Source: Dictyostelium discoideum
Lineage: Eukaryota
Direction of reading: 5' to 3'
NCBI GenBank assembly: GCA_000004695.1
Contig: CM000153.2
Coordinates: 3,520,001 to 3,584,000, forward strand
DNA: 64,000 bases
In this document: positions 1 to 64,000 of the stretch, piece by piece
Numbering within the stretch: position 1 is the stretch's first letter
How the letters are laid out: each line of letters starts with the position of its first letter
The notes under the pieces: model-generated
The model's input: only the letters and a program-made list of their open reading frames with translations
Database searches by the model: none
Told to the model about the DNA's origin: nothing
Program-made: the position numbers and the translations under genes

Positions 1-1
1 T

Positions 2-2685
2 GTATCACCAGCAATTCAACCATCAAGATATGAATTAGAAGGTCATTTAAATCCATCATCTCATAATAGAGATGATAGTAGTAATAACAATAATAATAAT
101 AATAATAATAATAATACAGTGGAATATTCTAGAGGTCATTCAAAAAGTCATTCAAGAAGTGATTCAAAACATCATAATAGGGAGAATTCAAAGAGTGATC
201 GTGATAATTCAAGGAGTGATAATATTCGTTTTGGTAGAAAAGATACATTTAAGAACGCATGGGATTATTTAAGAAATATAGATTTTACATTTTCAAAGAC
301 AAAATATGGTAATACGGTTGTACATCGTTTAAAACATCCACAATTTGGACTTAGTCCTGAAGAGTTACAAAGTTTATATCCTGATCAACCACATGGTATA
401 CCAATAGTTTTAACAAAATGTTTTGAATATTTATCAAAACATTTAGAAACTGAGGGTCTTTTTAGAGTACCTGGTTCAAATAGAGAAGTTAGTCTTTTAA
501 AATTTAAAATTGAAGATGGTGATCTTGACTTTTCTGAAGTTTTAATACCTTATAATATTTGTGGTTTAATTTCAACATTTTTTAAAGAATTACCTGAACC
601 TTTAATACCTTTTGATTATTATAATGATGCAATTTTAATTACAAGTAAATATAAATAATTTATATATATTTATATTCATATATATATATATATATATATT
701 AATTTTAATTTTTTTTATTTTTTTTATATTTTTAGAATTAGGATCAAAAGATAAATATATAATTGGATTAAGAGATTTAGTATTATCATTACCACCAGCA
801 AATTTATGTATGTTAAGAAAATTATTAGAATTTTTATTAACAGTTGAAAAAAAGAATGAATTTAATAAGATGACAATTTCAAATATTAGTATAATTTTCG
901 GTGTAACATTATTAAAGGATCCAGATACAGTTGATCCAATGAAAAGTTTAAATAATATTCAAGCTCAATCAACTATTATAAAATATATGTTAGAATATTT
1001 TAATGATATTTTCAAAGAGGCTTCAGTTGTTAAAGCATATAGAAAATCAATTGTACCAAAAGAACCAATGGATACAACTTCAATTAGTTATTTAGATCCT
1101 GCTGAATCAAATGGTGGTTCACCAAGAACTTCAAATACGCCATATCAACAACAGCACCAATTATCGTCTCAATCAATGGCAAATATTAAACCACGCCCAC
1201 CTTCTCGTTCAAAAATGATGAGAGAAACCATTGTTTTAAGTCCAAGAGTATCCGGTGGTAATAATCAAGTATATGCAAATGCAACAATGACTCGTCCAAT
1301 GTCAAGATTATTTTTTGATCCTGAAATTATTCCATCACCACCTCCAACCACCACAACAACAACAACCACAACAACAAATACCACCACCACCACTACTACT
1401 ACAAATACTACTCCTAATAATACAACGACTGTCAATATTCAACAAAAACCAGTACCACCAAAACCAAATTTAATACCAAGAAAATTACCTCCTAATCCAA
1501 ATTATTCAACATATCCTGCACCATTACCACCAAGACAACCTAATACAATTCCATTGGCACCAATACCACCACCAAAACCCAATTCAACTTATAAAAAACA
1601 AATTACTCAACCACCTCCACCACGTAAACCAACTTCACCTTCACCACCAATTGCAACTTTAAAACCAACTTCAAAATCTGATTTTATACCTTCAACAAAT
1701 AATAATTTAAATAATAATAATACAACAACAACAACTAGCAGTTTAATTAGTATTCCAAAAGCAAAACCACCACCACCAAAGAGAAATAATGTGGTATCAC
1801 CAGCTATAGAAGAACCAATTAATCCAAATCTCAATATAAATTCAACAACAACAACACCAACTCCACCTTTAGCATCATTTAAAAATAATGGTACAATTTC
1901 ATCTGGTAGTAAATCAAATCCAAATTTACAAAATTTATTAAATACTAATCAACCATTAGTTTCATCGAATGGCCCACCAAATAAACCACCACCACAACCA
2001 TTTGAATTATTAAAATCAAAACCAATTACAACAACTCCAACTATTAAAAAAGGTGTAACATTTTCTGAAACTCCAAAAATTTCAAATTCTCCACCATCAC
2101 CATCATCATCCTCACCATCACCACCTCATAACCAACCAATTATTGTTAATAAGCCCATTCCATCTAAATCTGCTCCACCACCAGTTAGAACTACTTCTTC
2201 ACCTAGTATTGTTACAAAGAAATTTGTTCCAACTATACCAACTCAAACTACTACAGCATCATCATCATCAACACCAACCACACCAAAGAATCAACATTTA
2301 TCAAAAGATGACTCATCAATTCCACCAATTAATACTTCTCAAACCAATAATAATATTTCAAATTCATCTATACCAAGTCCAAAATCAAAATCAGCATTAA
2401 GTTTATCAACACCAAAGGATTCAATTACAGGTAAACCAATAAAACCACCTTCAAATAGTGATTTATCAATTAGCACAACTCCATTACCACCGACATCTTC
2501 ATCACCAACTTCATCATCACCTTTACAATCACCAAAAATATCTTCGCCTTCAGTTTTAACAGTTTCACAAAAAATAGCATTAAATGAAAAAATAGCTGCA
2601 AATCAAGCAAAGAAAAATCCTCTTTCAAATAGTGGGGGTTTAAAACAAATTTCACCAGACTTAATAAAATCAAATAATATCAATA

Positions 2686-2690
<5 letters not shown>
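2..2690 (+). CDS. RhoGAP domain protein with long Pro/Thr/Ser-rich C-terminal tail. It is 5'-partial because the ORF is open to the window start. Exons 2..644 and 736..2690.
   Basis: Frame open from nt 2. RhoGAP signature FRVPGS..EV..LK in exon 1 (ORF 119..658). GTAAAT donor at 645 and TTTTAG acceptor ending 735 join in frame to ORF 810..2690, giving ...LITSK|ELGSKDKYIIGLRDLVLSLPPANLCMLRKLLEFLL..., typical RhoGAP helix. The downstream part is low-complexity PPPTTTT and poly-N. Confidence 0.85.
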
Positions 2691-2722
<32 letters not shown>

Positions 2723-2911
2723 ATAAATAATAGTTGAATAAAAAAAAAAAATTAAATATTTAAAAAAAAAAAAAACAAAAAAAAATAATACACTTATTTA
2801 TTATATAAATTTTTTTTTTCGCATTAAATTTTAATTCCCTAATTATATATTAGTGAATTATTTTATTATTTTATTATTTTTTTAAAATTTATATAAATAA
2901 AATAGTGTTAT

Positions 2912-2945
<34 letters not shown>

Positions 2946-3047
2946 CCTTTTTTCTAAAGCTTTTTTTTTTTTTCTTCAAAAAAAAAATAATTAAATAATT
3001 ATTCCGTCTTAATTTAAAATTATAATTTTTTTTTTTTTTTTTTTTAG

Positions 3048-5270
3048 TTAAAGTTTTAAAGATTCAACTATTTTAATACAAGAAGAACTATATGACCAAG
3101 CATCACCAGATAATCTTTTAAATTTAATACCATACATATCCATACCATTTACTTTACATACTTCAATTTCGAAATTGATTGTTTCATTTCTTGGACACAA
3201 AGTTTTACAATCAAAAACATAAAAGTTTCTACGGTAGGAAATTTGAGTTGAATTTAAATTTTCTTCAATGTGTTCAATCAATTGAATTGGATTTAACATT
3301 GTAGTTGTTCCACTATTGAAAGGTCCTTTCATTGAACGAATCTTTGGATTCTTTCCTTTTCCAGATCTAATGGTAATTGCTTTGACAATATCCTCCAAAC
3401 TAAATCTTCTTTTCGATGAAGATGATGAAAATTGAGGTGCACTTGCAGATGCTCCATCAACATTAATATTACTACTACTAACATGTAAAATATTGTTATG
3501 ATTATTATTGTTTAAACCACCATTACTTGAAACAATAACAGGTGAGGAATTTGCTGAAACACTTGTAACAGATTGTCTCTTTTTGAAAATATTATGAAAT
3601 AAACTTGTACTATGATGATTTTGATGATGATGGTGATGGTGATATTGATTTTTACCAGAGGTATTAATATTATTTTGTGAACTACTTAAACTATTATGAT
3701 TATTATTTGGAATATGTCCAATATTTGGATTACTTGAAAATGTTGGTGGACTTCTTTGACCACTAACCGATAATGGTGATAATGGTGGTGTTGTTGAAGT
3801 TGATGGTGATGGTGATATAAATTGTGGTGAAATTGAATGTGGTGATGTTGGTGCACTACAATTAATTTTCTTTTCATCCAAACATGATGATGAATTAAAT
3901 TGAATTGGTTTAATTGAATTATTAATTACATTACTATTATTATTATTATTGTTGTTGATGTTAATGTTAATATTAGAATTACTACTAACATATTGTTTAT
4001 TTTGTGGTATAGTTAAATTTGGTGAACTTTGATTTAATGGTCTATTACTACCAATAATTGTGTCAACAAATAATGGTTTTGGTGATCTTGGTGAATGTTG
4101 TTGTAGTTGAGATTGTGGTTGTAGTTGTTGTTGAGTTTGTTGATGTTGTGGAGTTTGTTGTTGTTGTTCTTTTTCTAAACGATCAGAAACTTTTTTATTA
4201 TATTCTTGATCAGGTTCCATATCATAACCCTTATTAACCCAAACATGAGTTTTAATTTCATCAAGAGTAGCTCTTTCAACTGGTTCAGCAACAATCATTC
4301 TATTGATTAAATCTTTAACATCATCACTTAAAATTACATGAGATGGATATTTGAATTCACCTCTTAACAATCTATCCATACCTTCAACTTGAACACCATC
4401 AGTTAATGTCCATGGTAATTGACCAGTTACCATTGCATATAAAATTACACCCATACTCCAAATATCAACTTCATTACCATTATATCTTTTTTCTAATAAA
4501 ATTTCTGGTGGTGCATAAACTGGAGAACCACAAAATGTTGATAATAAATTTCCTGGTTTAATTATATTACTATAACCAAAATCTTTTTTTTTGTAAAAAA
4601 AAAAATTAAATTAATATATTATTATTTTATTTTTTTTTAAAAGATTATAATACATACCACTAATTTTTAAATTACCATCTTCATCAACTAATAAATTTTC
4701 CAATTTTAAATCTCTATGACACACCATATTTGAATGACAATAGATTAAACCACAAAGCATTTGTCTAAAGAATTTTCTACCTTCTTTCTCTGATAATCTA
4801 CCACGGGCGACAATGTAATCAAATAATTCACCACCAGAAACTAATTCTAAAATCAAACAAATTCTACCGACATCATCTTCATAAATTGCATCATGTAATT
4901 GAATGATGTTATCATGTTTTAAACGTTTTAAAATTGAAATCTCTCTTTCAATTTCTTTTCTTTCTTTTATTCTTTTAGGTTTTGTTATTTTAATAGCATA
5001 TTGTTTTCCAGTTAATATATTTGTACCGATTTTAACTTTACTTGATGTACCAGATCCAATAGTTTTACCCAAGAGATAATTTCCCATTTTGTGACCTTTT
5101 TTATGTTGTTGTTGTTGGGGTTTATTTCTATATCCAGGTGATACTTTATTTTGTTTTGGCGAATTTGATGATGAAGATGTTGTTGAATTTGATGAACATG
5201 ATGTTGAGCATGATACTTCTTGAATTGTTTCCAATTGAATATCATTATATGATGAAACAGCTGTTGCCAT
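3048..5270 (-). CDS. AMPK/Snf1-family (AMPK-related) Ser/Thr protein kinase with a C-terminal KA1-like tail ending ..ESLKL. Exons complement(4658..5270) and complement(3048..4582).
   Basis: ORFs 4611..5270 and 3048..4454 are joined by a GTATGT...AAAAAG intron (4583..4657), restoring HRDLKLENLLVDEDGNLKIS|DFGYSNIIKPGNLLSTFCGSPVYAPPE. Motifs GSGTSSKVKIG, SGGELFDYI and HRDLKLEN are close to AMPK alpha/MARK. The C-terminus KFKRLSGDAWSYSSSCIKIVESLKL resembles a KA1 domain with an ELKL-like end. Confidence 0.9.
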
Positions 5271-5879
5271 TTTATATTATTTTTTAAATTATTTATTAAA
5301 TTTAAAATTATTTTGTAAAATTTAATTAATCTTTTTTTTTTTTTTTTTTTTTAATTTATTATTATTATTTTCTTATTCTGATTTAAATTTGTAATGAGAC
5401 TGTTAATTTAAATAAAATTTTTTTTTTTTTATTTTTTTTTTTTTTAAATTTAAAATTAAATAAATTAAATTAATTAATAATTTATTTTTTTTATAGTTTA
5501 TGATAAATAAAAATACAAGAATTGAAATTTAAAATTTTATAAATAAAATAAATAATAATTAAAGAAAATAAAAATAAAAAATTTTAAATAAATGAAATTT
5601 AAAATTATAATTATTATTTTTTTTTTTTTATAATAAATAGTTATTTGGGTTTGGGTATTTGTTTGTGAGAGTGAAAAAATTCGGTTATTTGTTTAAAATA
5701 CCAATTAATAAATCAAAAAAAATTTATTTGATTTAATACTGGAAAAAAAAAAATAATCATTATTTGTTTTATACAAAAAAAAAAAAAAAAAAAACAATCA
5801 TATTAATTTTTAAAATAAAAAATAAAAATAAAAAATAAATCAAATCAAATAAAATAATCCATTAAGCATAAAAAGTAAA

Positions 5880-6260
5880 CAATGTTTTGAAAAAGGATGG
5901 TGTTATTATGTGGGTCAGTGTTTATTTGTTTATATTTGTGTTTGGGTGTGTATGCGATTAATTTAACTTTAGGTTAAATATGTTACTTTTTTTTGGGATA
6001 TTGAAGAATATGTGTGTATGTATGTGTGTGTGTGAAGGTTGATTGATTAATAATAATAATAATGGTGGGATTAATTATTTTTTTTGAGTCGACTATTGAG
6101 TTATTTTTAATGTGCTTATTTTTTTTTTTTATGTGTATCTGTATGTGTATTTGTTTGATTATGTGTATGTATGTGTGTGTGTGAGTGTGTGTTGTTAAGT
6201 TAATAAGTGTGGGTTTTTGATTAAAATAAATATTTTTTTAAATGTGGAGGTTATTAATAA
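5880..6260. repeat. GT-rich (TG/TGTGTA)n microsatellite island, CA-rich on the minus strand
   Basis: Seen directly: runs of gtgtgtatgtatgtgtgtgtgtga, gtgtatctgtatgtgtatttg and gtgtgtgtgagtgtgtgttg. Similar CA/GT-rich islands lie at about 8570-8760 and 10680-10870. Confidence 0.7.
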
Positions 6261-6345
6261 TATTGTTGTTTGTTACCATATAAATCCATATAAATATATT
6301 TAAATATTATTAATGAAATGAAAGGATTTAGATTAAATAATTATT

Positions 6346-6376
<31 letters not shown>

Positions 6377-6825
6377 CTTGGGTTTTTTAATATTGAAAAA
6401 ATAATGAAAAAAAAAAATTAAATAATGATTATAGATAAAGATTTTTAAATCTGAATACAATAAAAAGAAATAATTGTATCGAAAATGGTTTGTTTTACAA
6501 ATTTAAGTATTATATCCATTTTTTATTTGTAAAATGTCGAAAAATAACCACAACACCACTCCCTCTCCTTAAAACACAAACGAAAAAAAATTCTGTCGCA
6601 ACTTTATCAATTATCTTTTATTATTACTTCAATTATTTTAAAATAATGAAATAAAATAAAACTATAAAAAAAAAAAAAAAAAAAAAAAAGTTTTACCCCA
6701 ATTGTTTATCATCACTAAATGTAGTGATGATGAAATTAAAAAATAAAAAATAATTAAATAATAATTTCTTTTTTTTTTTTTTTTTTAAGTATAAATTTGA
6801 TTATAATAAATAAAAGAGATATAAA

Positions 6826-6870
<45 letters not shown>

Positions 6871-7216
6871 ATTGAAAGGGGTGATTTTTTTTTTTTTGTT
6901 TATACATATTTAATCTAATATATTTAAAATATTTTTAATTTACACATCACATATATAATGAAACATACCCAAAATTAATATAATTTCTTTTTTTTTTTAA
7001 AAATTTTTTTTTTTTCCCAATTATCTGTTAAATTAAAAATAATCATTAATAATTTTATTACAAAACATTTAAATGATTCTATAAAAAATAATATTATGTG
7101 TGAATATATGTGTGGAGTGATATGATTTTATAGTAGTTTTTGGGGGGGTTAATTTTAAAAAAAAAACCCTGGATTTCCCAAAAAAAAATTTAAAAATAGA
7201 AAGGAAAATTAAAAAT

Positions 7217-7248
<32 letters not shown>

Positions 7249-7415
7249 CAAAAAAACCAACCTTTTTTTTTTTTTTTTTTTTTTTGTATTATTTATTTGA
7301 ATTTTATCAACATCAGTGAATGAAAATTAAATATTATAAAAGATTTTTGTGGTTTATTAAAGAAAATGAATTATAAAACTGAGAATAATTATTTGATTTA
7401 CTATTAATTTTTTAA

Positions 7416-7446
<31 letters not shown>

Positions 7447-7785
7447 AAAAATAATTAATTAAATTTTTTAAATTTTTTTTTAAACATATTTAAAATAAGT
7501 ATCTACCAAAAATATTATTATTTTAATAATTATTATTTCTTTAATCAAATAAAAATTTATTTACCCAATAATTGAAATTAAAAAAATAAAAAAAATAATT
7601 ATTAACAATACAGAAGTTATTGTTTAAAACATACTTATAAGTGTAACAGATCAGAAAGTTTGCCAGTATTAAAAAATAAAAAAAAATAATATTTATTTAA
7701 ATATTATTTTTATGTATTTATATAAATACTTAACAATAAAAATAATAATTAAAAAAAAAAAAAAAATTTTGATTGAATAAATAAT

Positions 7786-7857
<72 letters not shown>

Positions 7858-9039
7858 CTGTTCCCACTAAATATTAAATACCCAAATGGAATTAATTATT
7901 ATTTGATTTGAATTTTTATTATGAACAGTGGTGATGTTGTTGCTACTTCATAAACTACAACTCTTATATATATATATATATAAATATGTTTTTTTTTTTT
8001 TTTTTTTTATTTTTTGAATACATACAAATAATATTATTTTTATTATTATTTTGTATTTTATTTCATAATAGGAAAATTTAAATGCTCTCTGTCAAATATA
8101 TTTTTTTACTACCCAATATAACAGAAGTATATTATTTTTTTATTTTTTTTATTTTTTTATTTGAGAACAAAAAAGGAGAGGATTAAAATTGAAGGAAAAA
8201 AAGAAAAAAAAGAAAAAAAAGAAAAAAAAACAATAATAAAAAAAAAAAAAAATTATTTTGATATGATATATTCTATTATGATAATAGTTTAAATGTTCAA
8301 CAAAACAACAAAAACAAAAACCCACCATTAGTGGTAATTTTCACTCAAAAACAGCAAAAATTATTTTTTAACAACACACACGATCCAAAAAAAAAAAAAA
8401 AAAAAAAAAAAAAATAAAAAAAACAAAAATAATAAAAAAAAAAAAACAAAACCCCAGAAAAAAGAAAGGTTTTTTTTTTTTTTCTATTTTAAATTTTAAA
8501 ATTTTTTTATCTCTATGTAAAATTAAAAGAATTCCCCCCACCAAAAAAAAAAAAAAAAAAAAAAAAAAAAACAAACAAAACACACTAACTAAACACACTC
8601 ACTTACACACAATTTTGTAAACATTAAAAAACCAACCAACGAATATCAGTATTAACTTTTTTTTTACATGTGCGATCATATTCGACTTAATAATAATATA
8701 ATTTTAAGTGAGGTTGGGATTATTATTTAATTGTGTGTGAGTGTGAGTGTGTGATTTTTTTTTTTTTTAATTTAAAGTAACAATACTACTAGATAGAAGT
8801 AAAAAATATATAAATAAATAAAATAATTATTTTTTGACAAAACAGTGTATCATTTTTTTTCCAGTTTTTTTTTTTTTTTTTTTTTTATTATTAAATTTAT
8901 TTATTTTGATTTTTCGTTCCAATGATATATACAAAAGTATGGGTAAAATCTCATGATTTTGAAATTTTTTGCGTATAAACAAACTATTAAATTTTAAAAT
9001 GGTTTTATTGTGGGGTGTAGTATAGTTTGAGTGTACACA

Positions 9040-9073
<34 letters not shown>

Positions 9074-9663
9074 ATTGGATGACAGAATAATAAGGTGAGG
9101 TCATTTTATTATTTTTTTTTTTATTTTTTATTTTTTTATTTTTTTTTTGTGGGGTTGATGTAAGATTTTGAAAATAAAACAATACTACAAGTAAAAAAAA
9201 AAAAAAAAAAACAATATTTAATCTGAATTAATGATTTTCTTATAAAATATTGCTATTTTCTTCTGTATATATGATTGTCTCGATAAACAGAGATAAAATT
9301 TTTATTTGAATAAACAACACAAAAAAAATAAAAAATAAAAAAAAAAGATTATCAAAAATAAAAAATAAAAAAATAAAAAAAAACAAATAAATAAATTACA
9401 AAATAATTTGAAAAATTAAAAAAAATATGGGCTTAATGATTTTATATGATGATCCCATATTTTTTTTTTTTTTTTTTTTTCTATTTCTTTTTTTTTTTTT
9501 TTATATATATGATTACAATTTGAATTTGGTACTTTTAATTTATTTATTTTTTGAAAAAAGAACAATTAAGTGATGTAAAAAAATTCAAATAAAGCTTACC
9601 TCTAAATAATTTATATTTCACAAAATTAACTTGAAATTTTTTTTTTTCTTTTTTTTTTATAAA

Positions 9664-9671
9664 TAATATAA

Positions 9672-9713
<42 letters not shown>
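9664..9713. repeat. (AAAT)n tetranucleotide microsatellite, about 12 units
   Basis: aaataaataaataaataaataaataaataaataaataaataaa seen directly. A similar (AAAT)n lies at about 20595-20640. Confidence 0.8.
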
Positions 9714-9714
<1 letters not shown>

Positions 9715-9899
9715 AAACTGGGTTTAATATATGTCCAAATATAAAAAAAAAAAAAATTTGATTGGAATATTAATAAATAAATATATATATATAACTGTGA
9801 TGTGCACGAAAATGTAACAACTATTTTGTTTTTTTTTTTTAATTTTAATTATATTTTTAATTTTGGGATTTAATTTAATTAAATTAAATTTGGTTTTAT

Positions 9900-9951
<52 letters not shown>

Positions 9952-10773
9952 CTAGATTTGTTTTAATGTATGAATAAATAAATCGAAATAATTATTAAAA
10001 ATATTTTCAAATAAATTAACTGAATGATGTTTTTTGTTTTGGTTAGGTTTTTTTTTTTTTTTTTTTTTTTTTTTGATTTTAAATATATATGGATTAATTA
10101 GGAAATTAATTTTTGTATTTAATGTACAATGAATGTTGTAGTTTAAAATTTAATAAATGAAAATAATAATTTAAAAAAGAAAAAAAAAAATGGTAATGTG
10201 CAGATAAAAAAATTAAATTTTATTTGTATTATTATTTTTATTTTTTTTTTTTTTTTATTTTTTTTTTTTAGTGTGTTGCTGAAAAAAACAAAGATATATC
10301 GTATCTTTTTAGGAAGTTATCTTTTGGATAATAATTTTATATTATAATTATTTTAAAATAATTTGAATCAATTTTTACTTGTGAAATAATAGCAACAAAT
10401 ATACTATGATATTTTTAAATTTGAAAGAAAAAAAAATTAAAAAAAAAAAAAAAAAAAAACAATAATAAAAATAATAATAATATTAATAATAAAAATATTA
10501 TTAATAATCCACACAAATTCACCCTTAAATACGGGTAATGGGAAAAATAACAATATTGAATTCACTATTGAATTTAACGATACTAGTAAAATAAAAGGTT
10601 ACATTTCTATCACCTTACTGAGATAATTAAAATATAATTTTTTTAATGGGAGAGATTGAGAAATTGTGAGTAAGTGAAATTATATATATTGTGGTAGAGT
10701 AGTGGTAGTAGTAGTAGTGGTAGTGGTGGTGGTAGTGGTAAGTTGGTGGGTGGGTGAATTTATTTTTTTAGTT

Positions 10774-10808
<35 letters not shown>

Positions 10809-11316
10809 TGAACAAATTTTACACTCACCCTCTGAACCTAACACACACACACATTTCAAAAGACCCACATAATGAGATTTATCTATCATATTAAATTTTT
10901 TTCCAATGTATTTAACAGCAACCAATATTAATAATAATAATAATAATAATATTAATTATAATAAAAAAAATAAAAAAATAATATAAATCTACAAAAGTTG
11001 AAAATTTTCAAATCCCACTGTTTTTACATTAAAGTTGGTACCATTAATGACGGATTTGTTTGATTTTTCTAATTTAGAAAATTGCCATTATAATTATTAT
11101 TATAACATCATTTTTTAATTTAACAATAAAATTGTTTATATATATATTTATATAAAAATTATTAAAAACACATCATAACACCATTTCGTTAAAACACAAA
11201 AATTTATAATTTTAATTATTATTATTATTTCATTTAATTTTTCAATTTTTTTTATTCAAAATTTTATTACATATGCATATTTAATTAGCAAATTCAAGAA
11301 AAAAAGCCCCGCATTA

Positions 11317-11351
<35 letters not shown>

Positions 11352-11931
11352 TACTATTTTTTATATTCACAATTTGCCCTTTTAATAATCAATATATACT
11401 AATATATATCGTAATAATAACTGATTTTTTTAAAAACAATGGTGTATCAATGATGATATATTGTGGGTATGTGGGAAGATAGATTAATTAATTATTTAAC
11501 CCATTTTTTAAAATTAAAAATAAAGATTTATCAAAAAAAAAAAAAAAAAAAGTGTATAAAAAAAAAAAAATAATAAAAAATAATAATAATAATAATAATA
11601 AAAATAATAATTATAATAAAAAAAAAATATTAATTTTATTTCCAAATTATTTCATATTAATATTTGGAATTATCACATATATAATGACATTATGTTTTTA
11701 TTATTTTGAATTTAATTTTTTATTTTATTTTATTTTTTTTTATTTTATTTTTTTTTTTAATTATTAATTAAATAAATAAATACATATAATTATTTATTTT
11801 TAATTTATTTTTTATTTTTTATTTTTATTTTTATTTTTTTGTTATTGTTAATTTTTTATTTTTTATTTTTTTTTTTTATTTTTATTTTTTTTTATTTTAA
11901 TTTTTATTTTTATTTTTATTTTTGTATCTAT

Positions 11932-12234
11932 CTACATTTGAATTGATGATGATTTATTATCTGGGTTACTTGAAAGTGTATGATTGTAAATCATGGAAAT
12001 AATATCAGTTATTGTTATAATACCAATAGGTTTTCCACCTTCAACTAAATGAACTCTATGAATTTGATTATTTAAAAATATATTGAATAATTCTGATAAT
12101 TTTGTAGATTTATCACATGTTATTGGTGGTCTTTCTTCAACATACATTTTTAATGGTAATGATAATTTATCTAAATTTGATGATGCATACTTTTTTTTTT
12201 TTTTCAAATAAATAAATTTAAAATTTAAAAATTA

Positions 12235-12312
<78 letters not shown>

Positions 12313-13242
12313 TAAAATAAAATTAAATAATAATAAAGATAAAAAAAAAGTTAATATCATTAATAACTGATTTATTTTTTTTTTTTTTTTTTTTTTTTTT
12401 ATTATTTTTAAAAAAAAAAAATACAAACTTTTAAATCATGAATTGAAATATTACCAACTATTTGATTTTTATCATTAACAATTGGCATACCATAAATTTT
12501 ATATTTTTGAATTAATTGAAATGCTTTAAAGACAGGTTCGGTATCAAGGATTGAATGTACTTTTGAGAAGGAATGAAGGTTGTAAGTACGATCTAAAGAG
12601 ATGATATCCTTATTTTTCATATCACCAAATTCATGAGCATTATCTTTAAACCATTTCAAAATTGATAATTGAGTAATCATTTCAATTTGTTTCTTTTCAT
12701 TTAAAATGAATGCTCTATGAACACCGGTATCAAAGTATTTCAAAAGTTGAAGAACTGATGATTTCTTATCCAATATCGTGAATGGGAATAACTCCATATC
12801 GGTTATTGAACTTTCGACGTAATCACCAGTTGGTGGGAATGGTAATTTATAAAGTATATAACTTAAAAAATGTTTTAAATCACAAATTCCAATAAATTTC
12901 TCTTTTTTTGAATCATAAACTGGTGCTGATAATTGGTCAATTATAACCTATACATAAATTATTAATATAAATAAAATGAAATAAAAAATTTTAAAATTAA
13001 TAATTTTATAATTAATATAAATAATTATAATTATAATTATAATTATAATAAAATAATTTTACATTAAAACCATCTTCAATTGAAATATTTGTATCTAAAA
13101 TTTGAACTTTTTGTAATTCTAATGTTGATGTTGAAATTGGTTGTAATAGGAAATGTAAAGGATTTTTCATTGTAATTATTTTTTCTGAACTACATTTTCG
13201 CATTCCATAATTTGATTGAGATTTTTTATCTGTTGCTGACAT
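11932..13242 (-). CDS. CBS-domain protein, AMPK gamma/Snf4-like, about 319 aa. Exons complement(13063..13242), complement(12429..12947) and complement(11932..12189).
   Basis: Three minus-strand ORFs in compatible phases are joined by a GTAAAA...TATAG intron (12948..13062) and a GTTTGT...(TAA)n...AAAAG intron (12190..12428). The product has CBS-pair features. Segments TQLSILKWF and HRVHLVEGGKPIGIITITDIISMI resemble AMPK-gamma segments LTHKRILKFL and HRLVVVDENDVVKGIVSLSDIL. Confidence 0.7.
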
Positions 13243-13547
13243 TTTTAAATGATTGTTAAAAAAAAAAATTAATTGAACTTAAATATATATATGTTTGTGT
13301 AAATATGAGTGAGTCTTTGTGATATTTAAAAATATAAAAAAAAAAAAAATAATAAAATTAAACAAAAATAAAAATTAAAATTAAAAAAAAAAAAAAGATA
13401 AAATAAGTTTATTTAATTTAGGGAGATCTACAAAAATTCAACTTCCAATTTTAGTAAAATTATTACATAAATCTCATTTCATAATTTTTTTTTTTTATTT
13501 TTGTTTTTTTTTTTTTTAATTAAAAATTAAAAACAAAAATAAATATC

Positions 13548-13579
<32 letters not shown>

Positions 13580-13627
13580 CCAAAAGTTTCAAAAAAGGAA
13601 ATAAAATATTAAAAAAATTTTTAATTT

Positions 13628-13665
<38 letters not shown>

Positions 13666-13870
13666 AAGGAAAAAATTGTTTTTTAAAAGCAAAAAATAAA
13701 AATTTTATTTTTTTTTTTTTTTTTTTTTTTAATTAAATTTTTTTTTTTTTTTTTTTTTTTTTAAAGTTAATGATCATCGAAAATAAATAATAATAATAAT
13801 AACAAAAATAATAATTTATGAATATATTTTATAAAATATAAATCATTTAAAATAAAATTAAAAAAAAAAA

Positions 13871-14521
13871 ATGAAAAGGATAATAACAATAATAAATTAT
13901 TTATTTTTAATTTTATTATTATTATTATTATCATTCATAAATTTAACATTTTCATTTAATATTGTAAATATAGAAGATTTTAAAATTGTAAATAATAATG
14001 AAAATTTAAATTATATATTCCCAAAACCAAAATTTGTAACATTTCAAGCATCAAGAGGTGATCCAAAGAATATAAACGAATTTGATGCAAAAAGACCTTT
14101 TATAGAATTAACAAACGAAACGAAAATTAAATTTCAAAATGATGAAAAATCATCATCATCATCACAAAATAAAAAACATTGGAATGAAAATGATATAGAA
14201 CATATTAAAAAATATTATCAATATTTATTTAAAGTTTATCCAATTAGAGAACAATCAAATATATTTAAAGATATAATAATTAATAATAAAAATAACTATG
14301 AGAATACCACTGGTACGACCTACACAATTGAAATCATTAAAACTCCAACTCTATCTGAAAAAGATTATAAATCAACACACAAAAATACAATCCCATTTGG
14401 GTCAAATGAAAACTACGAACTCCTATCATCACAATATGGTATTACAATTTATGTAAATTCAAAATTTGGTGTTTTACATGCACTAAAATCATTATTTCAA
14501 TCTGGTAATTTAGTTTTATCA

Positions 14522-14582
<61 letters not shown>

Positions 14583-15958
14583 GAATTAAGAAATTATATT
14601 TTTATAATTATCCATTTTCAATTGTTGATAAACCAAGATTAAATTATCGTGGTCTTTTAATTGATACTGGTAGACATTATCTAAGTGTAGAATATATTAA
14701 GGAAATCATTACATCAATGTCATTATTAAAAATGAATGCTTTACATTGGCATATAACTGATGATCAATCATTCCCATTAGAAATACCTGAATATCCATTA
14801 CTTTATAGAAAAGGTTCAAATCATTTAGGTTATATACATAATTTTATTTCAACAACAACAACAAGCAATAATAATAAAACAAATGAAGAAGAACAAAAAA
14901 AACAAAAACAACATTTAAATTATTATAAATTAAGAGACATTAAAGAGATTATTAAACATGGTGAATTTATGGGTGTTAGAATTATACCAGAGATTGATTT
15001 ACCAGGTCATACATTATCATGGGGTAAAGCATATCCGGAATTGGTTTGTTCATGTCCAAATTATTTAGAAAAGAGAAGAAATCCAATAAATGGTGAATAT
15101 ACATTCTCTGCACCATTAGATCCATCAAATGATTTAGTTTACACTATGATTGAATCAATTTTAAAAACTGTTAAATCAGTATTCACTGATCCATACCTAC
15201 ATTTAGGATTTGATGAAATTCCATTTGATTGTTGGATTGAAAATTCAGAATTAGTAACTAAAATGTTTCAAAAATATAATTTATCATCACCTTCAAAATA
15301 TTTATCTTTTTTTTTAAAAAAAGTTAATCAAATTTTATCAAATTTAAAAACAAATAATAATGATAATTCAATATTAATGTGGGAAGATATTATACCAATG
15401 TTAGATTCAATTGATCAAGATGAATATTTATTAAATAATGATGATGATGATAAACGAGATATAATATTTCAATTATGGAAAGGTAGAGATGAATATGATA
15501 GATTCTTATTAAAAAATAAGAAACCATTTATTTATAGTTTTGGTAATTATTTAGATCCATCATATCAATCATGTAATACATTCTCTGAATGTTTATTTAA
15601 ACAACAAGAATTAATTGAAGAATTTGAAAAGAGTAAATTATTAATTGGTATGGAAGCTTGTGCTTGGGAGATGATACCATATGGTGATATTAAATCAATT
15701 GAAAAAGATGGTATCTCAAAACATGATAGAGGTTATCCCGATAGAGTTTGGTCAAGATTATTAGGTATCGCTGAGAAAATGTGGTTTAAACCAATCTTTT
15801 CTTTCAATGAAACTGAAAATAAACAATTAACCCAATCAATTAAAGATCAAATTAAAGAAAACTCAATTACACGTGCAAAATATTTTATTAAAATTTTAGA
15901 TTTAATCATTCAAAATCAAAATTTAATTGATTCTTCAAAATTAAATAAAATTATTTAA
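13871..15958 (+). CDS. Beta-N-acetylhexosaminidase (glycoside hydrolase family 20), secreted/lysosomal. Single exon, 695 aa.
   Basis: N-terminal signal peptide MKRIITIINYLFLILLLLLLSF. GH20 catalytic-core motifs HWHITDDQSFP, RIIPEIDLPGHTLSW and LHLGFDE. Contains a 20-residue poly-N insert encoded by (AAT)n at 14521-14580. Confidence 0.9.
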
Positions 15959-16199
15959 AAATAAAATAAAATAAAAAAAAAAAAATAAAAAAAAAAATTT
16001 TCTCATTATTATTGTTATTAATAAAACAATTTGAGATATTTTTTTTTTTTTTTAAAAATCTTTTTTTTATTTTTTTTTTGTATTTCTTTTTTTTGTATTT
16101 TTTTGTATTTTTTTTTATTTTTTTTTTTTTATTCTTCTTTCTCTTCTTTGGTTGTGTGTTATTTAAATCTTTTTTTTTTTTATTATTATTTTTTTTTTT

Positions 16200-17509
16200 T
16201 TAAAATGATGATGAATTTCCAGAACCAATCTTATATGCAACTACAGTGGTATGATCCATTTTACCTGGATATTCTCTATAATCATTTGGTTGTTTTTTAT
16301 TTGGGAACTAAAAAAAAATAATAATAATAAAGAGGTAGAAAAAAAAAAAAAATTTGGTTAGTAATTTTGAGTTTTTTTTTTTTTTTTTTTTTTTGATTTA
16401 AAAAAAAAAGTATAGTTTACCTCTTGCATAAATTCTCTAGCATTTTTAGTAACAGTTGAACAATGATCAATAATTTTATTTGTGATATCAGTTGGAGAAA
16501 TTTTTTCATCAGGATTATTAAAGATCATTTCTTCGAGTAATGATTTCATGAATTGAGTTTTAGCACGTAATAAATCATCTTGAGGAAGATCTTCCCAACC
16601 TTTAGCGTCAATGTTTACTTCATCAGGCGTTTTACCTAACATTATTGGATCCAAATTATCATGAACACCATCGGAAACGATTAATGCTATATCATTCTCT
16701 TCGCAAAATGTAAAGTATAATTTCAAATTTCTAAGATCAGGCCAACCTTGACCAACGTATGGTCCTAATCTTCCACCTGGGTCTCTTGTATCACTTAAAT
16801 TACATCTATTACCATTGGTTACATCTGTTGCTTCCTTACGTTTATGTGATACTAAAAAAGCTTTACAATCACCTACACTAGCGCATAAGAATCCCCATTT
16901 TGGTGATGATTGATTACCACTACTACCACTACCATTACCATTACCATTACCATTACTACTACCACTACCATTGCTAATAACTTCTTCCCCATTTTCATCT
17001 TTATTTGATGAAGATGATGATGAAGGTTGTTGTTGTTGTTGTTCAAATTCCAATACTAAACCACCTAATAAAGTTGTTGTACCTGCTTCCCAAATATCAG
17101 GTTTACCCTCTACAATTTTATTATGAGCTTCACAAAATGCTCTCAATAGGAAATGACCTGCATCTTGTAGTGTATTGATTTCATTTTGTCTTTCGTTGAA
17201 ATACTCTGCAAAGGCTGCAATTGCATCCCTTGCTGCCATTGCTGGTCTTTTACCCCAATTACAGCCATCTGCGATCGCTAATACTGCCCTATTTTTATGT
17301 ACTTGAACGAATAATTTATCTGCTATCGGATCACCATCTTTTTCACCTCCAGGTAGTGTTGGATAGGTACTGATTGAACGGGTTGATAAAAATGGTTGAT
17401 CCGAATCACTATCGACTTGAATTGATTGAGTTGAACTCTTTAAATTGGTAACATTGAAATGTGGTAATTGATCATATTGTAATACAACAATTGGCACACC
17501 TAACGTCAT
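16200..17509 (-). CDS. Divergent PPM/PP2C-like protein phosphatase. Exon complement(16421..17509) plus a tentative terminal exon complement(16200..16307).
   Basis: ORF 16358..17509 has PP2C-like blocks: AVLAIADGCNWG (compare DGHGG), GTTTLLGG, CASVGDCKAFLV and ALIVSDGVHDNLDP. A GTAAAC donor after ..AREFMQE (16420) and a TTTTTTTTTAG acceptor (16308) would splice to an in-frame 35-codon exon FPNKKQPNDYREYPGKMDHTTVVAYKIGSGNSSSF*. Otherwise the ORF ends in a poly-K tail. Contains an internal (GNG/GSS)n linker. Confidence 0.7.
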
Positions 17510-17553
17510 TTTTTTATTTTATATATAAAATTTATTGATTTCTATCTGTGTTT

Positions 17554-17584
<31 letters not shown>

Positions 17585-17963
17585 GGTTTTACTATTATAA
17601 TACAATATATATATTTATTTATTTATGTGGTGTGTGTTTTTTTTTTTTTTTTGATTTGATAAAAAAAATTTCTTTTTTTTTTTTTTTTTTAAATTATTTA
17701 ATGTAGAAAAGAAATAAAAAAAAAAAAAATAGTTAGTTTTTTTTTTCTTCCTTTAATCTCTAATTAGACTACTATTTTTACAAAATTTATATAATTATAT
17801 ATAAATAACTATTTTAACAACGACAACCAACAACTTTTTTGTTGTTTTTTTTTTTTTTTTATTATTGGTTTAATAAAAAAAAAAAAATTAAAAAAAAAAA
17901 AAAAAAAATTCAAAAAAAAAAAAAAAAAAAAAATTTTAAAAAAAAAATTCAAAAAAAAAAAAT

Positions 17964-18009
<46 letters not shown>

Positions 18010-19191
18010 TTTTAATGGATTTTAGTTAAAACCTAGGTTTTAAGTTTTCAATGATATTTTTTCCTTGGTCATTTTTAAAAAATTTATTCATTGTTGAATA
18101 ATTATATTTATTGAATTAATTAATTAAAACAGAAAAAAAAAAAATAATAATAATAATAATAAAAAGAATAAATAAAAAAAAAAAATAAAAAAAAAAAAAA
18201 ACAAAAAAAAGAGATAATTTGTTGTGTGAAAATCGTAATCTTTTAAAAGATATTCGTTGTAAATTTTCCCTGAAATTTTTAAAATTGTTGGATTAAAAAA
18301 AGAAGATATTTGCAATAATTTTTTTTTTTTTTTTTTTTTTTATTTTTTTTTTATTTTTTTTTTTTTTTGACAACCCAAATACATTATTGGATTCTTACCA
18401 AAAAAAAAAATAATTATTGAAAAAATAATAATAATAATTTTTTACTTGGCCAAATTGATGGGTTAGCAATAAATATTGGTGTTGTCAGTTGGTCAATCCT
18501 TTTTTTTTTTTTTTATTTTTATTTATTTTTTATTTTTTATTTTTTTTTTTTTTTTTCACAATTTCCATATCAACCAAATAATGACTATTCAAAAATAATT
18601 CAAAAAAAAACATCAACAGTTGTCAATGAAATAGATAGTAGCAGGAAGAGTGATTGCTTTTAAAAAAAAAAAAAAAAAAAAAAGAAAATAATAAATAAAT
18701 AAATAAATTTTAAATAAAAAAATAAAAATAAATAAAATATATAAAGTATTTATATAAATATATAAAAAAAACTAAACAAAAAAACAAAACAATTTACAAT
18801 AATTGATTTCCTATTATTTTGTTTATTTTTTTTTTTTATAGCTTTTATTTTTTTTCTAAACAGTTTTTTTTTTTTTTTTAACAGTTTTTTTTTAATTTAA
18901 TAACCAAATTAAAAATAATAATAAAAAAAAAAAAAAGAAGATTATTTTATTTATTTTTAGTGCAGATAAAATATCTAATTTTATTAAATTTTAATTAAAA
19001 TAAAAAAAATTAAAAAAAATAATAATTAAAATTTGATGTTAATTAATATAAATTAAATTGATTATTTGAATTAATTTTATAATTCTCCACAAATATTCCT
19101 AAATAATATAAAATAAGGTTAAAATTTTGAAAATTTTTGGAATTGAGCAATTAGGGACTGGCGCTGGATTTTTAGTAAAACAAAGAGAAGG

Positions 19192-19222
<31 letters not shown>

Positions 19223-20349
19223 GGGGGGGCAATGAAAATTGCGTGAAAAGATATTTTTTCAGTCAAAAATATTTTTTAGTTTGCTTCAAAAAAAGTTTTT
19301 ATTTGTATTTTCTCAAAAACAAGTTGATATTGATTTTCTACTTTTTTTTTGATTTTTTTTTATTTTGATTGACATTGTTTACCATTTTGTTTATATATTT
19401 TTTTTTTTTTTTTTTTTTGTTTAATTTTATTTTATTTATTTTTTTTATTTATTTTTTTTATTTCATTTAATTTTTATTTATTTTTTTTTTTTTTTTATTT
19501 TGCAAAGAGACAAAAAAAAAAAAAAAAAACCACTGCAAAACAGATTTTTTTTTTCAGTTTTCGTGCGATATTTATTATCTTCCAATCAGCTGATTGAAAA
19601 AAAAAAAAAATAAAAAAAAATAAAAAAAAAATATATTTTATGGTGAGGGGTTCAATTTTTTTTTATCGTCTTAAAAAAAAACTCGTTTTTAGTCTATAAA
19701 AAGATCTGTAAACAGGTTGATTATGTGAAAAAAAAAAAAAAAAAAACTATTATTCGCTAACTCATTGAGAGCTATCACAAAAAATCTGATTGATTTTTTA
19801 GTTTCTTTTTTTAAATTTTTTTTTTTTTTTTTTTTTTTTTCTCTCTTTTTTTTTCTTTTATTTTTTTTTTATTTTTTTTTTAATTTTTTTTTTTCTTTTG
19901 TTCAAAATAACCAAAAATTTTTATCATATTAATCGTCTAAATAATCTTAAAAAATATTTATTTATTTATTTAAAATATAATTAAAAATAATAATAAAATA
20001 AAATAAAATAAAAAATAATAATAATAATAATAATAATATAAATAAATAATTTTAACTTTAAATTCATTTAATTTTTTTTTTTTGATTAAATTTTCATTTT
20101 AAAAGGTAAAAACACAAAAAAGTTAAACTCCGTTTTTGGTATTTTTTTATTATTTTTTTATTTTTTTTTTCTATTATTCTTTTTATTATTGTTTTTTTTT
20201 TTTTATTATTATTATTTTTTTTTTTTTTTTCCTTTCTTTGATTACTGAAATAATCATGTGATAAAGAAAAATAATATTTTTTTTTTTTTTTTATTTTTTT
20301 TTTTTACTTTTTTCTTTTAAAAAAACATTATGAAAATAAAAATAATAAA

Positions 20350-20380
<31 letters not shown>

Positions 20381-21097
20381 TTCTATATTTAGAACATTTG
20401 ACTGTCACATAATCGTATTATTTTTATCAACACACTTCACACAAACACATAAATAAATTAATATTAAAAAAAAAAAAAATAATAATATAATAATAATAAA
20501 AATAAATAAATAAACAAGCTATGATATTATTGATAGTGAGCTTTGTTCAAAAATATTTATTTTTATATTATTTATATATATATATATTATATATATATAT
20601 ATAAATATAAATAAATAAATAAATAAATAAATAAAAAATACTATTTTTAATCTAAAAAAAAAATAAATAAATAAAAAAAAAAAAAATAAATGAAAAAAAA
20701 AAACCAACAACCAACTTCAAATAAATTAAACTGTTTTTAAAAAAGGAAGAAATACAAAACAACATTTTTTCCAAATTTAATTATTTTTTTTTTTGTTATT
20801 TTTTCAATCATTTTAACCCACCGTGTATTTTAGTATCATAAAACACACCAACCACCACACACAAGTATACTATTACTACACCACCACACGTTGTTTTTTT
20901 AATTACATTATATATAAAAAAAAATTATGCTATTTATATATACAAATATACAATAATATTTTTTTTTTTATTTTATTTTTTTTTTTAATTCTTTTTTTTT
21001 AAATTTTTAATTTTTTATTTTTTTTTTCTTTTATTCACTTTTTTTTTTTTTCCACTTTTTTTTTTTTTTTTTTTTTTATAAAGAAAACATACTAACC

Positions 21098-21132
<35 letters not shown>

Positions 21133-21731
21133 ACAATAAACAATCAAATAACACAAATACATATAATTTAAATTCAAAAAAAATAATAGAATTAAATACA
21201 GTAATTTTTTTTGTATTTTTATATCTATCATTCATACTTTAAAAAAAAAAAAACGAGTGTAAGCTTTTTTTATTTTTTTTTAAAAAATCTTTTTTTTTTT
21301 TTTTTATTTTTTTTTTATTTTTTTTTTATTTTTTTTTTTTTTTTGATTTTTTGTTTTATTTTTATTTTTTTTTTTTTTTATTTTTTTTTATTTTATTTTA
21401 TTATAAATATTAATATCTTCTGTAGCTTTAAATATATAGCCTTACTAAAAAAAAAAAAAATAAAATAAAATAAAAAAAATAAAATAAAATAAAAAATTGT
21501 ACAACAACCAAACATTCAACACACAACAAAATAAAATAAAATAAATCTTATATAGTAATCTTTTAATTCAAATATTAAAAATAAATAAATAAATAATAAT
21601 AATAATCCATAGAACATTTTAAAAAATAAAATAAAATAAAATCAAACAAACAATAACATATACTTTTAACCTTAAACAAATTGCAACTTATTTCAGCCTA
21701 TTTAAAATATATATATAAATAAATCAAAAAA

Positions 21732-22274
21732 ATGAGATTCAAGTGTTTTGGATCAGAAGAAACTGAACAAAGTTCAAAAATCGATAAAAGTATCGAAACA
21801 GATAGAAGAAAACTTAGAAAAGATGTAAAATTATTATTATTAGGTCCAGGTGAATCTGGTAAATCAACTATTTTTAAACAAATGAAGATCATTCAAGAAG
21901 ATGGTGGTTATAGTGTTGAAGAACTTTTAGAATATCGTGCATTCGTTTATTCAAATTGTATCAGTCAAATGGAAGCATTATTAACTGCATCTGCAAAATT
22001 AAATATTGAATTAGAAGTTGAAAATAAAGTAAGTTTTTATTTTATTTTTAGATTCGATTTAAATTTAAATAAAATATATTAATATATTTTTATTTTTTAT
22101 TTTTTATTTTTTATTTTTAGCAAAGAGCAGCAAATGTACTTCGTAGAACTATTGGTAATGAACCATGGTTATTATTAGCAGCTGATATTAAACACCTTTG
22201 GGAAGATAAAGGTATTAAAGAAACATATGCACAAAAAGATAAACATTTCCAATTAAACGATTCTGCTGCTTAGT

Positions 22275-22314
<40 letters not shown>

Positions 22315-22967
22315 ACCCACACACACATTGTGTAATTTTTAATTTATTAATTAATTTTTTTTAAATTTATTTTTATAGTTTCTTTGATAATATAGATAGA
22401 TATATGAGAGAAGATTTTGTACCAAATGAACAAGATGTTTTGAGATGTCGTGTTAGAACTACTGGTATACAAGAATCAGAATTTACATTTGATAAGATTA
22501 GATTAAAGATTGTAGATGTCGGTGGTCAAAGATCTCAAAGAAGAAAATGGATTCATTGTTTCGATTGTGTTACAGCAGTTATTTTCGTTGCCGCTATGAG
22601 CGATTACGATCAAGTACTTAGAGAAGATGAATCTGTAAATAGAACTAGAGAATCCTTAGCCTTATTCAAAGAGATTGTAAATTGTGATTACTTTAAAGAG
22701 ACACCAATCGTGTTATTCCTCAACAAGAAGGATCTTTTCAAGGAAAAATTAAAGAGAGTACCACTCCAATCTTGTTTCTCTGATTACACTGGTCCAAATA
22801 AATATAAAGATGCTGCCATGTTCATTCAATCACAATATCTTGCACAAGGTCCTTCACCACGTACTATCTATACTCATGCCACTTGTGCTGTCGATACTGA
22901 AAATATTAAATTTGTATTCAGAGCAGTTAGACAAACAATTTTATCTCAAGCTTTAGAACACTTCTAA
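21732..22967 (+). CDS. Heterotrimeric G-protein alpha subunit, 345 aa. Exons 21732..22028, 22121..22272 and 22379..22967.
   Basis: P-loop KLLLLGPGESGKST, switch/DVGGQR, FLNKKD and TCAVDT motifs. Two GTAAGT...TAG introns in phases 0 and 2 restore ..NDSAAY|FFDNIDRYMREDF... The N-terminus MRFKCFG lacks the Gly2 myristoylation site. It may be a developmental Dictyostelium G-alpha of gpaD type, but I cannot verify which. Confidence 0.9.
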
Positions 22968-23181
22968 AATAATCAATAGTAATCAAAAAAAACTAAAAAA
23001 AAAAAAATCAAAAAAAAAAAAAAAAAAAAACAACAACCCCCCCCTTCCAAGAAACAAAAGAATCAAAACAAACCTTGTAATAATACGAATAGTATTTATT
23101 TCAAAATTCTTTTTTTTTCCCGAACCAAAAAGCTAATCTACGTATCTCTCTTCAACGCCAACCTCAATATAAAGAAAACTT

Positions 23182-23229
<48 letters not shown>

Positions 23230-24376
23230 TAGGCTTTCATGAAAAAAAAAAAAAAAAAAAAAAAAGTTTAATTTCTCTTCAAATGGATAAATTCCAACCT
23301 TTTAAAAAAAAAAAAAAAAAAAAAATATAAATAAGAAAAAAAATTAAAAAAAAAACAAATATATAAATTTTTTTTTTTTATAGTTTCTAAATTTAATGTG
23401 TATATTACAAAAACAACTCCAGCTCATAAATAAATAAATAAATAAAATTTTTTTAAAATAAAAAAAAAAAAAACCAAACCTCTCACTGTTTCTTTTTTTT
23501 GTGTCAACTGATTTTCCAGATCACGATTATTTTTATTTTTATTTTTTTTCAGAAAATTTTTCATCCAACCAAACTCTCTTTTCAATGATTGGCCAACGGC
23601 TTACGGTCTAAAATTTGAATTTAATTTAATTTCGTAATCAGGAGTAGCCATTGGGCAACTATTCCTTTTTTTTTTTTTTATATTTTTATTTTTTATTTTT
23701 TTTCTAATCAATTTTCACCTACCCACACAAAAGGATCTATTTTTTTTTTTTTTTTTTTTTTTAATTTTTAAAATATCTGAAAAAAAAAAAAATTAAATAA
23801 AAAAAAATAATGGTAAAAATAAATTATAATAAAACAAATGAGTAATAAATACTTTTTGATTATTTAAAAACCACAAAATTTTATTAATTAATTTTTTGTG
23901 ATTGGTTGTGATAATTTAATTGGATTTAAAATGTTAATATTCCCAAAATAAAACTAAAATCTATGCACCCTGGGCCCAATCATTTTATTATGCAGGAGAA
24001 AGAATTTGACAAATTATAAATTTTATACCTTTAGTGATTGAAATTTCCAAATATTATTCAACCTGGATTTTTAAAAATATTTGGATAAAAAGATAGTTAG
24101 AGTAGATATAATAGTAATGGATTGAAACAAATTCAAAAGTTGAAAATAATAAAAGAAAAACATTCACACCATTTACTTATTTTTTCAAAACATAAATAAA
24201 CAAAAATGATAACAAATACAATTTAATTAAATTTTTTTTTTTTTTTATATTTTTATATTTTTAATTTTACTTTATTATTATTTAGTTTTATTGGATTTTT
24301 TATTAAAAAAAAAAAAAAAAAAAAAAAAGAAATTTATTTTACATGATTAATTATTTGTTTTTTTTAAATATAAAAT

Positions 24377-24642
24377 TTATTCTTCTAATATTTCTAAAAC
24401 CTTTTTCTCTTTGTTAATTAATGCCATTTGTGGTGGTTTTGATTGTTCAGGTCTAGGTGTTAATCTTTTTCTTCTTCCTTTACTTGGTTCAGTGCTTTGG
24501 TTTGATTGAGTAGCATCTTTTAGATTAATTAAATTTACTATTTTTTAATTTATAAAAATAAATATTAATATTAATTTTCTGTGTTTTCCATAGGTTTTTT
24601 TTTTTTTTTTAAACAATTACATTTGTTGAAACCAATATTCAT
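24377..24642 (-). CDS. Candidate unannotated mini-gene encoding a 60-aa basic protein, MNIGFNKLNLINLKDATQSNQSTEPSKGRRKRLTPRPEQSKPPQMALINKEKKVLEILEE. Exons complement(24621..24642) and complement(24377..24537).
   Basis: An island of ordinary codon composition sits in an otherwise poly-A/T intergenic region. An ATG exon of 22 nt is followed by a GTAATT donor, an 83-nt AT-rich intron and a TAG acceptor, then an in-frame 53-codon exon ending TAA. There is no homology I can name. Confidence 0.3.
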
Positions 24643-25214
24643 TTTACAGTTTTATTTTTATCTATATTTTATTAAACAAAACAAAAAAAAATTCTTTACT
24701 TTTTTTTTTTTTAATTTATTTGTTTTTTTTTTTTTTTATTTTTAATATTTTTATTTTATTTTATTTAAATTTTAATTTTAATTTTTATTTTTATTTTTAA
24801 AAAAAATAATGTAAAAGAGTTGCGACTAGGGGATATTAATTGTAAATCAAATATCATATATTTAATTTTTTTTATTTTTTTCCATATATTTTTCTTTTAA
24901 TAATAAAGTGAATGATTTCTTTAAAAAACCAATATTAACATTCTTATAATTATCTTTATTCTATTTATATATGTACCACACAAATAAAAAAAAAAAAATC
25001 AAAAATTAAAAAAAAAAAAAAAAAAAAATGGTTTATTGGTTTTTGTTTTTATTTAACAGATAAAATAAAAATTAATACAATAAAAAAAAAAAAACAAAAA
25101 AAAAAAACAAAAAAAAAAATAAACTTTTTAAAAGTGCATGGTTTTGAAATTCAAAATATAAAAGAGATAGCATTTTCCAAACATTTTTTTTTTCTTTTTT
25201 TTTAAAATAAAAAA

Positions 25215-25270
25215 ATATGTCAATATCACAAACATAAATAAATATGTCAATATCACAAACATAAATAATA
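25215..25270. repeat. Perfect tandem direct repeat of about 26-28 bp (atatgtcaatatcacaaacataaata x2)
   Basis: Seen directly, about 300 bp upstream of the ATG at 25567. Confidence 0.8.
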
Positions 25271-25426
25271 AAAATGGAATAATAGTAATAAAAATAATAA
25301 CAAAAATAATAATATATTGTTTTGGAAGTGGATATAATTTTAATAACCATTAGATATTAATGATTATTAATAAAAAAAAAAAAAAATCACAAATCTTAAA
25401 CCATAAAATTTTACTATCTTTACTAG

Positions 25427-25484
<58 letters not shown>

Positions 25485-25566
25485 TTTCATTTTTCAAAAA
25501 ACGACACTCCAAATTTTTTTTTTTTTTTATTTATATATAGATTGTTATTAATTTTATTCATCAAAA

Positions 25567-27171
25567 ATGTCAACAAAAGAAAAATCACATAAAAAAGAAT
25601 CAACTAAAAAAAAATTAGAAGAGAAATCAATAGCCTTACCAAAAACCAAAAAAGTTGAAGAAACTTCAACCACCACCACCACTATTGAATCAAAATCTAA
25701 AAAAGTAGAGAAAACTAAAAAAGCAGAAGAAAATAAAAAAGTAGAAGAATCTATAACAACACCAAAAACTAAAAAAGATAAAACTAAAAAAGAAACTTCA
25801 GCCACCACCACCACTGAACAAAAAGCCAAAAAAGTAGAGGAAACTTCAGCCACCATCACCAAAACAACACCAAAAACTAAAAAAGATGAGAAAAATAAAA
25901 AAGTAGAAGAAACTTCCACAGAATCAAAAGTTAAAAAAGCTGACAAATCAAAAAAAGTTGAAGAAAAGAAAACCGCACCCGCACCCGCACCACCACCAAA
26001 AGAAAATAAAACAACCACAATAAATAAAAAACAAAATGAAAAAGTTGAACAAACTAAAAAACCACAACAACTACAACAACAAAAACAACAACAAAAAAGA
26101 AAATTAGAAGAAATTGAAAGTTCATCATCAGAATCAGAATCAGAGGAAGATTTAGGATATGTACCAGATAGTAGTGATGATTCAGATGATGATTCAGATT
26201 TTGATGAAATTCAAGCAGATTTTGATATAGTACCAAGTGTTGATAAAGATTATCATTCAATCAAAAATATGATAGTAAGATTAGTACCATATAATGAAAC
26301 ATTGAAATTCAATGCAGGTGAATTAACCGATCTAATCATTGAACAAGCCACAAAAAAGAAATTTGGTAGATCAATTAATATTGATGGTTCTGAAGACCCA
26401 TATGGTTTCATATCAATTTTAAATTATCAATTAGTTAAGAATCAACCAACAATTCAAGGTTATATAGATTACATCAATGAGAAATTATTAGAACCTGAAG
26501 AAACATTCATTGATTCCAAATTAGCTGGTGGTGAAAAATCAATGAAATCATATCTCTCAAAATTATTAAATCAATCTAAAACCAATCAATTGGGTTTAAT
26601 TTTCTCTGAACGTTTTATAAATATACCAAATCAATTGGCTCATCCAATTTATCAATTTATGCAATTCGATGTTGAATTAATGCAAGAAAAAAATAATGAT
26701 AAAAATTATGATTTTAAAAATTATTTGGTTTTTACTTCATTTGGTATAACTTCAAAACCAAATGAAGAAGATCAATTACCACCACCATCAAAATCAATGA
26801 ATGTTGATGATGATGATGATGATAGTGAAGATCATGATGAACAACCAATTAAAAAATCAAAATCAAATAAAGGTACAATTAATAAAAAAGAAAATAAATC
26901 TAAAAATCAAAAATCAACAATAGTTGAACAACAACAACAAGAAGTTGAAGAAGTTGAAGAAGGTTTAGTTTTATATCAAAAATGTGAAGATAAATACTTT
27001 AGAGAATATGCTTCAGCTTGGTCAACTTTTGATATTCCATATCTTTATGGAAAAGGTTCAAAATGGACTCTTTACTCAAATATGATTAAAAAAGGTTTAA
27101 TTATGATTATTCCAGCTTCAAAATATCAACAATTTTTAAATGATTTAAAAGAAAAAGCAATTTATGATTAA
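25567..27171 (+). CDS. BCCIP/Bcp1-family protein (BCIP domain) with a lysine-rich N-terminal tandem-repeat extension. Single exon, 534 aa.
   Basis: The C-terminal two-thirds carry BCIP-like motifs: an acidic S/D/E stretch followed by ADFDIVPSVDKDYHSIKNMIVRL (compare EFNFFDP..DFHGIKxLL) and then ..EYASAWSTFDIPYLYGKGSKWTLY. The N-terminal 190 aa are repeats of KKVEETS[AT]TTTT / KTKKxEE. Confidence 0.75.
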   Translation: MSTKEKSHKKESTKKKLEEKSIALPKTKKVEETSTTTTTIESKSKKVEKTKKAEENKKVEESITTPKTKKDKTKKETSATTTTEQKAKKVEETSATITKTTPKTKKDEKNKKVEETSTESKVKKADKSKKVEEKKTAPAPAPPPKENKTTTINKKQNEKVEQTKKPQQLQQQKQQQKRKLEEIESSSSESESEEDLGYVPDSSDDSDDDSDFDEIQADFDIVPSVDKDYHSIKNMIVRLVPYNETLKFNAGELTDLIIEQATKKKFGRSINIDGSEDPYGFISILNYQLVKNQPTIQGYIDYINEKLLEPEETFIDSKLAGGEKSMKSYLSKLLNQSKTNQLGLIFSERFINIPNQLAHPIYQFMQFDVELMQEKNNDKNYDFKNYLVFTSFGITSKPNEEDQLPPPSKSMNVDDDDDDSEDHDEQPIKKSKSNKGTINKKENKSKNQKSTIVEQQQQEVEEVEEGLVLYQKCEDKYFREYASAWSTFDIPYLYGKGSKWTLYSNMIKKGLIMIIPASKYQQFLNDLKEKAIYD

Positions 27172-27352
27172 ATAAATAAATTAATATTAATAATAATAAT
27201 TTTTTAAAAAGTTTAAATATTTATTTTTAATGTTACCAAATATATTTATTTATTTTTTATTATATTAATACTTTTTATTTTTTATTATTATTTTTTTTTT
27301 TATTAAATTTATTATTTGTTAATTTATTATTTATTTTTTACTATTGTTATTA

Positions 27353-29914
27353 TTATTTAATAAATCTTCTTTTACGATCCATTTCTTCTAATTGATTAAT
27401 TAAATTTGGATTTGAAGCTTTAATTAAATTTAATAAATTTACAACATAACGAATTGGATATTCATCATGTTGTTTTGCCCATTCGATGACATCTTTTTCA
27501 GAGAAAGCAGCCAATTGATAGAAACCTTTGATATATTCTTCAGCGAAAGAAATATTTGGAATTCTTACACCACCACTAATTTTTTCGAGACCATTTTTCA
27601 AGCTCATAACATCTTGAATCATAGTGGCACGACCTTCATTTGTACATTTTCTAATCTTTGAATAACCATCGACCACTTGTTGAATGAAATATTCGAAAGC
27701 CAATTTAACGATATGATCACGTAATGGACGATTAATGACAGGAGTATCAGTGAATTGAGTTGAATTGGCAACACATTTATCTAAACCATTAAAGAAAATT
27801 GTAAACTCTTTAATGAAAGCATCTACATATGAGCTTTTACCGGGATTACTAATTTTCATATCCCATTTAATATTTGAAATTGTATTTGAGAAATATTGAG
27901 GACTTGCTTGATGAGTGAAAATGGCACTAATTGTACATTTAATTAAATGACCTTGTAATCCAGGTATGATACCAATGATTGAATTATAGAATTCATTAAT
28001 ATTATCAGTCTGATTTGGTGGTAATAATTGTTCAAACAATGGTCTACAAACAATCAATGCCTCTGCAATGAATGATAATGATTCAATAGCTACCATACGA
28101 ACTGGTAAATTAAAAAATAATTTTGGATCACCTAATTGTAAACCAAAATAATTAATTTTACTTGGCACCCATTTAATTGATCCATCAGCTTGAATTGTTT
28201 GTTGTGGTGTAATTGGTGTTGTTGGTGAAATTTGTTGTGATTGTTGTTGTTGTTGTTGTTGTTGAGATTGTAATGATTGTTGAGATTGTTGTTGTTGTAT
28301 TGATTGTAATGATGAAGTTGAATTTGAAGATTGTAATGTACTATTATTATTATTATTATTTTGAGATTGTTGTGGCGATAAATTTGGTGAATTTATATTT
28401 GAAGCTATATTTTTAATTGAAGAATTTATAAATGATAAAGTTGATAATGGTGAAATATTAGTAATGTTTGAAATACCAGAGATACCAGACATTACAGTAT
28501 TAGCGGTTGAAGTTGCAATATTTGTAGCTAAATTTGGTGGTAAACCAACACGTTCTTTCATTTTATTGATAAATTTAGAGACTTGTGGTTTTGTAAATGA
28601 TAAATCTTCAAATTGTTTCTCAGAGATTGTTTTCTCCATTTTTGTAGTTAAAGCTTCTAAACTGAAACCTTGTGGATCTAAATAACCACTGAATGAATAA
28701 ACAGTGTACATATAGTATTCAACCAATTGACAAATTGAATTAAAGATATCAACAGAAATATGTGGTAACATTTCCATCATCTCCAAGTATTTACCAATGT
28801 ATCTTACAAAACTAATAGTTGCAGATGATACTAATACTAAAGTTTCATTAACACCACTACTACCACCACCACCACCACCATAAGAATTGTCTTGTTTTTC
28901 TTTTTCTTTTTGTTTTTTTTCTTTCTTTTTCTTTATTGATTGATTATCATTATTGTTATCGTCATCAGAATCTTGATCTTCTTGAATATAATCTTGTTTT
29001 AATTCTTCATTTTCATCATCATCACTATCTTCATTATCTTTTAATTTTGTATCTTTTTTATTTTGATTAGTGGTTGCTGTTGTTGTTGTTGCTGTTGCTG
29101 CTGTTGTTGTAGAAGTTGATTTTAAAGTTGGAGAAGTTTGATTTGAAGGTAATCTATTCTTTTTATAAGATATTAATTCAGAGAAAGGGTTTCCTTTTTC
29201 TTTAATTGATTGAAATAATTGATCACCTCTTAAACGATCAGTATGAGAAACCTTTTGTTTTTTATTTAAACGTAATTCAGTTTTAGCATTGAAATCAGCA
29301 CCAACCGGTATTGAATTCCAAGGTTCATTCTCTAACATTGTACGTAAATCATCGACACGAGTACGATGAAAATTATCGAGATAAGTTTTACTTTGATTAA
29401 TGATCAATTGTTTCAATTGATGTGATGGATGACCACTAAACTCTTCACCAATCTCTGATATCTTTGTGACGGAATTTAAAACCAATAGGAAATCATCGAT
29501 TTTAAAATTTGATAGTTTTCTTGGTGCCAATAGATAGGAGACTTGTTTTTGCATGGTATCCCAAATGGTTGTTTTAAATCTTGTCAATGCCGCTGTAATA
29601 TCTTCAAATATTTTACTCTCTTCATGAAATTGATTCACCATATGAAATTGATTCATTAAATATAAACTTGCCATTAAATCACAAAGATATTCAAATACTG
29701 CCAATAAACAATTTACAAAATGATCATCCTTTAACTCTCTACATAATTCTTTATAACCTAATCCTTTAACTCTCTCTGGATTCATAATATTCTCTTCTGC
29801 TAATAAAACATGTGAATATACAATATTTCTAGTTTCTGGTTCAATTGGATCAACAAAATAACTTTGTAATTTATCTAAAATTCTATTTGCTCTACCTAAT
29901 AATTTATAACTAAA

Positions 29915-29951
<37 letters not shown>

Positions 29952-30846
29952 TAATTAATTATTAATTATTATTATTATTTATTTATTATTATTAATACAT
30001 ACGCTTGAAATACTCTTGAATAAGTTGTTGAATTAAAATCTCTACAACTTATTAAGAAATCTTTATCAATACGTTCTTGAACTACATGATAAATTTCTTG
30101 TAAATTTTTATCTAAATCAGGTACACAATTATAATGAAGATGTTGAGTGATTGTTCTTCTACATTCTAGATAATATTTGATAGTTGCAGGATAATCACCA
30201 TCAGATAATGTTTGTTTTAATAATCTTTCCAAATGAACGATCTCTCTAATTTGTGATAGATCCATATACATTTTAGTGAGTAAATTACGTTTGGTATATT
30301 TTGACATTATGATGAAAGCAGTTTGAGTTAAATTCTTTTTAGTTTGTGATAATGTTCTACGACCATTTGAACACATTACGGTTGAACGTTGAAGTTCAAC
30401 ACCGATTTCATGAATTTGTGACATACCTTGGACGAATTCTGTATAGTTTTCACGCACCCTATTGTATAATTTCGAATTTACATAATCCATTGCACGTGTG
30501 AATTGTTTGACATTACTATCTAAGAATATCGAGAACTCACTGGAACTATTGTTAACATTGGGTGGTAATAAATCTAAAATGAATTGAGTTGTATCGAATT
30601 TTGGGTCAAAGAAACCTGCTGGTGTTATCTTTAAAAATTCTTCTTCCGTTAATGATGGCTTTGTATCACTAATCAATTCCATATAGTATTGAGTTTTATT
30701 TGGTTTCTTTGATCCTGAATCACCCAATTCAACACCAATAATATTTGCTGCTGCATTAAATGTTTTCTTTGTAACTGTTTCAACTTCATCTATCTTTGCT
30801 TTCAATCTTGAAACATCAAATTTAAATGGCAATGGTAATGACGACA

Positions 30847-30847
<1 letters not shown>
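27353..30847 (-). CDS. Vps54/syndetin(Vps50)-like GARP/EARP tethering-complex subunit, about 1133 aa. Exons complement(30003..30847) and complement(27353..29909).
   Basis: The true start MSSLPLPFKF lies at 30847; the upstream poly-K/F part of the ORF is non-coding. A GTATGT donor at 30002 and a TTATTTTAG acceptor at 29910 join in frame: ..RVFQA|YKLLGRANRILDKLQSYFVDP..MNPERVKG. The N-terminal region (LYNRVRENYTEFVQGMSQIHEIGVELQ) and the C-terminal region (SLSFIAEALIVCRPLFEQLL..DVMSLKNGLEKI) resemble Vps54_N and Vps54_C. The middle is poly-Q/S/T. Confidence 0.6.
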
Positions 30848-30877
<30 letters not shown>

Positions 30878-30910
30878 TGAAATTATTATTTTAAAAAAAA
30901 AGTATATTAA

Positions 30911-30948
<38 letters not shown>

Positions 30949-31012
30949 CAAACACAAACACAAATACAAACAAATCGAATTTGATTTATGTATTTGGTGA
31001 ATTGCAATTTGG

Positions 31013-31075
<63 letters not shown>

Positions 31076-31339
31076 CTTTTTTTAAAATTAAAAAAATAAA
31101 AAAAAAAAAATTAAAAAAAAAATACAAAAATTAAAAAAAAAAAAAAATCAAAAACTGGTTAAAAAACGACCAAATTTTTTTTTTTTATTTTTTTTTATTA
31201 TTTAAAAATAAATTAATTCTGGCACATTTTGTTAAAAAAAAACGAAAAAAAATTAAAAAAAATCCAGATTACTATTTATATTATTTAATTGGAAACTATT
31301 ATTTATATAGATATAGATATATATATATAATATTACAGG

Positions 31340-31677
31340 ATGAATAGTTTATTTAAAAGAATTAATACCATTCAAATTAATACTTATCAAATTTCAAATA
31401 CATTTTTTAGAAATTATGCAAAATCAACACCACTTCAGAAATTGGTTGATGACCAAGAAAAAAACTTTTTATTAGCTAATAAAAATATTATTTCTGTTTC
31501 TTTATTTAAAGATTTTCATCAAGCTTTATTTGATAGTGTTGACCAAGAATTATTAGTGGGATCTAAAAAATTACCAATATCTAGGTAAGACCACACTATT
31601 ACTACTACCACGTCACTCACCAATAATTATCTAATAATACTACCACACATACACACAAACACACACAAACACACACA

Positions 31678-31718
<41 letters not shown>

Positions 31719-32992
31719 TTTACTAATATTTAAATATTGAAATTTTATAGATATTTGATTAAAACATCATTTGAAACTAGAGAAAAAGCAGCAGAATTTT
31801 TTAAACAGGCAAAAAAATTTGTAAAAAAACATATAGAAGAAACTGATGAAAAAAAAAAATTACAAAGAGAAAAAGATAAAGAAAATGAAAATGAAAATGA
31901 AAATGAAAATGAAAATGAAAATGAAAATGAAAATGAAAAAGAAAATGAAAATGAAAATGAAATTGAAAATGGAAATGAGAAAATAATAGGGGAAAGAAAA
32001 AAAAGATATAAAAATTTATTAAATCCATCTGAACTCAAACCTTCAGTTCATGCATTATTAAAATCACTTGATCCAATTTATAAGGTTACTCCAGAGGATT
32101 TAAAATCTTTACCAATTTCAAATATTGATACTAGTAATGCTGTTATAATTGAAAAAGCATCAGAAATTGAAAATGGTGTTAAACTTTTATTAAATGGTAA
32201 ATCTGTCGATCAAATAACTTTGGATGATGGTATTGTTTTAGGTTTTGATCTTGAATGGTCAGCTTTAGAAAGATATACAACTAAAACTAAAAAAGAAACA
32301 AAAACTGCCCTCATTACATTAACAAATGGATGGTATGTATAATAATTAAAATTTTATATTATAATAAATAAACAATACTAATATTTTTAAAAATAATAAT
32401 GATAATAAAAAATAATAGTGAAACTGTTTTATTTAGAGTGTGTCATACAGGTTTAGATGAAAATAGTGAATTAGGAAAATTATTAAAGAGTGGAGTTATT
32501 ACAAAGACAGGTTTTGGTGCTGGTAAAGATGCAAATAAAATTTGTAAAGATTTTGGTTTTGAAGTATGTATTTTTATTATTTATTGGAGAAAAAAAAAAA
32601 AAAAAAGATTATAATATATTAATGTATTATTATTTCCTCAAATGAAAATTTATAATTTTATTGAAATTGAAATTGGAATTTTTTTTTTTTTTTTTTATAA
32701 TTAGGTAGATGGAATTTTTGATTTAAAATATACACCAAAGATTCTTGCATTATTCAAAAATAGAGCTGTTGAATATGTTACAGCTGGTTTATTTGGAGTA
32801 AATATTAAAAGAAATTCAACTTTAATTTTATCAGCTTGGGGAACTTCACACCAATTAAAACCAAGACAAATTCATTCATCTGCATTATATACTATTTACA
32901 GTCTAAAAACTTATTTCATGTTACCATCTTTAAAAGTTGATACAACTTTTATCGAAAAAGATACATTCATTCCATTTGCAAAACTTTATTAA
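31340..32992 (+). CDS. 3'-5' exonuclease (DEDD/WRN-exo-like) domain protein with an (EN)n repeat. Four exons at approximately 31340..31584, 31751..32332, 32419..32563 and 32704..32992.
   Basis: GTAAGA, GTATGT and GTATGT donors pair with TATAG, AATAG and AATTAG acceptors in consistent phases. Exonuclease motifs LGFDLEWS...ALITLTNGWCETVLFRVCHTG...LKSGVITKTGFGAGKDANKIC..FDLKY...SAWGTSHQL. The Exo III Y-x3-D motif appears degenerate (ALYTIYSL). The N-terminus MNSLFKRINTIQ.. looks like a presequence. Exon 3/4 coordinates are ±2 nt because the printed sequence and the ORF track disagree locally. Confidence 0.6.
31857..31985 (+). repeat. (GAAAAT)n hexanucleotide repeat, about 20 units, encoding (EN)n inside the exonuclease-domain gene
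   Basis: gaaaatgaaaatgaaaat... seen directly. It is in frame within exon 2 and produces spurious antisense ORFs 31745..32038 and 31801..32028. Confidence 0.9.
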
Positions 32993-33332
32993 AAAAAATA
33001 AAATAAAATAAAATTAAAAAATAAAAAATAAAAAATAAAAATAAATACAAATAAAAAGAGAAATAATTATAATTATTTTTTTTTTTTGAAAGTGTGTTGT
33101 ATTAAAAAAAAAAAAAAAAAAAAAAAGTAGTAGTGGGGTATTATTCATTTCAATTACTTTTTATTAAAAAATCAAACAATGAATAAGAAATTCAATTTTA
33201 TTTTTATTTTTATTTATTTTTATTTTTTTATTTTTATACACATTTATTTTTATTATTAAAAATCTAACGTATTAATTTATATATTTAAAAAAAAAAAAAA
33301 ACATATTTAATAATAAGATATTAAAAAAAATA

Positions 33333-34032
33333 ATGAAATTTATTATAATTTTAATTTTTATATATTTTATTAATAATATTAATGGATCTGTAATTAGGTT
33401 ATTAACATTTAATAATGATCAATGTGGTGGTGAACCATATAATATTATAACTAAAAATATATGTTCTTCTAAAGGTTGTTTTAAAATATCACCAGATAAA
33501 AAAATAATTTATGGTATGAGTTTAACATCAAATGAAAGAATAGTTTCAGGAAATAATATTGGAGAATGTATTAAATTTGATAATTCATCATCGCTAATTG
33601 AATATCAAGAAACCAATAATTTATATTCATTTGAAGGTTATTGTAATGAAATTATCACAGATTCATCAACAACTACAAATAATAATAATAATGAAAATAT
33701 TGAAGATTACAGTTGATTCATTAAAAGGTGAATATTGTGGATTTAATTCATCATCAAGCCAAGATTCAAATTATTTCTATTTTAAGAAATCATGTAATTT
33801 AGAAAATGGTATTATTACTCTATCAAATTGTAAATCATGTTTATCTGGTGACAAAAATTGTAAAATTATTCAAACAATTCAAACAAAAACTCAAACAACT
33901 TGCACATCAATTATATCATCTAAAAAATATACTTATCATAATATTTTTGATAATAATTCAAATATTTTAAATAATAATTTTAATTTTTTAACATTTTTAT
34001 TATTGTTAGTAATAATTTCTTTAATTATTTAA
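33333..34032 (+). pseudogene. Cys-rich secreted, GPI-anchor-like small protein gene that is split by an apparent frameshift near 33700 (ORF 33333..33716 in frame 0, ORF 33598..34032 in frame 1). It is either a pseudogene or the sequence carries an indel error.
   Basis: Signal peptide MKFIIILIFIYFINNINGS and a Cys pattern (QCGGEPY..NICSSKGC..GECIKF..GYCNEI) in frame 0. The continuation KGEYCGFNSS..SCNLENG..CKSCLSGDKNCKIIQT..TCTSI plus a hydrophobic C-terminal tail (LTFLLLLVIISLII) lies in frame 1. No intron of legal size can bridge the two. A related paralogue lies at 56296..57069. Confidence 0.4.
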
Positions 34033-34123
34033 TACTTTTAAAATAAAAAATAAAAATAATTCTAAAAACATTTAATTTTTTTTTTTTTTATTATTATTTA
34101 TTTATTTTTTTTTTTTTAATTTA

Positions 34124-34262
34124 CAACTCTAATTATACTAACAACGGGTTGATTAAGTACTTTTCTAATTGGACCACTTGCTGAAAAGAAAGAGAAAAAC
34201 ATTGAACAAATGAAAACTATTATAATTAATTGCCATGGTAAAGTCATTGGAATTGGTAACAA
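34124..34262 (-). pseudogene. Duplicated fragment of the last about 46 codons of permease paralogue A (LPIPMTLPWQLIIIVFICSMFFSFFSASGPIRKVLNQPVVSIIRVVN*), detached from any upstream exon
   Basis: About 95% identical to 34545-34685, the genuine 3' end ..SAFGPIRKVLNQPVVSIMRVVT*. It lies in copy A of the segmental duplication. Confidence 0.6.
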
Positions 34263-34333
34263 ATTAAAATTTTTCTTTTTATGGGATTTTTGGGTTTAAT
34301 AAAAAATTAAATTAATAAAAAAAAAATTAAAAC

Positions 34334-34425
34334 TAAAACTCAAACGATTTGTGCATCAACTATATCATCTAAAAATATACTTATCATAATATTTTTGATA
34401 ATAATTCAAATAATTTAAATAATAA
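34334..34425 (+). pseudogene. Degenerate, frameshifted duplicate of the 3' coding end of the Cys-rich gene (KTQT.C.S.ISSK...)
   Basis: Matches 33886-33990 with substitutions and a 1-nt deletion in an A-run (aaaaatatac versus aaaaaatatac). It lies in copy B of the segmental duplication. Confidence 0.5.
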
Positions 34426-34544
34426 TTTTAATTATTTAACATTTTAACAAATAAAAATTTTAAATTTTAAAAATAATTATTCTAATATTTTAATTTAAAT
34501 TATTATTATTATTATTTTTTTATTTATTTATTTATTTTATTTTT

Positions 34545-36771
34545 TTAAGTTACAACTCTCATTATACTAACAACGGGTTGATTAAGTACTTTTCTAATTG
34601 GTCCAAAAGCTGAAAAGAAAGAGAAAAACATTGAACAAATGAAAACTATTATAATTAATTGCCAAGGTAAAGTCATTGGAATTGGTAACATTGTAAATAA
34701 TTGTCTTTGAAGGATCATTGTGAAACCAACAGTTGAACCAATAAACATACCCAACATTGAGGAAGCCATAACCAATACGAAAGCTTCATAGACGTAAATT
34801 CTAATCATCCAAGATTTTGGTATTCCCAATGCACATAAAACACCAATTTCTTTAGTTTGTTCTAAAATATTTGAATATACAGAAGACATTAAAGAGAAGA
34901 AAGAGATGGTCATTGCTAAAACTGTAGTAAAACTGAAAAAGTATTGAATGATCACAGAGGCCGTTGCAAAAGGTTTAATCTTTTCATAGTAATCCAACAT
35001 ATCGAAATCCTCTCTAAGATTACCAATTAAAAAGCTATTTAAACGATTCTTTATTGATTCTACAGCATCTTTATCATCAGTATTCAATTTCAAAATCACT
35101 TGATTCATTGGAATTTCACGTACTGATGAGAAGATACTACTTGCATACGAGAGATAAGTTGGAAATGATACGATTGAATCTTGATTTGTAACTGATGGGA
35201 ATTTAGAGAATTTAAAAGATGGTGCGCTATCTAACATTGCCGATGGTTTAACTAAGTGTCTAGTGGAATTAACTGATGAAGCTTCACCAGATTTAATATT
35301 TAATTGTAATAGGAATGATTGATCAATTGAAGCACCAATAACATCGGTATACAATGAACCAATGATTATCTTTTGACCACTAGTAAATGAATAGATTTGC
35401 TCGGAAAGATATTGAATATCATTCAAACTATAATCAGGATCAGGAGCGATTGAGCTTGCCTTTAAGAATCCAGGTAAAGTAGTAGCGAATAAGTTTGGAG
35501 AAATCGCATACATATTGGTGCCATCACTATAGATATGACCAATGTTTGTAATTTGAGATTGTTGATATTGTTTAGTCATAATTGAGAAAGATGAAGACTC
35601 CCAAGCGTAATCTTCAATCTCTGGTTGATATTGTGAGAGGAATTGATCGATTAACAAAGTTGACTCTGGTTGAAAGAATGGTTCACTACTTTTCACACTT
35701 AGATAACTACCATAGCTTTGTTGAACTTGATAATTCATTGATGCCTGTTGCATAGAGTATGAAACATTGACAAAGATAATGAATGCCAATGAAACTGCAT
35801 ACATGATAGCGGTCTTTCTATTTCTAAGTTTATGAGCTATTAAATTCTTTATAACCAATGATTTGATAGCACGTTTCTCCCAAAAGAAGAATAGATTAAC
35901 TACAGCCCTCTCTAGAATCTGTTCAACATTTAATGCTAAACTAACCAACCCCAATAACATTGCAATCAACAACATGAAGAACATATTTAAAAGTAGTGTC
36001 AAATTGAATGAAAGCAACGACAATGGGAACACATAATAAATTCCAAAGCCAAACACAGACAACAATGAGCCAATCAATGCAACCGATGATGAGAAACTGT
36101 TATCTTCACTACGTTCAATTGAGATTTGTACAGCGGCAGTCTTTGAATGTTTCACATCTAAAGAGTCATGTAAATTCTTACCCAATGCATTACGAATTGG
36201 AAAGATTGCCGACGCTATTGGAATTATAATACCCAATGCCGATGCTAACAATATGGCTTCACCTGTTAATTTTGGTGGAATTGGTACGCCAGTAATTGAT
36301 TTGAAAATAGCAGAAACAATGAATCCAAATACTTGAGCAATTAATAAACCTAAACCCCAAGATGGTACACTATAGGAGAATGCTTTGAATAGCATCAATT
36401 GAATAATACCATTTCTTGTTGTACCAATCATTCTCATTACACCCATTTCAAAGGTTCTAGTCTCTACATCAATCATCAACAATGAATAAATCAATAGAAT
36501 CGATAAAAACAATAGAATGAATATGATTACATTCAAAATCAAACCTAAAAATAATGCTACATATCTATTCTTTGAAAGTTCACTCATCACTGGTAATTCT
36601 GATGAAAGTTCATTAAATCCAACTTTATATAAAATTTTATTTGAAAAATCTACAATCTTTTCTAAAATTACATCTTGATTTGAATTAATATATGGTGTTA
36701 ATCTTGATGGTGGTAAATTTATAATAACTTGTTTTGAATAATCATAAAAATTAATTTTTGAAATATAACTT

Positions 36772-36810
<39 letters not shown>

Positions 36811-37996
36811 AAAAATTAATATATATATATATAATTTTTCCCCGATTTTTTTTTAAAAAAAAAAAAAAACAATATTAAATAAACTTACTTTTTTGAATTA
36901 TAATTCATTTCTGGATCAAATTGTGTAATTAAAAATGGTAAAAATGTTGAATATTCAATGATTATGGAAGAACTTTGATCGGATGGGAACTTACCTTCAG
37001 AAGAAGAGAAAGTATCAGCAACAGTTGCTGTTGCATAAATTACGGGTATGGTTGAAGAGGTGATATTGGCATGAGTCCAAATTGATGATAGAAATGATCT
37101 AGTTGGAATACGAATGAATATTGTATCACCCTTTGAAATTGATAATTTATTTGCTAAATTCTCTTGAACGTAAACTGTACCCTGTGGTGGAGCATCCAAT
37201 TTCCAATCACGACCTAATCCCATCCTCTTTTCACGTGCAGTATCAATCACAAACATCGATGCTTTACTTGCTACTGAATTACTACAAACTGATTCGAAAC
37301 AGTATGGTTCACATTGATTTGGCTCATCATGATATTTCCAAAGATTATCATTTGGATTTGTGTTACCGTTTGGACACGACTTTGCACTAACCACACTAAC
37401 AGTCCCATCGACTCTTGGTGAATGGTAACTATCATCTACTTCTTCTAATTCATATTGATTATTATTATTATTATCATCAAAATAACTTCCATTTGGTTCT
37501 TTATATGTACCAGCTAATAACTCTGATAACATTGTATAATTTAATTGATCTGATAATGTCCATGAACCAGGTGTCAACACCATATCCATTTCACCAACAC
37601 TTGCTTCTGACAAACTTAGGAATACCACTGGTGTGTTGGTGATGATGGAAACACATAGTGACACTATAAACACTACCAAGAAGCATGCGGAAAATCCTAA
37701 CAAATAGGATAACTTATTACGTAGATTGATTCTTAATGTATGTGAAAAGAAATGTTTCCAATGGTAGAGTAATGTTCTAAACCAATTCACTATCTTCACT
37801 TTTACTGTATCACCATTTATTGCATTTGATATACCCTTGAATTTACCATAAGGTTTACTTGATATTTTCTTCTTAATTTTACCATTGTCATCATAATTAT
37901 CTTTATTTTTTAAAAATGTTTGTTCTTCTGAATTTTCTATAAATTCATCAAAACTATCGCTACTACTACTACTACCATTACTTTTATTTATTTTTA

Positions 37997-38036
<40 letters not shown>

Positions 38037-38120
38037 ATCTCTTGATTTTATAAAATCATCATCTTCTTCATCATCATTATTATTTATAGATTGATATTTA
38101 TTATTCCTTTTATTTGTCAT
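34545..38120 (-). CDS. Double MacB/FtsX-type permease-domain membrane protein, paralogue A, about 1151 aa. This is the divergent copy. Exons complement(36889..38120) and complement(34545..36768).
   Basis: A GTAAGT donor (36888) and a poly-A+G acceptor (36769) join in phase 2: ..EMNYNSK|N|YISKINFYDYSKQVII... The N-terminal module is ..KLSYLLGFSACFLVVFIVSL (TM1), a large ectodomain, then LYIAVTIN...; the FtsX core is LNMFFMLLIAMLL..MGVMRMIGTTRNGII. The C-terminal module is IKNLIAHKLRNRKTAIMYAVSLAFIIF (TM5), a second ectodomain, then the FtsX core EIGVLCALGIPKSW. Confidence 0.75.
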
Positions 38121-39538
38121 TATTTTTTGGTTTCTATTTTTTTGTTTCTTTTTTTAATAGTAATATATATACATATATAAAACTATTTTTTATTGTTTAT
38201 TTTAATCTTTTTTTATTTTTTTTAGGATTTTTGAAAAAATTTAAAAAAAAAAAAAAAAAAATTTAAAGATTATGTCAGTGAAATTTTGGTGGTGTTATTT
38301 GTATTTAATTAAAAAATTTGTGTGGTATAAATTCTGGAAAAAAAAAAAAAAAAATTAAAATAAAATTTAAAAAAATAATAATAAAAAAAAAAAAAAAAAC
38401 TAATAATATAAATGGGGTATATTAATAATTGTAACACTTTCAGATATGTAAAAAGTAATAACACTGAAAAAAAAAAAAAAAAAAAAAAAAATTAGGAAAA
38501 ATAAATTGAAAACTTAAAAAAAAAAAATAAAAAATAAAAAAATAAAAAAATAAAAAAAAATCTTTTAATTTTTTTAATTGTAACCATGATCCAATAATCT
38601 CTAAATTTTTTTTTTTTTTTTTTTTTTTTTGGTATCGTTTTCTAATTATTTGTTTTAGATGACCACCTGTCATTTCCTTCAGATTGCAATCAATAATTAA
38701 AATCAGATTATTAAAAAAAAAAAAATAAATAATATAAAATAAAATAAAATAAAATAAAATAAAATAAAATAAAATAAAATAAAATAAAAACATCAAAAAA
38801 TAAAACTGAAAATAATTAAAATATTTTTTATATTTTTTTTTTTTTTTTTTTTATAAAATTGATAAACAATTTAATTAACAAACAATTTTTTTTTTTTTTA
38901 TTCACTTACAATTTTATTTTTGCACACCACTTTTTCTTTTTATTTTGGCCTAAAATTATAAAAAAAATATCTTTTTTAAAAAAGATTTTTACATTTTTTT
39001 TTTTATTTTTTTTTTCTTTTTTTTCTTTTTATTTTTTTATTTTTAATTTTTTTTTTTTCAATTCATTTCATTTCCATTATTTCTTTAAACTTATTTTTTT
39101 TTTAATATAACCCTTTTTATTAAATATTTGTAAACAATGAATCAATTAGGTATGTTTTAAGACTTTTATTTTTTTATTTATTTTTATTTTTATTTTTTTT
39201 TATTATCATTATTTTCTTTAAAATATTACTAACCATAAATTTATTTCTATAGGATCCGGACCAACAAAACAAGGAGTTGCAACAAATACAGGTTCAACTG
39301 GAACTACTAAAAATAATAGCAACCTTAGTGGAAAAGGTTGGGTTCTTTAGGTTTTTTGATGATCTTTTCTTTATTGTGAAATTACTTACCATCATCAATT
39401 TTTGTTGATTGATCAAAAAAAAAAAAAAAAAAAAAAAAAGTATGCAAATTACTTTTATAAATATATTTTTAGAATATTTCAAGTTTTCTAATCAAAACAT
39501 AGTTTTTTTTTTTTTGTATTTTAGAATTAATGTATAGA

Positions 39539-39593
<55 letters not shown>

Positions 39594-39920
39594 CCAATAA
39601 ATAACAGAACATTTCTAATTCATTATTGAAAAAAATATAAAAAAAGTAATCAAATGAATATAATATAAGGTATAATTTTAATATTAGTTTTAATCTTAAA
39701 TTTTTTTTTTTTCCAATTAATATTCACAATCAAATTTATATTTAAAAAATAAAAACAGTAAATTTGGAAACAAATCAAAAGAAATAAATTTGTTTTTTGT
39801 TTTTTTTTTAAATAGTTTTATTTTAAATAATAAAAATAATAAAATAAAAAAAAAGTAATAATTAAATCTTTCAGTTCTTTTATTTTACTTTTTATTTTAC
39901 TTTTTTTTTTTTAAAAAAAA

Positions 39921-42900
39921 TTAATCTTTTAAAACTGTTATGATTGATTGTTTTAATAAATGTCTAATTGGAGAAATTACAGAAATGATTGAGACAATTA
40001 AAGATGAAATAAAGAGTATAGGAATTAATTCCCATTGAATTGAAAATGGTATAATTTGTTGATCCATCATTGATTGTTTTAATAGAATAATATAGCTAAT
40101 GAAAAGACCAATAATAATACCAATTATACAACTACCAAATGAAAGTGTAAAAGCTTCGATAATATAGATTTTATAGATTTTAAAATTTGATAAACCAATT
40201 GATCTTAGAATACCAATTTCTTTTGATTGATTTTTAATACTTGTAAACATTGATGAAATTAATGAAAATGATGATATTATTATAGAGATTACTGTTGCGA
40301 AATCAAACAATAATGAATTTAATTTATCTGAACTGTTTGATGAATCTTTATATCTAATTATATATGGACTTTCAGAGTTTTTATTAAATAAACAATTTTT
40401 TGAAATTTTATATTGTAAAGAATCGATTTTATCGTCATCTAATGATTTTGGTTTAATTAAAATTAAATTAACTGGTATATTCCTAACTGAATCAATATTA
40501 CCACCTGATAATCCGACATATGCTGGAAAAGAAGTAATTACACTTTGAGTAAGATCTTCATCCGGAATTTCAGATACACTAAATGTACCTGCAGTTTTTA
40601 AATATGCTAATGGTTTCACTATATTTCTACCCATCCAGTTGAATGTTACATTATGTTTTTGACTTCGACCTGATGAATAATCTATTCTTCTATAGTTATT
40701 AATTTCAATATAATTTGATAATATAAATTCATCTGGTCCACCTTTTTCATCAAGATACATTAATTTCTTTTGAGATTGAGTTAATATTAATTTATTCATT
40801 GAATCTTTGCTATATAAAATCGTTGATAAATCAGTCATATCACCATTTTGATTAAAATCAACATCTTTATCAGTTTTTAAATTTTTTGAAACTGATGAAA
40901 CTTGAAAATAATCTTCCATTATTTCACTGAAATAAGTTGGGCCAACTGCATGTAATGATGATTTTAATGTTACACTTCTAGCAAAATCAGAAACATATGA
41001 TTTCTTATCATCGGGTTGAGAAAATTCACTAAATTTCATTGATCTTAATGAATAACTATCTAATTCATCATTATTTTCATCATCTAATATACGATCTAAA
41101 CATAGAGTTATATTTGATAAATCTTCTCTGGTGATAAAGGAACCAGTTTCAATCTTTAAAAGTGAACCAAACGATTGTTTCTCATTAGCATTTGCAGTTT
41201 CAACTTGAATTAAATATAAACAATTAATTATAATTATTAAAGATACTGAAACACCAAACATAAACATTGTACTTTTATTCTTTTTCTTGTGAGAAATTAA
41301 ATTTTTATATAAAATTATTCTGATTATATTTTTTGCAAAAGGATCTATTAAAGTAATAATGTAAACTAATGTTTTTGAAATGATTAAATGGAAATTCATC
41401 ATTAAGAAAATTGCTGATATTAAAACTAAAATTAACAATCCAAATAATAATGCTAATAATGAACTAAAATTACCAGATAATAATAATTTTGGTAATAAAA
41501 TACAACCAACTATACCTAAAGCGCTTAATGACAAACCAATCCATGATAAATACTTTCTATATTCTGAATCAGTTGAATCTTTATCAATTGTTGTAATTTG
41601 ATGTGATGATGATATATTTGATCTACTAGTATCCAATTGCTCACCTAATGAAAAACTTAATGCTTTTCTAATTGGTAATATCAATGATACCATTGGTATT
41701 AGAAAACCAAGTAAAATTGAATAAACAATTGAATCTACTGTTAAATAATTTGAAATTTCATCTGAATTTGTAAAACGTTTTAATTGATCTATAATTATAA
41801 ATAAAAAGATTTGAGAAATTATTAAACCTAATATAATTGATGGGACTGTGAATATTATTGTTTTTGAAACTATTAGCTCGATGATGAAACTAAATTTAGC
41901 ACCTAACATTCTAAATACACCGTTATTAAATGTCATTGAATCCACATCAATCATTAATGTTGTATAAATTAAAAGAATTGATAATAAAAGGAATACAAAA
42001 ACTATTAAATTTAATAATTGACCTAAATTACTTGAAACTTCGTTACTCTTGTATAATTCAGTCATTATTGGTGTTGAAATATCAACTCTACCAACACCAA
42101 TTTTGTAAACTAATTTCGAGGCAACTTTATTTACTCTTTGTAAAGTTTTATCTAAATCTGTACCATAATACATTGGCAATCTGGGGGATGGAAATTTCAT
42201 AACTATATTTTCAACATATTCTTTTATATTTTTATTTTTCATTAAATCTACATTCCATGTTGGATTTACTTGTTCAACCATTGAATCATAGAATGAGTCA
42301 ATATCTATTAAAACTGATGGTATTATCTCACCCAATTCGAAACCTAGTTCAAATGGATTCTCTGTATTATTGAAAAATCCATTAACTTTTAATTTTGTTA
42401 TTATATATGGTGATTTTTCAATTTGAGTTGTTGAAATCATTGAATCTGTTAATAATGTTGATAATAATCTAACTGCTGGTACTATTATAAAAATTTCATC
42501 ACCAACATTTGCATGGATTGATTGAGCAAGTGATTCTATAATTAAACATGTTCCTTTTGGTTGTGATCCATAACCAAATGTTGATTTTATACCCATATCA
42601 TTCTCTTTTTTAAAATCTAGTAATTGGAAACCCATAAATACATGATTTCCTTCACCACTACATCTATTAATAAAACAAGTGCTCTCTGTGCAATTTAAAC
42701 CACTCCCATTTGAAAAGTATCTTGATTCAATATTATCTTGTACAACTTTTTCACAATAACTTACTGGATATCCATATGTATCTATAAAATTAAATCTTGG
42801 TGAATTATTTTTAAAAAAACTATTTTTATTACTAATACCACTACCACTATATAATCCATGGGTATTCTTTTCATCAGCTCCAACTCTATTATCATCTTTT

Positions 42901-43643
42901 ATTTCTCTAGTTGTATCATTTAAAATTTGATCAAATAATGTATAATTTAATCTTATAGTAAAACCTTTTTCTAAATCTATTGAAAGTTGTTGTTTTCCTG
43001 ATATTATTAAATCTATATGATTAGCATCAGAATCTGCTTTACTTAAAAATATTAATGATATATTTGATAATACTGATAAACCAGTTGCAACTAAAATTAC
43101 TACTAAAAAACATGATATAAAACCAATACTATAATTCAATTTACTCCTTTTAATACCATTTATTGAATATTTAATTATTGAAAACCATTCTCCAATAGTT
43201 GTATTAAATCCAATATTTGTTAAATTTATTTGAATCTTTTTTAAAATAAATCCAAAATATTTTAAAAATTCTAAACTTCCAAAAATTAATATTATAAAAA
43301 ATTCCAAAAAAACAAAAATTCCTTCAATTATTATTTTAAGTTTATTGAAAAAATAATTCTCTTTTTTAATATTATTATTATTATTATTATTTATATTATC
43401 ATCATAATAATAAATATTGTCACCTTGACAATCATTTTCAAGTGATCCTTTTAAAATTGATAATTCAATTGGGTCACATTCACCAACACTCTCTCTCCAT
43501 TTATTATAAAATTTTTTATTAATTAAAATTGGATCATTCTCATTCCTATTATTTATAGAACTCTTTAAAATTGAACTATTTTCATTGATGATACTATAAT
43601 CACCATCATCATTATCATTCCCACTTGATTCATAATTATACAT
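39921..43643 (-). CDS. Double MacB/FtsX-type permease-domain membrane protein, paralogue B. Single exon, 1240 aa.
   Basis: Uninterrupted ORF. Two tandem modules, each with an N-terminal Arg/Lys-rich amphipathic stretch plus TM (INGIKRSKLNYSIGFISCFLVVILVATG; RIILYKNLISHKKKNKSTMFMFGVSVSLIII), a large MacB-periplasmic-like ectodomain (GDEIFIIVPA..), and a 3-TM FtsX core with the signature loop (NNGVFRMLGAKFSF; EIGILRSIGLSNFKIYKIYIIEAFTLS). About 90% nucleotide identity to paralogues C and D. Confidence 0.8.
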   Translation of the reverse strand: MYNYESSGNDNDDGDYSIINENSSILKSSINNRNENDPILINKKFYNKWRESVGECDPIELSILKGSLENDCQGDNIYYYDDNINNNNNNNIKKENYFFNKLKIIIEGIFVFLEFFIILIFGSLEFLKYFGFILKKIQINLTNIGFNTTIGEWFSIIKYSINGIKRSKLNYSIGFISCFLVVILVATGLSVLSNISLIFLSKADSDANHIDLIISGKQQLSIDLEKGFTIRLNYTLFDQILNDTTREIKDDNRVGADEKNTHGLYSGSGISNKNSFFKNNSPRFNFIDTYGYPVSYCEKVVQDNIESRYFSNGSGLNCTESTCFINRCSGEGNHVFMGFQLLDFKKENDMGIKSTFGYGSQPKGTCLIIESLAQSIHANVGDEIFIIVPAVRLLSTLLTDSMISTTQIEKSPYIITKLKVNGFFNNTENPFELGFELGEIIPSVLIDIDSFYDSMVEQVNPTWNVDLMKNKNIKEYVENIVMKFPSPRLPMYYGTDLDKTLQRVNKVASKLVYKIGVGRVDISTPIMTELYKSNEVSSNLGQLLNLIVFVFLLLSILLIYTTLMIDVDSMTFNNGVFRMLGAKFSFIIELIVSKTIIFTVPSIILGLIISQIFLFIIIDQLKRFTNSDEISNYLTVDSIVYSILLGFLIPMVSLILPIRKALSFSLGEQLDTSRSNISSSHQITTIDKDSTDSEYRKYLSWIGLSLSALGIVGCILLPKLLLSGNFSSLLALLFGLLILVLISAIFLMMNFHLIISKTLVYIITLIDPFAKNIIRIILYKNLISHKKKNKSTMFMFGVSVSLIIIINCLYLIQVETANANEKQSFGSLLKIETGSFITREDLSNITLCLDRILDDENNDELDSYSLRSMKFSEFSQPDDKKSYVSDFARSVTLKSSLHAVGPTYFSEIMEDYFQVSSVSKNLKTDKDVDFNQNGDMTDLSTILYSKDSMNKLILTQSQKKLMYLDEKGGPDEFILSNYIEINNYRRIDYSSGRSQKHNVTFNWMGRNIVKPLAYLKTAGTFSVSEIPDEDLTQSVITSFPAYVGLSGGNIDSVRNIPVNLILIKPKSLDDDKIDSLQYKISKNCLFNKNSESPYIIRYKDSSNSSDKLNSLLFDFATVISIIISSFSLISSMFTSIKNQSKEIGILRSIGLSNFKIYKIYIIEAFTLSFGSCIIGIIIGLFISYIILLKQSMMDQQIIPFSIQWELIPILFISSLIVSIISVISPIRHLLKQSIITVLKD

Positions 43644-43651
43644 TTATCTGT

Positions 43652-43685
<34 letters not shown>

Positions 43686-43709
43686 GAAAATGGTTAGCAC
43701 TTCTTTCCG

Positions 43710-43743
<34 letters not shown>

Positions 43744-44496
43744 ACTGATTATTTTTTGACTTTTTTTTAAATTCTTTTATTTTTAATTCCCTAATTTTTT
43801 TTTTTTCTTTTATTTTTTTTTTTTCTATTTTTTTTTTTTTACTTTCTGATTATATTTTTTTTTTACTTTTTTTTTTTTTTACTTTCCGATTATTTTTTTT
43901 TTTTAAAAAAAAAAATAATTTATTGGTCTTTCAATTTTTTTTAAAAAGTAAAGAAAAAAAAAAAAAAAATAAGTGTAAAATTTAAAGTTTTACAAATGAT
44001 TGCAAATGTGTCTAGAAAATAAAAAAAAGAAAAAAAAAAAAAAAACGAAAATTAGTTTTGAAATAATCTTGTTTTTTAGGGATTTTCTTGAAAACACAAA
44101 AAACTATTAATCCCGAACCTTTAAAATTTTGAAAAATTAATTATTTTTTTTTTTTTTACTTTTATAATTATTGCTCCATTTTAAATCGATATTTTTATAT
44201 TTTTAGAAAAAAAAAAAAAAAATAAAAATAAAAGAATTAATAATGTAAAGAAAAAGCCAATTATAGATCAAGAGATTTGAGGGGAATGTTTTTTTTTTTT
44301 ATTATAATCATTTTTTTTATAAATTTCCTATTTTCTTGAAAAAAAAAAACTGCAAGGCACTGTAAAGAAAATTTTTTGGTCTGAGGAATAGTGTTTTATT
44401 TTTTTAATTTGGATTTTAATTAAAAAAAAATAAAAATAAAAATAAAAAAAATAATAAAAGCCTGGAAGAATTTGGACAATCACTTTGTGGTTCCAG

Positions 44497-44567
44497 AAAA
44501 AACTATATCATAAATTATAAAAAAAACCTCAGAAGATACAAGGAAATTCTTTGAAGATCCAATCACT

Positions 44568-44608
<41 letters not shown>

Positions 44609-44733
44609 ATAATTATCCATAAAATACAATAAAACAAATAAAATATTTTTATTCTTAATTTTTTGAAAATCTTCAAGGAATTTCCTTGTATCTTCTCAGA
44701 GGTTCTTTTTATAATTTATAATATAGTTTTTTT
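44497..44733. repeat. Inverted repeat of about 60-65 bp arms (about 44497-44558 and 44667-44733) flanking a spacer of about 108 bp that is mostly poly(A). It is a hairpin or MITE-like element.
   Basis: The left arm is aaaaaactatatcataaattataaaaaaaacctcagaagatacaaggaaattctttgaagat. The reverse complement of the right arm is aaaaaactatattataaattataaaaagaacctctgagaagatacaaggaaattccttgaagat, which differs by only about 5 mismatches. It lies immediately 3' of the paralogue C stop codon. Confidence 0.7.
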
Positions 44734-44750
44734 TTTTTTTTTTAAAGAAA

Positions 44751-47700
44751 TTAATCTTTTAAAACTGTAATAATTGGTTGTTTTAATAAATGTCTAATTG
44801 GAGAAAATACAGAAATGATTGAGACAATTAAAGATGAAATGAAGAGTATAGGAATTAATTCCCATTGAATTGAAAATGGTATAATTTGTTGATTCATAAC
44901 TGATTGTTCCAATAGAATTGTATAGCTAATGAAAAGACCAATAATAATACCAATTATACAACTACCAAATGAAAGTGTAAAAGCTTCGATAATATAGATT
45001 TTATAGATTTTAAAATTTGATAAACCAATTGATCTTAGAATACCAATTTCTTTTGATTGATTTTTAATACTTGTAAACATTGATGAAATTAATGAAAATG
45101 ATGATATAATCATTGAGAGTACAGTTGCAAAATCAAAGAATAATGAATTTAATTTATCTGAACTATTTGATGAATCTTTATATCTAATTATATATGGACT
45201 TTCAGAGTTTTTATTAAATAAACAAGTTTCTGAAATTTTATATTGTAATGAATCAATTAAATCGTCATCTAATGATTTTGGTTTTAATAAAATTACGCTA
45301 ACTGGTATATTCCTAACTGAATCAATATTACCACCTGATAATCCGACATATGCTGGAAAAGAAGTAATTACACTTTGAGTAAGATCTTCATCCGGAATTT
45401 CAGATACACTAAATGTACCTGCAGTTTTTAAATATGCTAATGGTTTCATTACATTTCGACCAATCCAATTGAAGGTTACATTTTGTTGTTGATTTTTACC
45501 AGATGGATCAATTTTTGTATAATTATTAATTTCAATATAATTTGATAAAAGAAATTCATCTGGACCACCTTTTTCATCAAGATACATTAATTTCTTTTGA
45601 GATTGAGTTAATATTAATTTATTCATTGAATCTTTACTATATAAAATCGTTGATAAATCAGTCATATCACCATTTTGATTAAAATCAACATCTTTATCAG
45701 TTTTTAAATTTTTTGAAACTGATGAAACTTGAAAATAATCTTCCATTAATTCACTGAAATAAGTTGGACCAACTGCCCATAGTGATGATTTTAAAGTTTT
45801 AGTTTTAGCAAGATCAGAAACAATTGATTTCTTATCAGGTTGAGAAAATTCACTAAATTCCATTGACCTTAATGAATAACTATCCAAACCATTATTTTCA
45901 TCATCGATTATTCGATCTAAACATTGAGTTATATTTGATAAATCTTCCCTTTTTATAAAGGTACTGGTTTCAATCTTTAAAAGTGAACCAAAGTATTGTT
46001 TATTTGAAGCATTTGAAATTTCAACTTGAACTAAAAATAAACAATTAATTATAATTATTAAAGATACTGAAACACCAAACATAAACATTGTACTTTTATT
46101 CTTTTTCTTGTGAGAAATTAAATTTTTATATAAAATTATTCTAATAATATTTTTTGCAAAAGGATCTATTAAAGTAATAAGGTAAACTAATGTTTTTGAA
46201 ATGATTAAATGGAAATTCATCATTAAGAAAATTGCTGATATTAAAACTAAAATTAACAATCCAAATAATAATGCTAATAATGAACTAAAATTACCAGATA
46301 ATAATAATTTTGGTAATAAAAAACAACCAACTATACCTAAGGCGCTTAATGATAAACCAATCAATGATACAAACTTTCTATATTCTGAATCAGTTGAATC
46401 TTTATCAATTGTTGTAATTTGATGTGATGATGATATATTTGATCTACTAGTATCCAATTGCTCACCTAATGAAAAACTTAATGCTTTTCTAATTGGTAAT
46501 ATCAATGATACCATTGGTATTAGAAAACCAAGTAAAATTGAATAAACAATTGAATCTACTGTTAAATAATTTGAAATTTCATCTGAATTTGTAAAACGTT
46601 TTAATTGATCTATAATTATAAATAAAAAGATTTGAGAAATTATTAAACCTAATATAATTGATGGGACTGTGAATATTATTGTTTTTGAAACTATTAGCTC
46701 GATGATGAAACTAAATTTAGCACCTAACATTCTAAATACACCGTTATTAAATGTCATTGAATCCACATCAATCATTAATGTTGTATAAATTAAAAGAATT
46801 GATAATAAAAGGAATACAAAAACTATTAAATTTAATAATTGACCTAAATTACTTGAAACTTCGTTACTCTTGTATAATTCAGTCATTACTGGTGTTGAAA
46901 TATCAACTCTACCAACACCAATTTTGTAAATTAATTTTGAAGTAAATTCACTAACTCTTTGTAAAGTTTTATCTAAATCTGTACCATAATACATTGATAA
47001 TCTTGGTGATGGAAATTTCATAACTATATATTCGACATATTCTTTAATATTTCTATTTTTCATTAAATCTACATTCCATGATGGATTTACTTGTTCAACC
47101 ATTGAATCATAGAATGAGTCAATATCTATTAATATCGATGGTATTGTTTCACCCAATTCGAAACCTAGTTCATATGGATTCTCTGTATTATTGAAAAATC
47201 CATTAACTTTTAATTTTGTTATTATATATGGTGATTTTTCAATTTGAGTTGTTGAAATCATTGAATCTGTTAATAATGTTGATAATAATTCCACTGCTGG
47301 TACTATTATAAAAATTTCATCACCAATCTTTAATTCTGTTGCTTTAGCCAATAATTCTACCATTAAACATGTACCCTTTGGTTGTGATCCATAACCAAAT
47401 GTTGATTTTATACCCATATCATTCTCTTTTTTAAAATCTAGTAATTGGAAACCCATATATACATGTTCTCCATCACCACCGCATCTATTAATAAAACAAG
47501 TACTCTCTGTGCAATTTAAATCACTACCATTTGAAAAGTACCTTGCTTCAATATTATTTTCAACAATGTTTTCACAATAATTTACGGGATATCCATATGT
47601 ATCTATCATATGAAATCTTGGTGAATTATTTTTAAAATTTTTTTTTTTACTTCCACCACTACTTGAACTCTGGATTATAGTTTCACTAGCTCCAGCACTA

Positions 47701-48383
47701 TTTTCACCTTTTATTTCTATATTCTCTATTTTTTCAAAATTTAAAATTGCATTATTTAAAATTTTATCAAATAATGTATAATTTAATCTTATAGTAAAAC
47801 CTTTATCTAAATCTATTGACTGATGTTGTTTTCCTGATATTATTAAATCTATATGATTAGCATCAGAATCTGCTTTACTTAAAAATATTAATGATATATT
47901 TGATAATACTGATAAACCAGTTGCAACTAAAATTACTACTAAAAAACATGATATAAAACCAATACTATAATTTAATTTACTCCTTTTAATACCATTTATT
48001 GAATATTTAATTATTGAAAACCATTCTTCAATAATTGTATTAAATCCAATATTTTTTAAATTTATTTTAATTTTTTTTAAAATTAATCCAAAAAATTTAA
48101 ATTCTTTTTTTAAAAATTCCAAAGCTCCAATAATTATTGAGGTTAATAATTTAAAAAAATATAAAATTCCTTTGATTATTATTTTAAATTTATTATTTTT
48201 TTTAAAATGATAATCGTTACTGTCACAATCTTCATCAAATGATGTTAAAATTGCATAATTTTTAGTGATGGAATTATCGTCATCATCTCCATCCTCATCT
48301 TCATTACAGTTGTCATTTTCACTTGGTCCATAAAAATTATGCATTTCTATTCTTTTTTTTATTTTAAAATTATTGGTTAGCAT
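44751..48383 (-). CDS. Double MacB/FtsX-type permease-domain membrane protein, paralogue C. Single exon, 1210 aa; the start may alternatively be the second Met, MHNFYG.
   Basis: Same architecture as paralogue B, with long stretches identical at the nucleotide level. One sign of this is that the spurious antisense ORFs 41380..41601, 46201..46422 and 50727..50948 encode nearly the same peptide. Differences cluster in the acidic N-terminus and in a patch of ectodomain 1 (..GENSAGASETIIQSSSSGG.. versus ..DDNRVGADEKNTHGLYSGSGISN..). Confidence 0.8.
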   Translation of the reverse strand: MLTNNFKIKKRIEMHNFYGPSENDNCNEDEDGDDDDNSITKNYAILTSFDEDCDSNDYHFKKNNKFKIIIKGILYFFKLLTSIIIGALEFLKKEFKFFGLILKKIKINLKNIGFNTIIEEWFSIIKYSINGIKRSKLNYSIGFISCFLVVILVATGLSVLSNISLIFLSKADSDANHIDLIISGKQHQSIDLDKGFTIRLNYTLFDKILNNAILNFEKIENIEIKGENSAGASETIIQSSSSGGSKKKNFKNNSPRFHMIDTYGYPVNYCENIVENNIEARYFSNGSDLNCTESTCFINRCGGDGEHVYMGFQLLDFKKENDMGIKSTFGYGSQPKGTCLMVELLAKATELKIGDEIFIIVPAVELLSTLLTDSMISTTQIEKSPYIITKLKVNGFFNNTENPYELGFELGETIPSILIDIDSFYDSMVEQVNPSWNVDLMKNRNIKEYVEYIVMKFPSPRLSMYYGTDLDKTLQRVSEFTSKLIYKIGVGRVDISTPVMTELYKSNEVSSNLGQLLNLIVFVFLLLSILLIYTTLMIDVDSMTFNNGVFRMLGAKFSFIIELIVSKTIIFTVPSIILGLIISQIFLFIIIDQLKRFTNSDEISNYLTVDSIVYSILLGFLIPMVSLILPIRKALSFSLGEQLDTSRSNISSSHQITTIDKDSTDSEYRKFVSLIGLSLSALGIVGCFLLPKLLLSGNFSSLLALLFGLLILVLISAIFLMMNFHLIISKTLVYLITLIDPFAKNIIRIILYKNLISHKKKNKSTMFMFGVSVSLIIIINCLFLVQVEISNASNKQYFGSLLKIETSTFIKREDLSNITQCLDRIIDDENNGLDSYSLRSMEFSEFSQPDKKSIVSDLAKTKTLKSSLWAVGPTYFSELMEDYFQVSSVSKNLKTDKDVDFNQNGDMTDLSTILYSKDSMNKLILTQSQKKLMYLDEKGGPDEFLLSNYIEINNYTKIDPSGKNQQQNVTFNWIGRNVMKPLAYLKTAGTFSVSEIPDEDLTQSVITSFPAYVGLSGGNIDSVRNIPVSVILLKPKSLDDDLIDSLQYKISETCLFNKNSESPYIIRYKDSSNSSDKLNSLFFDFATVLSMIISSFSLISSMFTSIKNQSKEIGILRSIGLSNFKIYKIYIIEAFTLSFGSCIIGIIIGLFISYTILLEQSVMNQQIIPFSIQWELIPILFISSLIVSIISVFSPIRHLLKQPIITVLKD

Positions 48384-49135
48384 TTTTTTTTTTTTCTTAT
48401 CTAAAACTTAGATGTTATTTTTATTTTTATTTTTATTTTTATTTTGAAAGAAAATAATAATTTATAAAGTCTTTTCTTTTTTTTTTTATAATTAAAAAAA
48501 GAAAATAAATACAGCTTAAATTTTCATTTTATGTTGCTGACATTGCTTCATTGTAAACCTATCTTCATTTTCAAAAAAAGAAAAGGTGGCACTTCAAATA
48601 TTTTATTTTATTATAAAGAAAAAGATAAAAAACTATTGTCTGTCTGGCTTTTTTTAAGAACTAAGAAAAGTTTTTTGAAAATTTGGTTGATCTAGCCTTT
48701 TTTTTTTTTGTTATTTTTTGGTTTTTATGATAACGATCGAGAAAAAAAAAGTTGTTTATTTTCTAAAAAAAAAAAAAAAAACCAGGTGAGTCACAAGAAA
48801 ATTATGTTTGTGTGAAGGGAGTCCCTAAGAAAATAAAAGTTAAAAAAAAGAGGCGACAAACCCACCAGCGCGGCACAAAATTACTTTTCACTTTAGTTTT
48901 TTTGAAATTTGCATTTTTTTTTGATAAAGATTCAGAAAAAAAAAAATGTTTTTAAAAAAAAAAATGAAATGAAAATAAAAAAAATATATAAAAGCCTGGT
49001 AGAATTTGTATAATCAATAAAAGAAGTTCAGTTACATATAATGAAAAAATTATTTTTAAAACTTTTTACTTTTATTTTTAATTTTATTATTATTTTGATT
49101 TTAAAAAAAAAAAATTATTATCTGATTGTCTTAGG

Positions 49136-49171
<36 letters not shown>

Positions 49172-49276
49172 ATCACCCTTGTTATGATTGATTTCGATTC
49201 GATTCGATTTGATTTAATTTGATATGATTTATTATTATATTATTACTATTTTTATTATTTTTATTTTAAAATAAAA

Positions 49277-52200
49277 TTAATCTTTTAAAACTGTAATAAT
49301 TGGTTTCTTTAATAAATGTCTAATTGGGGAAACTACAGAAATGATTGAGACAATTAAAGATGAAATGAAGAGTATAGGAATTAATTCCCATTGAATTGAA
49401 AATGGTATAATTTGTTGATTCATAACTGATTGTTCTAATAGAATTGTATAGCTAATGAAAAGACCAATAATAATACCAATTATACAACTACCAAATGAAA
49501 GTGTAAAAGCTTCAAAAATATAGATTTTATAGATTTTAAAATTTGATAGACCAATTGATCTTAGAATACCAATTTCTTTTGATTGATTTTTAATATTTGT
49601 AAACATTGATGAAATTAATGAAAATGATGATATAATCATTGAGAGTACTGTTGCAAAATCAAAGAATAATGAATTTAATTTATCTGAACTGTTTGATGAA
49701 TCTTTATATCTAATTATATAAGGACCTGTTGATTTTAGATTAGATAAACATTTTTGACTAATTTTTAATCTTAATGAATCAATTAAATCATAATCTAATG
49801 ATTTTGGTTTAATTAAAATTACACTAACTGGTATATTCCTAACCGAGTCGATATTACCACCTGATAACCCAACATATGCTGGAAATGAGGCTATTACACT
49901 TTGAGTTGCACCTTTATCTGGAATCTCAGATACACTAAATGTACCTGCAGTTTTTAAATATGCTAATGGTTTCATTAAATAACGACCCATCCAATTTAAT
50001 GTTACATTTTGTTGTTGATTTTTGCCAGATGGATCAATTTTTGTATAATTATTAATTTCAATATAATTTGATAATAAATATTCATCACTACCACCTTCTT
50101 GATCAAGATACAATAATTTCTTTTGAGATTGAGTTAATATTAATTTATTCATTGAATCTTTACTATATAAAATCGTTGATAAATCAGTCATATCACCATT
50201 TTGATTAAAATCAACATCTTTATCAGTTTTTAAATTTTCTGAAACTGATGAAACTTGAAAATAATCTTCCATTAATTCACTGAAATAAGTTGGACCAACT
50301 GCAAATAATGATGATTTTAAAATTCTAGTTCTACCAAGATCAGAAACCGTTGATTTCTTATTATCAGGTTGAGAAAACTCACTAAACTCCATTGATCTTA
50401 ATGAATAACTATCTAAACCATTATTATCATCCATTAAACCATCTAAACATTGGGTAATATGTGATAAATCTTCTCTAAGTAAAAATGTTTCTGTTTCAAT
50501 CTTTAAAAGTGAACCATAGTATTGTTTTCTAGAAGCATTTGCAGTTTCAACTTGAACTAAATATAAACAACTAATTGTAATAATTAAAGATACAGAAATA
50601 CCAAACATAAACATTGTACCTTTATTCTTTTTCTTGTGAGAAATTAAATTTTTATATAAAATTCTTCTAATAATATATTTTGCACCAGGATCGATTAAAG
50701 TAATAAGGTAAACTAATGTTTTTGAAATGATTAAATGGAAATTCATCATTAAGAAAATTGCTGATATTAAAACTAAAATTAACAATCCAAATAATAATGC
50801 TAATAATGAACTGACATCACCGGATAATAATAATTTTGGTAATAAAAAACATACCACTATACCAAAAGCACTAATTGATAAACCAATCAATGATACAGAC
50901 TTTTTAAATTCTGCATCTTTTGAACCTTTATCAATTGTTGTAATTTGATGTGATGATATTTTTGATCTACTAGTATCCAATTGTTGATTTAATGAAAAAC
51001 TTAATGCTTTTCTAATTGGTAATATCAATGATACCATTGGTATTAGAAAACCAAACAAAATTGAAAATAGAATTGAATTTACTGTTAAATACTTTGAAAT
51101 ATCTGCTGAATTTGATATACTCTTTAATTGATCTACGACTATAACTAAAAAGATTTGTGAAATTATTAAACCTAATATAATTGATGGTATTGTGAAAATT
51201 ATTGTTTTTGAAACTATTAGCTCGATGATGAAACTAAATTTAGCACCTAACATTCTAAATACACCGTTATTAAATGTCATTGAATCCACATCAATCATTA
51301 ATGTTGTATAAATTAAAAGAATTGATAATAAAAGGAATACAAAAACTATAATATTTAATAATTGACCTAAATTATTTGAAACATCTTTGCTCTTGTATAA
51401 TTCAGTCATTACTGGTGTTGAAATATCAACTCTACCAACACCAATTTTGTAAATTAATTTTGAGCAATAATCACCCACACGTTGTAAAGTTTTATCTAAA
51501 TCTGTACCATAATACATTGATAATCTTGGTGATGGAAATTTCATAACTATATATTCGACATATTCTTTTAAATTTCTATTTTTCATTAAATCTACATTCC
51601 ATGTTGGATTTACTTGTTCAACCATTGAATCATAGAATGAGTCAATATCAATTAATATAGATGGTATTGTTTCACCCAATTCAAAACCTAATTCATAACC
51701 TAATTCGTATGGATTCTCTGTATTATTGAAAAATCCATTAACTTTTAATTTTGTTATTATATATGGTGATTTTTCAATTTGAGTTGTTGAAATCATTGAA
51801 TCTGTTAATAAAGTTGATAATAATTTAACTGCTGGTACTTTTAAAAAAATTTCATCACCAATCTTTAATTCTATTCTTTTAGCCAATGATTCTATCATTA
51901 AACATGTACCCTTTGGTTGTGATCCATAACCAAATGTTGATTTTATACCCATATCATTCTCTTTTTTAAAATCTAGTAATTGGAAACCCATATATACATG
52001 TTCTCCATCACCACCACATCTATTAATAAAACAAGTACTCTCTGTGCAATTTAAATCACTACCATTTGAAAAGTACCTTGCTTCAATATTATTTTCAACA
52101 ATGTTTTCACAATAATTTACGGGATATCCAAATGCATCTATCATATGAAATCTTGGTGAATTATAATCAAAATTATTAAAACCACTACTATCACCACCAA

Positions 52201-52685
52201 TAAATAAACTATTGAAACTATTAGCTTCATTCAATTCTATTAATTTTTCAAAATTTAAAGTTGCATCATTTAAAAGTTGATCAATTAATGTATAATTTAA
52301 TCTGACATCAATAATTTCACCTAAATCTATTGATTGTTGTTTGCCTGATATTATTAAATCAATACCATAGGCATCAGAATCTGCTTTACTTAAAAATATT
52401 AATGATATATTTGATAATACTGATAAACCAGTTGCAACTAAAATTACTACTAAAAAACATGATATAAAACCAATACTATAATTCAATTTACTCCTTTTAA
52501 TACCATTTATTGAATATTTAATTATTGAAAACCATTCTTCAGTAATTTTAAAAAATCCAATATTTCTTAAAATTAATTTAATCTTTTTTAAAATTATTTT
52601 AATCCTTTTTAAAATTGATTTAAAAAATTCTAAAATTATTATTATTATTTTTATTATTATTATTTTAAATTTTTTTATATATAAA

Positions 52686-52716
<31 letters not shown>

Positions 52717-53032
52717 CATCTTCATCATTATTATTATTATTATTATCATTTGATGATTTTTTAAAATCTGATAATTCAACTTGACTATATTCACCAACAC
52801 TATCTCTCCAATTATTATAATATTTTTTGTCACTAATTAAAATTGTATCATTTTCATTATTTTCACTCCTTTTCATTGCACTTGTTAATATTGAATTATT
52901 ATTGTTGAGGTTGTTTTTATCCTCATCGTCATCATCGTCGTTATTATTATTGTTATTGTTTTCTTCATAATTATTTACACTATCTTCATTATCGTTAGCA
53001 CTTATTCCAAAATAATTATCATTTTGAACCAT
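49277..53032 (-). CDS. Double MacB/FtsX-type permease-domain membrane protein, paralogue D. Single exon, 1251 aa.
   Basis: Uninterrupted ORF with the same two-module FtsX architecture. The N-terminal extension is extremely D/N-rich (NNNNNNNDDDDDEDKNN...). The FtsX loops are NNGVFRMLGAKFSF and EIGILRSIGLSNFKIYKIYIFEAFTLS. Confidence 0.8.
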
Positions 53033-53038
53033 TCCTAT

Positions 53039-53078
<40 letters not shown>

Positions 53079-54095
53079 CAAGGTTATTATTTATTTTTTT
53101 TACAACAAGGTTATTTTTTTATTTTTATTTTTTATTTTATTAAAATTTTTTTAATATTTCTTACCTATCTTTTTAATATTTTTTTTTTTTTTTTTTTACA
53201 ACAAGGTAATTTTTTTTTTTTTTTTTTTTTTTTTTTTCAAATAAATTAAAATTTAAAATGATTATTAGAATATTATTTTAAAAAAAGATATATAAAAAAA
53301 AAAAAAATTTAAAAATAAATTTCAATAAAAAATATCAAAAAAAAAAAAAAATAGAATAATTTTAAATAATTGAAAGAAAATGTGTGAAGGGGTTTTTTTT
53401 CTTTTTAATTAAATAAAAAGTTAAAAAGAAAAAAAATAAATATTAGAAAAAAAAAAAAAAAACGGTGATTGTGAGGTTTTACAAAAAAAAGCAAAACGAA
53501 AATTAAATTAAAAAAATAAAAAAAAAAATTAAAGTCGAAATTTATTTTCACATAACCTTATTTCCAGGGTTCTTTGAGAACAAATTAAAAAAAACAAATC
53601 GGCTTGTAACCCCGTAATACACTCGCACTGTTTCGGTCTAAAAATGTCAAAAAAAAAAAAAAAAAAAAAAAAATTAAAAAAATATTAAAAAAAAAAAATA
53701 TTGAAAAAAAAAATTTGTTTTGAACTTTTACACCAATTGCGTCATTTTAAATCGATTTCCAGTTATAATTTTTTTTTTTTTTAATCTTTGGAATTGTTTA
53801 TCATAAGTAATAAAAAAAAATTATGAAGAATAAATAAAAGAAAAAAGAAAAAAATTTCTAATTCATTTTTTTTTTTTTTTTTTTTATTTATTTTTAATAT
53901 GGAGCACCAAAAACGATATAAAATATAAAAAAAAGTGAATTTAACCATTCCTTTTTTTTTTTTTTAATTTTCAAAGAAATTATTTAAGATTATAATTTTT
54001 TTTTTTTTTATTTTAAATTCACAACAACTAACAAACCTTTTTTTTTCGGGGATACAATTTTTTTTTTTTTATTTACAAATTTGGTTGTTGAATTC

Positions 54096-54611
54096 CTATA
54101 AGTTATTATTACTATTAAATCCTTTTTTCTTTAAAATTAATTGTGGTGAATTTAAAATATCGATAACTTTTTGTTTGATGTTATTCATTGATTCGCTATC
54201 AATTGAGGTATTACTATTACTATTATCTATTTCATTAACACTTTTTTCAGGTGAAAATAATAATTCTGTTAATGATAAACCATTATTACCATTTTGTTGT
54301 TGTTGTTGTTGTTGTTCTGTTTCACTATTATTATCTTTGTTGTTTATTAATGTTGGTACTGAAGTTACATTAATTGCATCAATATCTAAACAATGTTGAA
54401 GGAATTCTTCCATTGACATTTTTCTTATTGAATTTGGTAAATTTAATAACTCTGATTGTAAATTCTTTTTCAATAATTCACTTAACATCTTTGATTCATT
54501 TCTTAAACTTTCAATATGTGTTTCAACTAAATTTAATTTAAAACAAAAAAAAATAAAAATAAAAAAAAAAATTAATTTATTTATTTATCAACACATTAAC
54601 AAATATTAAAG

Positions 54612-54648
<37 letters not shown>

Positions 54649-54724
54649 GATTATTATTTTTACCCTCTTTATCAAAGTGTTCCAAACCAAATTTTAATAT
54701 TTCATATGATTCATTATTTGACAT
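54096..54724 (-). CDS. Hypothetical coiled-coil (leucine-heptad) protein. The secure part is ORF complement(54096..54488). A possible 5' exon complement(about 54607..54724) encodes MSNNESYEILKFGLEHFDKEGKNNNH(N)13..
   Basis: The minus-strand ORF shows heptad-spaced Leu (LVETHIESLRNESKMLSELLKKNLQSELLNL) followed by poly-Q/N. An upstream ATG-initiated ORF could be joined through a weak GTTAAT donor and an AATTTAG acceptor. The plus-strand ORF 54085..54399 is a low-complexity antisense artefact. Confidence 0.35.
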
Positions 54725-55374
54725 TCTGTTTTAAATATTACACTGTGCAATGTTTTGTAATTATTTTTTTAACATTTTTAATTAACTTTGAAAAAAAAAA
54801 AAATAAAAAATAAAAAATGAAAAAAAAAAAATGAGAAAAAAAAAAAAAAAAAAAAATGAAAAAAAAGGAGGGAAATTTGCTAAGTTACTTTTTTTTTATA
54901 TTTTTATTTTTGTTAATTTAATAAGAAATGATTTTTTTTTTTTTTTTTTTGTAATCCCACAAAACAATTTTAATTAAAAGAAAGTTAATTTAAAATTTTT
55001 TTTATTGATATATTAAAATGTGATAAATCACAATAAAAGTTGACCTCACAGCAATTAACTAGTTTTAAAGAAACCCCCTTGTCAACTGTACTTTTTTTTT
55101 TTTTTTTTAATAAATAAAATTAAGAATCCTGGAAATCCAAAAAAAAAAAAAAAAAGAAAAAAAAATAATAATAATAAGCAAAAAAAACAAATAAAATAAT
55201 ATTTTTAAATTTAATTATAAATTTTATTAAAATGTTTGATTTTTAAGGTTGTAAATTTATAAACCCATTGGTGTAATTTGATAATCAAATTGTTTTTTTT
55301 TGATGATCAAACAAAACTATATCTAAAAGTACTTGGTAAATTATTAATTTGTTAATTGTTTGATGGTATTTTGT

Positions 55375-55629
55375 TTAAGAGATGGTTTTTTGTTCTTCAG
55401 TGGGTTGTTCATGTTTTGAAATTATATGAGTGTTTAATCTTTGTTTTGATGATAAAATTTTTCCACAATCTAAACAATTAAAGCCAGTTTCCACCTGTTT
55501 TGAATGTTCTAAACCACATGCTTCTTTACAAAGAATATGTTTTGTATTTAAATGTTTATCCAAATCTCTATTATTTTTACACCTTTTTCTGCAACTTGTA
55601 TGTCCACAAATATATTCTTTTTTTACCAT
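55375..55629 (-). CDS. Small (84 aa) C2H2-type zinc-finger protein
   Basis: Two C-x2-C...H-x3/4-H units (CGHTSCRKRCKNNRDLDKHLNTKH and CLDCGKILSSKQRLNTHIISKH) in a compact ORF. The flanks are poly-A/T. It could also be one exon of a larger gene. Confidence 0.45.
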   Translation of the reverse strand: MVKKEYICGHTSCRKRCKNNRDLDKHLNTKHILCKEACGLEHSKQVETGFNCLDCGKILSSKQRLNTHIISKHEQPTEEQKTIS

Positions 55630-55824
55630 TTTATTAATAAAATAAATTAATAATATATTGAGGGGTTAAATCTGAAAAAAAAAAATTTGAAAAATTAGTT
55701 CAACACTTTCCACCCCCAAAAAAACTAAATTTTCTTTATTCCCTTTTAAAAAAAATATATGTTTTTCGAAATTGTTTATTTTTGATAATCAAAAATTTAA
55801 AATAAAATCTAAAAAAAACCATTT

Positions 55825-55859
<35 letters not shown>

Positions 55860-56200
55860 AGGTATTAAAAAAAAAAAAAAAAAAATATTTGATTTAATTT
55901 TTTTTTTTTTTTTTTTTTTTATACAATTTTATTTATTTAAATAATATAGATTTAGTATAGATATATATAGAACCTAAAAATTCACAATTTTGGATTTATT
56001 TTTATGATAAAAATCAATTCTTTTTTTTTTTTTTTTTTTTTTGATAAATCTTTAAATAAACTATCATTTTTTTTAAGATTTTGTGTTGAGATATTTTTTT
56101 TTTGAAAATTTTGAGTTGCTTTTTCTATTTTTTTTATTATAATTTAAATAAAAAAAAATAAAAAAAAATTAGATATTTAATAATTTTTTTGTTTAACAAA

Positions 56201-56243
<43 letters not shown>

Positions 56244-56295
56244 GGTAAAAAATGTCGTTGATATTTTTTTTTTTTTTTTTTTTTTTAAAAAAAAA

Positions 56296-57069
56296 ATGAT
56301 TAAAATATCTTTTACGTTAATACCATTATTTTTATTGTTATTACTATTTTTAAATGATTGTATTGGTTTATATATTTATATGAAACCATTTACAAATAAT
56401 AAATGTAGTGGTGAATCAGAAGGAATTGGATATATTTTTAATCAAAATGAAGATTCATGTATTATTTTATCAAACTCTACAAACCCAATAAATTCTAGTT
56501 TAGAAATCAATGTATTTGGAGAGATTGGATCATTTCAAATTTTTAATTCTTTAAATTGTAAAATCGATTCAAATGATCCAAAACCAATTTCATTTGCATT
56601 TAAAAATAATCAATGTGTTAATTTACCAACAATGTTTAATTATAATTTTAATTCAACAACAACAATAACAACAGAATCACCAATGAATTCATTTAATACT
56701 GATAATGTTAATCAATATTTTCAAATGAACTTAATTTCGTCTCTGAATGAAATTAATCAAATAATTGATCAAGTATATGGTGTAAAGAAATTTCAATATC
56801 AATTATCAAATCAATGTTCAAATTCAAACTTTCAATTAATTCAATTTTTTACAAATAATTTTAATATAACTACTGAAATTAATAATAATAATAATAATAG
56901 TAATAATACTACAATAACCTCAAGCATATTTTGTAATTCCCAAAAAGAACCAACTATTCAGCAATGTCGAAATGGTGCTGACAACCAATGTATATTTGAA
57001 TCTTTATTTTTGCCTTGTTCTGAAATAATTGAAAATGATATTAGTTACAATTTAGTACAAACTTGTTAA
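56296..57069 (+). CDS. Cys-rich secreted protein, a paralogue of the 33333 gene family. About 258 aa from the Met at 56296.
   Basis: Signal peptide MIKISFTLIPLFLLLLLFLN. Spaced Cys residues (NKCSGESEG, DSCIIL, LNCKID, NQCVNL, SNQCSN, IFCNS, QCRNGADNQCIFESLFLPCSE) and N-glycosylation sequons. The poly-F codons upstream of 56296 are untranslated. Confidence 0.5.
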   Translation: MIKISFTLIPLFLLLLLFLNDCIGLYIYMKPFTNNKCSGESEGIGYIFNQNEDSCIILSNSTNPINSSLEINVFGEIGSFQIFNSLNCKIDSNDPKPISFAFKNNQCVNLPTMFNYNFNSTTTITTESPMNSFNTDNVNQYFQMNLISSLNEINQIIDQVYGVKKFQYQLSNQCSNSNFQLIQFFTNNFNITTEINNNNNNSNNTTITSSIFCNSQKEPTIQQCRNGADNQCIFESLFLPCSEIIENDISYNLVQTC

Positions 57070-57439
57070 AAAAAAATTAAAAATAAAAAATTAAATCTTC
57101 ATTTTTCCCTTTTTTAATTTTATTTTTAAAATCCCCACTTTTTTTTTTTTTTTTTTTTTGGAAAAAGATTAAAAGTCAAAAAAAAAAAAAGGAAACAATG
57201 TGTCCAAATAAAAAAATAAATTAATAAAAAATAAAATAAAAATAAAAAAATAAAAATTTGAAAAATAAAAATAAAAATAAAAAAGTTAAAAAAAAAAAAA
57301 AAAAAAAAAAAAATCAAAAAAAAAAAAAAAAAAAATCTAAGCCACCAGTCTACATAAAAAAAAAAAAAAGAAAAGAATAAAGTAATAAAAATAAAAAGTA
57401 ATAAAAGATAGGTTTATATAAATATATGGTTCTATAGAA

Positions 57440-61748
<4,309 letters not shown>

Positions 61749-62120
61749 AAATCTTAGAAAAAAAAAAAATAAAAAAAAATAAACAAAAATATTTAAAATT
61801 AAAAAATAAAAAAAAGTGATCACTTTTTTTTATTTTACTTTATTTTTATTTTTTTTTAGATTTTTTTTTTTTTTTCAATTTTTTTTTTTTTTTTTTTTTT
61901 TTTATTGATAAAGTAAGCGAGTAAAAAAAAAGAAAAAACGAAAATTTTTTCAATTTTTTTTAATTTTTTTTATTTTTTTTTTATTTTTTATTTTTTTTTT
62001 TTTTTGGAAACGAAAAAAAAACTTTTTTTTCTTATTTTTTTTTATTTTTTTTTTTTTTTTTTCATACAAATTATTTATATCATTATTTGTTTCAAATAAA
62101 TTTTAAAAGGAAAAAAAGAA

Positions 62121-63854
62121 ATGGCAACACATATTTTATTCGAAACAGCAACTGGTTTCAATATTTTCCAATTATCTGGTATGGAATCAATTGCAGAATT
62201 TACCGATCAAGTTCAAAAATCAATGCAAGATTTCAGTAAATTCAGTAAAGTTTGTAAAATGGTTGGTTCACTTCCATTTACATCAGCAGAAAATGCCTTA
62301 GAAAATATCAATTCAATCTCTGAAGGTATTTTAACTGAAAGTCTTCATGACTTTTTAAAACAAACTTTCTCAAAGAAAACTGAAGGTGTTGTTTTAGGTG
62401 TTTGTGATAATAAATTATCCGCATCAATTGGTGATGAATTAAAAATTTCATGTTTATCAAATTCACATACTTCTGTAAGTTTTTATTATTAAAAATAAAA
62501 TATTAAATATATTAAATTTAAAAAAAAAAAAATAATTAACATAAAGTATTATTATTATTATTATTATTATTATATAATTTAATAGGAAATTATTAGATGT
62601 ATTAGAAATCATATTTCTGAATTTACAAAATTAAAATCAGCAGATTTATTGAAAGCACAATTAGGTCTTGGTCATAGTTATTCAAGATCCAAAGTAAAGT
62701 TTAATGTACACAAAGTTGATAATATGATTATTCAATCAATTTGTTTATTGGAACAATTGGATAAAGATTTAAATACCTTTTTCATGAGATTAAGAGAATG
62801 GTACTCATGGCATTTCCCAGAATTATTAAAGATTATTGAGAGTCAAGTACACTTTGCAAAATTAGCAAAATTAATTCAAAATAAAAAGAATCTCACAGAG
62901 GAATCATTGGATGAAATTAAAGAGATCCTCGAAGACAATGAATCATTGGCAAAGGATGTCCTCAGTGCTGCCAAAGCATCAATGGGTGGTGATATCAGTC
63001 AAATCGATTTAGTTACCGTCATGCATTTTGCTGATCGTGTCATCTCCTTGGATGAATATCGTACCAATCTCACTCAATACTTGGCAAAGAAGATGCAAGA
63101 TATCGCTCCAAATCTTAGTGCACTCGTTGGTGATCGTATCGGTGCTAAATTGATCTCACGTGCTGGTTCTCTCACTTCTTTGGCTAAATACCCAGCTTCA
63201 ACCGTTCAAATTCTTGGTGCTGAGAAAGCTCTCTTCCGTGCCATGAAAGTTCGTGGTAAAACTCCAAAATATGGTATCATTTTCAATGCCTCTGCCGTCT
63301 CTTCTGAAACTAAAAACAAAGGTAGAATCGCTCGTTGTCTCTCCAATAAAATTTCAATTGCCACTCGTATCGATTGTTTCTCTGATAATCCAACCGCTAA
63401 ATTCGGTGTTGCCCTCAAACAACAAGTTGCCGATAGAATTAAATTTTTCAATAATGGTGTCGCTCCAAAGAGAAATTTAGATGTCATGAAAGAAGTTATC
63501 GAGGAAGTTGAAAAAGATTTCGCTGAGGAAGAAGTCAAACCAGTCGTTAAAGAATCATCAAGCAAAAAGAGAAAAGAATCTGAACCAACCGAAGAGAAAT
63601 CCTCAAAGAAATCAAAGAAAGAAGAAAAATCCTCAAAGAAATCAAAATCTGATGATGTTGAAATGAAAGAAGAGCCAGTCAAAGAAGAAAAGAAATCATC
63701 AAAGAAATCTTCATCAAAGAAAGAAGAAGAACCAGTTAAAGAAGAAAAGAAATCATCATCAAAGAAAGAAGATAAAAAAGAAAAGAAAGAATCAAAGAAA
63801 GATGAAAAAGAAGAAAAAAAATCTTCAAAAAAAGATAAAAAAGAAAAGAAATAA
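62121..63854 (+). CDS. Nucleolar protein NOP56 (box C/D snoRNP core protein, Nop56/58 family) with a KKE/D-rich tail. Exons 62121..62474 and 62585..63854, with an apparent 1-nt frame discontinuity near 62640.
   Basis: Exon 1 matches the NOP56 N-domain (LFETATGFNIF..LPFTSAENALENINSISEGILTESLHDFL..VLGVCDNKLSASIGDELKISC). A GTAAGT donor lies at 62475 and an AATAG acceptor at 62584. Exon 2 has KAQLGLGHSYSRSKVKFNVHKVDNMIIQSICLLEQLDKDLNTFFMRLREWYSWHFPEL..AKYPASTVQILGAEKALFRA..GRIARCLSNKISIATRIDCF, matching the NOP domain, plus a KKE/D tail. The conserved segment EIIRCIRNHISEFTKLKSA (62585-62641) is in frame +2 relative to the rest of exon 2. Confidence 0.85.
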
Positions 63855-63934
63855 AATAAATCAAATCATTAGTAATAATAATAATAATTCTCTTTGTCTT
63901 AACTCCTTCCATCCTATTTCCTTTTTTTGTTACA

Positions 63935-63973
<39 letters not shown>

Positions 63974-64000
63974 AAAGAAAATATAAAAAAAAAAAAAATA

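Follow-up and report, generated by a model that had tools for sequence, protein, structure and literature searches.

Inhibitor-1 and DARPP-32 (Pfam PF05395) are small, basic and disordered proteins in which a Thr-Pro site is preceded by basic residues; they carry an RRRRPTP run and an RVxF motif for docking to PP1. A broader point of comparison is the class of lineage-restricted micro-proteins encoded by small open reading frames (smORFs). These products are shorter than 100 aa, disordered except for one short helix, equipped with short linear motifs, confined to a narrow clade and missed by most pipelines. They form a descriptive class and not a homologous family. Nichols et al. (2019, PMC6397043) reported [S/T]PR as a phospho-motif of the atypical MAP kinase ErkB. 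The signalling peptide SDF-1 is trapped on a cation exchanger, and is therefore basic, and it builds up during the slug stage (PMC1885808). Prespore cells release a precursor of it, and TagB cuts this precursor (PMC4334915).

Here, we analysed a mini-gene in a window of 64,000 nucleotides (the whole stretch of DNA under study) from Dictyostelium discoideum. This DNA is extremely A/T-rich and encodes proteins that are 100% identical to those of strain AX4. The 60-aa product shares all the features listed above for smORF products, but the mini-gene, in contrast to many smORFs, contains an intron and evolves under clear purifying selection. With inhibitor-1 and DARPP-32 the product has in common the small size, the basic and disordered character and a Thr-Pro preceded by basic residues; however, it has neither the RVxF motif nor the RRRRPTP run, and its own basic run varies between species. 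Its invariant T34-P-R fits the motif of ErkB substrates, whereas neither the mini-protein nor its peptide LTPRPEQSK is present among the entries listed in six supplementary files of PMC6397043.

The locus is best explained, and very probably so, as DDB_G0285651: a genuine gene of two spliced exons, encoded on the minus strand and flanked by a G-alpha gene and DDB_G0285653. What is new is modest: the AX4 gene model is validated by conservation, the orthologues are missing from six newer annotations, and the gene is an orphan of a narrow clade. DDB_G0285651 is thereby shown as a real, selected and developmentally regulated gene and not as prediction noise. The practical value is small, and the gene opens or settles no major question.

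Locus, annotation and homologues

The mini-gene lies on the minus strand within a spacer of 2.6 kb that separates two plus-strand genes, the G-alpha gene and DDB_G0285653 (Table 1). The context of its start codon is AAAATG, an in-frame TAA occurs four codons upstream of the ATG in AX4, and the stop codon TAA occupies positions 24379-24377. The spliced coding sequence of 183 nt is translated into 60 aa, exactly the peptide given in the preliminary description, whose exon and intron borders on the minus strand were correct to the base. The AATAAA beyond the stop codon is a candidate poly(A) signal, a hexamer that is common by chance in such DNA.

Table 1. Coordinates of the mini-gene, its protein modules and other features of the window.
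Feature	Position	Strand	Remarks
G-alpha gene, last exon	ends 22967	+	flank of the spacer
AATAAA, candidate poly(A) signal	24333..24338	-	39-44 nt past the stop; read from sequence
Mini-gene exon 2	24377..24537	-	161 nt, 28.6% GC; 2 nt + 52 codons + TAA; residues 8-60
Predicted C-terminal amphipathic helix, residues 44-59 (...KKVLEILEE)	24383..24430	-	AlphaFold2, single sequence
Central motif L33-T-P-R-P-E-Q-S-K-P-P-Q44	24428..24463	-	most conserved linear motif
Basic cluster K27-G-R-R-K-R32	24464..24481	-	basic character kept, residues not
Mini-gene intron	24538..24620	-	83 nt, GTAATT...ATAG, 12% GC (88% A+T)
Mini-gene exon 1	24621..24642	-	22 nt; ATG (24642-24640) + 19 nt; MNIGFNK + first base of Leu8
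Conserved block including TATAAATAG, then oligo-T run	24917..24969	-	275-327 nt upstream of the ATG; 0.80 identity to D. citrinum and D. firmibasis
DDB_G0285653, BCCIP-family	starts 25567	+	other flank of the spacer; 100% identical to the AX4 protein; XP_638198.1
Rfam Dicty_Class_I_RNA	55039-55088	+	42.3 bits, gathering score 41.5

The locus had been called unannotated at first. This was wrong, because the peptide matches the catalogued hypothetical protein DDB_G0285651 of D. discoideum AX4 with 100% identity and 100% coverage (60 versus 60 aa), and the same 60-aa model stands in RefSeq (XP_638197.1), GenBank (EAL64663.1) and UniProt (Q54MU6). Since the protein sequences are identical, the two-exon model is identical too. 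The database entry does not differ from the mini-gene in any respect, and it carries no function, family or orthologues. Neither DDB_G0285651 nor Q54MU6 is mentioned in any searchable main text. Thus, the mini-gene is a known gene, an ordinary and already catalogued orphan micro-protein gene.

We searched for relatives of the product in several collections. A word-seeded search of about 5.8 billion proteins with the single mini-protein gave no homologue beyond the identical DDB_G0285651, and a profile of six mini-protein sequences found no relative among the same proteins. No homologue was detected by full HMMER against 1.84 billion representative proteins. In Pfam, no family was found at E ≤ 1 for the mini-protein and none at E ≤ 10 for the six orthologous sequences, and the best matches to PDB sequences (E-values of 1.9 and 4.3) were noise. 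As expected, megablast of the mini-gene against a plasmid collection gave no match.

A tblastn search of other dictyostelids had been suggested as a check of the gene. In D. purpureum and Polysphondylium violaceum, tblastn and a profile HMM detected no copy at the matching BCCIP locus, with nothing above noise within 8 kb. Synteny is broken in both species, where the G-alpha neighbour is absent beside BCCIP. Another minus-strand gene stands divergent to BCCIP there, at 6632-7096 of the D. purpureum locus (154 aa) and at 6942-7772 of the P. violaceum locus (276 aa); these two products have no Pfam domains and no resemblance to the mini-protein. Because the G-alpha gene is absent and a different gene lies by BCCIP in these distant species, either the arrangement of the D. 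discoideum clade is derived or the others have been rearranged. As far as matching loci allow a test, the mini-gene is confined to the clade of D. discoideum, D. citrinum and D. firmibasis.

Coding evidence and alternative readings

The BCCIP neighbour served as the anchor for finding the matching loci in six further genomes. With AX4, the comparison covered seven genomes, namely three of D. discoideum (AX4 and two isolates), two isolates designated D. cf. discoideum, D. citrinum and D. firmibasis. The order of the G-alpha gene, a spacer of 2.3-2.6 kb and BCCIP is the same in all six. The spacers were aligned, and the gene was rebuilt genome by genome.

Retention of the frame and of the splice sites in related species had been named as a further check, and both are retained in all seven genomes. 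The ATG and the upstream AACTGTAAA are kept throughout, exon 1 is always exactly 22 nt long, and the GT donor, the AATAG acceptor, the reading frame and the stop codon are preserved in each genome. The intron measures 71, 72, 82, 83, 98, 106 or 116 nt, so that only splicing keeps the frame; unspliced read-through meets a stop after 10-50 codons in every genome compared. The product has 60 aa, or 64 aa in D. firmibasis, and the only indels within the exons are of 3 nt and 6 nt. When all six frames of exon 2 were examined, only the annotated one was free of stop codons in all seven genomes.

The substitutions point in the same direction. They favour third codon positions, dN/dS of the mini-gene ranges from 0.06 to 0.44 (Nei-Gojobori), and the three pairs with the greatest divergence show a significant excess of synonymous changes (Fisher p = 0.006, 0.008 and 3.6e-5). 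Identity to D. citrinum and D. firmibasis is 0.82 in exon 2, 0.65 in the intron and 0.58 over the whole spacer. The mini-protein of AX4 is 73% identical to that of D. citrinum and 72% identical to that of D. firmibasis, and the BCCIP neighbour protein is 73% and 68% identical, respectively, so the mini-protein diverges about as fast as its neighbour. Our comparison shows that the gene model is under purifying selection in the clade of D. discoideum, D. citrinum and D. firmibasis.

We also considered the length of the open frame as evidence of coding and rejected it. The stop-free run that contains exon 2 has 55 codons, and a run of at least that length arises in 96% of shuffles of the spacer that preserve its dinucleotides. 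The spacer itself has 34 runs without a stop that reach at least 35 codons, the longest with 115. These are mostly poly-K, poly-F or poly-I, because long A and T stretches read as poly-Lys or poly-Phe.

Codon usage was scored as log-odds, with the long genes of the window as the training set and the spacer as background. The mini-ORF scores +0.69 bits per codon, and the real genes of the window score 0.76 ± 0.35. The other 33 open runs of the spacer all score −0.01 or less; by codon usage, no open frame of the spacer except the mini-ORF is gene-like. The preliminary description had seen it as one island in nearly pure poly-A/T between 23.0 and 25.5 kb. The gene-like frame is indeed there, but it is not the sole island richer in G+C, since further such blocks lie at 23117-23166, 23567-23666 and 23967-24016 (34-44% GC), some of them conserved.

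Rosengarten et al. (2015, PMC4403905) carried out an RNA-seq time course of AX4 development. In their Additional file 7, DDB_G0285651 appears four times in differential-expression lists (baySeq FDR ≤ 0.01). One entry stands in the sheet filter_UP under UP_Hr11_gradual (columns counted against the header), and a second is most probably under UP_Hr14_gradual. Because it appears in up-regulated lists, the gene is transcribed and is induced around the mound-to-slug period. Its mRNA thus rises in mid-development, as is shown for the reference at 11 h and is probable for that at 14 h.

A look-up meant to reveal spliced transcripts gave no record of the exact 60-aa product in the Logan/ENA/JGI gene index of assembled contigs. 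DDB_G0285651, Q54MU6 and the peptide LTPRPEQSK are absent among the entries listed in the supplements of two phosphoproteome papers and of a life-cycle proteome of 2026, which does list the neighbour XP_638198.1. Overall, the two identifiers are absent among the entries listed in the supplements of PMC6397043, PMC12785797, PMC6198379 and PMC12821622. This is weak negative evidence, because a basic protein of 6.9 kDa yields few usable tryptic peptides.

Three other readings of the locus were weighed against a real gene. In AT-rich intergenic DNA, a chance ORF or a prediction artefact without function may be suspected, and the ease with which shuffles of the spacer reach 55 codons, the lack of a homologue in any protein database and the omission of the mini-gene from six newer annotations would all agree with it. 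However, the conserved gene structure, the low dN/dS and the sole open frame effectively refute this reading, and the codon usage and the developmental regulation in RNA-seq also speak against it, so that we give it next to no weight. A conserved non-coding element could be open by accident; it might regulate the flanking genes in cis or be transcribed as a non-coding RNA. The same spacer contains even more conserved non-coding blocks (0.93 identity at 23317-23466), and peptides of the mini-protein were not found among the entries listed in the proteome and phosphoproteome supplements. Against such an element stand the bias to third positions, a dN/dS well below 1, indels that keep the frame, the kept position of the stop, an annotated frame that alone is open in all seven genomes, gene-like codon usage and the lack of any Rfam match in the spacer at E ≤ 1, and they make it very improbable.

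The gene model itself may be wrong or incomplete, with exon 2 belonging to a larger or differently spliced gene that has another first exon, an extra 5' exon or another start. This could be suggested by the conserved TATA-containing block about 300 nt upstream of the ATG, since transcription from there would imply either a 5' UTR longer than is usual in Dictyostelium or a further exon hidden in it. However, all seven genomes share the ATG with its AACTGTAAA context, an exon 1 of exactly 22 nt and the GT donor, the in-frame TAA closes the frame four codons upstream of the ATG in AX4, and none of the other open runs of the spacer resembles coding sequence in its codon usage. We consider an error of this kind improbable. 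The comparative evidence and the published differential-expression lists uphold the original view of a genuine two-exon mini-gene, and we hold with high confidence that DDB_G0285651 is a real, spliced, protein-coding gene.

It had also been claimed that ORF finders with length cut-offs miss small genes like this. Annotation does overlook the mini-gene, as none of the six other Dictyostelium assemblies calls the orthologue. It is intact yet uncalled between the G-alpha gene and BCCIP in both D. discoideum isolates, both D. cf. discoideum isolates and D. citrinum. In D. firmibasis (GCA_036169595.1), the orthologue, with its ATG at about 5381 and its stop at about 5089 of the locus, is likewise uncalled. 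Thus, the mini-gene is a concrete case in which a conserved intron-containing frame rescues a micro-gene lost to filters of length and homology.

The D. firmibasis annotation has a 16-aa CDS (MYYKFELFFFLFYFIS) on the minus strand at 5001-5051 of the locus, just 3' of the stop of the orthologue. It looks like a CDS mis-placed on a transcript model of the mini-gene orthologue; if so, it would hint at transcription of the minus strand in D. firmibasis too.

Protein modules and possible function

The mini-protein has a mass of 6.9 kDa, a pI of about 10 and a GRAVY of about −1.1. It appears to be basic and for the most part disordered, with three short conserved modules as its building blocks. In the N-terminal module, MNxGxNKLxLIN, and just beyond it, M1, N2, G4, N6, K7, L8, L10, I11, N12 and K14 are invariant in all orthologues. 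Position 5, which holds the only Phe of the mini-protein (F5), carries Val or Met in D. citrinum and D. firmibasis. The basic patch varies, with KGRRKR in AX4, RERKKK in D. citrinum and KGRRKT in D. firmibasis, and the pattern of a monopartite nuclear localization signal, K[KR]x[KR], has no match in any orthologue. In the central motif, L33, T34, P35, R36, P37, Q39, S40, P42, P43 and Q44 are invariant in all orthologues. T34 is the only [S/T]P site of the mini-protein, and its TPR context is found in all seven orthologues. The AlphaFold2 model of the single sequence predicts a helix at residues 44-59 with block pLDDT of 85-92, the remainder being coil at 62-76. K52-E60 (KKVLEILEE) does not vary among the orthologues.

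The mini-protein is a compact and experimentally tractable orphan that offers one candidate phospho-site besides its three invariant modules.

The RRKRLTP stretch had been presented as a textbook PKA/PKC site that recalls inhibitor-1 and DARPP-32, and a heat-stable phosphatase or kinase regulator of this type would be switched on by PKA at its Thr. The likeness extends to a small, basic and disordered protein with an invariant Thr-Pro, and to basic residues at −3 and −2 in most orthologues ([RK][RK]xT, as KRLT or KKLT, in 6 of 7). However, no orthologue shows profile similarity to PF05395 or to any other Pfam family at E ≤ 10, and both the RVxF PP1-docking pattern ([RK]x(0,1)[VI]{P}[FW]) and the Arg-run site (R{3,4}xTP) are absent from all seven. 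The RRKR run is not conserved either, being RKKK in D. citrinum and RRKT in D. firmibasis. What is invariant is L-T-P-R-P-x-Q-S-x-P-P-Q, a proline-directed [S/T]PR site. The strict PKA pattern of ELM excludes Pro after Thr, and T34, with Pro at +1, fails it. Kinship with inhibitor-1 and DARPP-32 was accordingly rejected, and we regard a regulator of their kind as highly improbable.

For the gene that we favour, DDB_G0285651, a mode of action can be put forward only tentatively. Conservation of the motifs and the structure model are consistent with a small disordered adaptor or regulator that may be docked by its helix and switched at Thr34. The C-terminal amphipathic helix would dock on a partner protein, and the central motif would act as a proline-directed phospho-switch at Thr34. 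A candidate kinase context would be [S/T]PR, as reported for the MAP kinase ErkB. ErkB as the kinase of Thr34 is a guess, a lead and not a result, and motifs as short as [S/T]PR predict the kinase poorly. The cells used in the ErkB phosphoproteome study were reportedly earlier in development than the induction of DDB_G0285651 at about 11-14 h.

It is pure speculation, and of very small probability, that a developmental signalling peptide such as SDF-1 is derived from the mini-protein or from a protein related to it. As a phosphopeptide, SDF-1 can be re-phosphorylated by PKA, and AcbA, the precursor of SDF-2, is not known to carry a signal peptide. DDB_G0285651 would fit through its small size, its basic character, its conserved basic-Thr site and its lack of a signal peptide, as well as through its induction at about 11-14 h. 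A gene for the SDF-1 precursor was not found named in the searchable literature. However, "synthetic SDF-1" was already in use in 2007 (PMC1885808); therefore, its sequence must be known to some laboratories and may well be unrelated to the mini-protein. Somewhat likelier than an SDF-1 precursor, though itself a speculation, would be a clade-specific protein under control by phosphorylation that inhibits a kinase or phosphatase or acts as its adaptor.

Other elements of the spacer and the window

The conserved block with TATAAATAG upstream of the ATG may be the core promoter of the mini-gene, or part of a divergent promoter shared with DDB_G0285653.

Several non-coding blocks of the spacer, at 23300-23466 and also at 23495-23530 and 23590-23610, are more conserved than the mini-gene. 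At 23317-23466, identity to D. citrinum and D. firmibasis is 0.93-0.94 despite a G+C content of 4-12%. Short invariant islands, AATAATCGTGATCTGGAAAATCAGTTGACAC and AAGCCGTTGGCCAATCAT (CCAAT-like), occur in these blocks on the minus strand. The blocks have no Rfam match, and their open frames show non-coding codon usage. They could be the 3' UTR of the G-alpha gene, a regulatory module or an undescribed non-coding RNA.

Two copies of aaatatgtcaatatcacaaacataaataa stand in direct tandem at about 25216-25270, within the A/T-rich spacer that precedes DDB_G0285653. The surrounding part (25072-25350) is poorly conserved between species. No tRNAs were found in the window. At the gathering threshold, the only Rfam match in the whole window is a Dicty_Class_I_RNA on the plus strand.

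Follow-up and report, generated by a model that had tools for sequence, protein, structure and literature searches.

A small tandem duplication at the convergent 3' ends of two genes in Dictyostelium discoideum AX4, and the gene-tail relics it very likely left

The 3' ends of two convergent genes on chromosome 4 of Dictyostelium discoideum AX4, the Cys-rich gene DDB_G0285659 on the plus strand and a permease gene of the FtsX-like (DUF214) family on the minus strand, contain a block of DNA that is present twice in the 64,000-nt stretch analyzed here (the window). We consider it very likely that this arrangement is the result of a lineage-specific tandem duplication at the DNA level, covering approximately 409 bp and joined through 40 nt of filler, and that it left behind two gene-tail relics that have drifted since. 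The duplication is genuine and was gained in the AX4 lineage, not produced by the assembly, and it is an ordinary structural variant that is probably neutral.

In the course of events that we propose, the unit 33853-34261 would have been copied as 34302-34690, with the repair junction gaining the 40-nt filler. Both breakpoints would fall inside the last exons of the two genes, and since these genes converge, the duplication leaves both bodies with full tails and breaks neither gene; each body would have stayed joined to one complete tail of its own and to the proximal 3' flank. One detached tail from each gene would have been left between the genes, and the distance from stop to stop would have been widened to 512 nt. 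The detached tails, without a 5' exon, a promoter of their own or a splice acceptor, would have been non-functional from the outset and drifting ever since.

The duplicated unit and its junction

A repeat finder applied to the window returned direct, collinear head-to-tail blocks at offsets of 449, 448 and 429, and in MAFFT alignments the homology runs from about 33885/34334 and ends exactly at 34261/34690. The Smith-Waterman score between the two copies was 253, compared with 26.4±3.9 (maximum 39) for 200 shuffles. It is clear from these results that the two intervals are direct, collinear, adjacent (with 40 nt between them) and similar far above chance, as is characteristic of a tandem segmental duplication. 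The initial annotation of this DNA, which described a block present twice about 449 bp apart as a tandem segmental duplication at a convergent 3' end with two detached gene-tail fragments, is thereby confirmed, also by the self-alignment of the two intervals that it had proposed as a check.

Copy A (33853-34261, 409 nt) is continuous on its left side with the body of the Cys-rich gene, and contains the attached tail of that gene, the intergenic spacer and an orphan permease tail. Copy B (34302-34690, 389 nt) is continuous on its right side with the body of the permease gene, here called permease A, and consists of a decayed A-rich fringe (34302-34333), an orphan tail of the Cys-rich gene, the intergenic spacer and the attached permease tail. 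The identity is 96% between 33923-33999 and 34371-34447 and 93% between 34106-34268 and 34535-34697, and it drops to about 60-74% in the AT-rich intergenic middle, where indels account for about 20 nt. Counted from 33885, the unit holds 49 codons of the Cys-rich gene including the stop, and 48 permease codons plus the stop. The duplicated part of either gene amounts to only the last 48-59 codons, and there is a single body per gene.

The right edge of copy A is exact at 34261 in the alignments, and the left edge lies within 33853-33885. The unit had initially been taken to start at 33885, but the start is probably 33853, as suggested by a comparison of the fringe 33853-33884 with 34302-34333, where 22 of the 32 positions match (shuffle p=0.004). 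The junction filler (34262-34301, 40 nt, beginning AATTAAAATTTTTCTTTTTATGGGATTTTTGGGTTTAAT) is not homologous to the ancestral sequence: compared with the position-equivalent ancestral sequence to the left of the unit it matches at 16 of 40 positions (p=0.23), and it is missing from all single-copy relatives. No second copy of the filler was found in the window, allowing up to 3-4 mismatches, or in the related loci L001-L007, where only low-complexity A-rich matches appeared, and a transposon or other repeat was rejected as its source on these grounds. The 8-nt sequence ATTGTAAA occurs near both ancestral breakpoints (33857-33864 and 34690-34697), but the junction carries the 40-nt filler, for which no source was found, and the left edge is decayed. 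We infer that the duplication may have arisen by end-joining or template switching.

The attached and detached gene tails

Permease A (34545-38120, minus strand) has two exons, 38120-36889 and 36768-34545, separated by an intron (36888-36769), and encodes a protein of 1151 aa that matches Pfam PF02687 at E=1.7e-25 and 89.8 bits. The gene model was obtained from tblastn and splice-site reading (homologues P0001-P0010), and a permease product of 1151 aa is called at locus L005 as well. Its attached tail in copy B (34545-34690, minus strand), which ends in MLPIPMTLPWQLIIIVFICSMFFSFFSAFGPIRKVLNQPVVSIMRVVT and the stop, carries a single unique derived substitution, a synonymous one, and at the protein level it is the same as the tails of P0001 and P0121.

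The orphan permease tail in copy A (34116-34261, minus strand) has 48 codons plus a stop, and the minus-strand reading, ending in SASGPIRKVLNQPVVSIIRVVN and the stop, agrees with the earlier description of it as a detached fragment. The portion between its ATG (34247) and its stop (34116) coincides with the annotated AX4 gene DDB_G0285661 (Q54MU1, 43 aa), and the sequence of the corresponding protein P0122 is identical to the orphan ORF; the match of P0122 to the AX4 annotation, like that of P0127 below, rests on the protein cluster listing. Of the FtsX domain, the orphan covers just the final transmembrane segment. The ORF aligns to positions 81-119 of the 120 positions in the Pfam FtsX profile with 17.2 bits against a cut-off of 25.5, and DDB_G0285661 was rejected as a complete member of the FtsX domain family (PF02687), the match being partial and below the gathering threshold. 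A neighbouring paralog was also rejected as the source of the tail, as the identity is about 36% to the three neighbouring paralogs (permeases B, C and D) versus 93% to permease A. The orphan tail has 4-5 unique derived substitutions, including M to I, T to N and F to S, the last at a site where all paralogs have a hydrophobic residue. This last change gives FFSASGPIR in place of the permease sequence FFSAFGPIR, and at the nucleotide level the copies are distinguished by, among others, CTT versus AAA at 34177-34179/34606-34608 and T versus G at 34120/34549. Its codon changes, three non-synonymous and one synonymous, are compatible with neutrality, these being small counts. On the 5' side of the tail are the filler and a stop codon at 34298-34296, and the breakpoint has no AG acceptor. 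DDB_G0285661 is most likely an annotation artefact, in which an open 43-codon permease remnant was taken up by gene prediction. The literature search returned no paper on DDB_G0285661, DDB_G0285659 or new Dictyostelium assemblies.

The Cys-rich gene DDB_G0285659 (33333-34032, plus strand) spans 700 nt, a length not divisible by 3, and in AX4 it carries a 14-nt frameshifting deletion with its junction at about 33707-33710. The unspliced frame meets a stop at 33716 after 127 aa. The AX4 annotation spans the deletion by a 70-nt "intron" (33643-33712), and the AX4 protein P0127 (209 aa) corresponds to 33333-33642 joined to 33713-34032. In five compared relatives the gene is a single-exon ORF of 233-241 aa, and the D. 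firmibasis and D. dimigraforme genes translate directly to proteins of 245 and 230 aa, respectively. A second annotation of identical DNA puts the intron elsewhere. Judged from these gene structures, the annotated intron appears to be a device that hides the 14-nt frameshift. A Pfam search with the Cys-rich protein gave only a non-significant match to CfaA_B_C (E=0.36).

The attached tail of the Cys-rich gene in copy A (33885-34032, plus strand), ending in KTQTTCTSIISSKKYTYHNIFDNNSNILNNNFNFLTFLLLLVIISLII and the stop, shows only one unique derived substitution relative to five outgroups. It had been called intact, and it is indeed attached and open, but it is in frame only by way of the annotated 70-nt intron, following the 14-nt deletion upstream. 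The orphan tail in copy B (34334-34447, plus strand), of which about 38 codons are recognizable, had been reported as frameshifted and was found to be so: one nucleotide is deleted from a run of A, where 33922 lacks a counterpart between 34370 and 34371, and the last dozen or so codons together with the stop have been lost or replaced.

Origin, age and alternative explanations

The site is single-copy in seven related genomes, two labelled D. discoideum, two labelled D. cf. discoideum, and those of D. citrinum, D. firmibasis and D. dimigraforme, and the duplication is therefore a derived gain in the AX4 lineage. The window and L005 each contain two occurrences of the diagnostic motif for the permease tail and two of that for the Cys-gene tail, against one of each in L001, L002, L003, L006, L007, L008 and L009. 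Both window copies map to one stretch of the related locus L001 (7415-7826), and the stop-to-stop gap is 512 nt in the window compared with about 88-170 nt in the relatives. The suggestion that the permease locus is structurally unstable finds little support at this junction, as it is single-copy in the seven other genomes; the visible instability is a separate tandem array of 4.5-4.8 kb with three paralogs further along the window. Among the genomes compared, one other carries the duplication, and it differs very little from AX4.

When substitutions were polarized with five outgroups, 8-9 unique changes, in addition to indels, fell in the orphan halves and 2 in the attached halves, an asymmetry with a one-sided binomial p of 0.03-0.05 that comes from small counts (11 events). 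The anatomy of the orphans and this substitution pattern suggest that they are non-functional. At 0 of 258 sites did we find a substitution common to both copies yet absent from all outgroups, and because there are no such shared unique substitutions the event is poorly placed on the AX4 branch; very roughly, its age would correspond to 0.2-0.9 of the AX4-specific branch.

Copies A and B disagree at five sites where each of the two states is also found in related genomes. Three of these sites (33899, 33903 and 34236) place copy A with L001/L003, and there the state of copy B is shared by at least two of L002, L007 and D. citrinum. Together with the lack of substitutions restricted to both copies, this would be the pattern left by a duplication older than the AX4 split that was lost from the closest relatives by repeat recombination, or by unequal exchange between diverged haplotypes, and the five sites could mean that the source haplotypes had already diverged or that the event is older. 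We nevertheless regard such a history as unlikely, since 7 of 7 other lineages, including successive outgroups, are single-copy, and repeated precise loss would be unparsimonious. Moreover, the differences at these sites are of the C/T or A/T type and fall on synonymous or variable positions. In a genome with a GC content of about 22%, parallel changes of this kind are common, and the five sites fit homoplasy at A/T- and C/T-variable positions. The probability that the two copies are an error of the reference assembly, with a repeat collapsed or expanded, is practically negligible. Such an error could appeal merely to the general difficulty of AT-rich assembly, whereas the coding tails differ by about 4-7% in addition to indels, so that the copies cannot be a misassembled single locus. 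Furthermore, a second, independent chromosome assembly from an AX4-like strain (GCA_054883475.1, with a chromosome of 5,576,411 bp versus 5,450,249 bp) is structurally identical, with 0 differences in the 1501 nt corresponding to 33300-34800.

The initial annotation also stated that each copy holds one open and one decayed half, which is correct in that the attached tails are open and the orphans are detached or frameshifted, and it interpreted this as reciprocal retention and subfunction partitioning. Selection after the duplication would then have kept one intact half in each copy, as in duplication-degeneration-complementation (DDC), and the attached halves are indeed less changed than the orphans. 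This interpretation was not borne out, and we find it very improbable. The DDC model presupposes two whole copies of a gene whose separable subfunctions are lost complementarily, but only 3' fragments were copied here, with one body and one promoter per gene. Since at no time did two full copies of either gene exist, no subfunctions were available for partitioning, and the later changes amount to unpatterned decay and not to complementary loss by later mutation. Which half is usable was set by adjacency at the time of duplication: in the order body1-X-X-body2, copy A keeps the working tail of gene 1 and copy B that of gene 2 by geometry, and since tail detachment is automatic, selection is not needed for the pattern of one good half per copy. 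Ordinary purifying selection on those parts that remain connected to a gene accounts for the asymmetry in substitutions. A function acquired by the orphan permease tail is likewise improbable. DDB_G0285661 would then be a real new gene, encoding a 43-aa single-helix membrane micropeptide, or an antisense regulator that is carried in read-through transcripts of the Cys-rich gene and could pair with the 93% identical 3' end of the permease mRNA. Its frame is still open over 48 codons with an in-frame ATG, it is annotated as an AX4 protein, and its position is immediately downstream of the Cys-rich gene, with opposite orientation. However, an open frame of 48 codons is expected by chance after about 5 mutations, there is no upstream exon or AG acceptor but instead the filler and the stop codon at its 5' side, non-synonymous changes outnumber the synonymous one and include F to S at the conserved hydrophobic position, the gene is missing in all seven relatives, and no paper naming it was found in the literature searched. 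There is only a slim chance that the orphan 34116-34261 is expressed, as a peptide that might associate with FtsX-like permeases or as an antisense RNA acting through Dictyostelium RNAi, or, as a related idea, that the 450-bp insert is kept as a spacer between convergent 3' ends that would otherwise be about 100 nt apart.

Significance and comparison with known systems

The main value of the tandem duplication with its two drifting relics lies in annotation and in serving as a worked example, and it touches no open biological question. DDB_G0285661 (UniProt Q54MU1) becomes explicable as a duplicated exon fragment and not a gene. The case illustrates the general rule that tandem duplications with breakpoints in two convergent genes spare both genes, and being harmless to both, such a duplication is easily tolerated. 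The D. discoideum genome has a very low mutation rate, and the diverged copies provide a rough internal clock for the structural variant.

The likeness to DDC is superficial and restricted to the one good half per copy; the difference is that only 3' fragments were copied and that geometry set the pattern. Processed pseudogenes and retrocopies resemble the present case in that a detached 3' gene fragment is found near its parent. Here, however, the unit comprises the tails of two genes on opposite strands together with the intergenic DNA, and lies in tandem beside its source. A retrocopy origin was rejected on this basis and because there is no correctly placed poly(A) of the kind predicted for a retrocopy, the A-rich tract at 34302-34333 being at the wrong end for the poly(A) of either transcript. 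Like other spurious short ORF annotations in D. discoideum AX4, DDB_G0285661 is a hypothetical protein of 43 aa with the permease C-terminus as its only homologue, but it differs from them in that a duplicated exon fragment can be identified as its exact origin. The closest agreement is with small tandem segmental duplications with junctional filler, which share the head-to-tail copies, the short insert, the single-copy sisters and the decaying fragments without 5' parts. Nothing essential sets the present duplication apart from these; its particular feature is that both breakpoints lie in the last exons of convergent genes, which gives two tail fragments on opposite strands.

Anatomy of the duplicated segment

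The initial annotation proposed a tandem duplication where the plus-strand Cys-rich gene DDB_G0285659 and the convergent minus-strand permease A meet, and this was confirmed by a repeat search giving collinear direct blocks with offsets of 449, 448 and 429, and by a local self-alignment score of 253 against 26.4±3.9 in shuffled sequences. Homology is unbroken in pairwise alignment from about 33885/34334 to exactly 34261/34690, with 96% identity over 33923-33999, 93% over 34106-34268, and about 20 nt of indels in the AT-rich intergenic middle. At the left fringe a further 22 of 32 positions match (p=0.004), all changes in copy B being to A or T, and the left edge of the unit is probably 33853. 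Unit A thus delimited (33853-34261) is separated from unit B (34302-34690) by a 40-nt filler (34262-34301), in which homology is absent (16 of 40 matches, p=0.23) and for which no source was found elsewhere in the window or in seven of the related loci.

The window has a G+C content of about 22% and contains poly-Asn tracts and intron-containing genes. Exact matches of two AX4 proteins, DDB_G0285661 and DDB_G0285659, identify it as chromosome 4 of D. discoideum AX4. Within permease A, the minus-strand ORF of 681 codons at 34545-36590 matches the FtsX-like permease family (Pfam PF02687, E=1.7e-25), and its best homologues come from Dictyostelium: a D. discoideum protein at 99% identity and a D. 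purpureum one at 80%. The 90% cluster of the best match (P0001) includes the 43-aa AX4 protein DDB_G0285661 (Q54MU1). It also holds a 52-aa Aquimarina latercula protein (P0123) with no visible permease similarity, which is a database clustering oddity with no biological link. Upstream of the Cys-rich gene, an ORF at 31737-32342 contains a long GAAAAT/GAGAAT-type hexamer repeat (31846-31986) encoding (EN)n; it belongs to a gene whose orthologues match DNA_pol_A_exo1 in related loci.

Polarity and age of the event

The orthologous locus was compared in nine other assemblies. The two stop codons lie 512 nt apart in the window versus about 88-170 nt in seven relatives, namely GCA_054859385.1 and GCA_054859355.1 (both labelled D. 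discoideum), GCA_054859235.1 and GCA_054859205.1 (D. cf. discoideum), D. citrinum, D. firmibasis and D. dimigraforme. Tail-diagnostic motifs of 31 and 35 nt are single in each of these seven; the window and GCA_054883475.1 have two of each. One 412-nt stretch of GCA_054859385.1 aligns with both window copies, and multi-way alignments gave a single ancestral arrangement. An assembly artefact is ruled out by GCA_054883475.1: its chromosome, assembled separately and of another length, matches the window base for base over 33300-34800, but it is not an independent population sample. The duplication was therefore gained in the AX4-type lineage.

At four-fold degenerate sites of the permease exon (34545-36590) AX4 differs by about 14% from GCA_054859385.1 and GCA_054859355.1, which differ from each other by 2.6%. 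These two assemblies, labelled D. discoideum and free of the duplication, are therefore distant relatives of AX4, and seem to represent a cryptic species of their own and not strains of the same species. With five outgroups as reference, 8-9 substitutions across 258 aligned sites are unique to the orphan halves (about 3.3%), against 2 in the attached halves (one-sided binomial p = 0.03-0.05). If orphan sequence changes at about the rate of four-fold sites, these small counts would place the event, very roughly, at 0.2-0.9 of the AX4-specific branch, and would have it long predate laboratory domestication. No substitution is common to the two copies alone, and at five sites the copies differ with both states found among relatives. 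We attribute the five sites to homoplasy at C/T and A/T positions; an exchange between diverged haplotypes, or an older event, is an improbable origin.

Attached and detached tails

Copy A carries the Cys-rich gene's own tail, ending at stop 34032, and on the opposite strand a permease tail (48 codons and the stop) that is detached from its gene. In copy B the permease has its own tail, with the stop at 34545, and the Cys tail is the detached one: about 38 of its codons are recognisable, 1 nt is deleted after 34370, and the final dozen or so codons are gone.

The orphan permease tail derives from permease A, to which it is 93% identical, versus about 36% to three paralogs (39921-43643, 44751-48383, 49277-53032). 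The protein DDB_G0285661, MTLPWQLIIIVFICSMFFSFFSASGPIRKVLNQPVVSIIRVVN, is identical to the minus-strand ORF from 34247 to 34116. The tail differs from permease A by three replacements (M->I, T->N and F->S) and a single synonymous substitution, the F->S site being F, I or V across all four paralogs, and these changes look unconstrained. It has an upstream stop codon at 34298-96, lacks an acceptor at the breakpoint, and matches only the last 39 FtsX profile positions, with a score below threshold. From these features we conclude that DDB_G0285661 is most plausibly a relic caught by gene prediction; that it is expressed, whether as micropeptide or antisense segment, is highly improbable.

The Cys tail of copy A had been called intact. 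It is indeed the gene's own tail, but its translation in AX4 is doubtful. In five relatives that were aligned or inspected the gene is a single-exon ORF of 233-241 aa; compared with these, the 700-nt AX4 gene lacks 14 nt (junction about 33707-33710), and this deletion, with TTA at its flanks, removes YCKSV and shifts the frame. The 209-aa AX4 protein (P0127) corresponds exactly to 33333-33642 joined to 33713-34032, so that a 70-nt intron (33643-33712) restores the frame by removing sequence that is coding in relatives; the intron conceals the frameshift. GCA_054883475.1 is annotated with another intron on identical DNA (P0129). Given the frameshift and the conflicting models, the tail may be untranslated altogether, and in AX4 DDB_G0285659 is probably either a pseudogene or cut short at 127 aa. 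The syntenic position in D. purpureum has no Cys-rich gene, the 3'-5' exonuclease gene directly following the permease (7483-7637 of that locus), so the gene seems confined to the D. discoideum / citrinum / firmibasis group.

Geometry of the duplication and its standing

A tandem duplication X→XX with breakpoints in two convergent genes yields the order body1-X-X-body2. Of necessity the first copy continues gene 1 and the second continues gene 2, each gene retaining its own proximal 3' flank, and the other two tail fragments are detached from birth. AATAAA motifs are present downstream of each stop, in that gene's own copy. What had been read as reciprocal retention and subfunction partitioning is a consequence of this geometry and not an evolutionary outcome, as at no time were there two complete copies of either gene; the fewer substitutions in the attached halves are ordinary purifying selection.

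The proposed instability of the permease locus has weak support at this junction: seven genomes have a single copy there. Elsewhere, the three FtsX-like paralogs form a separate tandem array (period 4.5-4.8 kb) with blocks 91-100% identical, including 300 nt at 41607-41906 that exactly equal 46428-46727, suggesting very recent duplication or gene conversion.

Within the literature collection that was searched, no paper mentioned DDB_G0285661 or DDB_G0285659. The AX4 duplication is a new example of a phenomenon that is itself ordinary; it is useful for the curation of two AX4 gene models and of low general interest. It differs from subfunctionalised duplicates and from retrocopies in the very features that define them, and belongs to the well-known class of small tandem segmental duplications that yield gene-fragment pseudogenes.

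Follow-up and report, generated by a model that had tools for sequence, protein, structure and literature searches.

Four tandem genes of Dictyostelium discoideum encode predicted YbbP-like type VII ABC permeases of an old protist family

What do permeases with the fold of bacterial MacB and FtsX do in an amoeba, where did they come from, and what powers them? In the structural literature, type VII systems (MacB/FtsX/LolCDE/YbbAP) are regarded as bacterial cell-envelope machines, and the first part of the eukaryotic transporter table in a fold-based ABC classification, beginning with type IV, shows no type VII entry (PMC8386196). These questions are raised by four head-to-tail genes (g1 to g4) on the minus strand of chromosome 4 of Dictyostelium discoideum AX4, with products of 1151-1251 aa, located in a 64-kb stretch of DNA that is hereafter called the window.

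The open reading frames (ORFs) of the four genes were found exactly where a first-pass annotation of the window had placed them (Table 1). At 22-25% GC, stop codons are expected at about 9% per codon, as estimated from composition, so that open frames of 1200 codons do not arise by chance. The gene model of g1, the one copy with an intron, as had been noted, is matched by the annotated strain protein P0014, which has the same splice junction sequence (..SKNYISK..), and by the gene annotated independently in another D. discoideum assembly, which has the same span (3576 bp) and product length. The sequences of g2, g3 and g4 are identical to DDB_G0285665, DDB_G0285667 and DDB_G0285669, respectively, with the annotated g3 product (1197 aa) starting at the second Met of the longer ORF. 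Bacterial contamination, already dismissed in the annotation, is ruled out by the 22-30% GC coding composition, the spliceosomal-type intron, the Dictyostelium-typical genes on both sides, and the recurrence of the array in further assemblies of D. discoideum. A fragmentary fifth copy, derived from the g1 3' end, adjoins the array within a 412-bp repeat (33872-34278 vs 34321-34708, 82.5% identity).

Table 1. Features of the permease gene array (positions counted from the first nucleotide of the window)
Feature	Position	Strand	Evidence and content
g1 exon 1	36889..38120	-	ORF; splice donor AA/GTAAGT; spliced product 1151 aa; cytosolic N-terminus of low complexity, amphipathic helix ahead of TM1, TM1 itself, and the larger part of ectodomain 1 with four conserved cysteines (predicted)
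g1 intron	36769..36888	-	120 bp, GT..AG, extremely AT-rich; frame restored over the junction
g1 exon 2	34545..36768	-	Two Pfam FtsX matches, E 1.7e-25; hydropathy; AF2 model
g1 exon 2, content		-	End of ectodomain 1, TM2-coupling helix 1-TM3-TM4 (FtsX core 1), linker helices TM5-6 (predicted)
g1 exon 2, content (continued)		-	TM7, ectodomain 2, TM8-coupling helix 2-TM9-TM10 (FtsX core 2) (predicted)
g2 (DDB_G0285665)	39921..43643	-	Single exon, 1240 aa; young divergent paralogue
g3 (DDB_G0285667)	44751..48383	-	Single exon; ORF of 1210 aa
g4 (DDB_G0285669)	49277..53032	-	Single exon, 1251 aa; third young paralogue
g1 3'-end fragment (DDB_G0285661)	34119..34280	-	Annotated, 43 aa; duplicate of the last ~53 g1 codons

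Each of the four proteins contains two matches to the Pfam FtsX profile (PF02687), above the gathering score and with whole-protein E-values from 1.7e-25 to 1.6e-32, and within g1, homology links one FtsX core to the other (28% identity over 94 aa, E 3e-7), which indicates an internal duplication. Hydropathy analysis predicts ten TM helices per protein in a 4+2+4 arrangement, namely, TM1, an ectodomain of ~320 aa, TM2-4, TM5-6, TM7, a second ectodomain of ~265 aa, and TM8-10; g2 has the same helices and ectodomains, along with an additional N-terminal hydrophobic helix. The motif EIG.L..(I/L)G is found in both modules, and four cysteines of g1 ectodomain 1 (C249, C270, C274 and C279) show no or almost no variation within the family.

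The AF2 model of g1 (pLDDT 76.4, pTM 0.67) produced its top full-length Foldseek match with YbbP (9ge7_A, E 6.9e-20, 1062 alignment columns), and YbbP was likewise the top match of the g3 model (pLDDT 68.3; 9ge6_A, E 8.3e-17; TM-score of 0.60 to 9ge7_A, normalised to YbbP). After Escherichia coli YbbP, both models matched LolE/C, BceB, MacB, HrtB and FtsX, and the fold matches reach whole LolE, MacB and YbbP chains. In the g1 model, TM1, TM2, TM7 and TM8 are stalk helices of 36-44 residues. On this basis, g1-g4 are predicted to be single-chain, pseudo-dimeric type VII (MacB/FtsX-fold) ABC permeases with the architecture of E. coli YbbP. The view that each protein fuses two MacB/FtsX-type modules, put forward in the first-pass annotation, is borne out by the paired PF02687 matches, the internal homology and the fold models; of the two Pfam profiles proposed there for checking it, FtsX was found twice per protein, whereas MacB_PCD yielded no sequence-level match, a MacB-like ectodomain fold being suggested solely by the structure models. 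The basic N-terminus and two short coupling helices (TM2/TM3 and TM8/TM9), which span residues 518-527 and 1052-1060 in P0014 numbering, would face the cytosol, and both ectodomains, putatively of the Porter/Sabre type and borne on long stalk helices, would point out of the cell or into the lumen of an organelle. Topology rules, together with glycosylation sequons and the conserved cysteines, are the basis on which we infer this orientation, as well as the membrane location and the substrate discussed below.

YbbP, as seen in YbbAP-TesA (PDB 9ge6/9ge7), is likewise one chain, in which two linker helices join a pair of MacB-type 4-TM modules and the two ectodomains stand on stalk helices. The coupling helices also occupy the same sites: in the published layout of YbbAP, to which a role in the extraction of hydrophobic compounds from the membrane has been assigned, one lies between TM2 and TM3 and the other between TM8 and TM9, with TM5-6 as the linker (PMC12646458). 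This likeness is architectural and structural only, with 11-12% identity to g1 and g3 in the structural alignment, and YbbP was retrieved neither by phmmer nor by a search of PDB sequences with the family profile. The Dictyostelium proteins differ from YbbP in their length, which is greater by 350-450 aa, in their larger ectodomains and long N-termini of low complexity, in the four conserved cysteines of ectodomain 1, and in their eukaryotic host and locus, where both a ybbA-like ATPase gene and a tesA-like gene are missing.

Other members of the fold are more distant in organization. LolCDE, MacB, FtsEX, HrtBA and YtrEF assemble two separate 4-TM modules into a homo- or heterodimer, unlike the fused g1-g4, and in all these systems as well as in BceAB, the ATPase is either fused or operon-encoded, which is not the case here. 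BceB is fused and has 10 TM helices but possesses one large ectodomain, between TM7 and TM8, in contrast to the two of g1-g4 (after TM1 and TM7), and it aligns only partially to the g1 model. The best scores against the NCBIfam models for LolC/LolE (TIGR02212/TIGR02213), MacB (NF007826), FtsX (TIGR00439) and ADOP (TIGR03434) were 16-37 bits vs cut-offs of 250-966, for example, 28.6 vs 362 for lolCE. The match of g1 to ADOP, the Acidobacterial duplicated orphan permease, a duplicated FtsX permease without an adjacent ATPase gene, is similarly weak (37 bits vs a cut-off of 622, E 9e-10); ADOP occurs in bacteria only, and nothing points to a close relationship with g1-g4.

Searches for relatives place g1 in a broad eukaryotic family. 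By sequence comparison, g1 is the conserved D. discoideum orthologue of an old protist family present in several supergroups, with carriers among Amoebozoa, apusomonads, ancyromonads, Heterolobosea, diplonemids, Preaxostyla and a chytrid. It is 57-71% identical across dictyostelids, 47% identical to the Physarum protein, and 33-40% identical to those of Mayorella, Arcella, Diplonema and Hemistasia; further full-length relatives come from Thecamonas, Fabomonas, Naegleria, Willaertia, Paratrimastix, Blattamonas and the chytrid. The profile search recovered at least 150 full-length clusters (50% identity) at E<1e-189 and 1183 proteins at E<=1e-30, and the sampled family members that carry an organism name are all eukaryotic. 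The description of this fold as rare in eukaryotes holds only insofar as no animal, plant or yeast relative is among the named matches.

A recent, lineage-specific horizontal acquisition from bacteria, followed by local amplification, would be in line with the overwhelmingly prokaryotic distribution of the fold and with the confinement of g2-g4 to the D. discoideum/citrinum group. We nevertheless regard this scenario, toward which the first-pass annotation had leaned, as highly improbable, given that full-length g1 orthologues extend from Amoebozoa to Preaxostyla and a chytrid; that a scan of 185,579 prokaryotic species genomes yielded no close relative, the best matches being limited to the FtsX core (20-40% identity over 50-190 residues); and that the nearest relatives of g2-g4 are not bacterial proteins but dictyostelid g1 orthologues (30-32% identity vs 22-28% for others). 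The family as a whole may have originated long ago in prokaryotes, perhaps in archaea, and Asgard homologues of the Eukaryotic ABC3 (E-ABC3) family of TCDB (TC 3.A.1.207) have been reported (PMC7997004). By its description, this TCDB family, to which g1-g4 may belong, comprises eukaryotic proteins with an ABC3-type membrane domain of 4, 8 or 10 TMS; g1-g4 are eukaryotic and have an ABC3 domain of 10 TMS, and the topology of this domain type has been described (PMC3654945). In the databases, the dictyostelid g1 orthologues and g2-g4 are labelled 'DUF214 family protein' or 'ABC3 transporter permease C-terminal domain-containing protein'. The g1 family is thus already catalogued, and the papers searched for eukaryotic FtsX, DUF214 or type VII proteins and for the gene identifiers yielded no functional study and no account of structure, partner or function. 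Text matches to 'DUF214' mostly point to other DUF numbers that start with 214.

No NBD is fused to these permeases or encoded in the window, as the first-pass annotation had maintained. Pfam searches detected neither an ABC_tran domain nor a TesA-type (GDSL) hydrolase domain in the ten other large ORFs of the window, no LSGGQ-type signature was present in any of the six frames, and tblastn of the window with three archaeal MacB-type ATPases gave no match; together, the Pfam searches, the six-frame Walker A/LSGGQ scan and tblastn lead us to reject a missed ATPase, whether fused or elsewhere in the window. The only Walker A motifs in the window belong to one G-alpha subunit and one kinase. FtsX domains alone are found in g1-g4 and in seven unusually long family members, and, beyond the locus, no ABC ATPase gene neighbours the three homologues inspected on eukaryotic contigs. 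In bacterial fused double permeases, the ATPase is always a separate protein (PMC5985334), so that the missing fused NBD is to be expected.

The pattern of conservation bears on whether such an ATPase exists. Scored across the family in segments of 20 residues, conservation is highest exclusively on the side predicted to face the cytosol, at the end of TM2 with coupling helix 1 (score 0.88), before TM7 (0.83), at the end of TM8 with coupling helix 2 (0.80), and after TM4 (0.75), compared with 0.24-0.63, and mostly 0.3-0.5, in the ectodomains. The strong conservation of the cytosolic juxtamembrane segments and coupling helices supports an ATPase partner, although the coupling-helix motif is part of the FtsX consensus and might be conserved for folding alone.

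The most likely mode of action, in our analysis, is YbbP-like mechanotransmission on the exoplasmic leaflet with the ATPase encoded elsewhere. Under this mechanism, g1-g4 would work like YbbAP, LolCDE and MacB. A soluble ABC ATPase dimer, a role for which Dictyostelium has candidates in its NBD-only 'ABCH' class, would bind at both coupling helices. On ATP binding, the stalk helices would close up like a zip and shift the ectodomains; a hydrophobic or amphipathic molecule would in this way be pulled out of the exoplasmic leaflet, or expelled there, and passed on to an acceptor outside the cell or in a lumen, while no cargo would cross the bilayer. Against the mechanism stands the finding that an ATPase partner is encoded neither in the window nor beside the three eukaryotic homologues and is not fused in the seven long members. 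We consider moderately probable the joint explanation that the array consists of YbbP-architecture permeases, one from an old family and the others young duplicates, which operate by mechanotransmission through an ATPase encoded elsewhere in the genome.

The same lack of a fused or neighbouring NBD would be expected if these proteins were ATPase-independent 'orphan' permeases that have lost the coupling and act, through the two ectodomains, as a passive surface or luminal scaffold, a receptor or a lipid-handling platform, a role of the kind suspected for duplicated orphan permeases of bacteria. In the prokaryotic relatives inspected, the ATPase gene shares a gene cluster with the permease gene, a linkage that is missing here, and the bacterial ADOP permeases, which g1 weakly matches, provide a precedent. 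However, eukaryotic genes are not organized in operons, and a missing neighbour accordingly tells little; the preferential conservation of the cytosolic coupling helices and juxtamembrane segments among distant protists is hard to explain without docking; and all structurally characterised members of the fold function with an ATPase. Loss of coupling is, in our assessment, rather unlikely.

The significance of g1-g4 lies in their membership in a large, old, full-length eukaryotic family that keeps the predicted ATPase-docking helices. As a broader and tentative proposal, about which we are more doubtful than confident, the g1 family could be a type VII mechanotransmission machine that eukaryotes have possessed since LECA or soon after, possibly of archaeal origin, powered by an ABCH-like NBD-only protein or independent of ATP hydrolysis, of which the D. 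discoideum tandem surface variants would extract or expel bacterial hydrophobic molecules. Dictyostelium is genetically tractable, so that the use of mechanotransmission-type ABC systems in eukaryotes, along with their power source, can be tested.

The array combines an old gene with young ones. The first-pass annotation had singled out the first copy as divergent, but g1 is the copy conserved across dictyostelids, and g2-g4, which are ~30% identical to it, are the divergent ones. Judging from sequence divergence, g2-g4 arose recently from a g1-like gene by tandem duplication, and their N-termini and first ectodomains change fast: nucleotide identity is 92% over 3.5 kb between g2 and g3, 90% between g3 and g4, and 84% between g2 and g4, and dS is 0.12-0.19. 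Their dN/dS is ~0.6 overall and ~1 in the N-terminal region, values high enough to raise the alternative that g2-g4 are decaying, non-functional duplicates and that g1 alone is functional; strains and sister species also differ in copy number and length (for example, 810-aa and 1099-aa versions), and a truncated g1 remnant lies next to the array. Such decay appears improbable, considering that all three genes maintain uninterrupted ORFs of 1210-1251 codons despite the low GC content, that purifying selection clearly acts on the TM8-10 core (dN/dS 0.18-0.29), that they have kept the residues invariant in the family, among them the cysteines and the coupling-helix motifs, and that the g3 model still has the YbbP fold. 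If g2-g4 are functional permeases, their expansion may widen the ligand range, for example, to lipids, lipopeptides or toxins from the bacteria on which the amoeba feeds. The three young copies represent a natural experiment, in which the N-terminus and ectodomain 1 (dN/dS 0.73 for the latter) diversify fastest.

The window has a GC content of 14–30% and, because an estimated ~9% of random codons would be stops at this composition, open frames 1200 codons long cannot be put down to chance in this DNA. Five long minus-strand ORFs lie exactly where the first-pass annotation had placed four head-to-tail genes (g1 to g4); two of these ORFs join across an intron to form g1, and the others correspond to known AX4 loci. 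In another D. discoideum assembly, an independent annotation gives g1 the same span (3576 bp) and the same product (1151 aa), and the identical four-gene array adjoins the same Vps54/syndetin gene. The array is flanked by ordinary Dictyostelium genes (RhoGAP, KA1 kinase, GH20 hexosaminidase, BCCIP, syndetin/Vps54-like, counting-factor-associated protein, GSAP-16, and Nop). A 412-bp duplication (33872–34278 versus 34321–34708, 82.5% identity) covers the g1 3' end plus adjoining downstream sequence, and the small annotated gene DDB_G0285661 located there is probably a remnant of this partial duplication, not a real gene.

Each of the four proteins contains two matches to the Pfam FtsX profile (PF02687; E-values of 1e-25 to 1e-32) and no other Pfam domain, which confirms the FtsX assignment made from the sequence; neither ABC_tran nor MacB_PCD was detected in any of them by the Pfam scan. 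The NCBIfam matches (LolC/E, ADOP, FtsX, and MacB) were all below threshold. Homology between the two FtsX cores of g1 is detectable by sequence. The cytosolic ends are flanked by basic residues, g1 has exactly four cysteines in ectodomain 1, each invariant or nearly so across the g1 family, and N-glycosylation sequons cluster in the ectodomains of g2–g4, all consistent with ectodomains facing outward or into a lumen. By hydropathy, g2–g4 possess an extra N-terminal hydrophobic helix that has no counterpart in g1 or the wider family, and the AlphaFold2 model of g3 includes a long, low-confidence helix at residues 53–97. This segment may be either an eleventh transmembrane helix, in which case the N-terminus of g2–g4 would be switched to the other membrane face, or an amphipathic helix.

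Features of the gene array and the encoded proteins (the g1 topology is from hydropathy, with approximate residues)
Feature	Window position	Residues	Strand	Remarks
g1 ORFs	36885-38120 + 34545-36590		minus	joined across the intron
g1 intron	36888..36769		minus	120 bp, GT..AG; spliced product 1151 aa
g1 3' remnant (fragment ORF)	34119-34247		minus	keeps last ~53 g1 codons; DDB_G0285661 in AX4, 43 aa
g2 ORF	39921-43643		minus	exact match to DDB_G0285665
g3 ORF	44751-48383		minus	100% identity to DDB_G0285667 (D. discoideum AX4, 5.45-Mb chromosome)
g4 ORF	49277-53032		minus	exact match to DDB_G0285669
g1 TM1		142-160
g1 ectodomain 1		161-480
g1 TM2-TM4		481-600
g1 TM5-TM6		640-692
g1 TM7		730-748
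g1 ectodomain 2		749-1013
g1 TM8-TM10		1014-1133
g2 extra N-terminal helix	~43278-43334	104-122	minus
g3 extra N-terminal helix	~48126-48182	68-86	minus
g4 extra N-terminal helix	~52604-52678	~119-143	minus

The AlphaFold2 model of g1, built from its annotated strain protein (a 98%-identical variant) with a 36-sequence alignment, reached a pLDDT of 76.4 and a pTM of 0.67. Foldseek comparison with the PDB returned E. coli YbbP first (9ge7_A; E-value of 6.9e-20, 1062 columns spanning the whole chain, TM-score of 0.58 normalised to YbbP), followed by LolE/C, BceB, MacB, HrtB, and YtrF. The g3 model (pLDDT of 68.3) produced the same ranking. The MacB-type fold predicted by the first-pass annotation is now well supported. 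In YbbP, TM5-6 connect a pair of 4-TM units, and one coupling helix separates TM2 from TM3 and another TM8 from TM9 (YbbAP-TesA, PMC12646458); the Dictyostelium models have matching short helices at residues 518–527 and 1052–1060. Recognition at the sequence level was limited to the FtsX core (YtrF, MacB, LolE, and LolF), and searches with the g1 family did not retrieve YbbP, indicating that the likeness to YbbP is architectural and does not reflect a close family relationship.

The earlier claim that no nucleotide-binding domain is fused to these proteins or encoded in the 64-kb window also held. ABC_tran was absent from ten other large window ORFs scanned with Pfam, no LSGGQ-type signature was present in any frame of the window, and the two Walker A matches in the window belong to a G-alpha subunit and a kinase. 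The former gene (~21843, plus strand; Walker A context LLLLGPGESGKSTIFKQMKII) sits in very AT-rich sequence and has no relation to ABC ATPases. When three MacB-type ATPases encoded at archaeal loci were used as tblastn queries, neither the window nor any of four eukaryotic homologue loci gave a match; as a positive control, in the archaeal loci a single-module MacB_PCD+FtsX permease gene is clustered with an ABC_tran gene. The ATPase domain is also absent from seven unusually long family members. Bacterial fused double permeases always work with an ATPase made as a separate protein (PMC5985334), and thus the lack of a fused domain is expected; the absence of a neighboring ATPase gene in a eukaryote carries little information.

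Beyond the fold, topology, duplication, and lack of a local ATPase documented here, the proteins probably act, by analogy, like YbbAP, LolCDE, and MacB. In this scheme, the two coupling helices would be the docking site for a cytosolic ATPase dimer, closure of the dimer would be passed via the stalk helices to the ectodomains, and at the exoplasmic face these would extract a hydrophobic ligand or expel it; YbbAP-TesA has been assigned the task of removing hydrophobic compounds from the membrane to supply a periplasmic hydrolase (PMC12646458). A partner ATPase is argued for by the cytosolic elements, where conservation within the family peaks (mean column identity of 0.75–0.88 versus 0.24–0.63, mostly 0.3–0.5, in the ectodomains), and by the existence in Dictyostelium of NBD-only ABC proteins without an assigned membrane partner (PMC3743828); similar single-NBD ABCH genes are reported in Tetrahymena (PMC2984421). 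The main alternative, that the family is now ATPase-independent, like bacterial orphan duplicated permeases, appears less likely.

The g2, g3, and g4 copies are 81–87% identical to one another in protein and 84–92% in DNA over 3.5–4.1 kb, and only ~30% identical to g1. Their relatives were found in D. discoideum, D. cf. discoideum, and D. citrinum only, in a search that relied on shared sequence words, so that distant relatives could be missed. They form a very long branch and resemble dictyostelid g1 orthologues (30–32%) slightly more than other members (22–28%), which fits a fast-evolving paralogue group derived from g1. Pairwise dS is 0.12–0.19 and dN/dS is ~0.6 overall (~1 in the N-terminus, 0.73 in ectodomain 1, 0.35–0.43 in ectodomain 2, and 0.18–0.29 in TM8-10), substitution patterns indicating that the exposed parts diversify while the membrane core is constrained. 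Between g2 and g3, dS drops to 0.023 in the TM2-TM7 region (g3 residues 516–790), compared with 0.12–0.23 in other regions, a drop suggestive of recent gene conversion between array members.

Although the sequence observation was correct, two evolutionary readings attached to it were not borne out. The supposedly divergent first copy, g1, is the conserved gene, with 57–71% identity to other dictyostelids (under the name “DUF214 family protein”), 47% to Physarum, ~40% to Mayorella and Arcella, and 33–34% to the diplonemids Diplonema and Hemistasia. A family profile search of 1.84 billion cluster representatives yielded 32,203 matches at E ≤ 1e-3 and 1183 at E ≤ 1e-30; the 150 matches listed all had E < 1e-189, and most were full-length. 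Sampled members include Thecamonas, Fabomonas, Naegleria, Willaertia, Paratrimastix, Blattamonas, Planoprotostelium, and the chytrid Fimicolochytrium, and the homologue-bearing contigs carry eukaryotic neighbors (e.g., Mito_carr, RhoGEF, and protein kinase genes). Two members are extended at the N-terminus by further domains: P0022 (Heterostelium album, 1642 aa) carries a Kelch motif and P0177 (1277 aa) an EF-hand pair. These additions may hint at cytosolic regulation or be gene-model fusions. In prokaryotes, peptide patterns combined with tblastn across 185,579 species (one genome each) gave no more than 16 weak matches, none of which extended beyond the core. Given full-length relatives across many protist groups and only such matches in prokaryotes, the family is old and widespread in protists and is not a recent dictyostelid acquisition, contrary to the proposed lineage-specific transfer.

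Domain annotations already exist for these genes and their family, and TCDB has catalogued them, listing a “Eukaryotic ABC3 (E-ABC3)” family (3.A.1.207), with Asgard homologues reported (PMC7997004). Three aspects appear to be absent from the literature searched: the single-chain architecture of the YbbP type, how broadly the family is spread over eukaryotic supergroups, and the question of its energy source. Several of the best prokaryotic matches were in DPANN archaea and CPR bacteria, a prominence that may be an artefact of the short peptide patterns. The nearest, on three contigs of DPANN and unclassified archaeal MAGs (L006, L009, and L011), are permeases with a single MacB_PCD+FtsX module; an ABC ATPase gene accompanies each of them in a small gene cluster, and in two of the three cases the cluster also includes a CARDB/NPCBM_assoc-domain protein, possibly a surface protein.

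What the first reader, a model, noticed from the sequence alone, without database searches (positions are those of the whole stretch)
39921..53700. Concerted evolution of three near-identical permease paralogues, with divergence confined to N-termini and one ectodomain patch
Paralogues B, C and D share long runs of nucleotide identity, including third positions and parts of their 3' flanks. For example aaagcctgg[a/t]agaatttg... is found at 44457 and 48991, and attttaaatcgat is found at 44190 and 53745. This points to very recent duplication or ongoing gene conversion. The differences are concentrated in the acidic/Asn-rich cytoplasmic N-terminal tails and in a short patch of the first extracellular domain: NFEKIENIEIKGENSAGASETIIQSSSSGGSKKKNFKNN versus TREIKDDNRVGADEKNTHGLYSGSGISNKNSFFKNN versus NFEKLIELNEANSFNSLFIGGDSSGFNNFDYN. 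Homogenised cores with localised hypervariable ectodomain patches are what one expects for a surface protein family under diversifying selection, for example in self/non-self or ligand recognition.
Basis: seen in the sequence. Interest (0 to 1): 0.55.

Follow-up and report, generated by a model that had tools for sequence, protein, structure and literature searches.

The report
Tandem permease genes swapping sequence patches
Three neighbouring membrane-protein genes of the social amoeba Dictyostelium discoideum are old duplicates that keep copying short stretches of DNA onto each other, an ordinary way for tandem gene families to evolve, and the data give no significant sign that they form a hypervariable recognition system.

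Summary
The window is D. discoideum AX4 chromosome 4. The finding covers three intronless, tandem, minus-strand genes, B, C (DDB_G0285667) and D. They encode about 1,200-aa proteins with two FtsX domains. A fourth, divergent paralogue, A, lies beside them.

The quoted runs of identity are real, but the genes are only 87-92% identical in nucleotides. Divergence is not confined to the N-tails and one patch.

Comparison with five other discoideum-clade genomes and D. citrinum shows an old triplication. Positional orthologues are 92-96.5% identical. Quartet sites support orthology 40:5.

The array is partly homogenised. At 86 sites the paralogues agree within a species and differ between species, and these sites cluster. 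AX4 B and C share a 516-nt identical tract in which their orthologues differ by 3-4.5% (permutation p≤0.0002). C and D share a 235-nt tract. One lineage carries a D/C fusion, and the middle copy is a pseudogene in four genomes.

The "hypervariable" patch is a low-complexity loop. It is specific to each paralogue and largely conserved among orthologues. Its dN/dS is not significantly above 1.

Verdict: this is routine partial concerted evolution combined with birth-and-death. The self/non-self reading is not supported.

The parts
34545..38120 (-). Paralogue A. It has two exons (36885-38120 and 34545-36590) separated by an intron of about 0.3 kb. It has the same architecture as B-D but is divergent, constrained and not involved in the exchanges.
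   Evidence: Pfam FtsX hit. 25-32% aa identity to B over the full length. Orthologue dN/dS is 0.02-0.07 (exon 1 up to 0.2 in two lineages), and dS of 0.11-0.23 serves as the local baseline. GC3 is 0.19-0.27, against 0.11 for B-D.
39921..43643 (-). Paralogue B. It encodes a 1240-aa intronless protein with two FtsX domains and about 10 TM segments.
   Evidence: Positional orthologues in 5 genomes are 91.6-96.1% nt identical.
44751..48383 (-). Paralogue C = DDB_G0285667. The annotated start is M14, at 48344. It is a mosaic of B-type and D-type segments.
   Evidence: 100% match to DDB_G0285667. The B/D mosaic at 160 diagnostic sites is shared with the FIW orthologue. It is a pseudogene in FIR, FIY and FIZ, and the middle copy CIT_2 in D. 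citrinum is also one.
49277..53032 (-). Paralogue D, 1251 aa. It is the most distinct of the three, and its orthologue is recognisable in D. citrinum (CIT_1).
   Evidence: D orthologues are 94-96.5% identical, and D is 87.4% identical to CIT_1. CIT_1 carries the D state at most of the 160 B/D diagnostic sites.
41552..42067 (-). B side of the recent AX4-lineage B<->C conversion tract. It is 516 nt, 100% identical to C, and encodes TM2-TM4 and the following loop.
   Evidence: Paralogue distance is 0.0% against 3-4.5% to either orthologue. 62 consecutive polymorphic sites are concordant, p<=0.0002. NJ bootstrap is 100% for AX4_B+AX4_C.
46373..46888 (-). C side of the same B<->C conversion tract.
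47361..47595 (-). C side of the C<->D conversion tract. It is 235 nt with one mismatch and lies in ECD1. C carries D-type derived states, which suggests the direction D->C.
   Evidence: Distance is 0.5% against 4.5% to orthologues. p=0.0004. Site display.
51896..52130 (-). D side of the C<->D tract.
42804..42935 (-). Variable ECD1 patch of B (aa 237-280), a low-complexity loop that ends at the conserved NSPRF motif.
   Evidence: Paralogue divergence is 24-33% nt against 4-9% among orthologues. This window gives 83-100% bootstrap for orthology.
47625..47771 (-). Variable ECD1 patch of C (aa 205-253).
   Evidence: It falls in the lowest-confidence coil of the AF2 model (model residues 104-159, pLDDT 23-33).
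52160..52285 (-). Variable ECD1 patch of D (aa 250-291). It is conserved in D orthologues and recognisable in D. citrinum.
   Evidence: dN/dS is 0.30-0.40 among D orthologues.
43128..43643 (-). N-terminal tail of B (aa 1-172). It is acidic, Asn-rich and low-complexity, and it is specific to the paralogue. The D tail (52475-53032) is related. The C tail (47964-48344) lacks a block of about 60 aa.
   Evidence: Alignments. dN/dS is about 0.3-1.1. Tails are conserved among positional orthologues.
40969..41267 (-). Second island of retained paralogue identity in B (aa 793-892: TM7 plus the start of ECD2). The equivalent regions are C 45796-46088 and D 50322-50614.
   Evidence: NJ bootstraps are 98-99% for orthology (D+CIT_1, B, C) in alignment columns 2900-3200. 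No species-pattern sites occur in columns 2700-3000. Coordinates.
44414..44482 (-). Short block shared by the 3' flanks of C and D (the partner is at 48950-49016). It is a remnant of the duplicated unit and has no counterpart downstream of B.
   Evidence: 87% identity over 70 nt. Alignment.

Best explanation
The region is a tandem array of paralogous genes for an uncharacterised family of eukaryotic membrane proteins. Each protein has two FtsX/MacB-type permease units. Each unit has a large loop, presumed extracellular, after its first TM helix. There are about 10 TM helices in all.

B, C and D are an old triplication. It predates the split between the D. discoideum clade and D. citrinum. The array evolves by birth-and-death combined with partial concerted evolution, as follows.

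1. Short-tract interlocus gene conversion, with tracts of roughly 0.2-0.7 kb, repeatedly overwrites parts of one copy with a neighbour. This erases mainly silent differences within a genome. At least two events are specific to the AX4 lineage: B<->C (516 nt) and D->C (235 nt). Independent events are visible in other lineages.

2. Unequal crossing-over changes copy number. One lineage has a D/C fusion, and C itself is a B/D mosaic.

3. The middle copy is dispensable and decays repeatedly.

4. Paralogue-specific sequence survives in islands: the N-tails, the start of ECD1 with its low-complexity loop, the TM4-TM7 region, and the start of ECD2. It also survives as scattered replacement differences. 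Possible reasons are that divergence and indels there block heteroduplex formation, or that selection removes converted alleles.

Shown here: the age of the duplication, the mosaic, the conversion tracts, the copy-number change and the pseudogenes. Inferred: the molecular mechanism (homologous recombination or mismatch-repair-mediated conversion), the topology of the loops, and the role of selection in keeping the paralogues distinct.
For: Identity of the locus: DDB_G0285667, AX4 chromosome 4; FtsX x2.

Old duplication: the same array order is present in 5 further genomes and D. citrinum. Positional orthologues are 92-96.5% identical, against 87-91% for paralogues. In quartets, D=CIT_1|B=CIT_2 occurs at 40 sites against 5 for the cross pattern, p=8e-8.

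Homogenisation:
- The species pattern B=D|CIT_1=CIT_2 occurs at 86 sites against 5, p=4e-20. These sites are clustered along the gene (32 runs observed, 55.6 expected, p=5e-5).
- Paralogue dS in the gene body is 0.11-0.19, against 0.34 for the D/CIT_1 orthologues.
- Window NJ trees switch between orthology (98-100%) and species grouping (94-100%).

Recent events: tracts are nearer to the paralogue than to any orthologue. Permutation p<=0.0002 and 0.0004. Private derived sites are shared by same-genome paralogues at 41 sites in 13 pairs, against 20 sites in 79 cross-genome non-orthologous pairs.

Unequal crossover and decay.

The tracts are not an assembly artefact. The independent AX2-like assembly has identical B, C and D.

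Retained differences are mostly replacements. 35 of 40 orthology sites fall at codon positions 1 or 2, while 52 of 86 species sites fall at position 3 (Fisher p=3e-7).
Against: Over most of their length each AX4 copy is closest to its positional orthologue. Homogenisation is therefore partial and slow, and 'concerted evolution' overstates it if taken to mean whole genes.

CIT_2, which anchors the quartet test, is a pseudogene with a 199-nt deletion, and CIT_3 is only partly sampled. The donor of the B=C tract could not be determined.

The excess of replacement changes among retained differences could reflect a burst of change after duplication rather than selection against conversion. It is also partly biased by the requirement that sites be fixed in 11 sequences.

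No formal likelihood tests for recombination or selection (GARD, codeml) could be run.
Confidence: 0.85

Rival explanations
1. Diversifying selection. The ECD1 patch and N-tails are hypervariable recognition determinants of a surface-protein family, for example for self/non-self or ligand discrimination, and the cores are homogenised around them.
For: Patch dN/dS between paralogues is 1.5-3.2. Between B or C orthologues it is 1.1-3.6. The patch lies in a loop presumed extracellular. Retained paralogue differences are mostly replacements.
Against: None of the patch dN/dS values differs significantly from 1 (Fisher p 0.055-1.0, about 20 synonymous sites). The D patch is under purifying selection (0.30-0.40) and is conserved into D. 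citrinum. Patches are specific to paralogues rather than to strains. Orthologue dS equals the baseline of the neighbouring gene A. The patch is low-complexity with indels in multiples of three, and the equivalent loop in paralogue A is also Asn-rich. The C copy is a pseudogene in FIR, FIY and FIZ, and CIT_2 in D. citrinum is also one.
Confidence: 0.08
2. Very recent duplication. The three copies arose recently, and the identical runs are simply stretches that have not yet diverged, with no conversion involved.
For: Runs of identity up to 516 nt include third positions. Overall dS between paralogues is only 0.11-0.19.
Against: The three-copy array, with the same paralogue-specific tails and patches, exists in lineages separated by dS 0.1-0.34. 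160 B/D differences are fixed in all lineages. The orthology pattern outnumbers the cross pattern 40:5. The identical tracts are lineage-specific, and orthologues differ by 3-4.5% within them.
Confidence: 0.02
3. Purifying selection at the nucleotide level. The TM-coding segments are so constrained that the paralogues stay identical without any exchange.
For: The longest tracts cover conserved TM-coding sequence. Several windows with few fixed B/D differences are also conserved in protein.
Against: In the same columns orthologues differ at silent sites: 3-4.5% within the clade and 10-14% to D. citrinum. The permutation test uses only polymorphic sites. 52 of 86 species-pattern sites are third positions.
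Confidence: 0.03
4. Assembly artefact. Collapse or mis-joining of near-repeats in the AX4 reference created chimeric identical tracts.
For: Tandem 4-5 kb repeats at about 90% identity were hard to assemble from Sanger-era data.
Against: An independent Nanopore+Illumina assembly of an AX4-like lab strain (locus L001) is colinear over 23.6 kb at 99.8% identity, and its B, C and D are 100% identical to AX4's (PMC12745789 for methods). Analogous tracts occur in other assemblies.
Confidence: 0.02

Closest known systems
Partial concerted evolution / birth-and-death of tandem paralogues by interlocus gene conversion and unequal crossing-over. Textbook cases are primate gamma-globin HBG1/HBG2, RHD/RHCE and the red/green opsin arrays (from general knowledge, not tested here).
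   Same: Tandem same-strand copies a few kb apart. Short conversion tracts are superimposed on older divergence. Segments group by species while other segments group by paralogue. Copy number changes through hybrid genes. Pseudogenes persist in the array. Replacement differences are retained at particular sites.
   Different: Nothing differs in kind. This case lies in an extremely AT-rich protist genome (GC3 about 0.11) and shows no sign of GC-biased conversion. The protein family has no known function.
Type VII ABC-transporter permeases of the FtsX/MacB superfamily (MacB, LolC/E/F, FtsX, YtrF, BceB-like and ADOP duplicated permeases).
   Same: The Pfam FtsX C-terminal domain occurs twice (E about 1e-32). 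Hydropathy fits TM1, a large loop, then TM2-4, repeated twice with two linker helices. The only PDB sequence hits are YtrF, LolF, LolE and MacB. Weak NCBIfam hits include LolCE, ADOP and MacB.
   Different: The proteins are eukaryotic. No fused nucleotide-binding domain is present and no ABC ATPase gene lies in the window. No MacB_PCD domain was detected. All scores are far below the family cut-offs. The N-tails are long and low-complexity. The family is widespread in protists and some fungi and is unstudied.
The tgrB1/tgrC1 allorecognition locus of Dictyostelium (PMC12745789, PMC11088635).
   Same: Same organism. Both are membrane proteins encoded in a locus that undergoes duplication, recombination and gene turnover.
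   Different: By those papers' account the tgr genes are extremely polymorphic among strains. Here, orthologue divergence equals the local background, and the variable patch is specific to paralogues rather than to strains. The protein fold is unrelated (FtsX).

Membership tests
FtsX/MacB-type (type VII ABC) permease superfamily | C-terminal FtsX domain (PF02687: TM2-TM4 bundle) | tested here: met
   Two stretches per protein, E=1.6e-32 to 3.3e-30, 105-113 bits against a cut-off of 25.5. A also matches.
FtsX/MacB-type (type VII ABC) permease superfamily | Four-TM unit with a large extracytoplasmic domain between TM1 and TM2 | tested here: inconclusive
   Hydropathy peaks fit TM1 / about 350 aa / TM2-4, then two linker TMs, then TM7 / about 295 aa / TM8-10. 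The AF2 model is too poor to confirm this (pLDDT 52.9). The sidedness of the loops was not tested.
FtsX/MacB-type (type VII ABC) permease superfamily | MacB-like periplasmic core domain (PF12704) | tested here: not met
   No Pfam hit at E<=0.01 in B, C, D or A. Distant bacterial hits do carry it.
FtsX/MacB-type (type VII ABC) permease superfamily | Fused or partner ABC ATPase (nucleotide-binding domain) | tested here: not met
   No NBD is present in the proteins, and no ABC_tran gene was found among the ORFs of the 64-kb window that were scanned. A partner encoded elsewhere in the genome cannot be excluded with these tools.
Named subfamilies (LolCE, MacB, FtsX, ADOP duplicated permease) | Score at or above the curated NCBIfam cut-off | tested here: not met
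   Best scores are 17-37 bits, against cut-offs of 250-966.
Concerted evolution by interlocus gene conversion | The duplication predates the speciation used for comparison | tested here: met
   The orthology pattern occurs at 40 sites against 5 for the cross pattern. Synteny and paralogue-specific tails and patches are shared across genomes.
Concerted evolution by interlocus gene conversion | Paralogues within a genome are more alike than orthologues in at least part of the gene | tested here: met
   86 species-pattern sites. CIT_1+CIT_2 bootstrap is 94-100% in 6 of 12 windows. Body dS between paralogues is 0.11-0.19, below the 0.34 of the D/CIT_1 orthologues. This does not hold for the whole gene.
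Concerted evolution by interlocus gene conversion | Statistically significant conversion tracts | tested here: met
   Home-made GENECONV-type permutation test: B-C p<=0.0002 (62 sites), C-D p=0.0004, B-D p about 0.01. The GENECONV and GARD programs themselves were not run.
Birth-and-death evolution | Copy-number change and pseudogenes among related genomes | tested here: met
   D/C fusion in FIR. Multiple frameshifts in the FIR, FIY and FIZ middle copies, and a 199-nt deletion in CIT_2.
Hypervariable recognition locus under diversifying selection (tgrB1/C1-like) | Polymorphism among strains far above the genomic background | tested here: not met
   Orthologue dS is 0.10-0.22, equal to neighbour A at 0.11-0.23. 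Body dN/dS is 0.07-0.27. Only deep lineages were available, with no population sample.
Hypervariable recognition locus under diversifying selection (tgrB1/C1-like) | dN/dS significantly above 1 in the variable region | tested here: inconclusive
   Point estimates are 0.3-3.6. No Fisher test is significant (p 0.055-1.0), and the alignment there is gapped.

The most novel reading that the evidence does not exclude
The paralogue-specific residues survive because selection removes converted alleles. There are 63 such residues conserved between B and D across species, and 35 of the 40 retained nucleotide differences fall at codon positions 1 or 2. On this reading B and D are functionally specialised members of an unstudied eukaryotic FtsX-type family with no known ATPase partner. 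They might have different extracellular ligands or cytoplasmic partners, and the array would be a natural experiment mapping the specificity-determining positions of that family.
Probability: 0.25. Interest if true: 0.4.

Novelty: new member of a known kind. Interest (0 to 1): 0.25.

Why it matters
The result matters mainly as a clean negative. Repeats that look striking in raw sequence turn out to reflect a standard evolutionary process, not a new recognition system.

It adds a well-resolved example of partial gene conversion, unequal crossing-over and repeated pseudogenisation in a very AT-rich protist genome.

It also flags a widespread eukaryotic family of duplicated FtsX-type membrane proteins whose function is unknown. 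The conserved differences between paralogues could guide experiments on that family.

Tried and rejected
1. BLAST of whole units including flanks was swamped by poly-A/T low-complexity matches. Only the CDS, about 20 nt of 3' flank and one block of about 70 nt are truly homologous. Alignment of the 400-nt upstream regions was uninformative apart from a GCTAACCA motif shared by B and C.

2. AlphaFold2 on C aa 100-1210 with a 17-row alignment gave a poor model (pLDDT 52.9, pTM 0.44, ECD2 about 25). No fold search was run. The only thing taken from the model is that the patch lies in the least confident coil.

3. The word-indexed homologue searches returned only 11-16 hits. The exhaustive search was needed to see the wider family.

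4. Literature searches for the gene IDs and for 'Dictyostelium + FtsX' found nothing relevant. The B/D neighbour IDs used in those searches were guesses.

5. The donor of the B=C tract could not be assigned from diagnostic sites.

6. GC-biased gene conversion was considered. GC3 of B-D is 0.11, the same as unrelated neighbouring genes, so there is no signal.

7. No tRNA genes were found. Tandem repeats are only low-complexity A/T tracts.

8. The reverse-strand 64-90-aa ORFs inside each copy were rejected as by-products of AT-rich coding sequence.

Full report
WHAT THE WINDOW IS

The window is extremely AT-rich, with 14-30% GC. Its genes are eukaryotic: RhoGAP, a GH20 hexosaminidase, BCCIP, a syndetin/Vps54-like protein, a counting-factor-associated CfaA-like protein, a GSAP-like protein and Nop. 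The ORF at 44751-48383 is 100% identical to DDB_G0285667 of Dictyostelium discoideum AX4, on a 5.45-Mb contig that is chromosome 4.

The finding covers three intronless minus-strand ORFs:
- B, 39921-43643, 1240 aa.
- C, 44751-48383, 1210 aa. The annotated start is M14, at 48344.
- D, 49277-53032, 1251 aa.

A fourth paralogue, A, lies next door at 34545-38120. It has two exons and is only 25-32% identical in protein.

Each protein has two Pfam FtsX domains (E about 1e-32). Hydropathy fits TM1, a loop of about 350 aa (ECD1), TM2-4, two linker helices, TM7, a loop of about 295 aa (ECD2) and TM8-10. The only solved relatives by sequence are YtrF, LolF, LolE and MacB, and they match only the last TM bundle. 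NCBIfam scores are far below every cut-off.

No nucleotide-binding domain is present, and no ABC ATPase gene was found among the window ORFs scanned. An exhaustive search finds 271 representatives at E<=1e-30 with the same length of about 1,000-1,100 aa. They include Polysphondylium, Rhizamoeba, Paratrimastix, Fabomonas and the fungus Paraphysoderma. I found no paper on these genes.

CHECKING THE OBSERVATION

The quoted strings are there. One coordinate is off by 12 nt. The 13-mer occurs more often than chance predicts, with 0.01 matches expected.

Long exact runs exist between the copies:
- B=C: 516 nt (41552-42067 / 46373-46888), plus several runs of 106-187 nt.
- C=D: 120 nt and 114 nt, separated by a single mismatch.
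- B=D: up to 168 nt.

However, the genes are not near-identical. CDS identity is 92.4%, 87.3% and 89.9% in nucleotides, and 79-87% in amino acids. Many 40-codon windows outside the N-tails and the patch are only 80-90% identical.

Flank homology is slight. It amounts to about 20 nt after the stop codon plus one block of about 70 nt at 87% identity. That block lies about 270-330 nt downstream of C and of D (44414-44482 / 48950-49016) and has no counterpart after B.

COMPARATIVE DATA

Exact-protein look-ups retrieved the syntenic locus from six other assemblies:
- An AX4-like lab strain, 99.8% identical over 23.6 kb, with B, C and D identical to AX4's.
- Two divergent D. discoideum isolates, labelled FIW and FIR here.
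- Two 'cf. discoideum' lineages, labelled FIY and FIZ.
- D. citrinum, labelled CIT.

By their names and project, these appear to be the Nanopore+Illumina genomes of PMC12745789. That paper treats some of the isolates as possible cryptic species.

Paralogue A gives the local baseline. Its dS relative to AX4 is 0.11-0.23 and its dN/dS is mostly 0.02-0.07.

THE TRIPLICATION IS OLD

Every genome has the order CfaA-like gene, D, (C), B, A. The N-tail types are the same in each: MVQNDNYF... for D, MHNFYGPSEND... for C and MYNYESSGND... for B. The patch types are also the same.

Over the whole gene, positional orthologues are 92-96.5% identical, against 87-91% for paralogues within AX4. In most 200-column windows the nearest relative of each AX4 copy is its orthologue. 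160 nucleotide sites are fixed for different states in all B and all D orthologues, and D. citrinum CIT_1 carries the D state at most of them.

In quartets (B, D, CIT_1, CIT_2) the orthology pattern D=CIT_1|B=CIT_2 occurs at 40 sites. The cross pattern occurs at 5 (binomial p=8e-8). 'Very recent duplication' is therefore rejected.

THE COPIES ARE NEVERTHELESS PARTLY HOMOGENISED

The species pattern B=D|CIT_1=CIT_2 occurs at 86 sites, against 5 for the cross pattern (p=4e-20). Species-pattern and orthology-pattern sites are spatially segregated, with 32 runs observed against 55.6 expected (p=5e-5).

Windowed NJ trees switch between two states:
- Orthology at 98-100% in alignment columns 1100-1400, which cover the start of ECD1 and the patch, and in columns 2900-3200, which cover TM7 and the start of ECD2.
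- Species grouping (CIT_1+CIT_2) at 94-100% in columns 1400-2300, 3200-3800 and 4100-4260.

Synonymous divergence between paralogues in the gene body is 0.11-0.19. That is about half of the 0.34 between the D/CIT_1 orthologues, even though the paralogues are older.

SOME EVENTS ARE RECENT AND LINEAGE-SPECIFIC

In the 516-nt tract, AX4 B and C are identical, while each differs by 3-4.5% from its own orthologues. AX4_B+AX4_C receives 100% bootstrap there. A permutation test restricted to polymorphic sites gives p<=0.0002, with 62 consecutive concordant sites.

The C/D tract gives p=0.0004. In it, C carries D-type derived states, which suggests the direction D->C.

Derived states private to exactly two sequences are shared by same-genome paralogues at 41 sites over 13 pairs. 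For cross-genome non-orthologous pairs the figure is 20 sites over 79 pairs. That is more than a ten-fold excess, and it is seen in AX4, FIY and FIZ.

COPY NUMBER ALSO CHANGES

C is a mosaic of B-type and D-type blocks, and AX4 and FIW share that mosaic. FIR has one gene fewer. Its first copy is D-type for the first 55 diagnostic sites and C-type thereafter, which indicates a D/C fusion by unequal crossing-over.

The middle copy is repeatedly broken:
- FIR has nine 1-nt insertions and one 2-nt insertion in the gene body.
- FIY has eight frameshifting deletions.
- FIZ has three frameshifts.
- CIT_2 has a 199-nt deletion.

B, D and A are intact in the same assemblies, which argues against sequencing error as the cause.

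THE 'HYPERVARIABLE PATCH'

The patch occupies B aa 237-280, C aa 205-253 and D aa 250-291. It is an S/G/N/K-rich, indel-prone stretch that ends at a conserved NSPRF motif. The equivalent loop of paralogue A is also Asn-rich.

The patch differs by 24-33% (nt) between paralogues but only by 4-9% between orthologues. The D version is recognisable in D. citrinum.

dN/dS in the patch is 1.5-3.2 between paralogues, 1.1-3.6 for B and C orthologues, and 0.30-0.40 for D orthologues. With only about 20 synonymous sites and a gapped alignment, none of these differs significantly from 1 (Fisher p 0.055-1.0).

In the poor AF2 model (pLDDT 52.9) the patch falls in the least confident coil. This is only weak support for a flexible loop.

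The N-tails behave similarly. They are low-complexity and paralogue-specific, with dN/dS about 0.3-1.1. Orthologue dS in B-D equals the baseline from A, so polymorphism is not elevated.

WHAT RETAINS PARALOGUE IDENTITY

63 amino-acid positions are fixed differently in all B and in all D plus CIT_1. They are spread over every domain: N-tail 13, ECD1 10, TM2-4 5, the two cytoplasmic loops 5+2, TM5-6 3, TM7 3, ECD2 15 and TM8-10 7. They are not confined to the patch.

Of the 40 orthology sites, 35 lie at codon positions 1 or 2. Of the 86 species sites, 52 lie at position 3 (Fisher p=3e-7). This fits two readings. Conversion may sweep silent differences while selection keeps paralogue-specific residues. 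Alternatively, there may have been a burst of replacement change after the duplication. The data do not separate the two readings. The requirement that sites be fixed also biases the count towards slow-evolving positions.

Body dN/dS among orthologues is 0.07-0.13 for D, 0.10-0.22 for B and 0.27 for C, against 0.02-0.07 for A. A also has a higher GC3, 0.19-0.27 against 0.11. Taken together, A looks like the constrained copy, B-D look more relaxed, and C looks dispensable.

VERDICT

Real identity tracts exist, well beyond chance, but the genes are about 90% identical rather than near-identical, and divergence is not confined to two places.

The alternative of recent duplication is refuted. The biological reading, diversifying selection on a hypervariable recognition patch, is not supported.

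This is a new, well-documented example of a known kind of evolution: partial concerted evolution together with birth-and-death in a tandem array. The protein family itself is uncharacterised and widespread in eukaryotes. That is the more interesting loose end, but it is not what the finding claimed.

Noticed in passing
window 34545-38120 (-): Paralogue A has one intron (about 36591-36884, a length that keeps the reading frame), whereas B, C and D are intronless. A also has a much higher GC3 (0.19-0.27 vs 0.11) and much stronger purifying selection (dN/dS mostly 0.02-0.07). This suggests that A is the main, better-expressed copy.
   Followed up: partly
window 48345-48383 (-): The 13 codons upstream of the annotated start of C (MLTNNFKIKKRIE) align with the untranslated upstream sequence of B (shared GCTAACCA motif). 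The mechanical ORF start is therefore probably 5'UTR, and the annotated M14 start is right.
   Followed up: partly
loci L003 4988-8830, L004 5100-8980, L005 5277-8718, L006 15053-18714: The middle copy of the array is broken in four of the six other genomes. One of the four is a D/C fusion gene in L003 that carries nine 1-nt insertions at non-homopolymer sites. This is an unusual mutation spectrum and may deserve a check against raw reads.
   Followed up: partly
whole family (proteins P0020-P0166): Full-length homologues of about 1,000-1,100 aa at 25-34% identity occur in distant eukaryotes: Polysphondylium, Rhizamoeba, Paratrimastix, Fabomonas and Paraphysoderma. Others occur in unnamed metagenome contigs, some of which a source labels 'ABC-type antimicrobial peptide transport system permease'. 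This is an old, unstudied eukaryotic family of duplicated FtsX permeases with no fused ATPase.
   Followed up: partly
window 41380-41601, 46201-46422, 50727-50948 (+): The same 73-aa reverse-strand ORF (MIKWKFIIKKIADIK...) appears inside each of B, C and D. It is most likely a by-product of the AT-rich coding sequence on the other strand.
   Followed up: no
window 104-134 aa of B (about 43242-43334), equivalent in C and D: An extra hydrophobic or Ile/Lys-rich segment lies between the low-complexity N-tail and TM1 (IIIEGIFVFLEFFIILIFGSLEFL in B, KIIIIKIIIIILEFFKSIL in D). If it spans the membrane, the N-tail would be on the opposite side from the one assumed.
   Followed up: no
window 6000-14000 and 18000-22000: Long stretches of about 15% GC contain few ORFs. 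They separate a split protein-kinase gene with a KA1 domain (3048-5270, -), a CBS-domain fragment (12408-12797, -), a GH20 hexosaminidase (13871-15958, +) and a G-alpha subunit exon (22404-22967, +).
   Followed up: no
loci L002-L005 vs window: Genomes deposited as 'D. discoideum' differ from AX4 by dS 0.11-0.23 and by about 9-10% nucleotide divergence across this 24-kb locus. This is far more than typical within-species variation and fits the cryptic-species suggestion in PMC12745789.
   Followed up: partly
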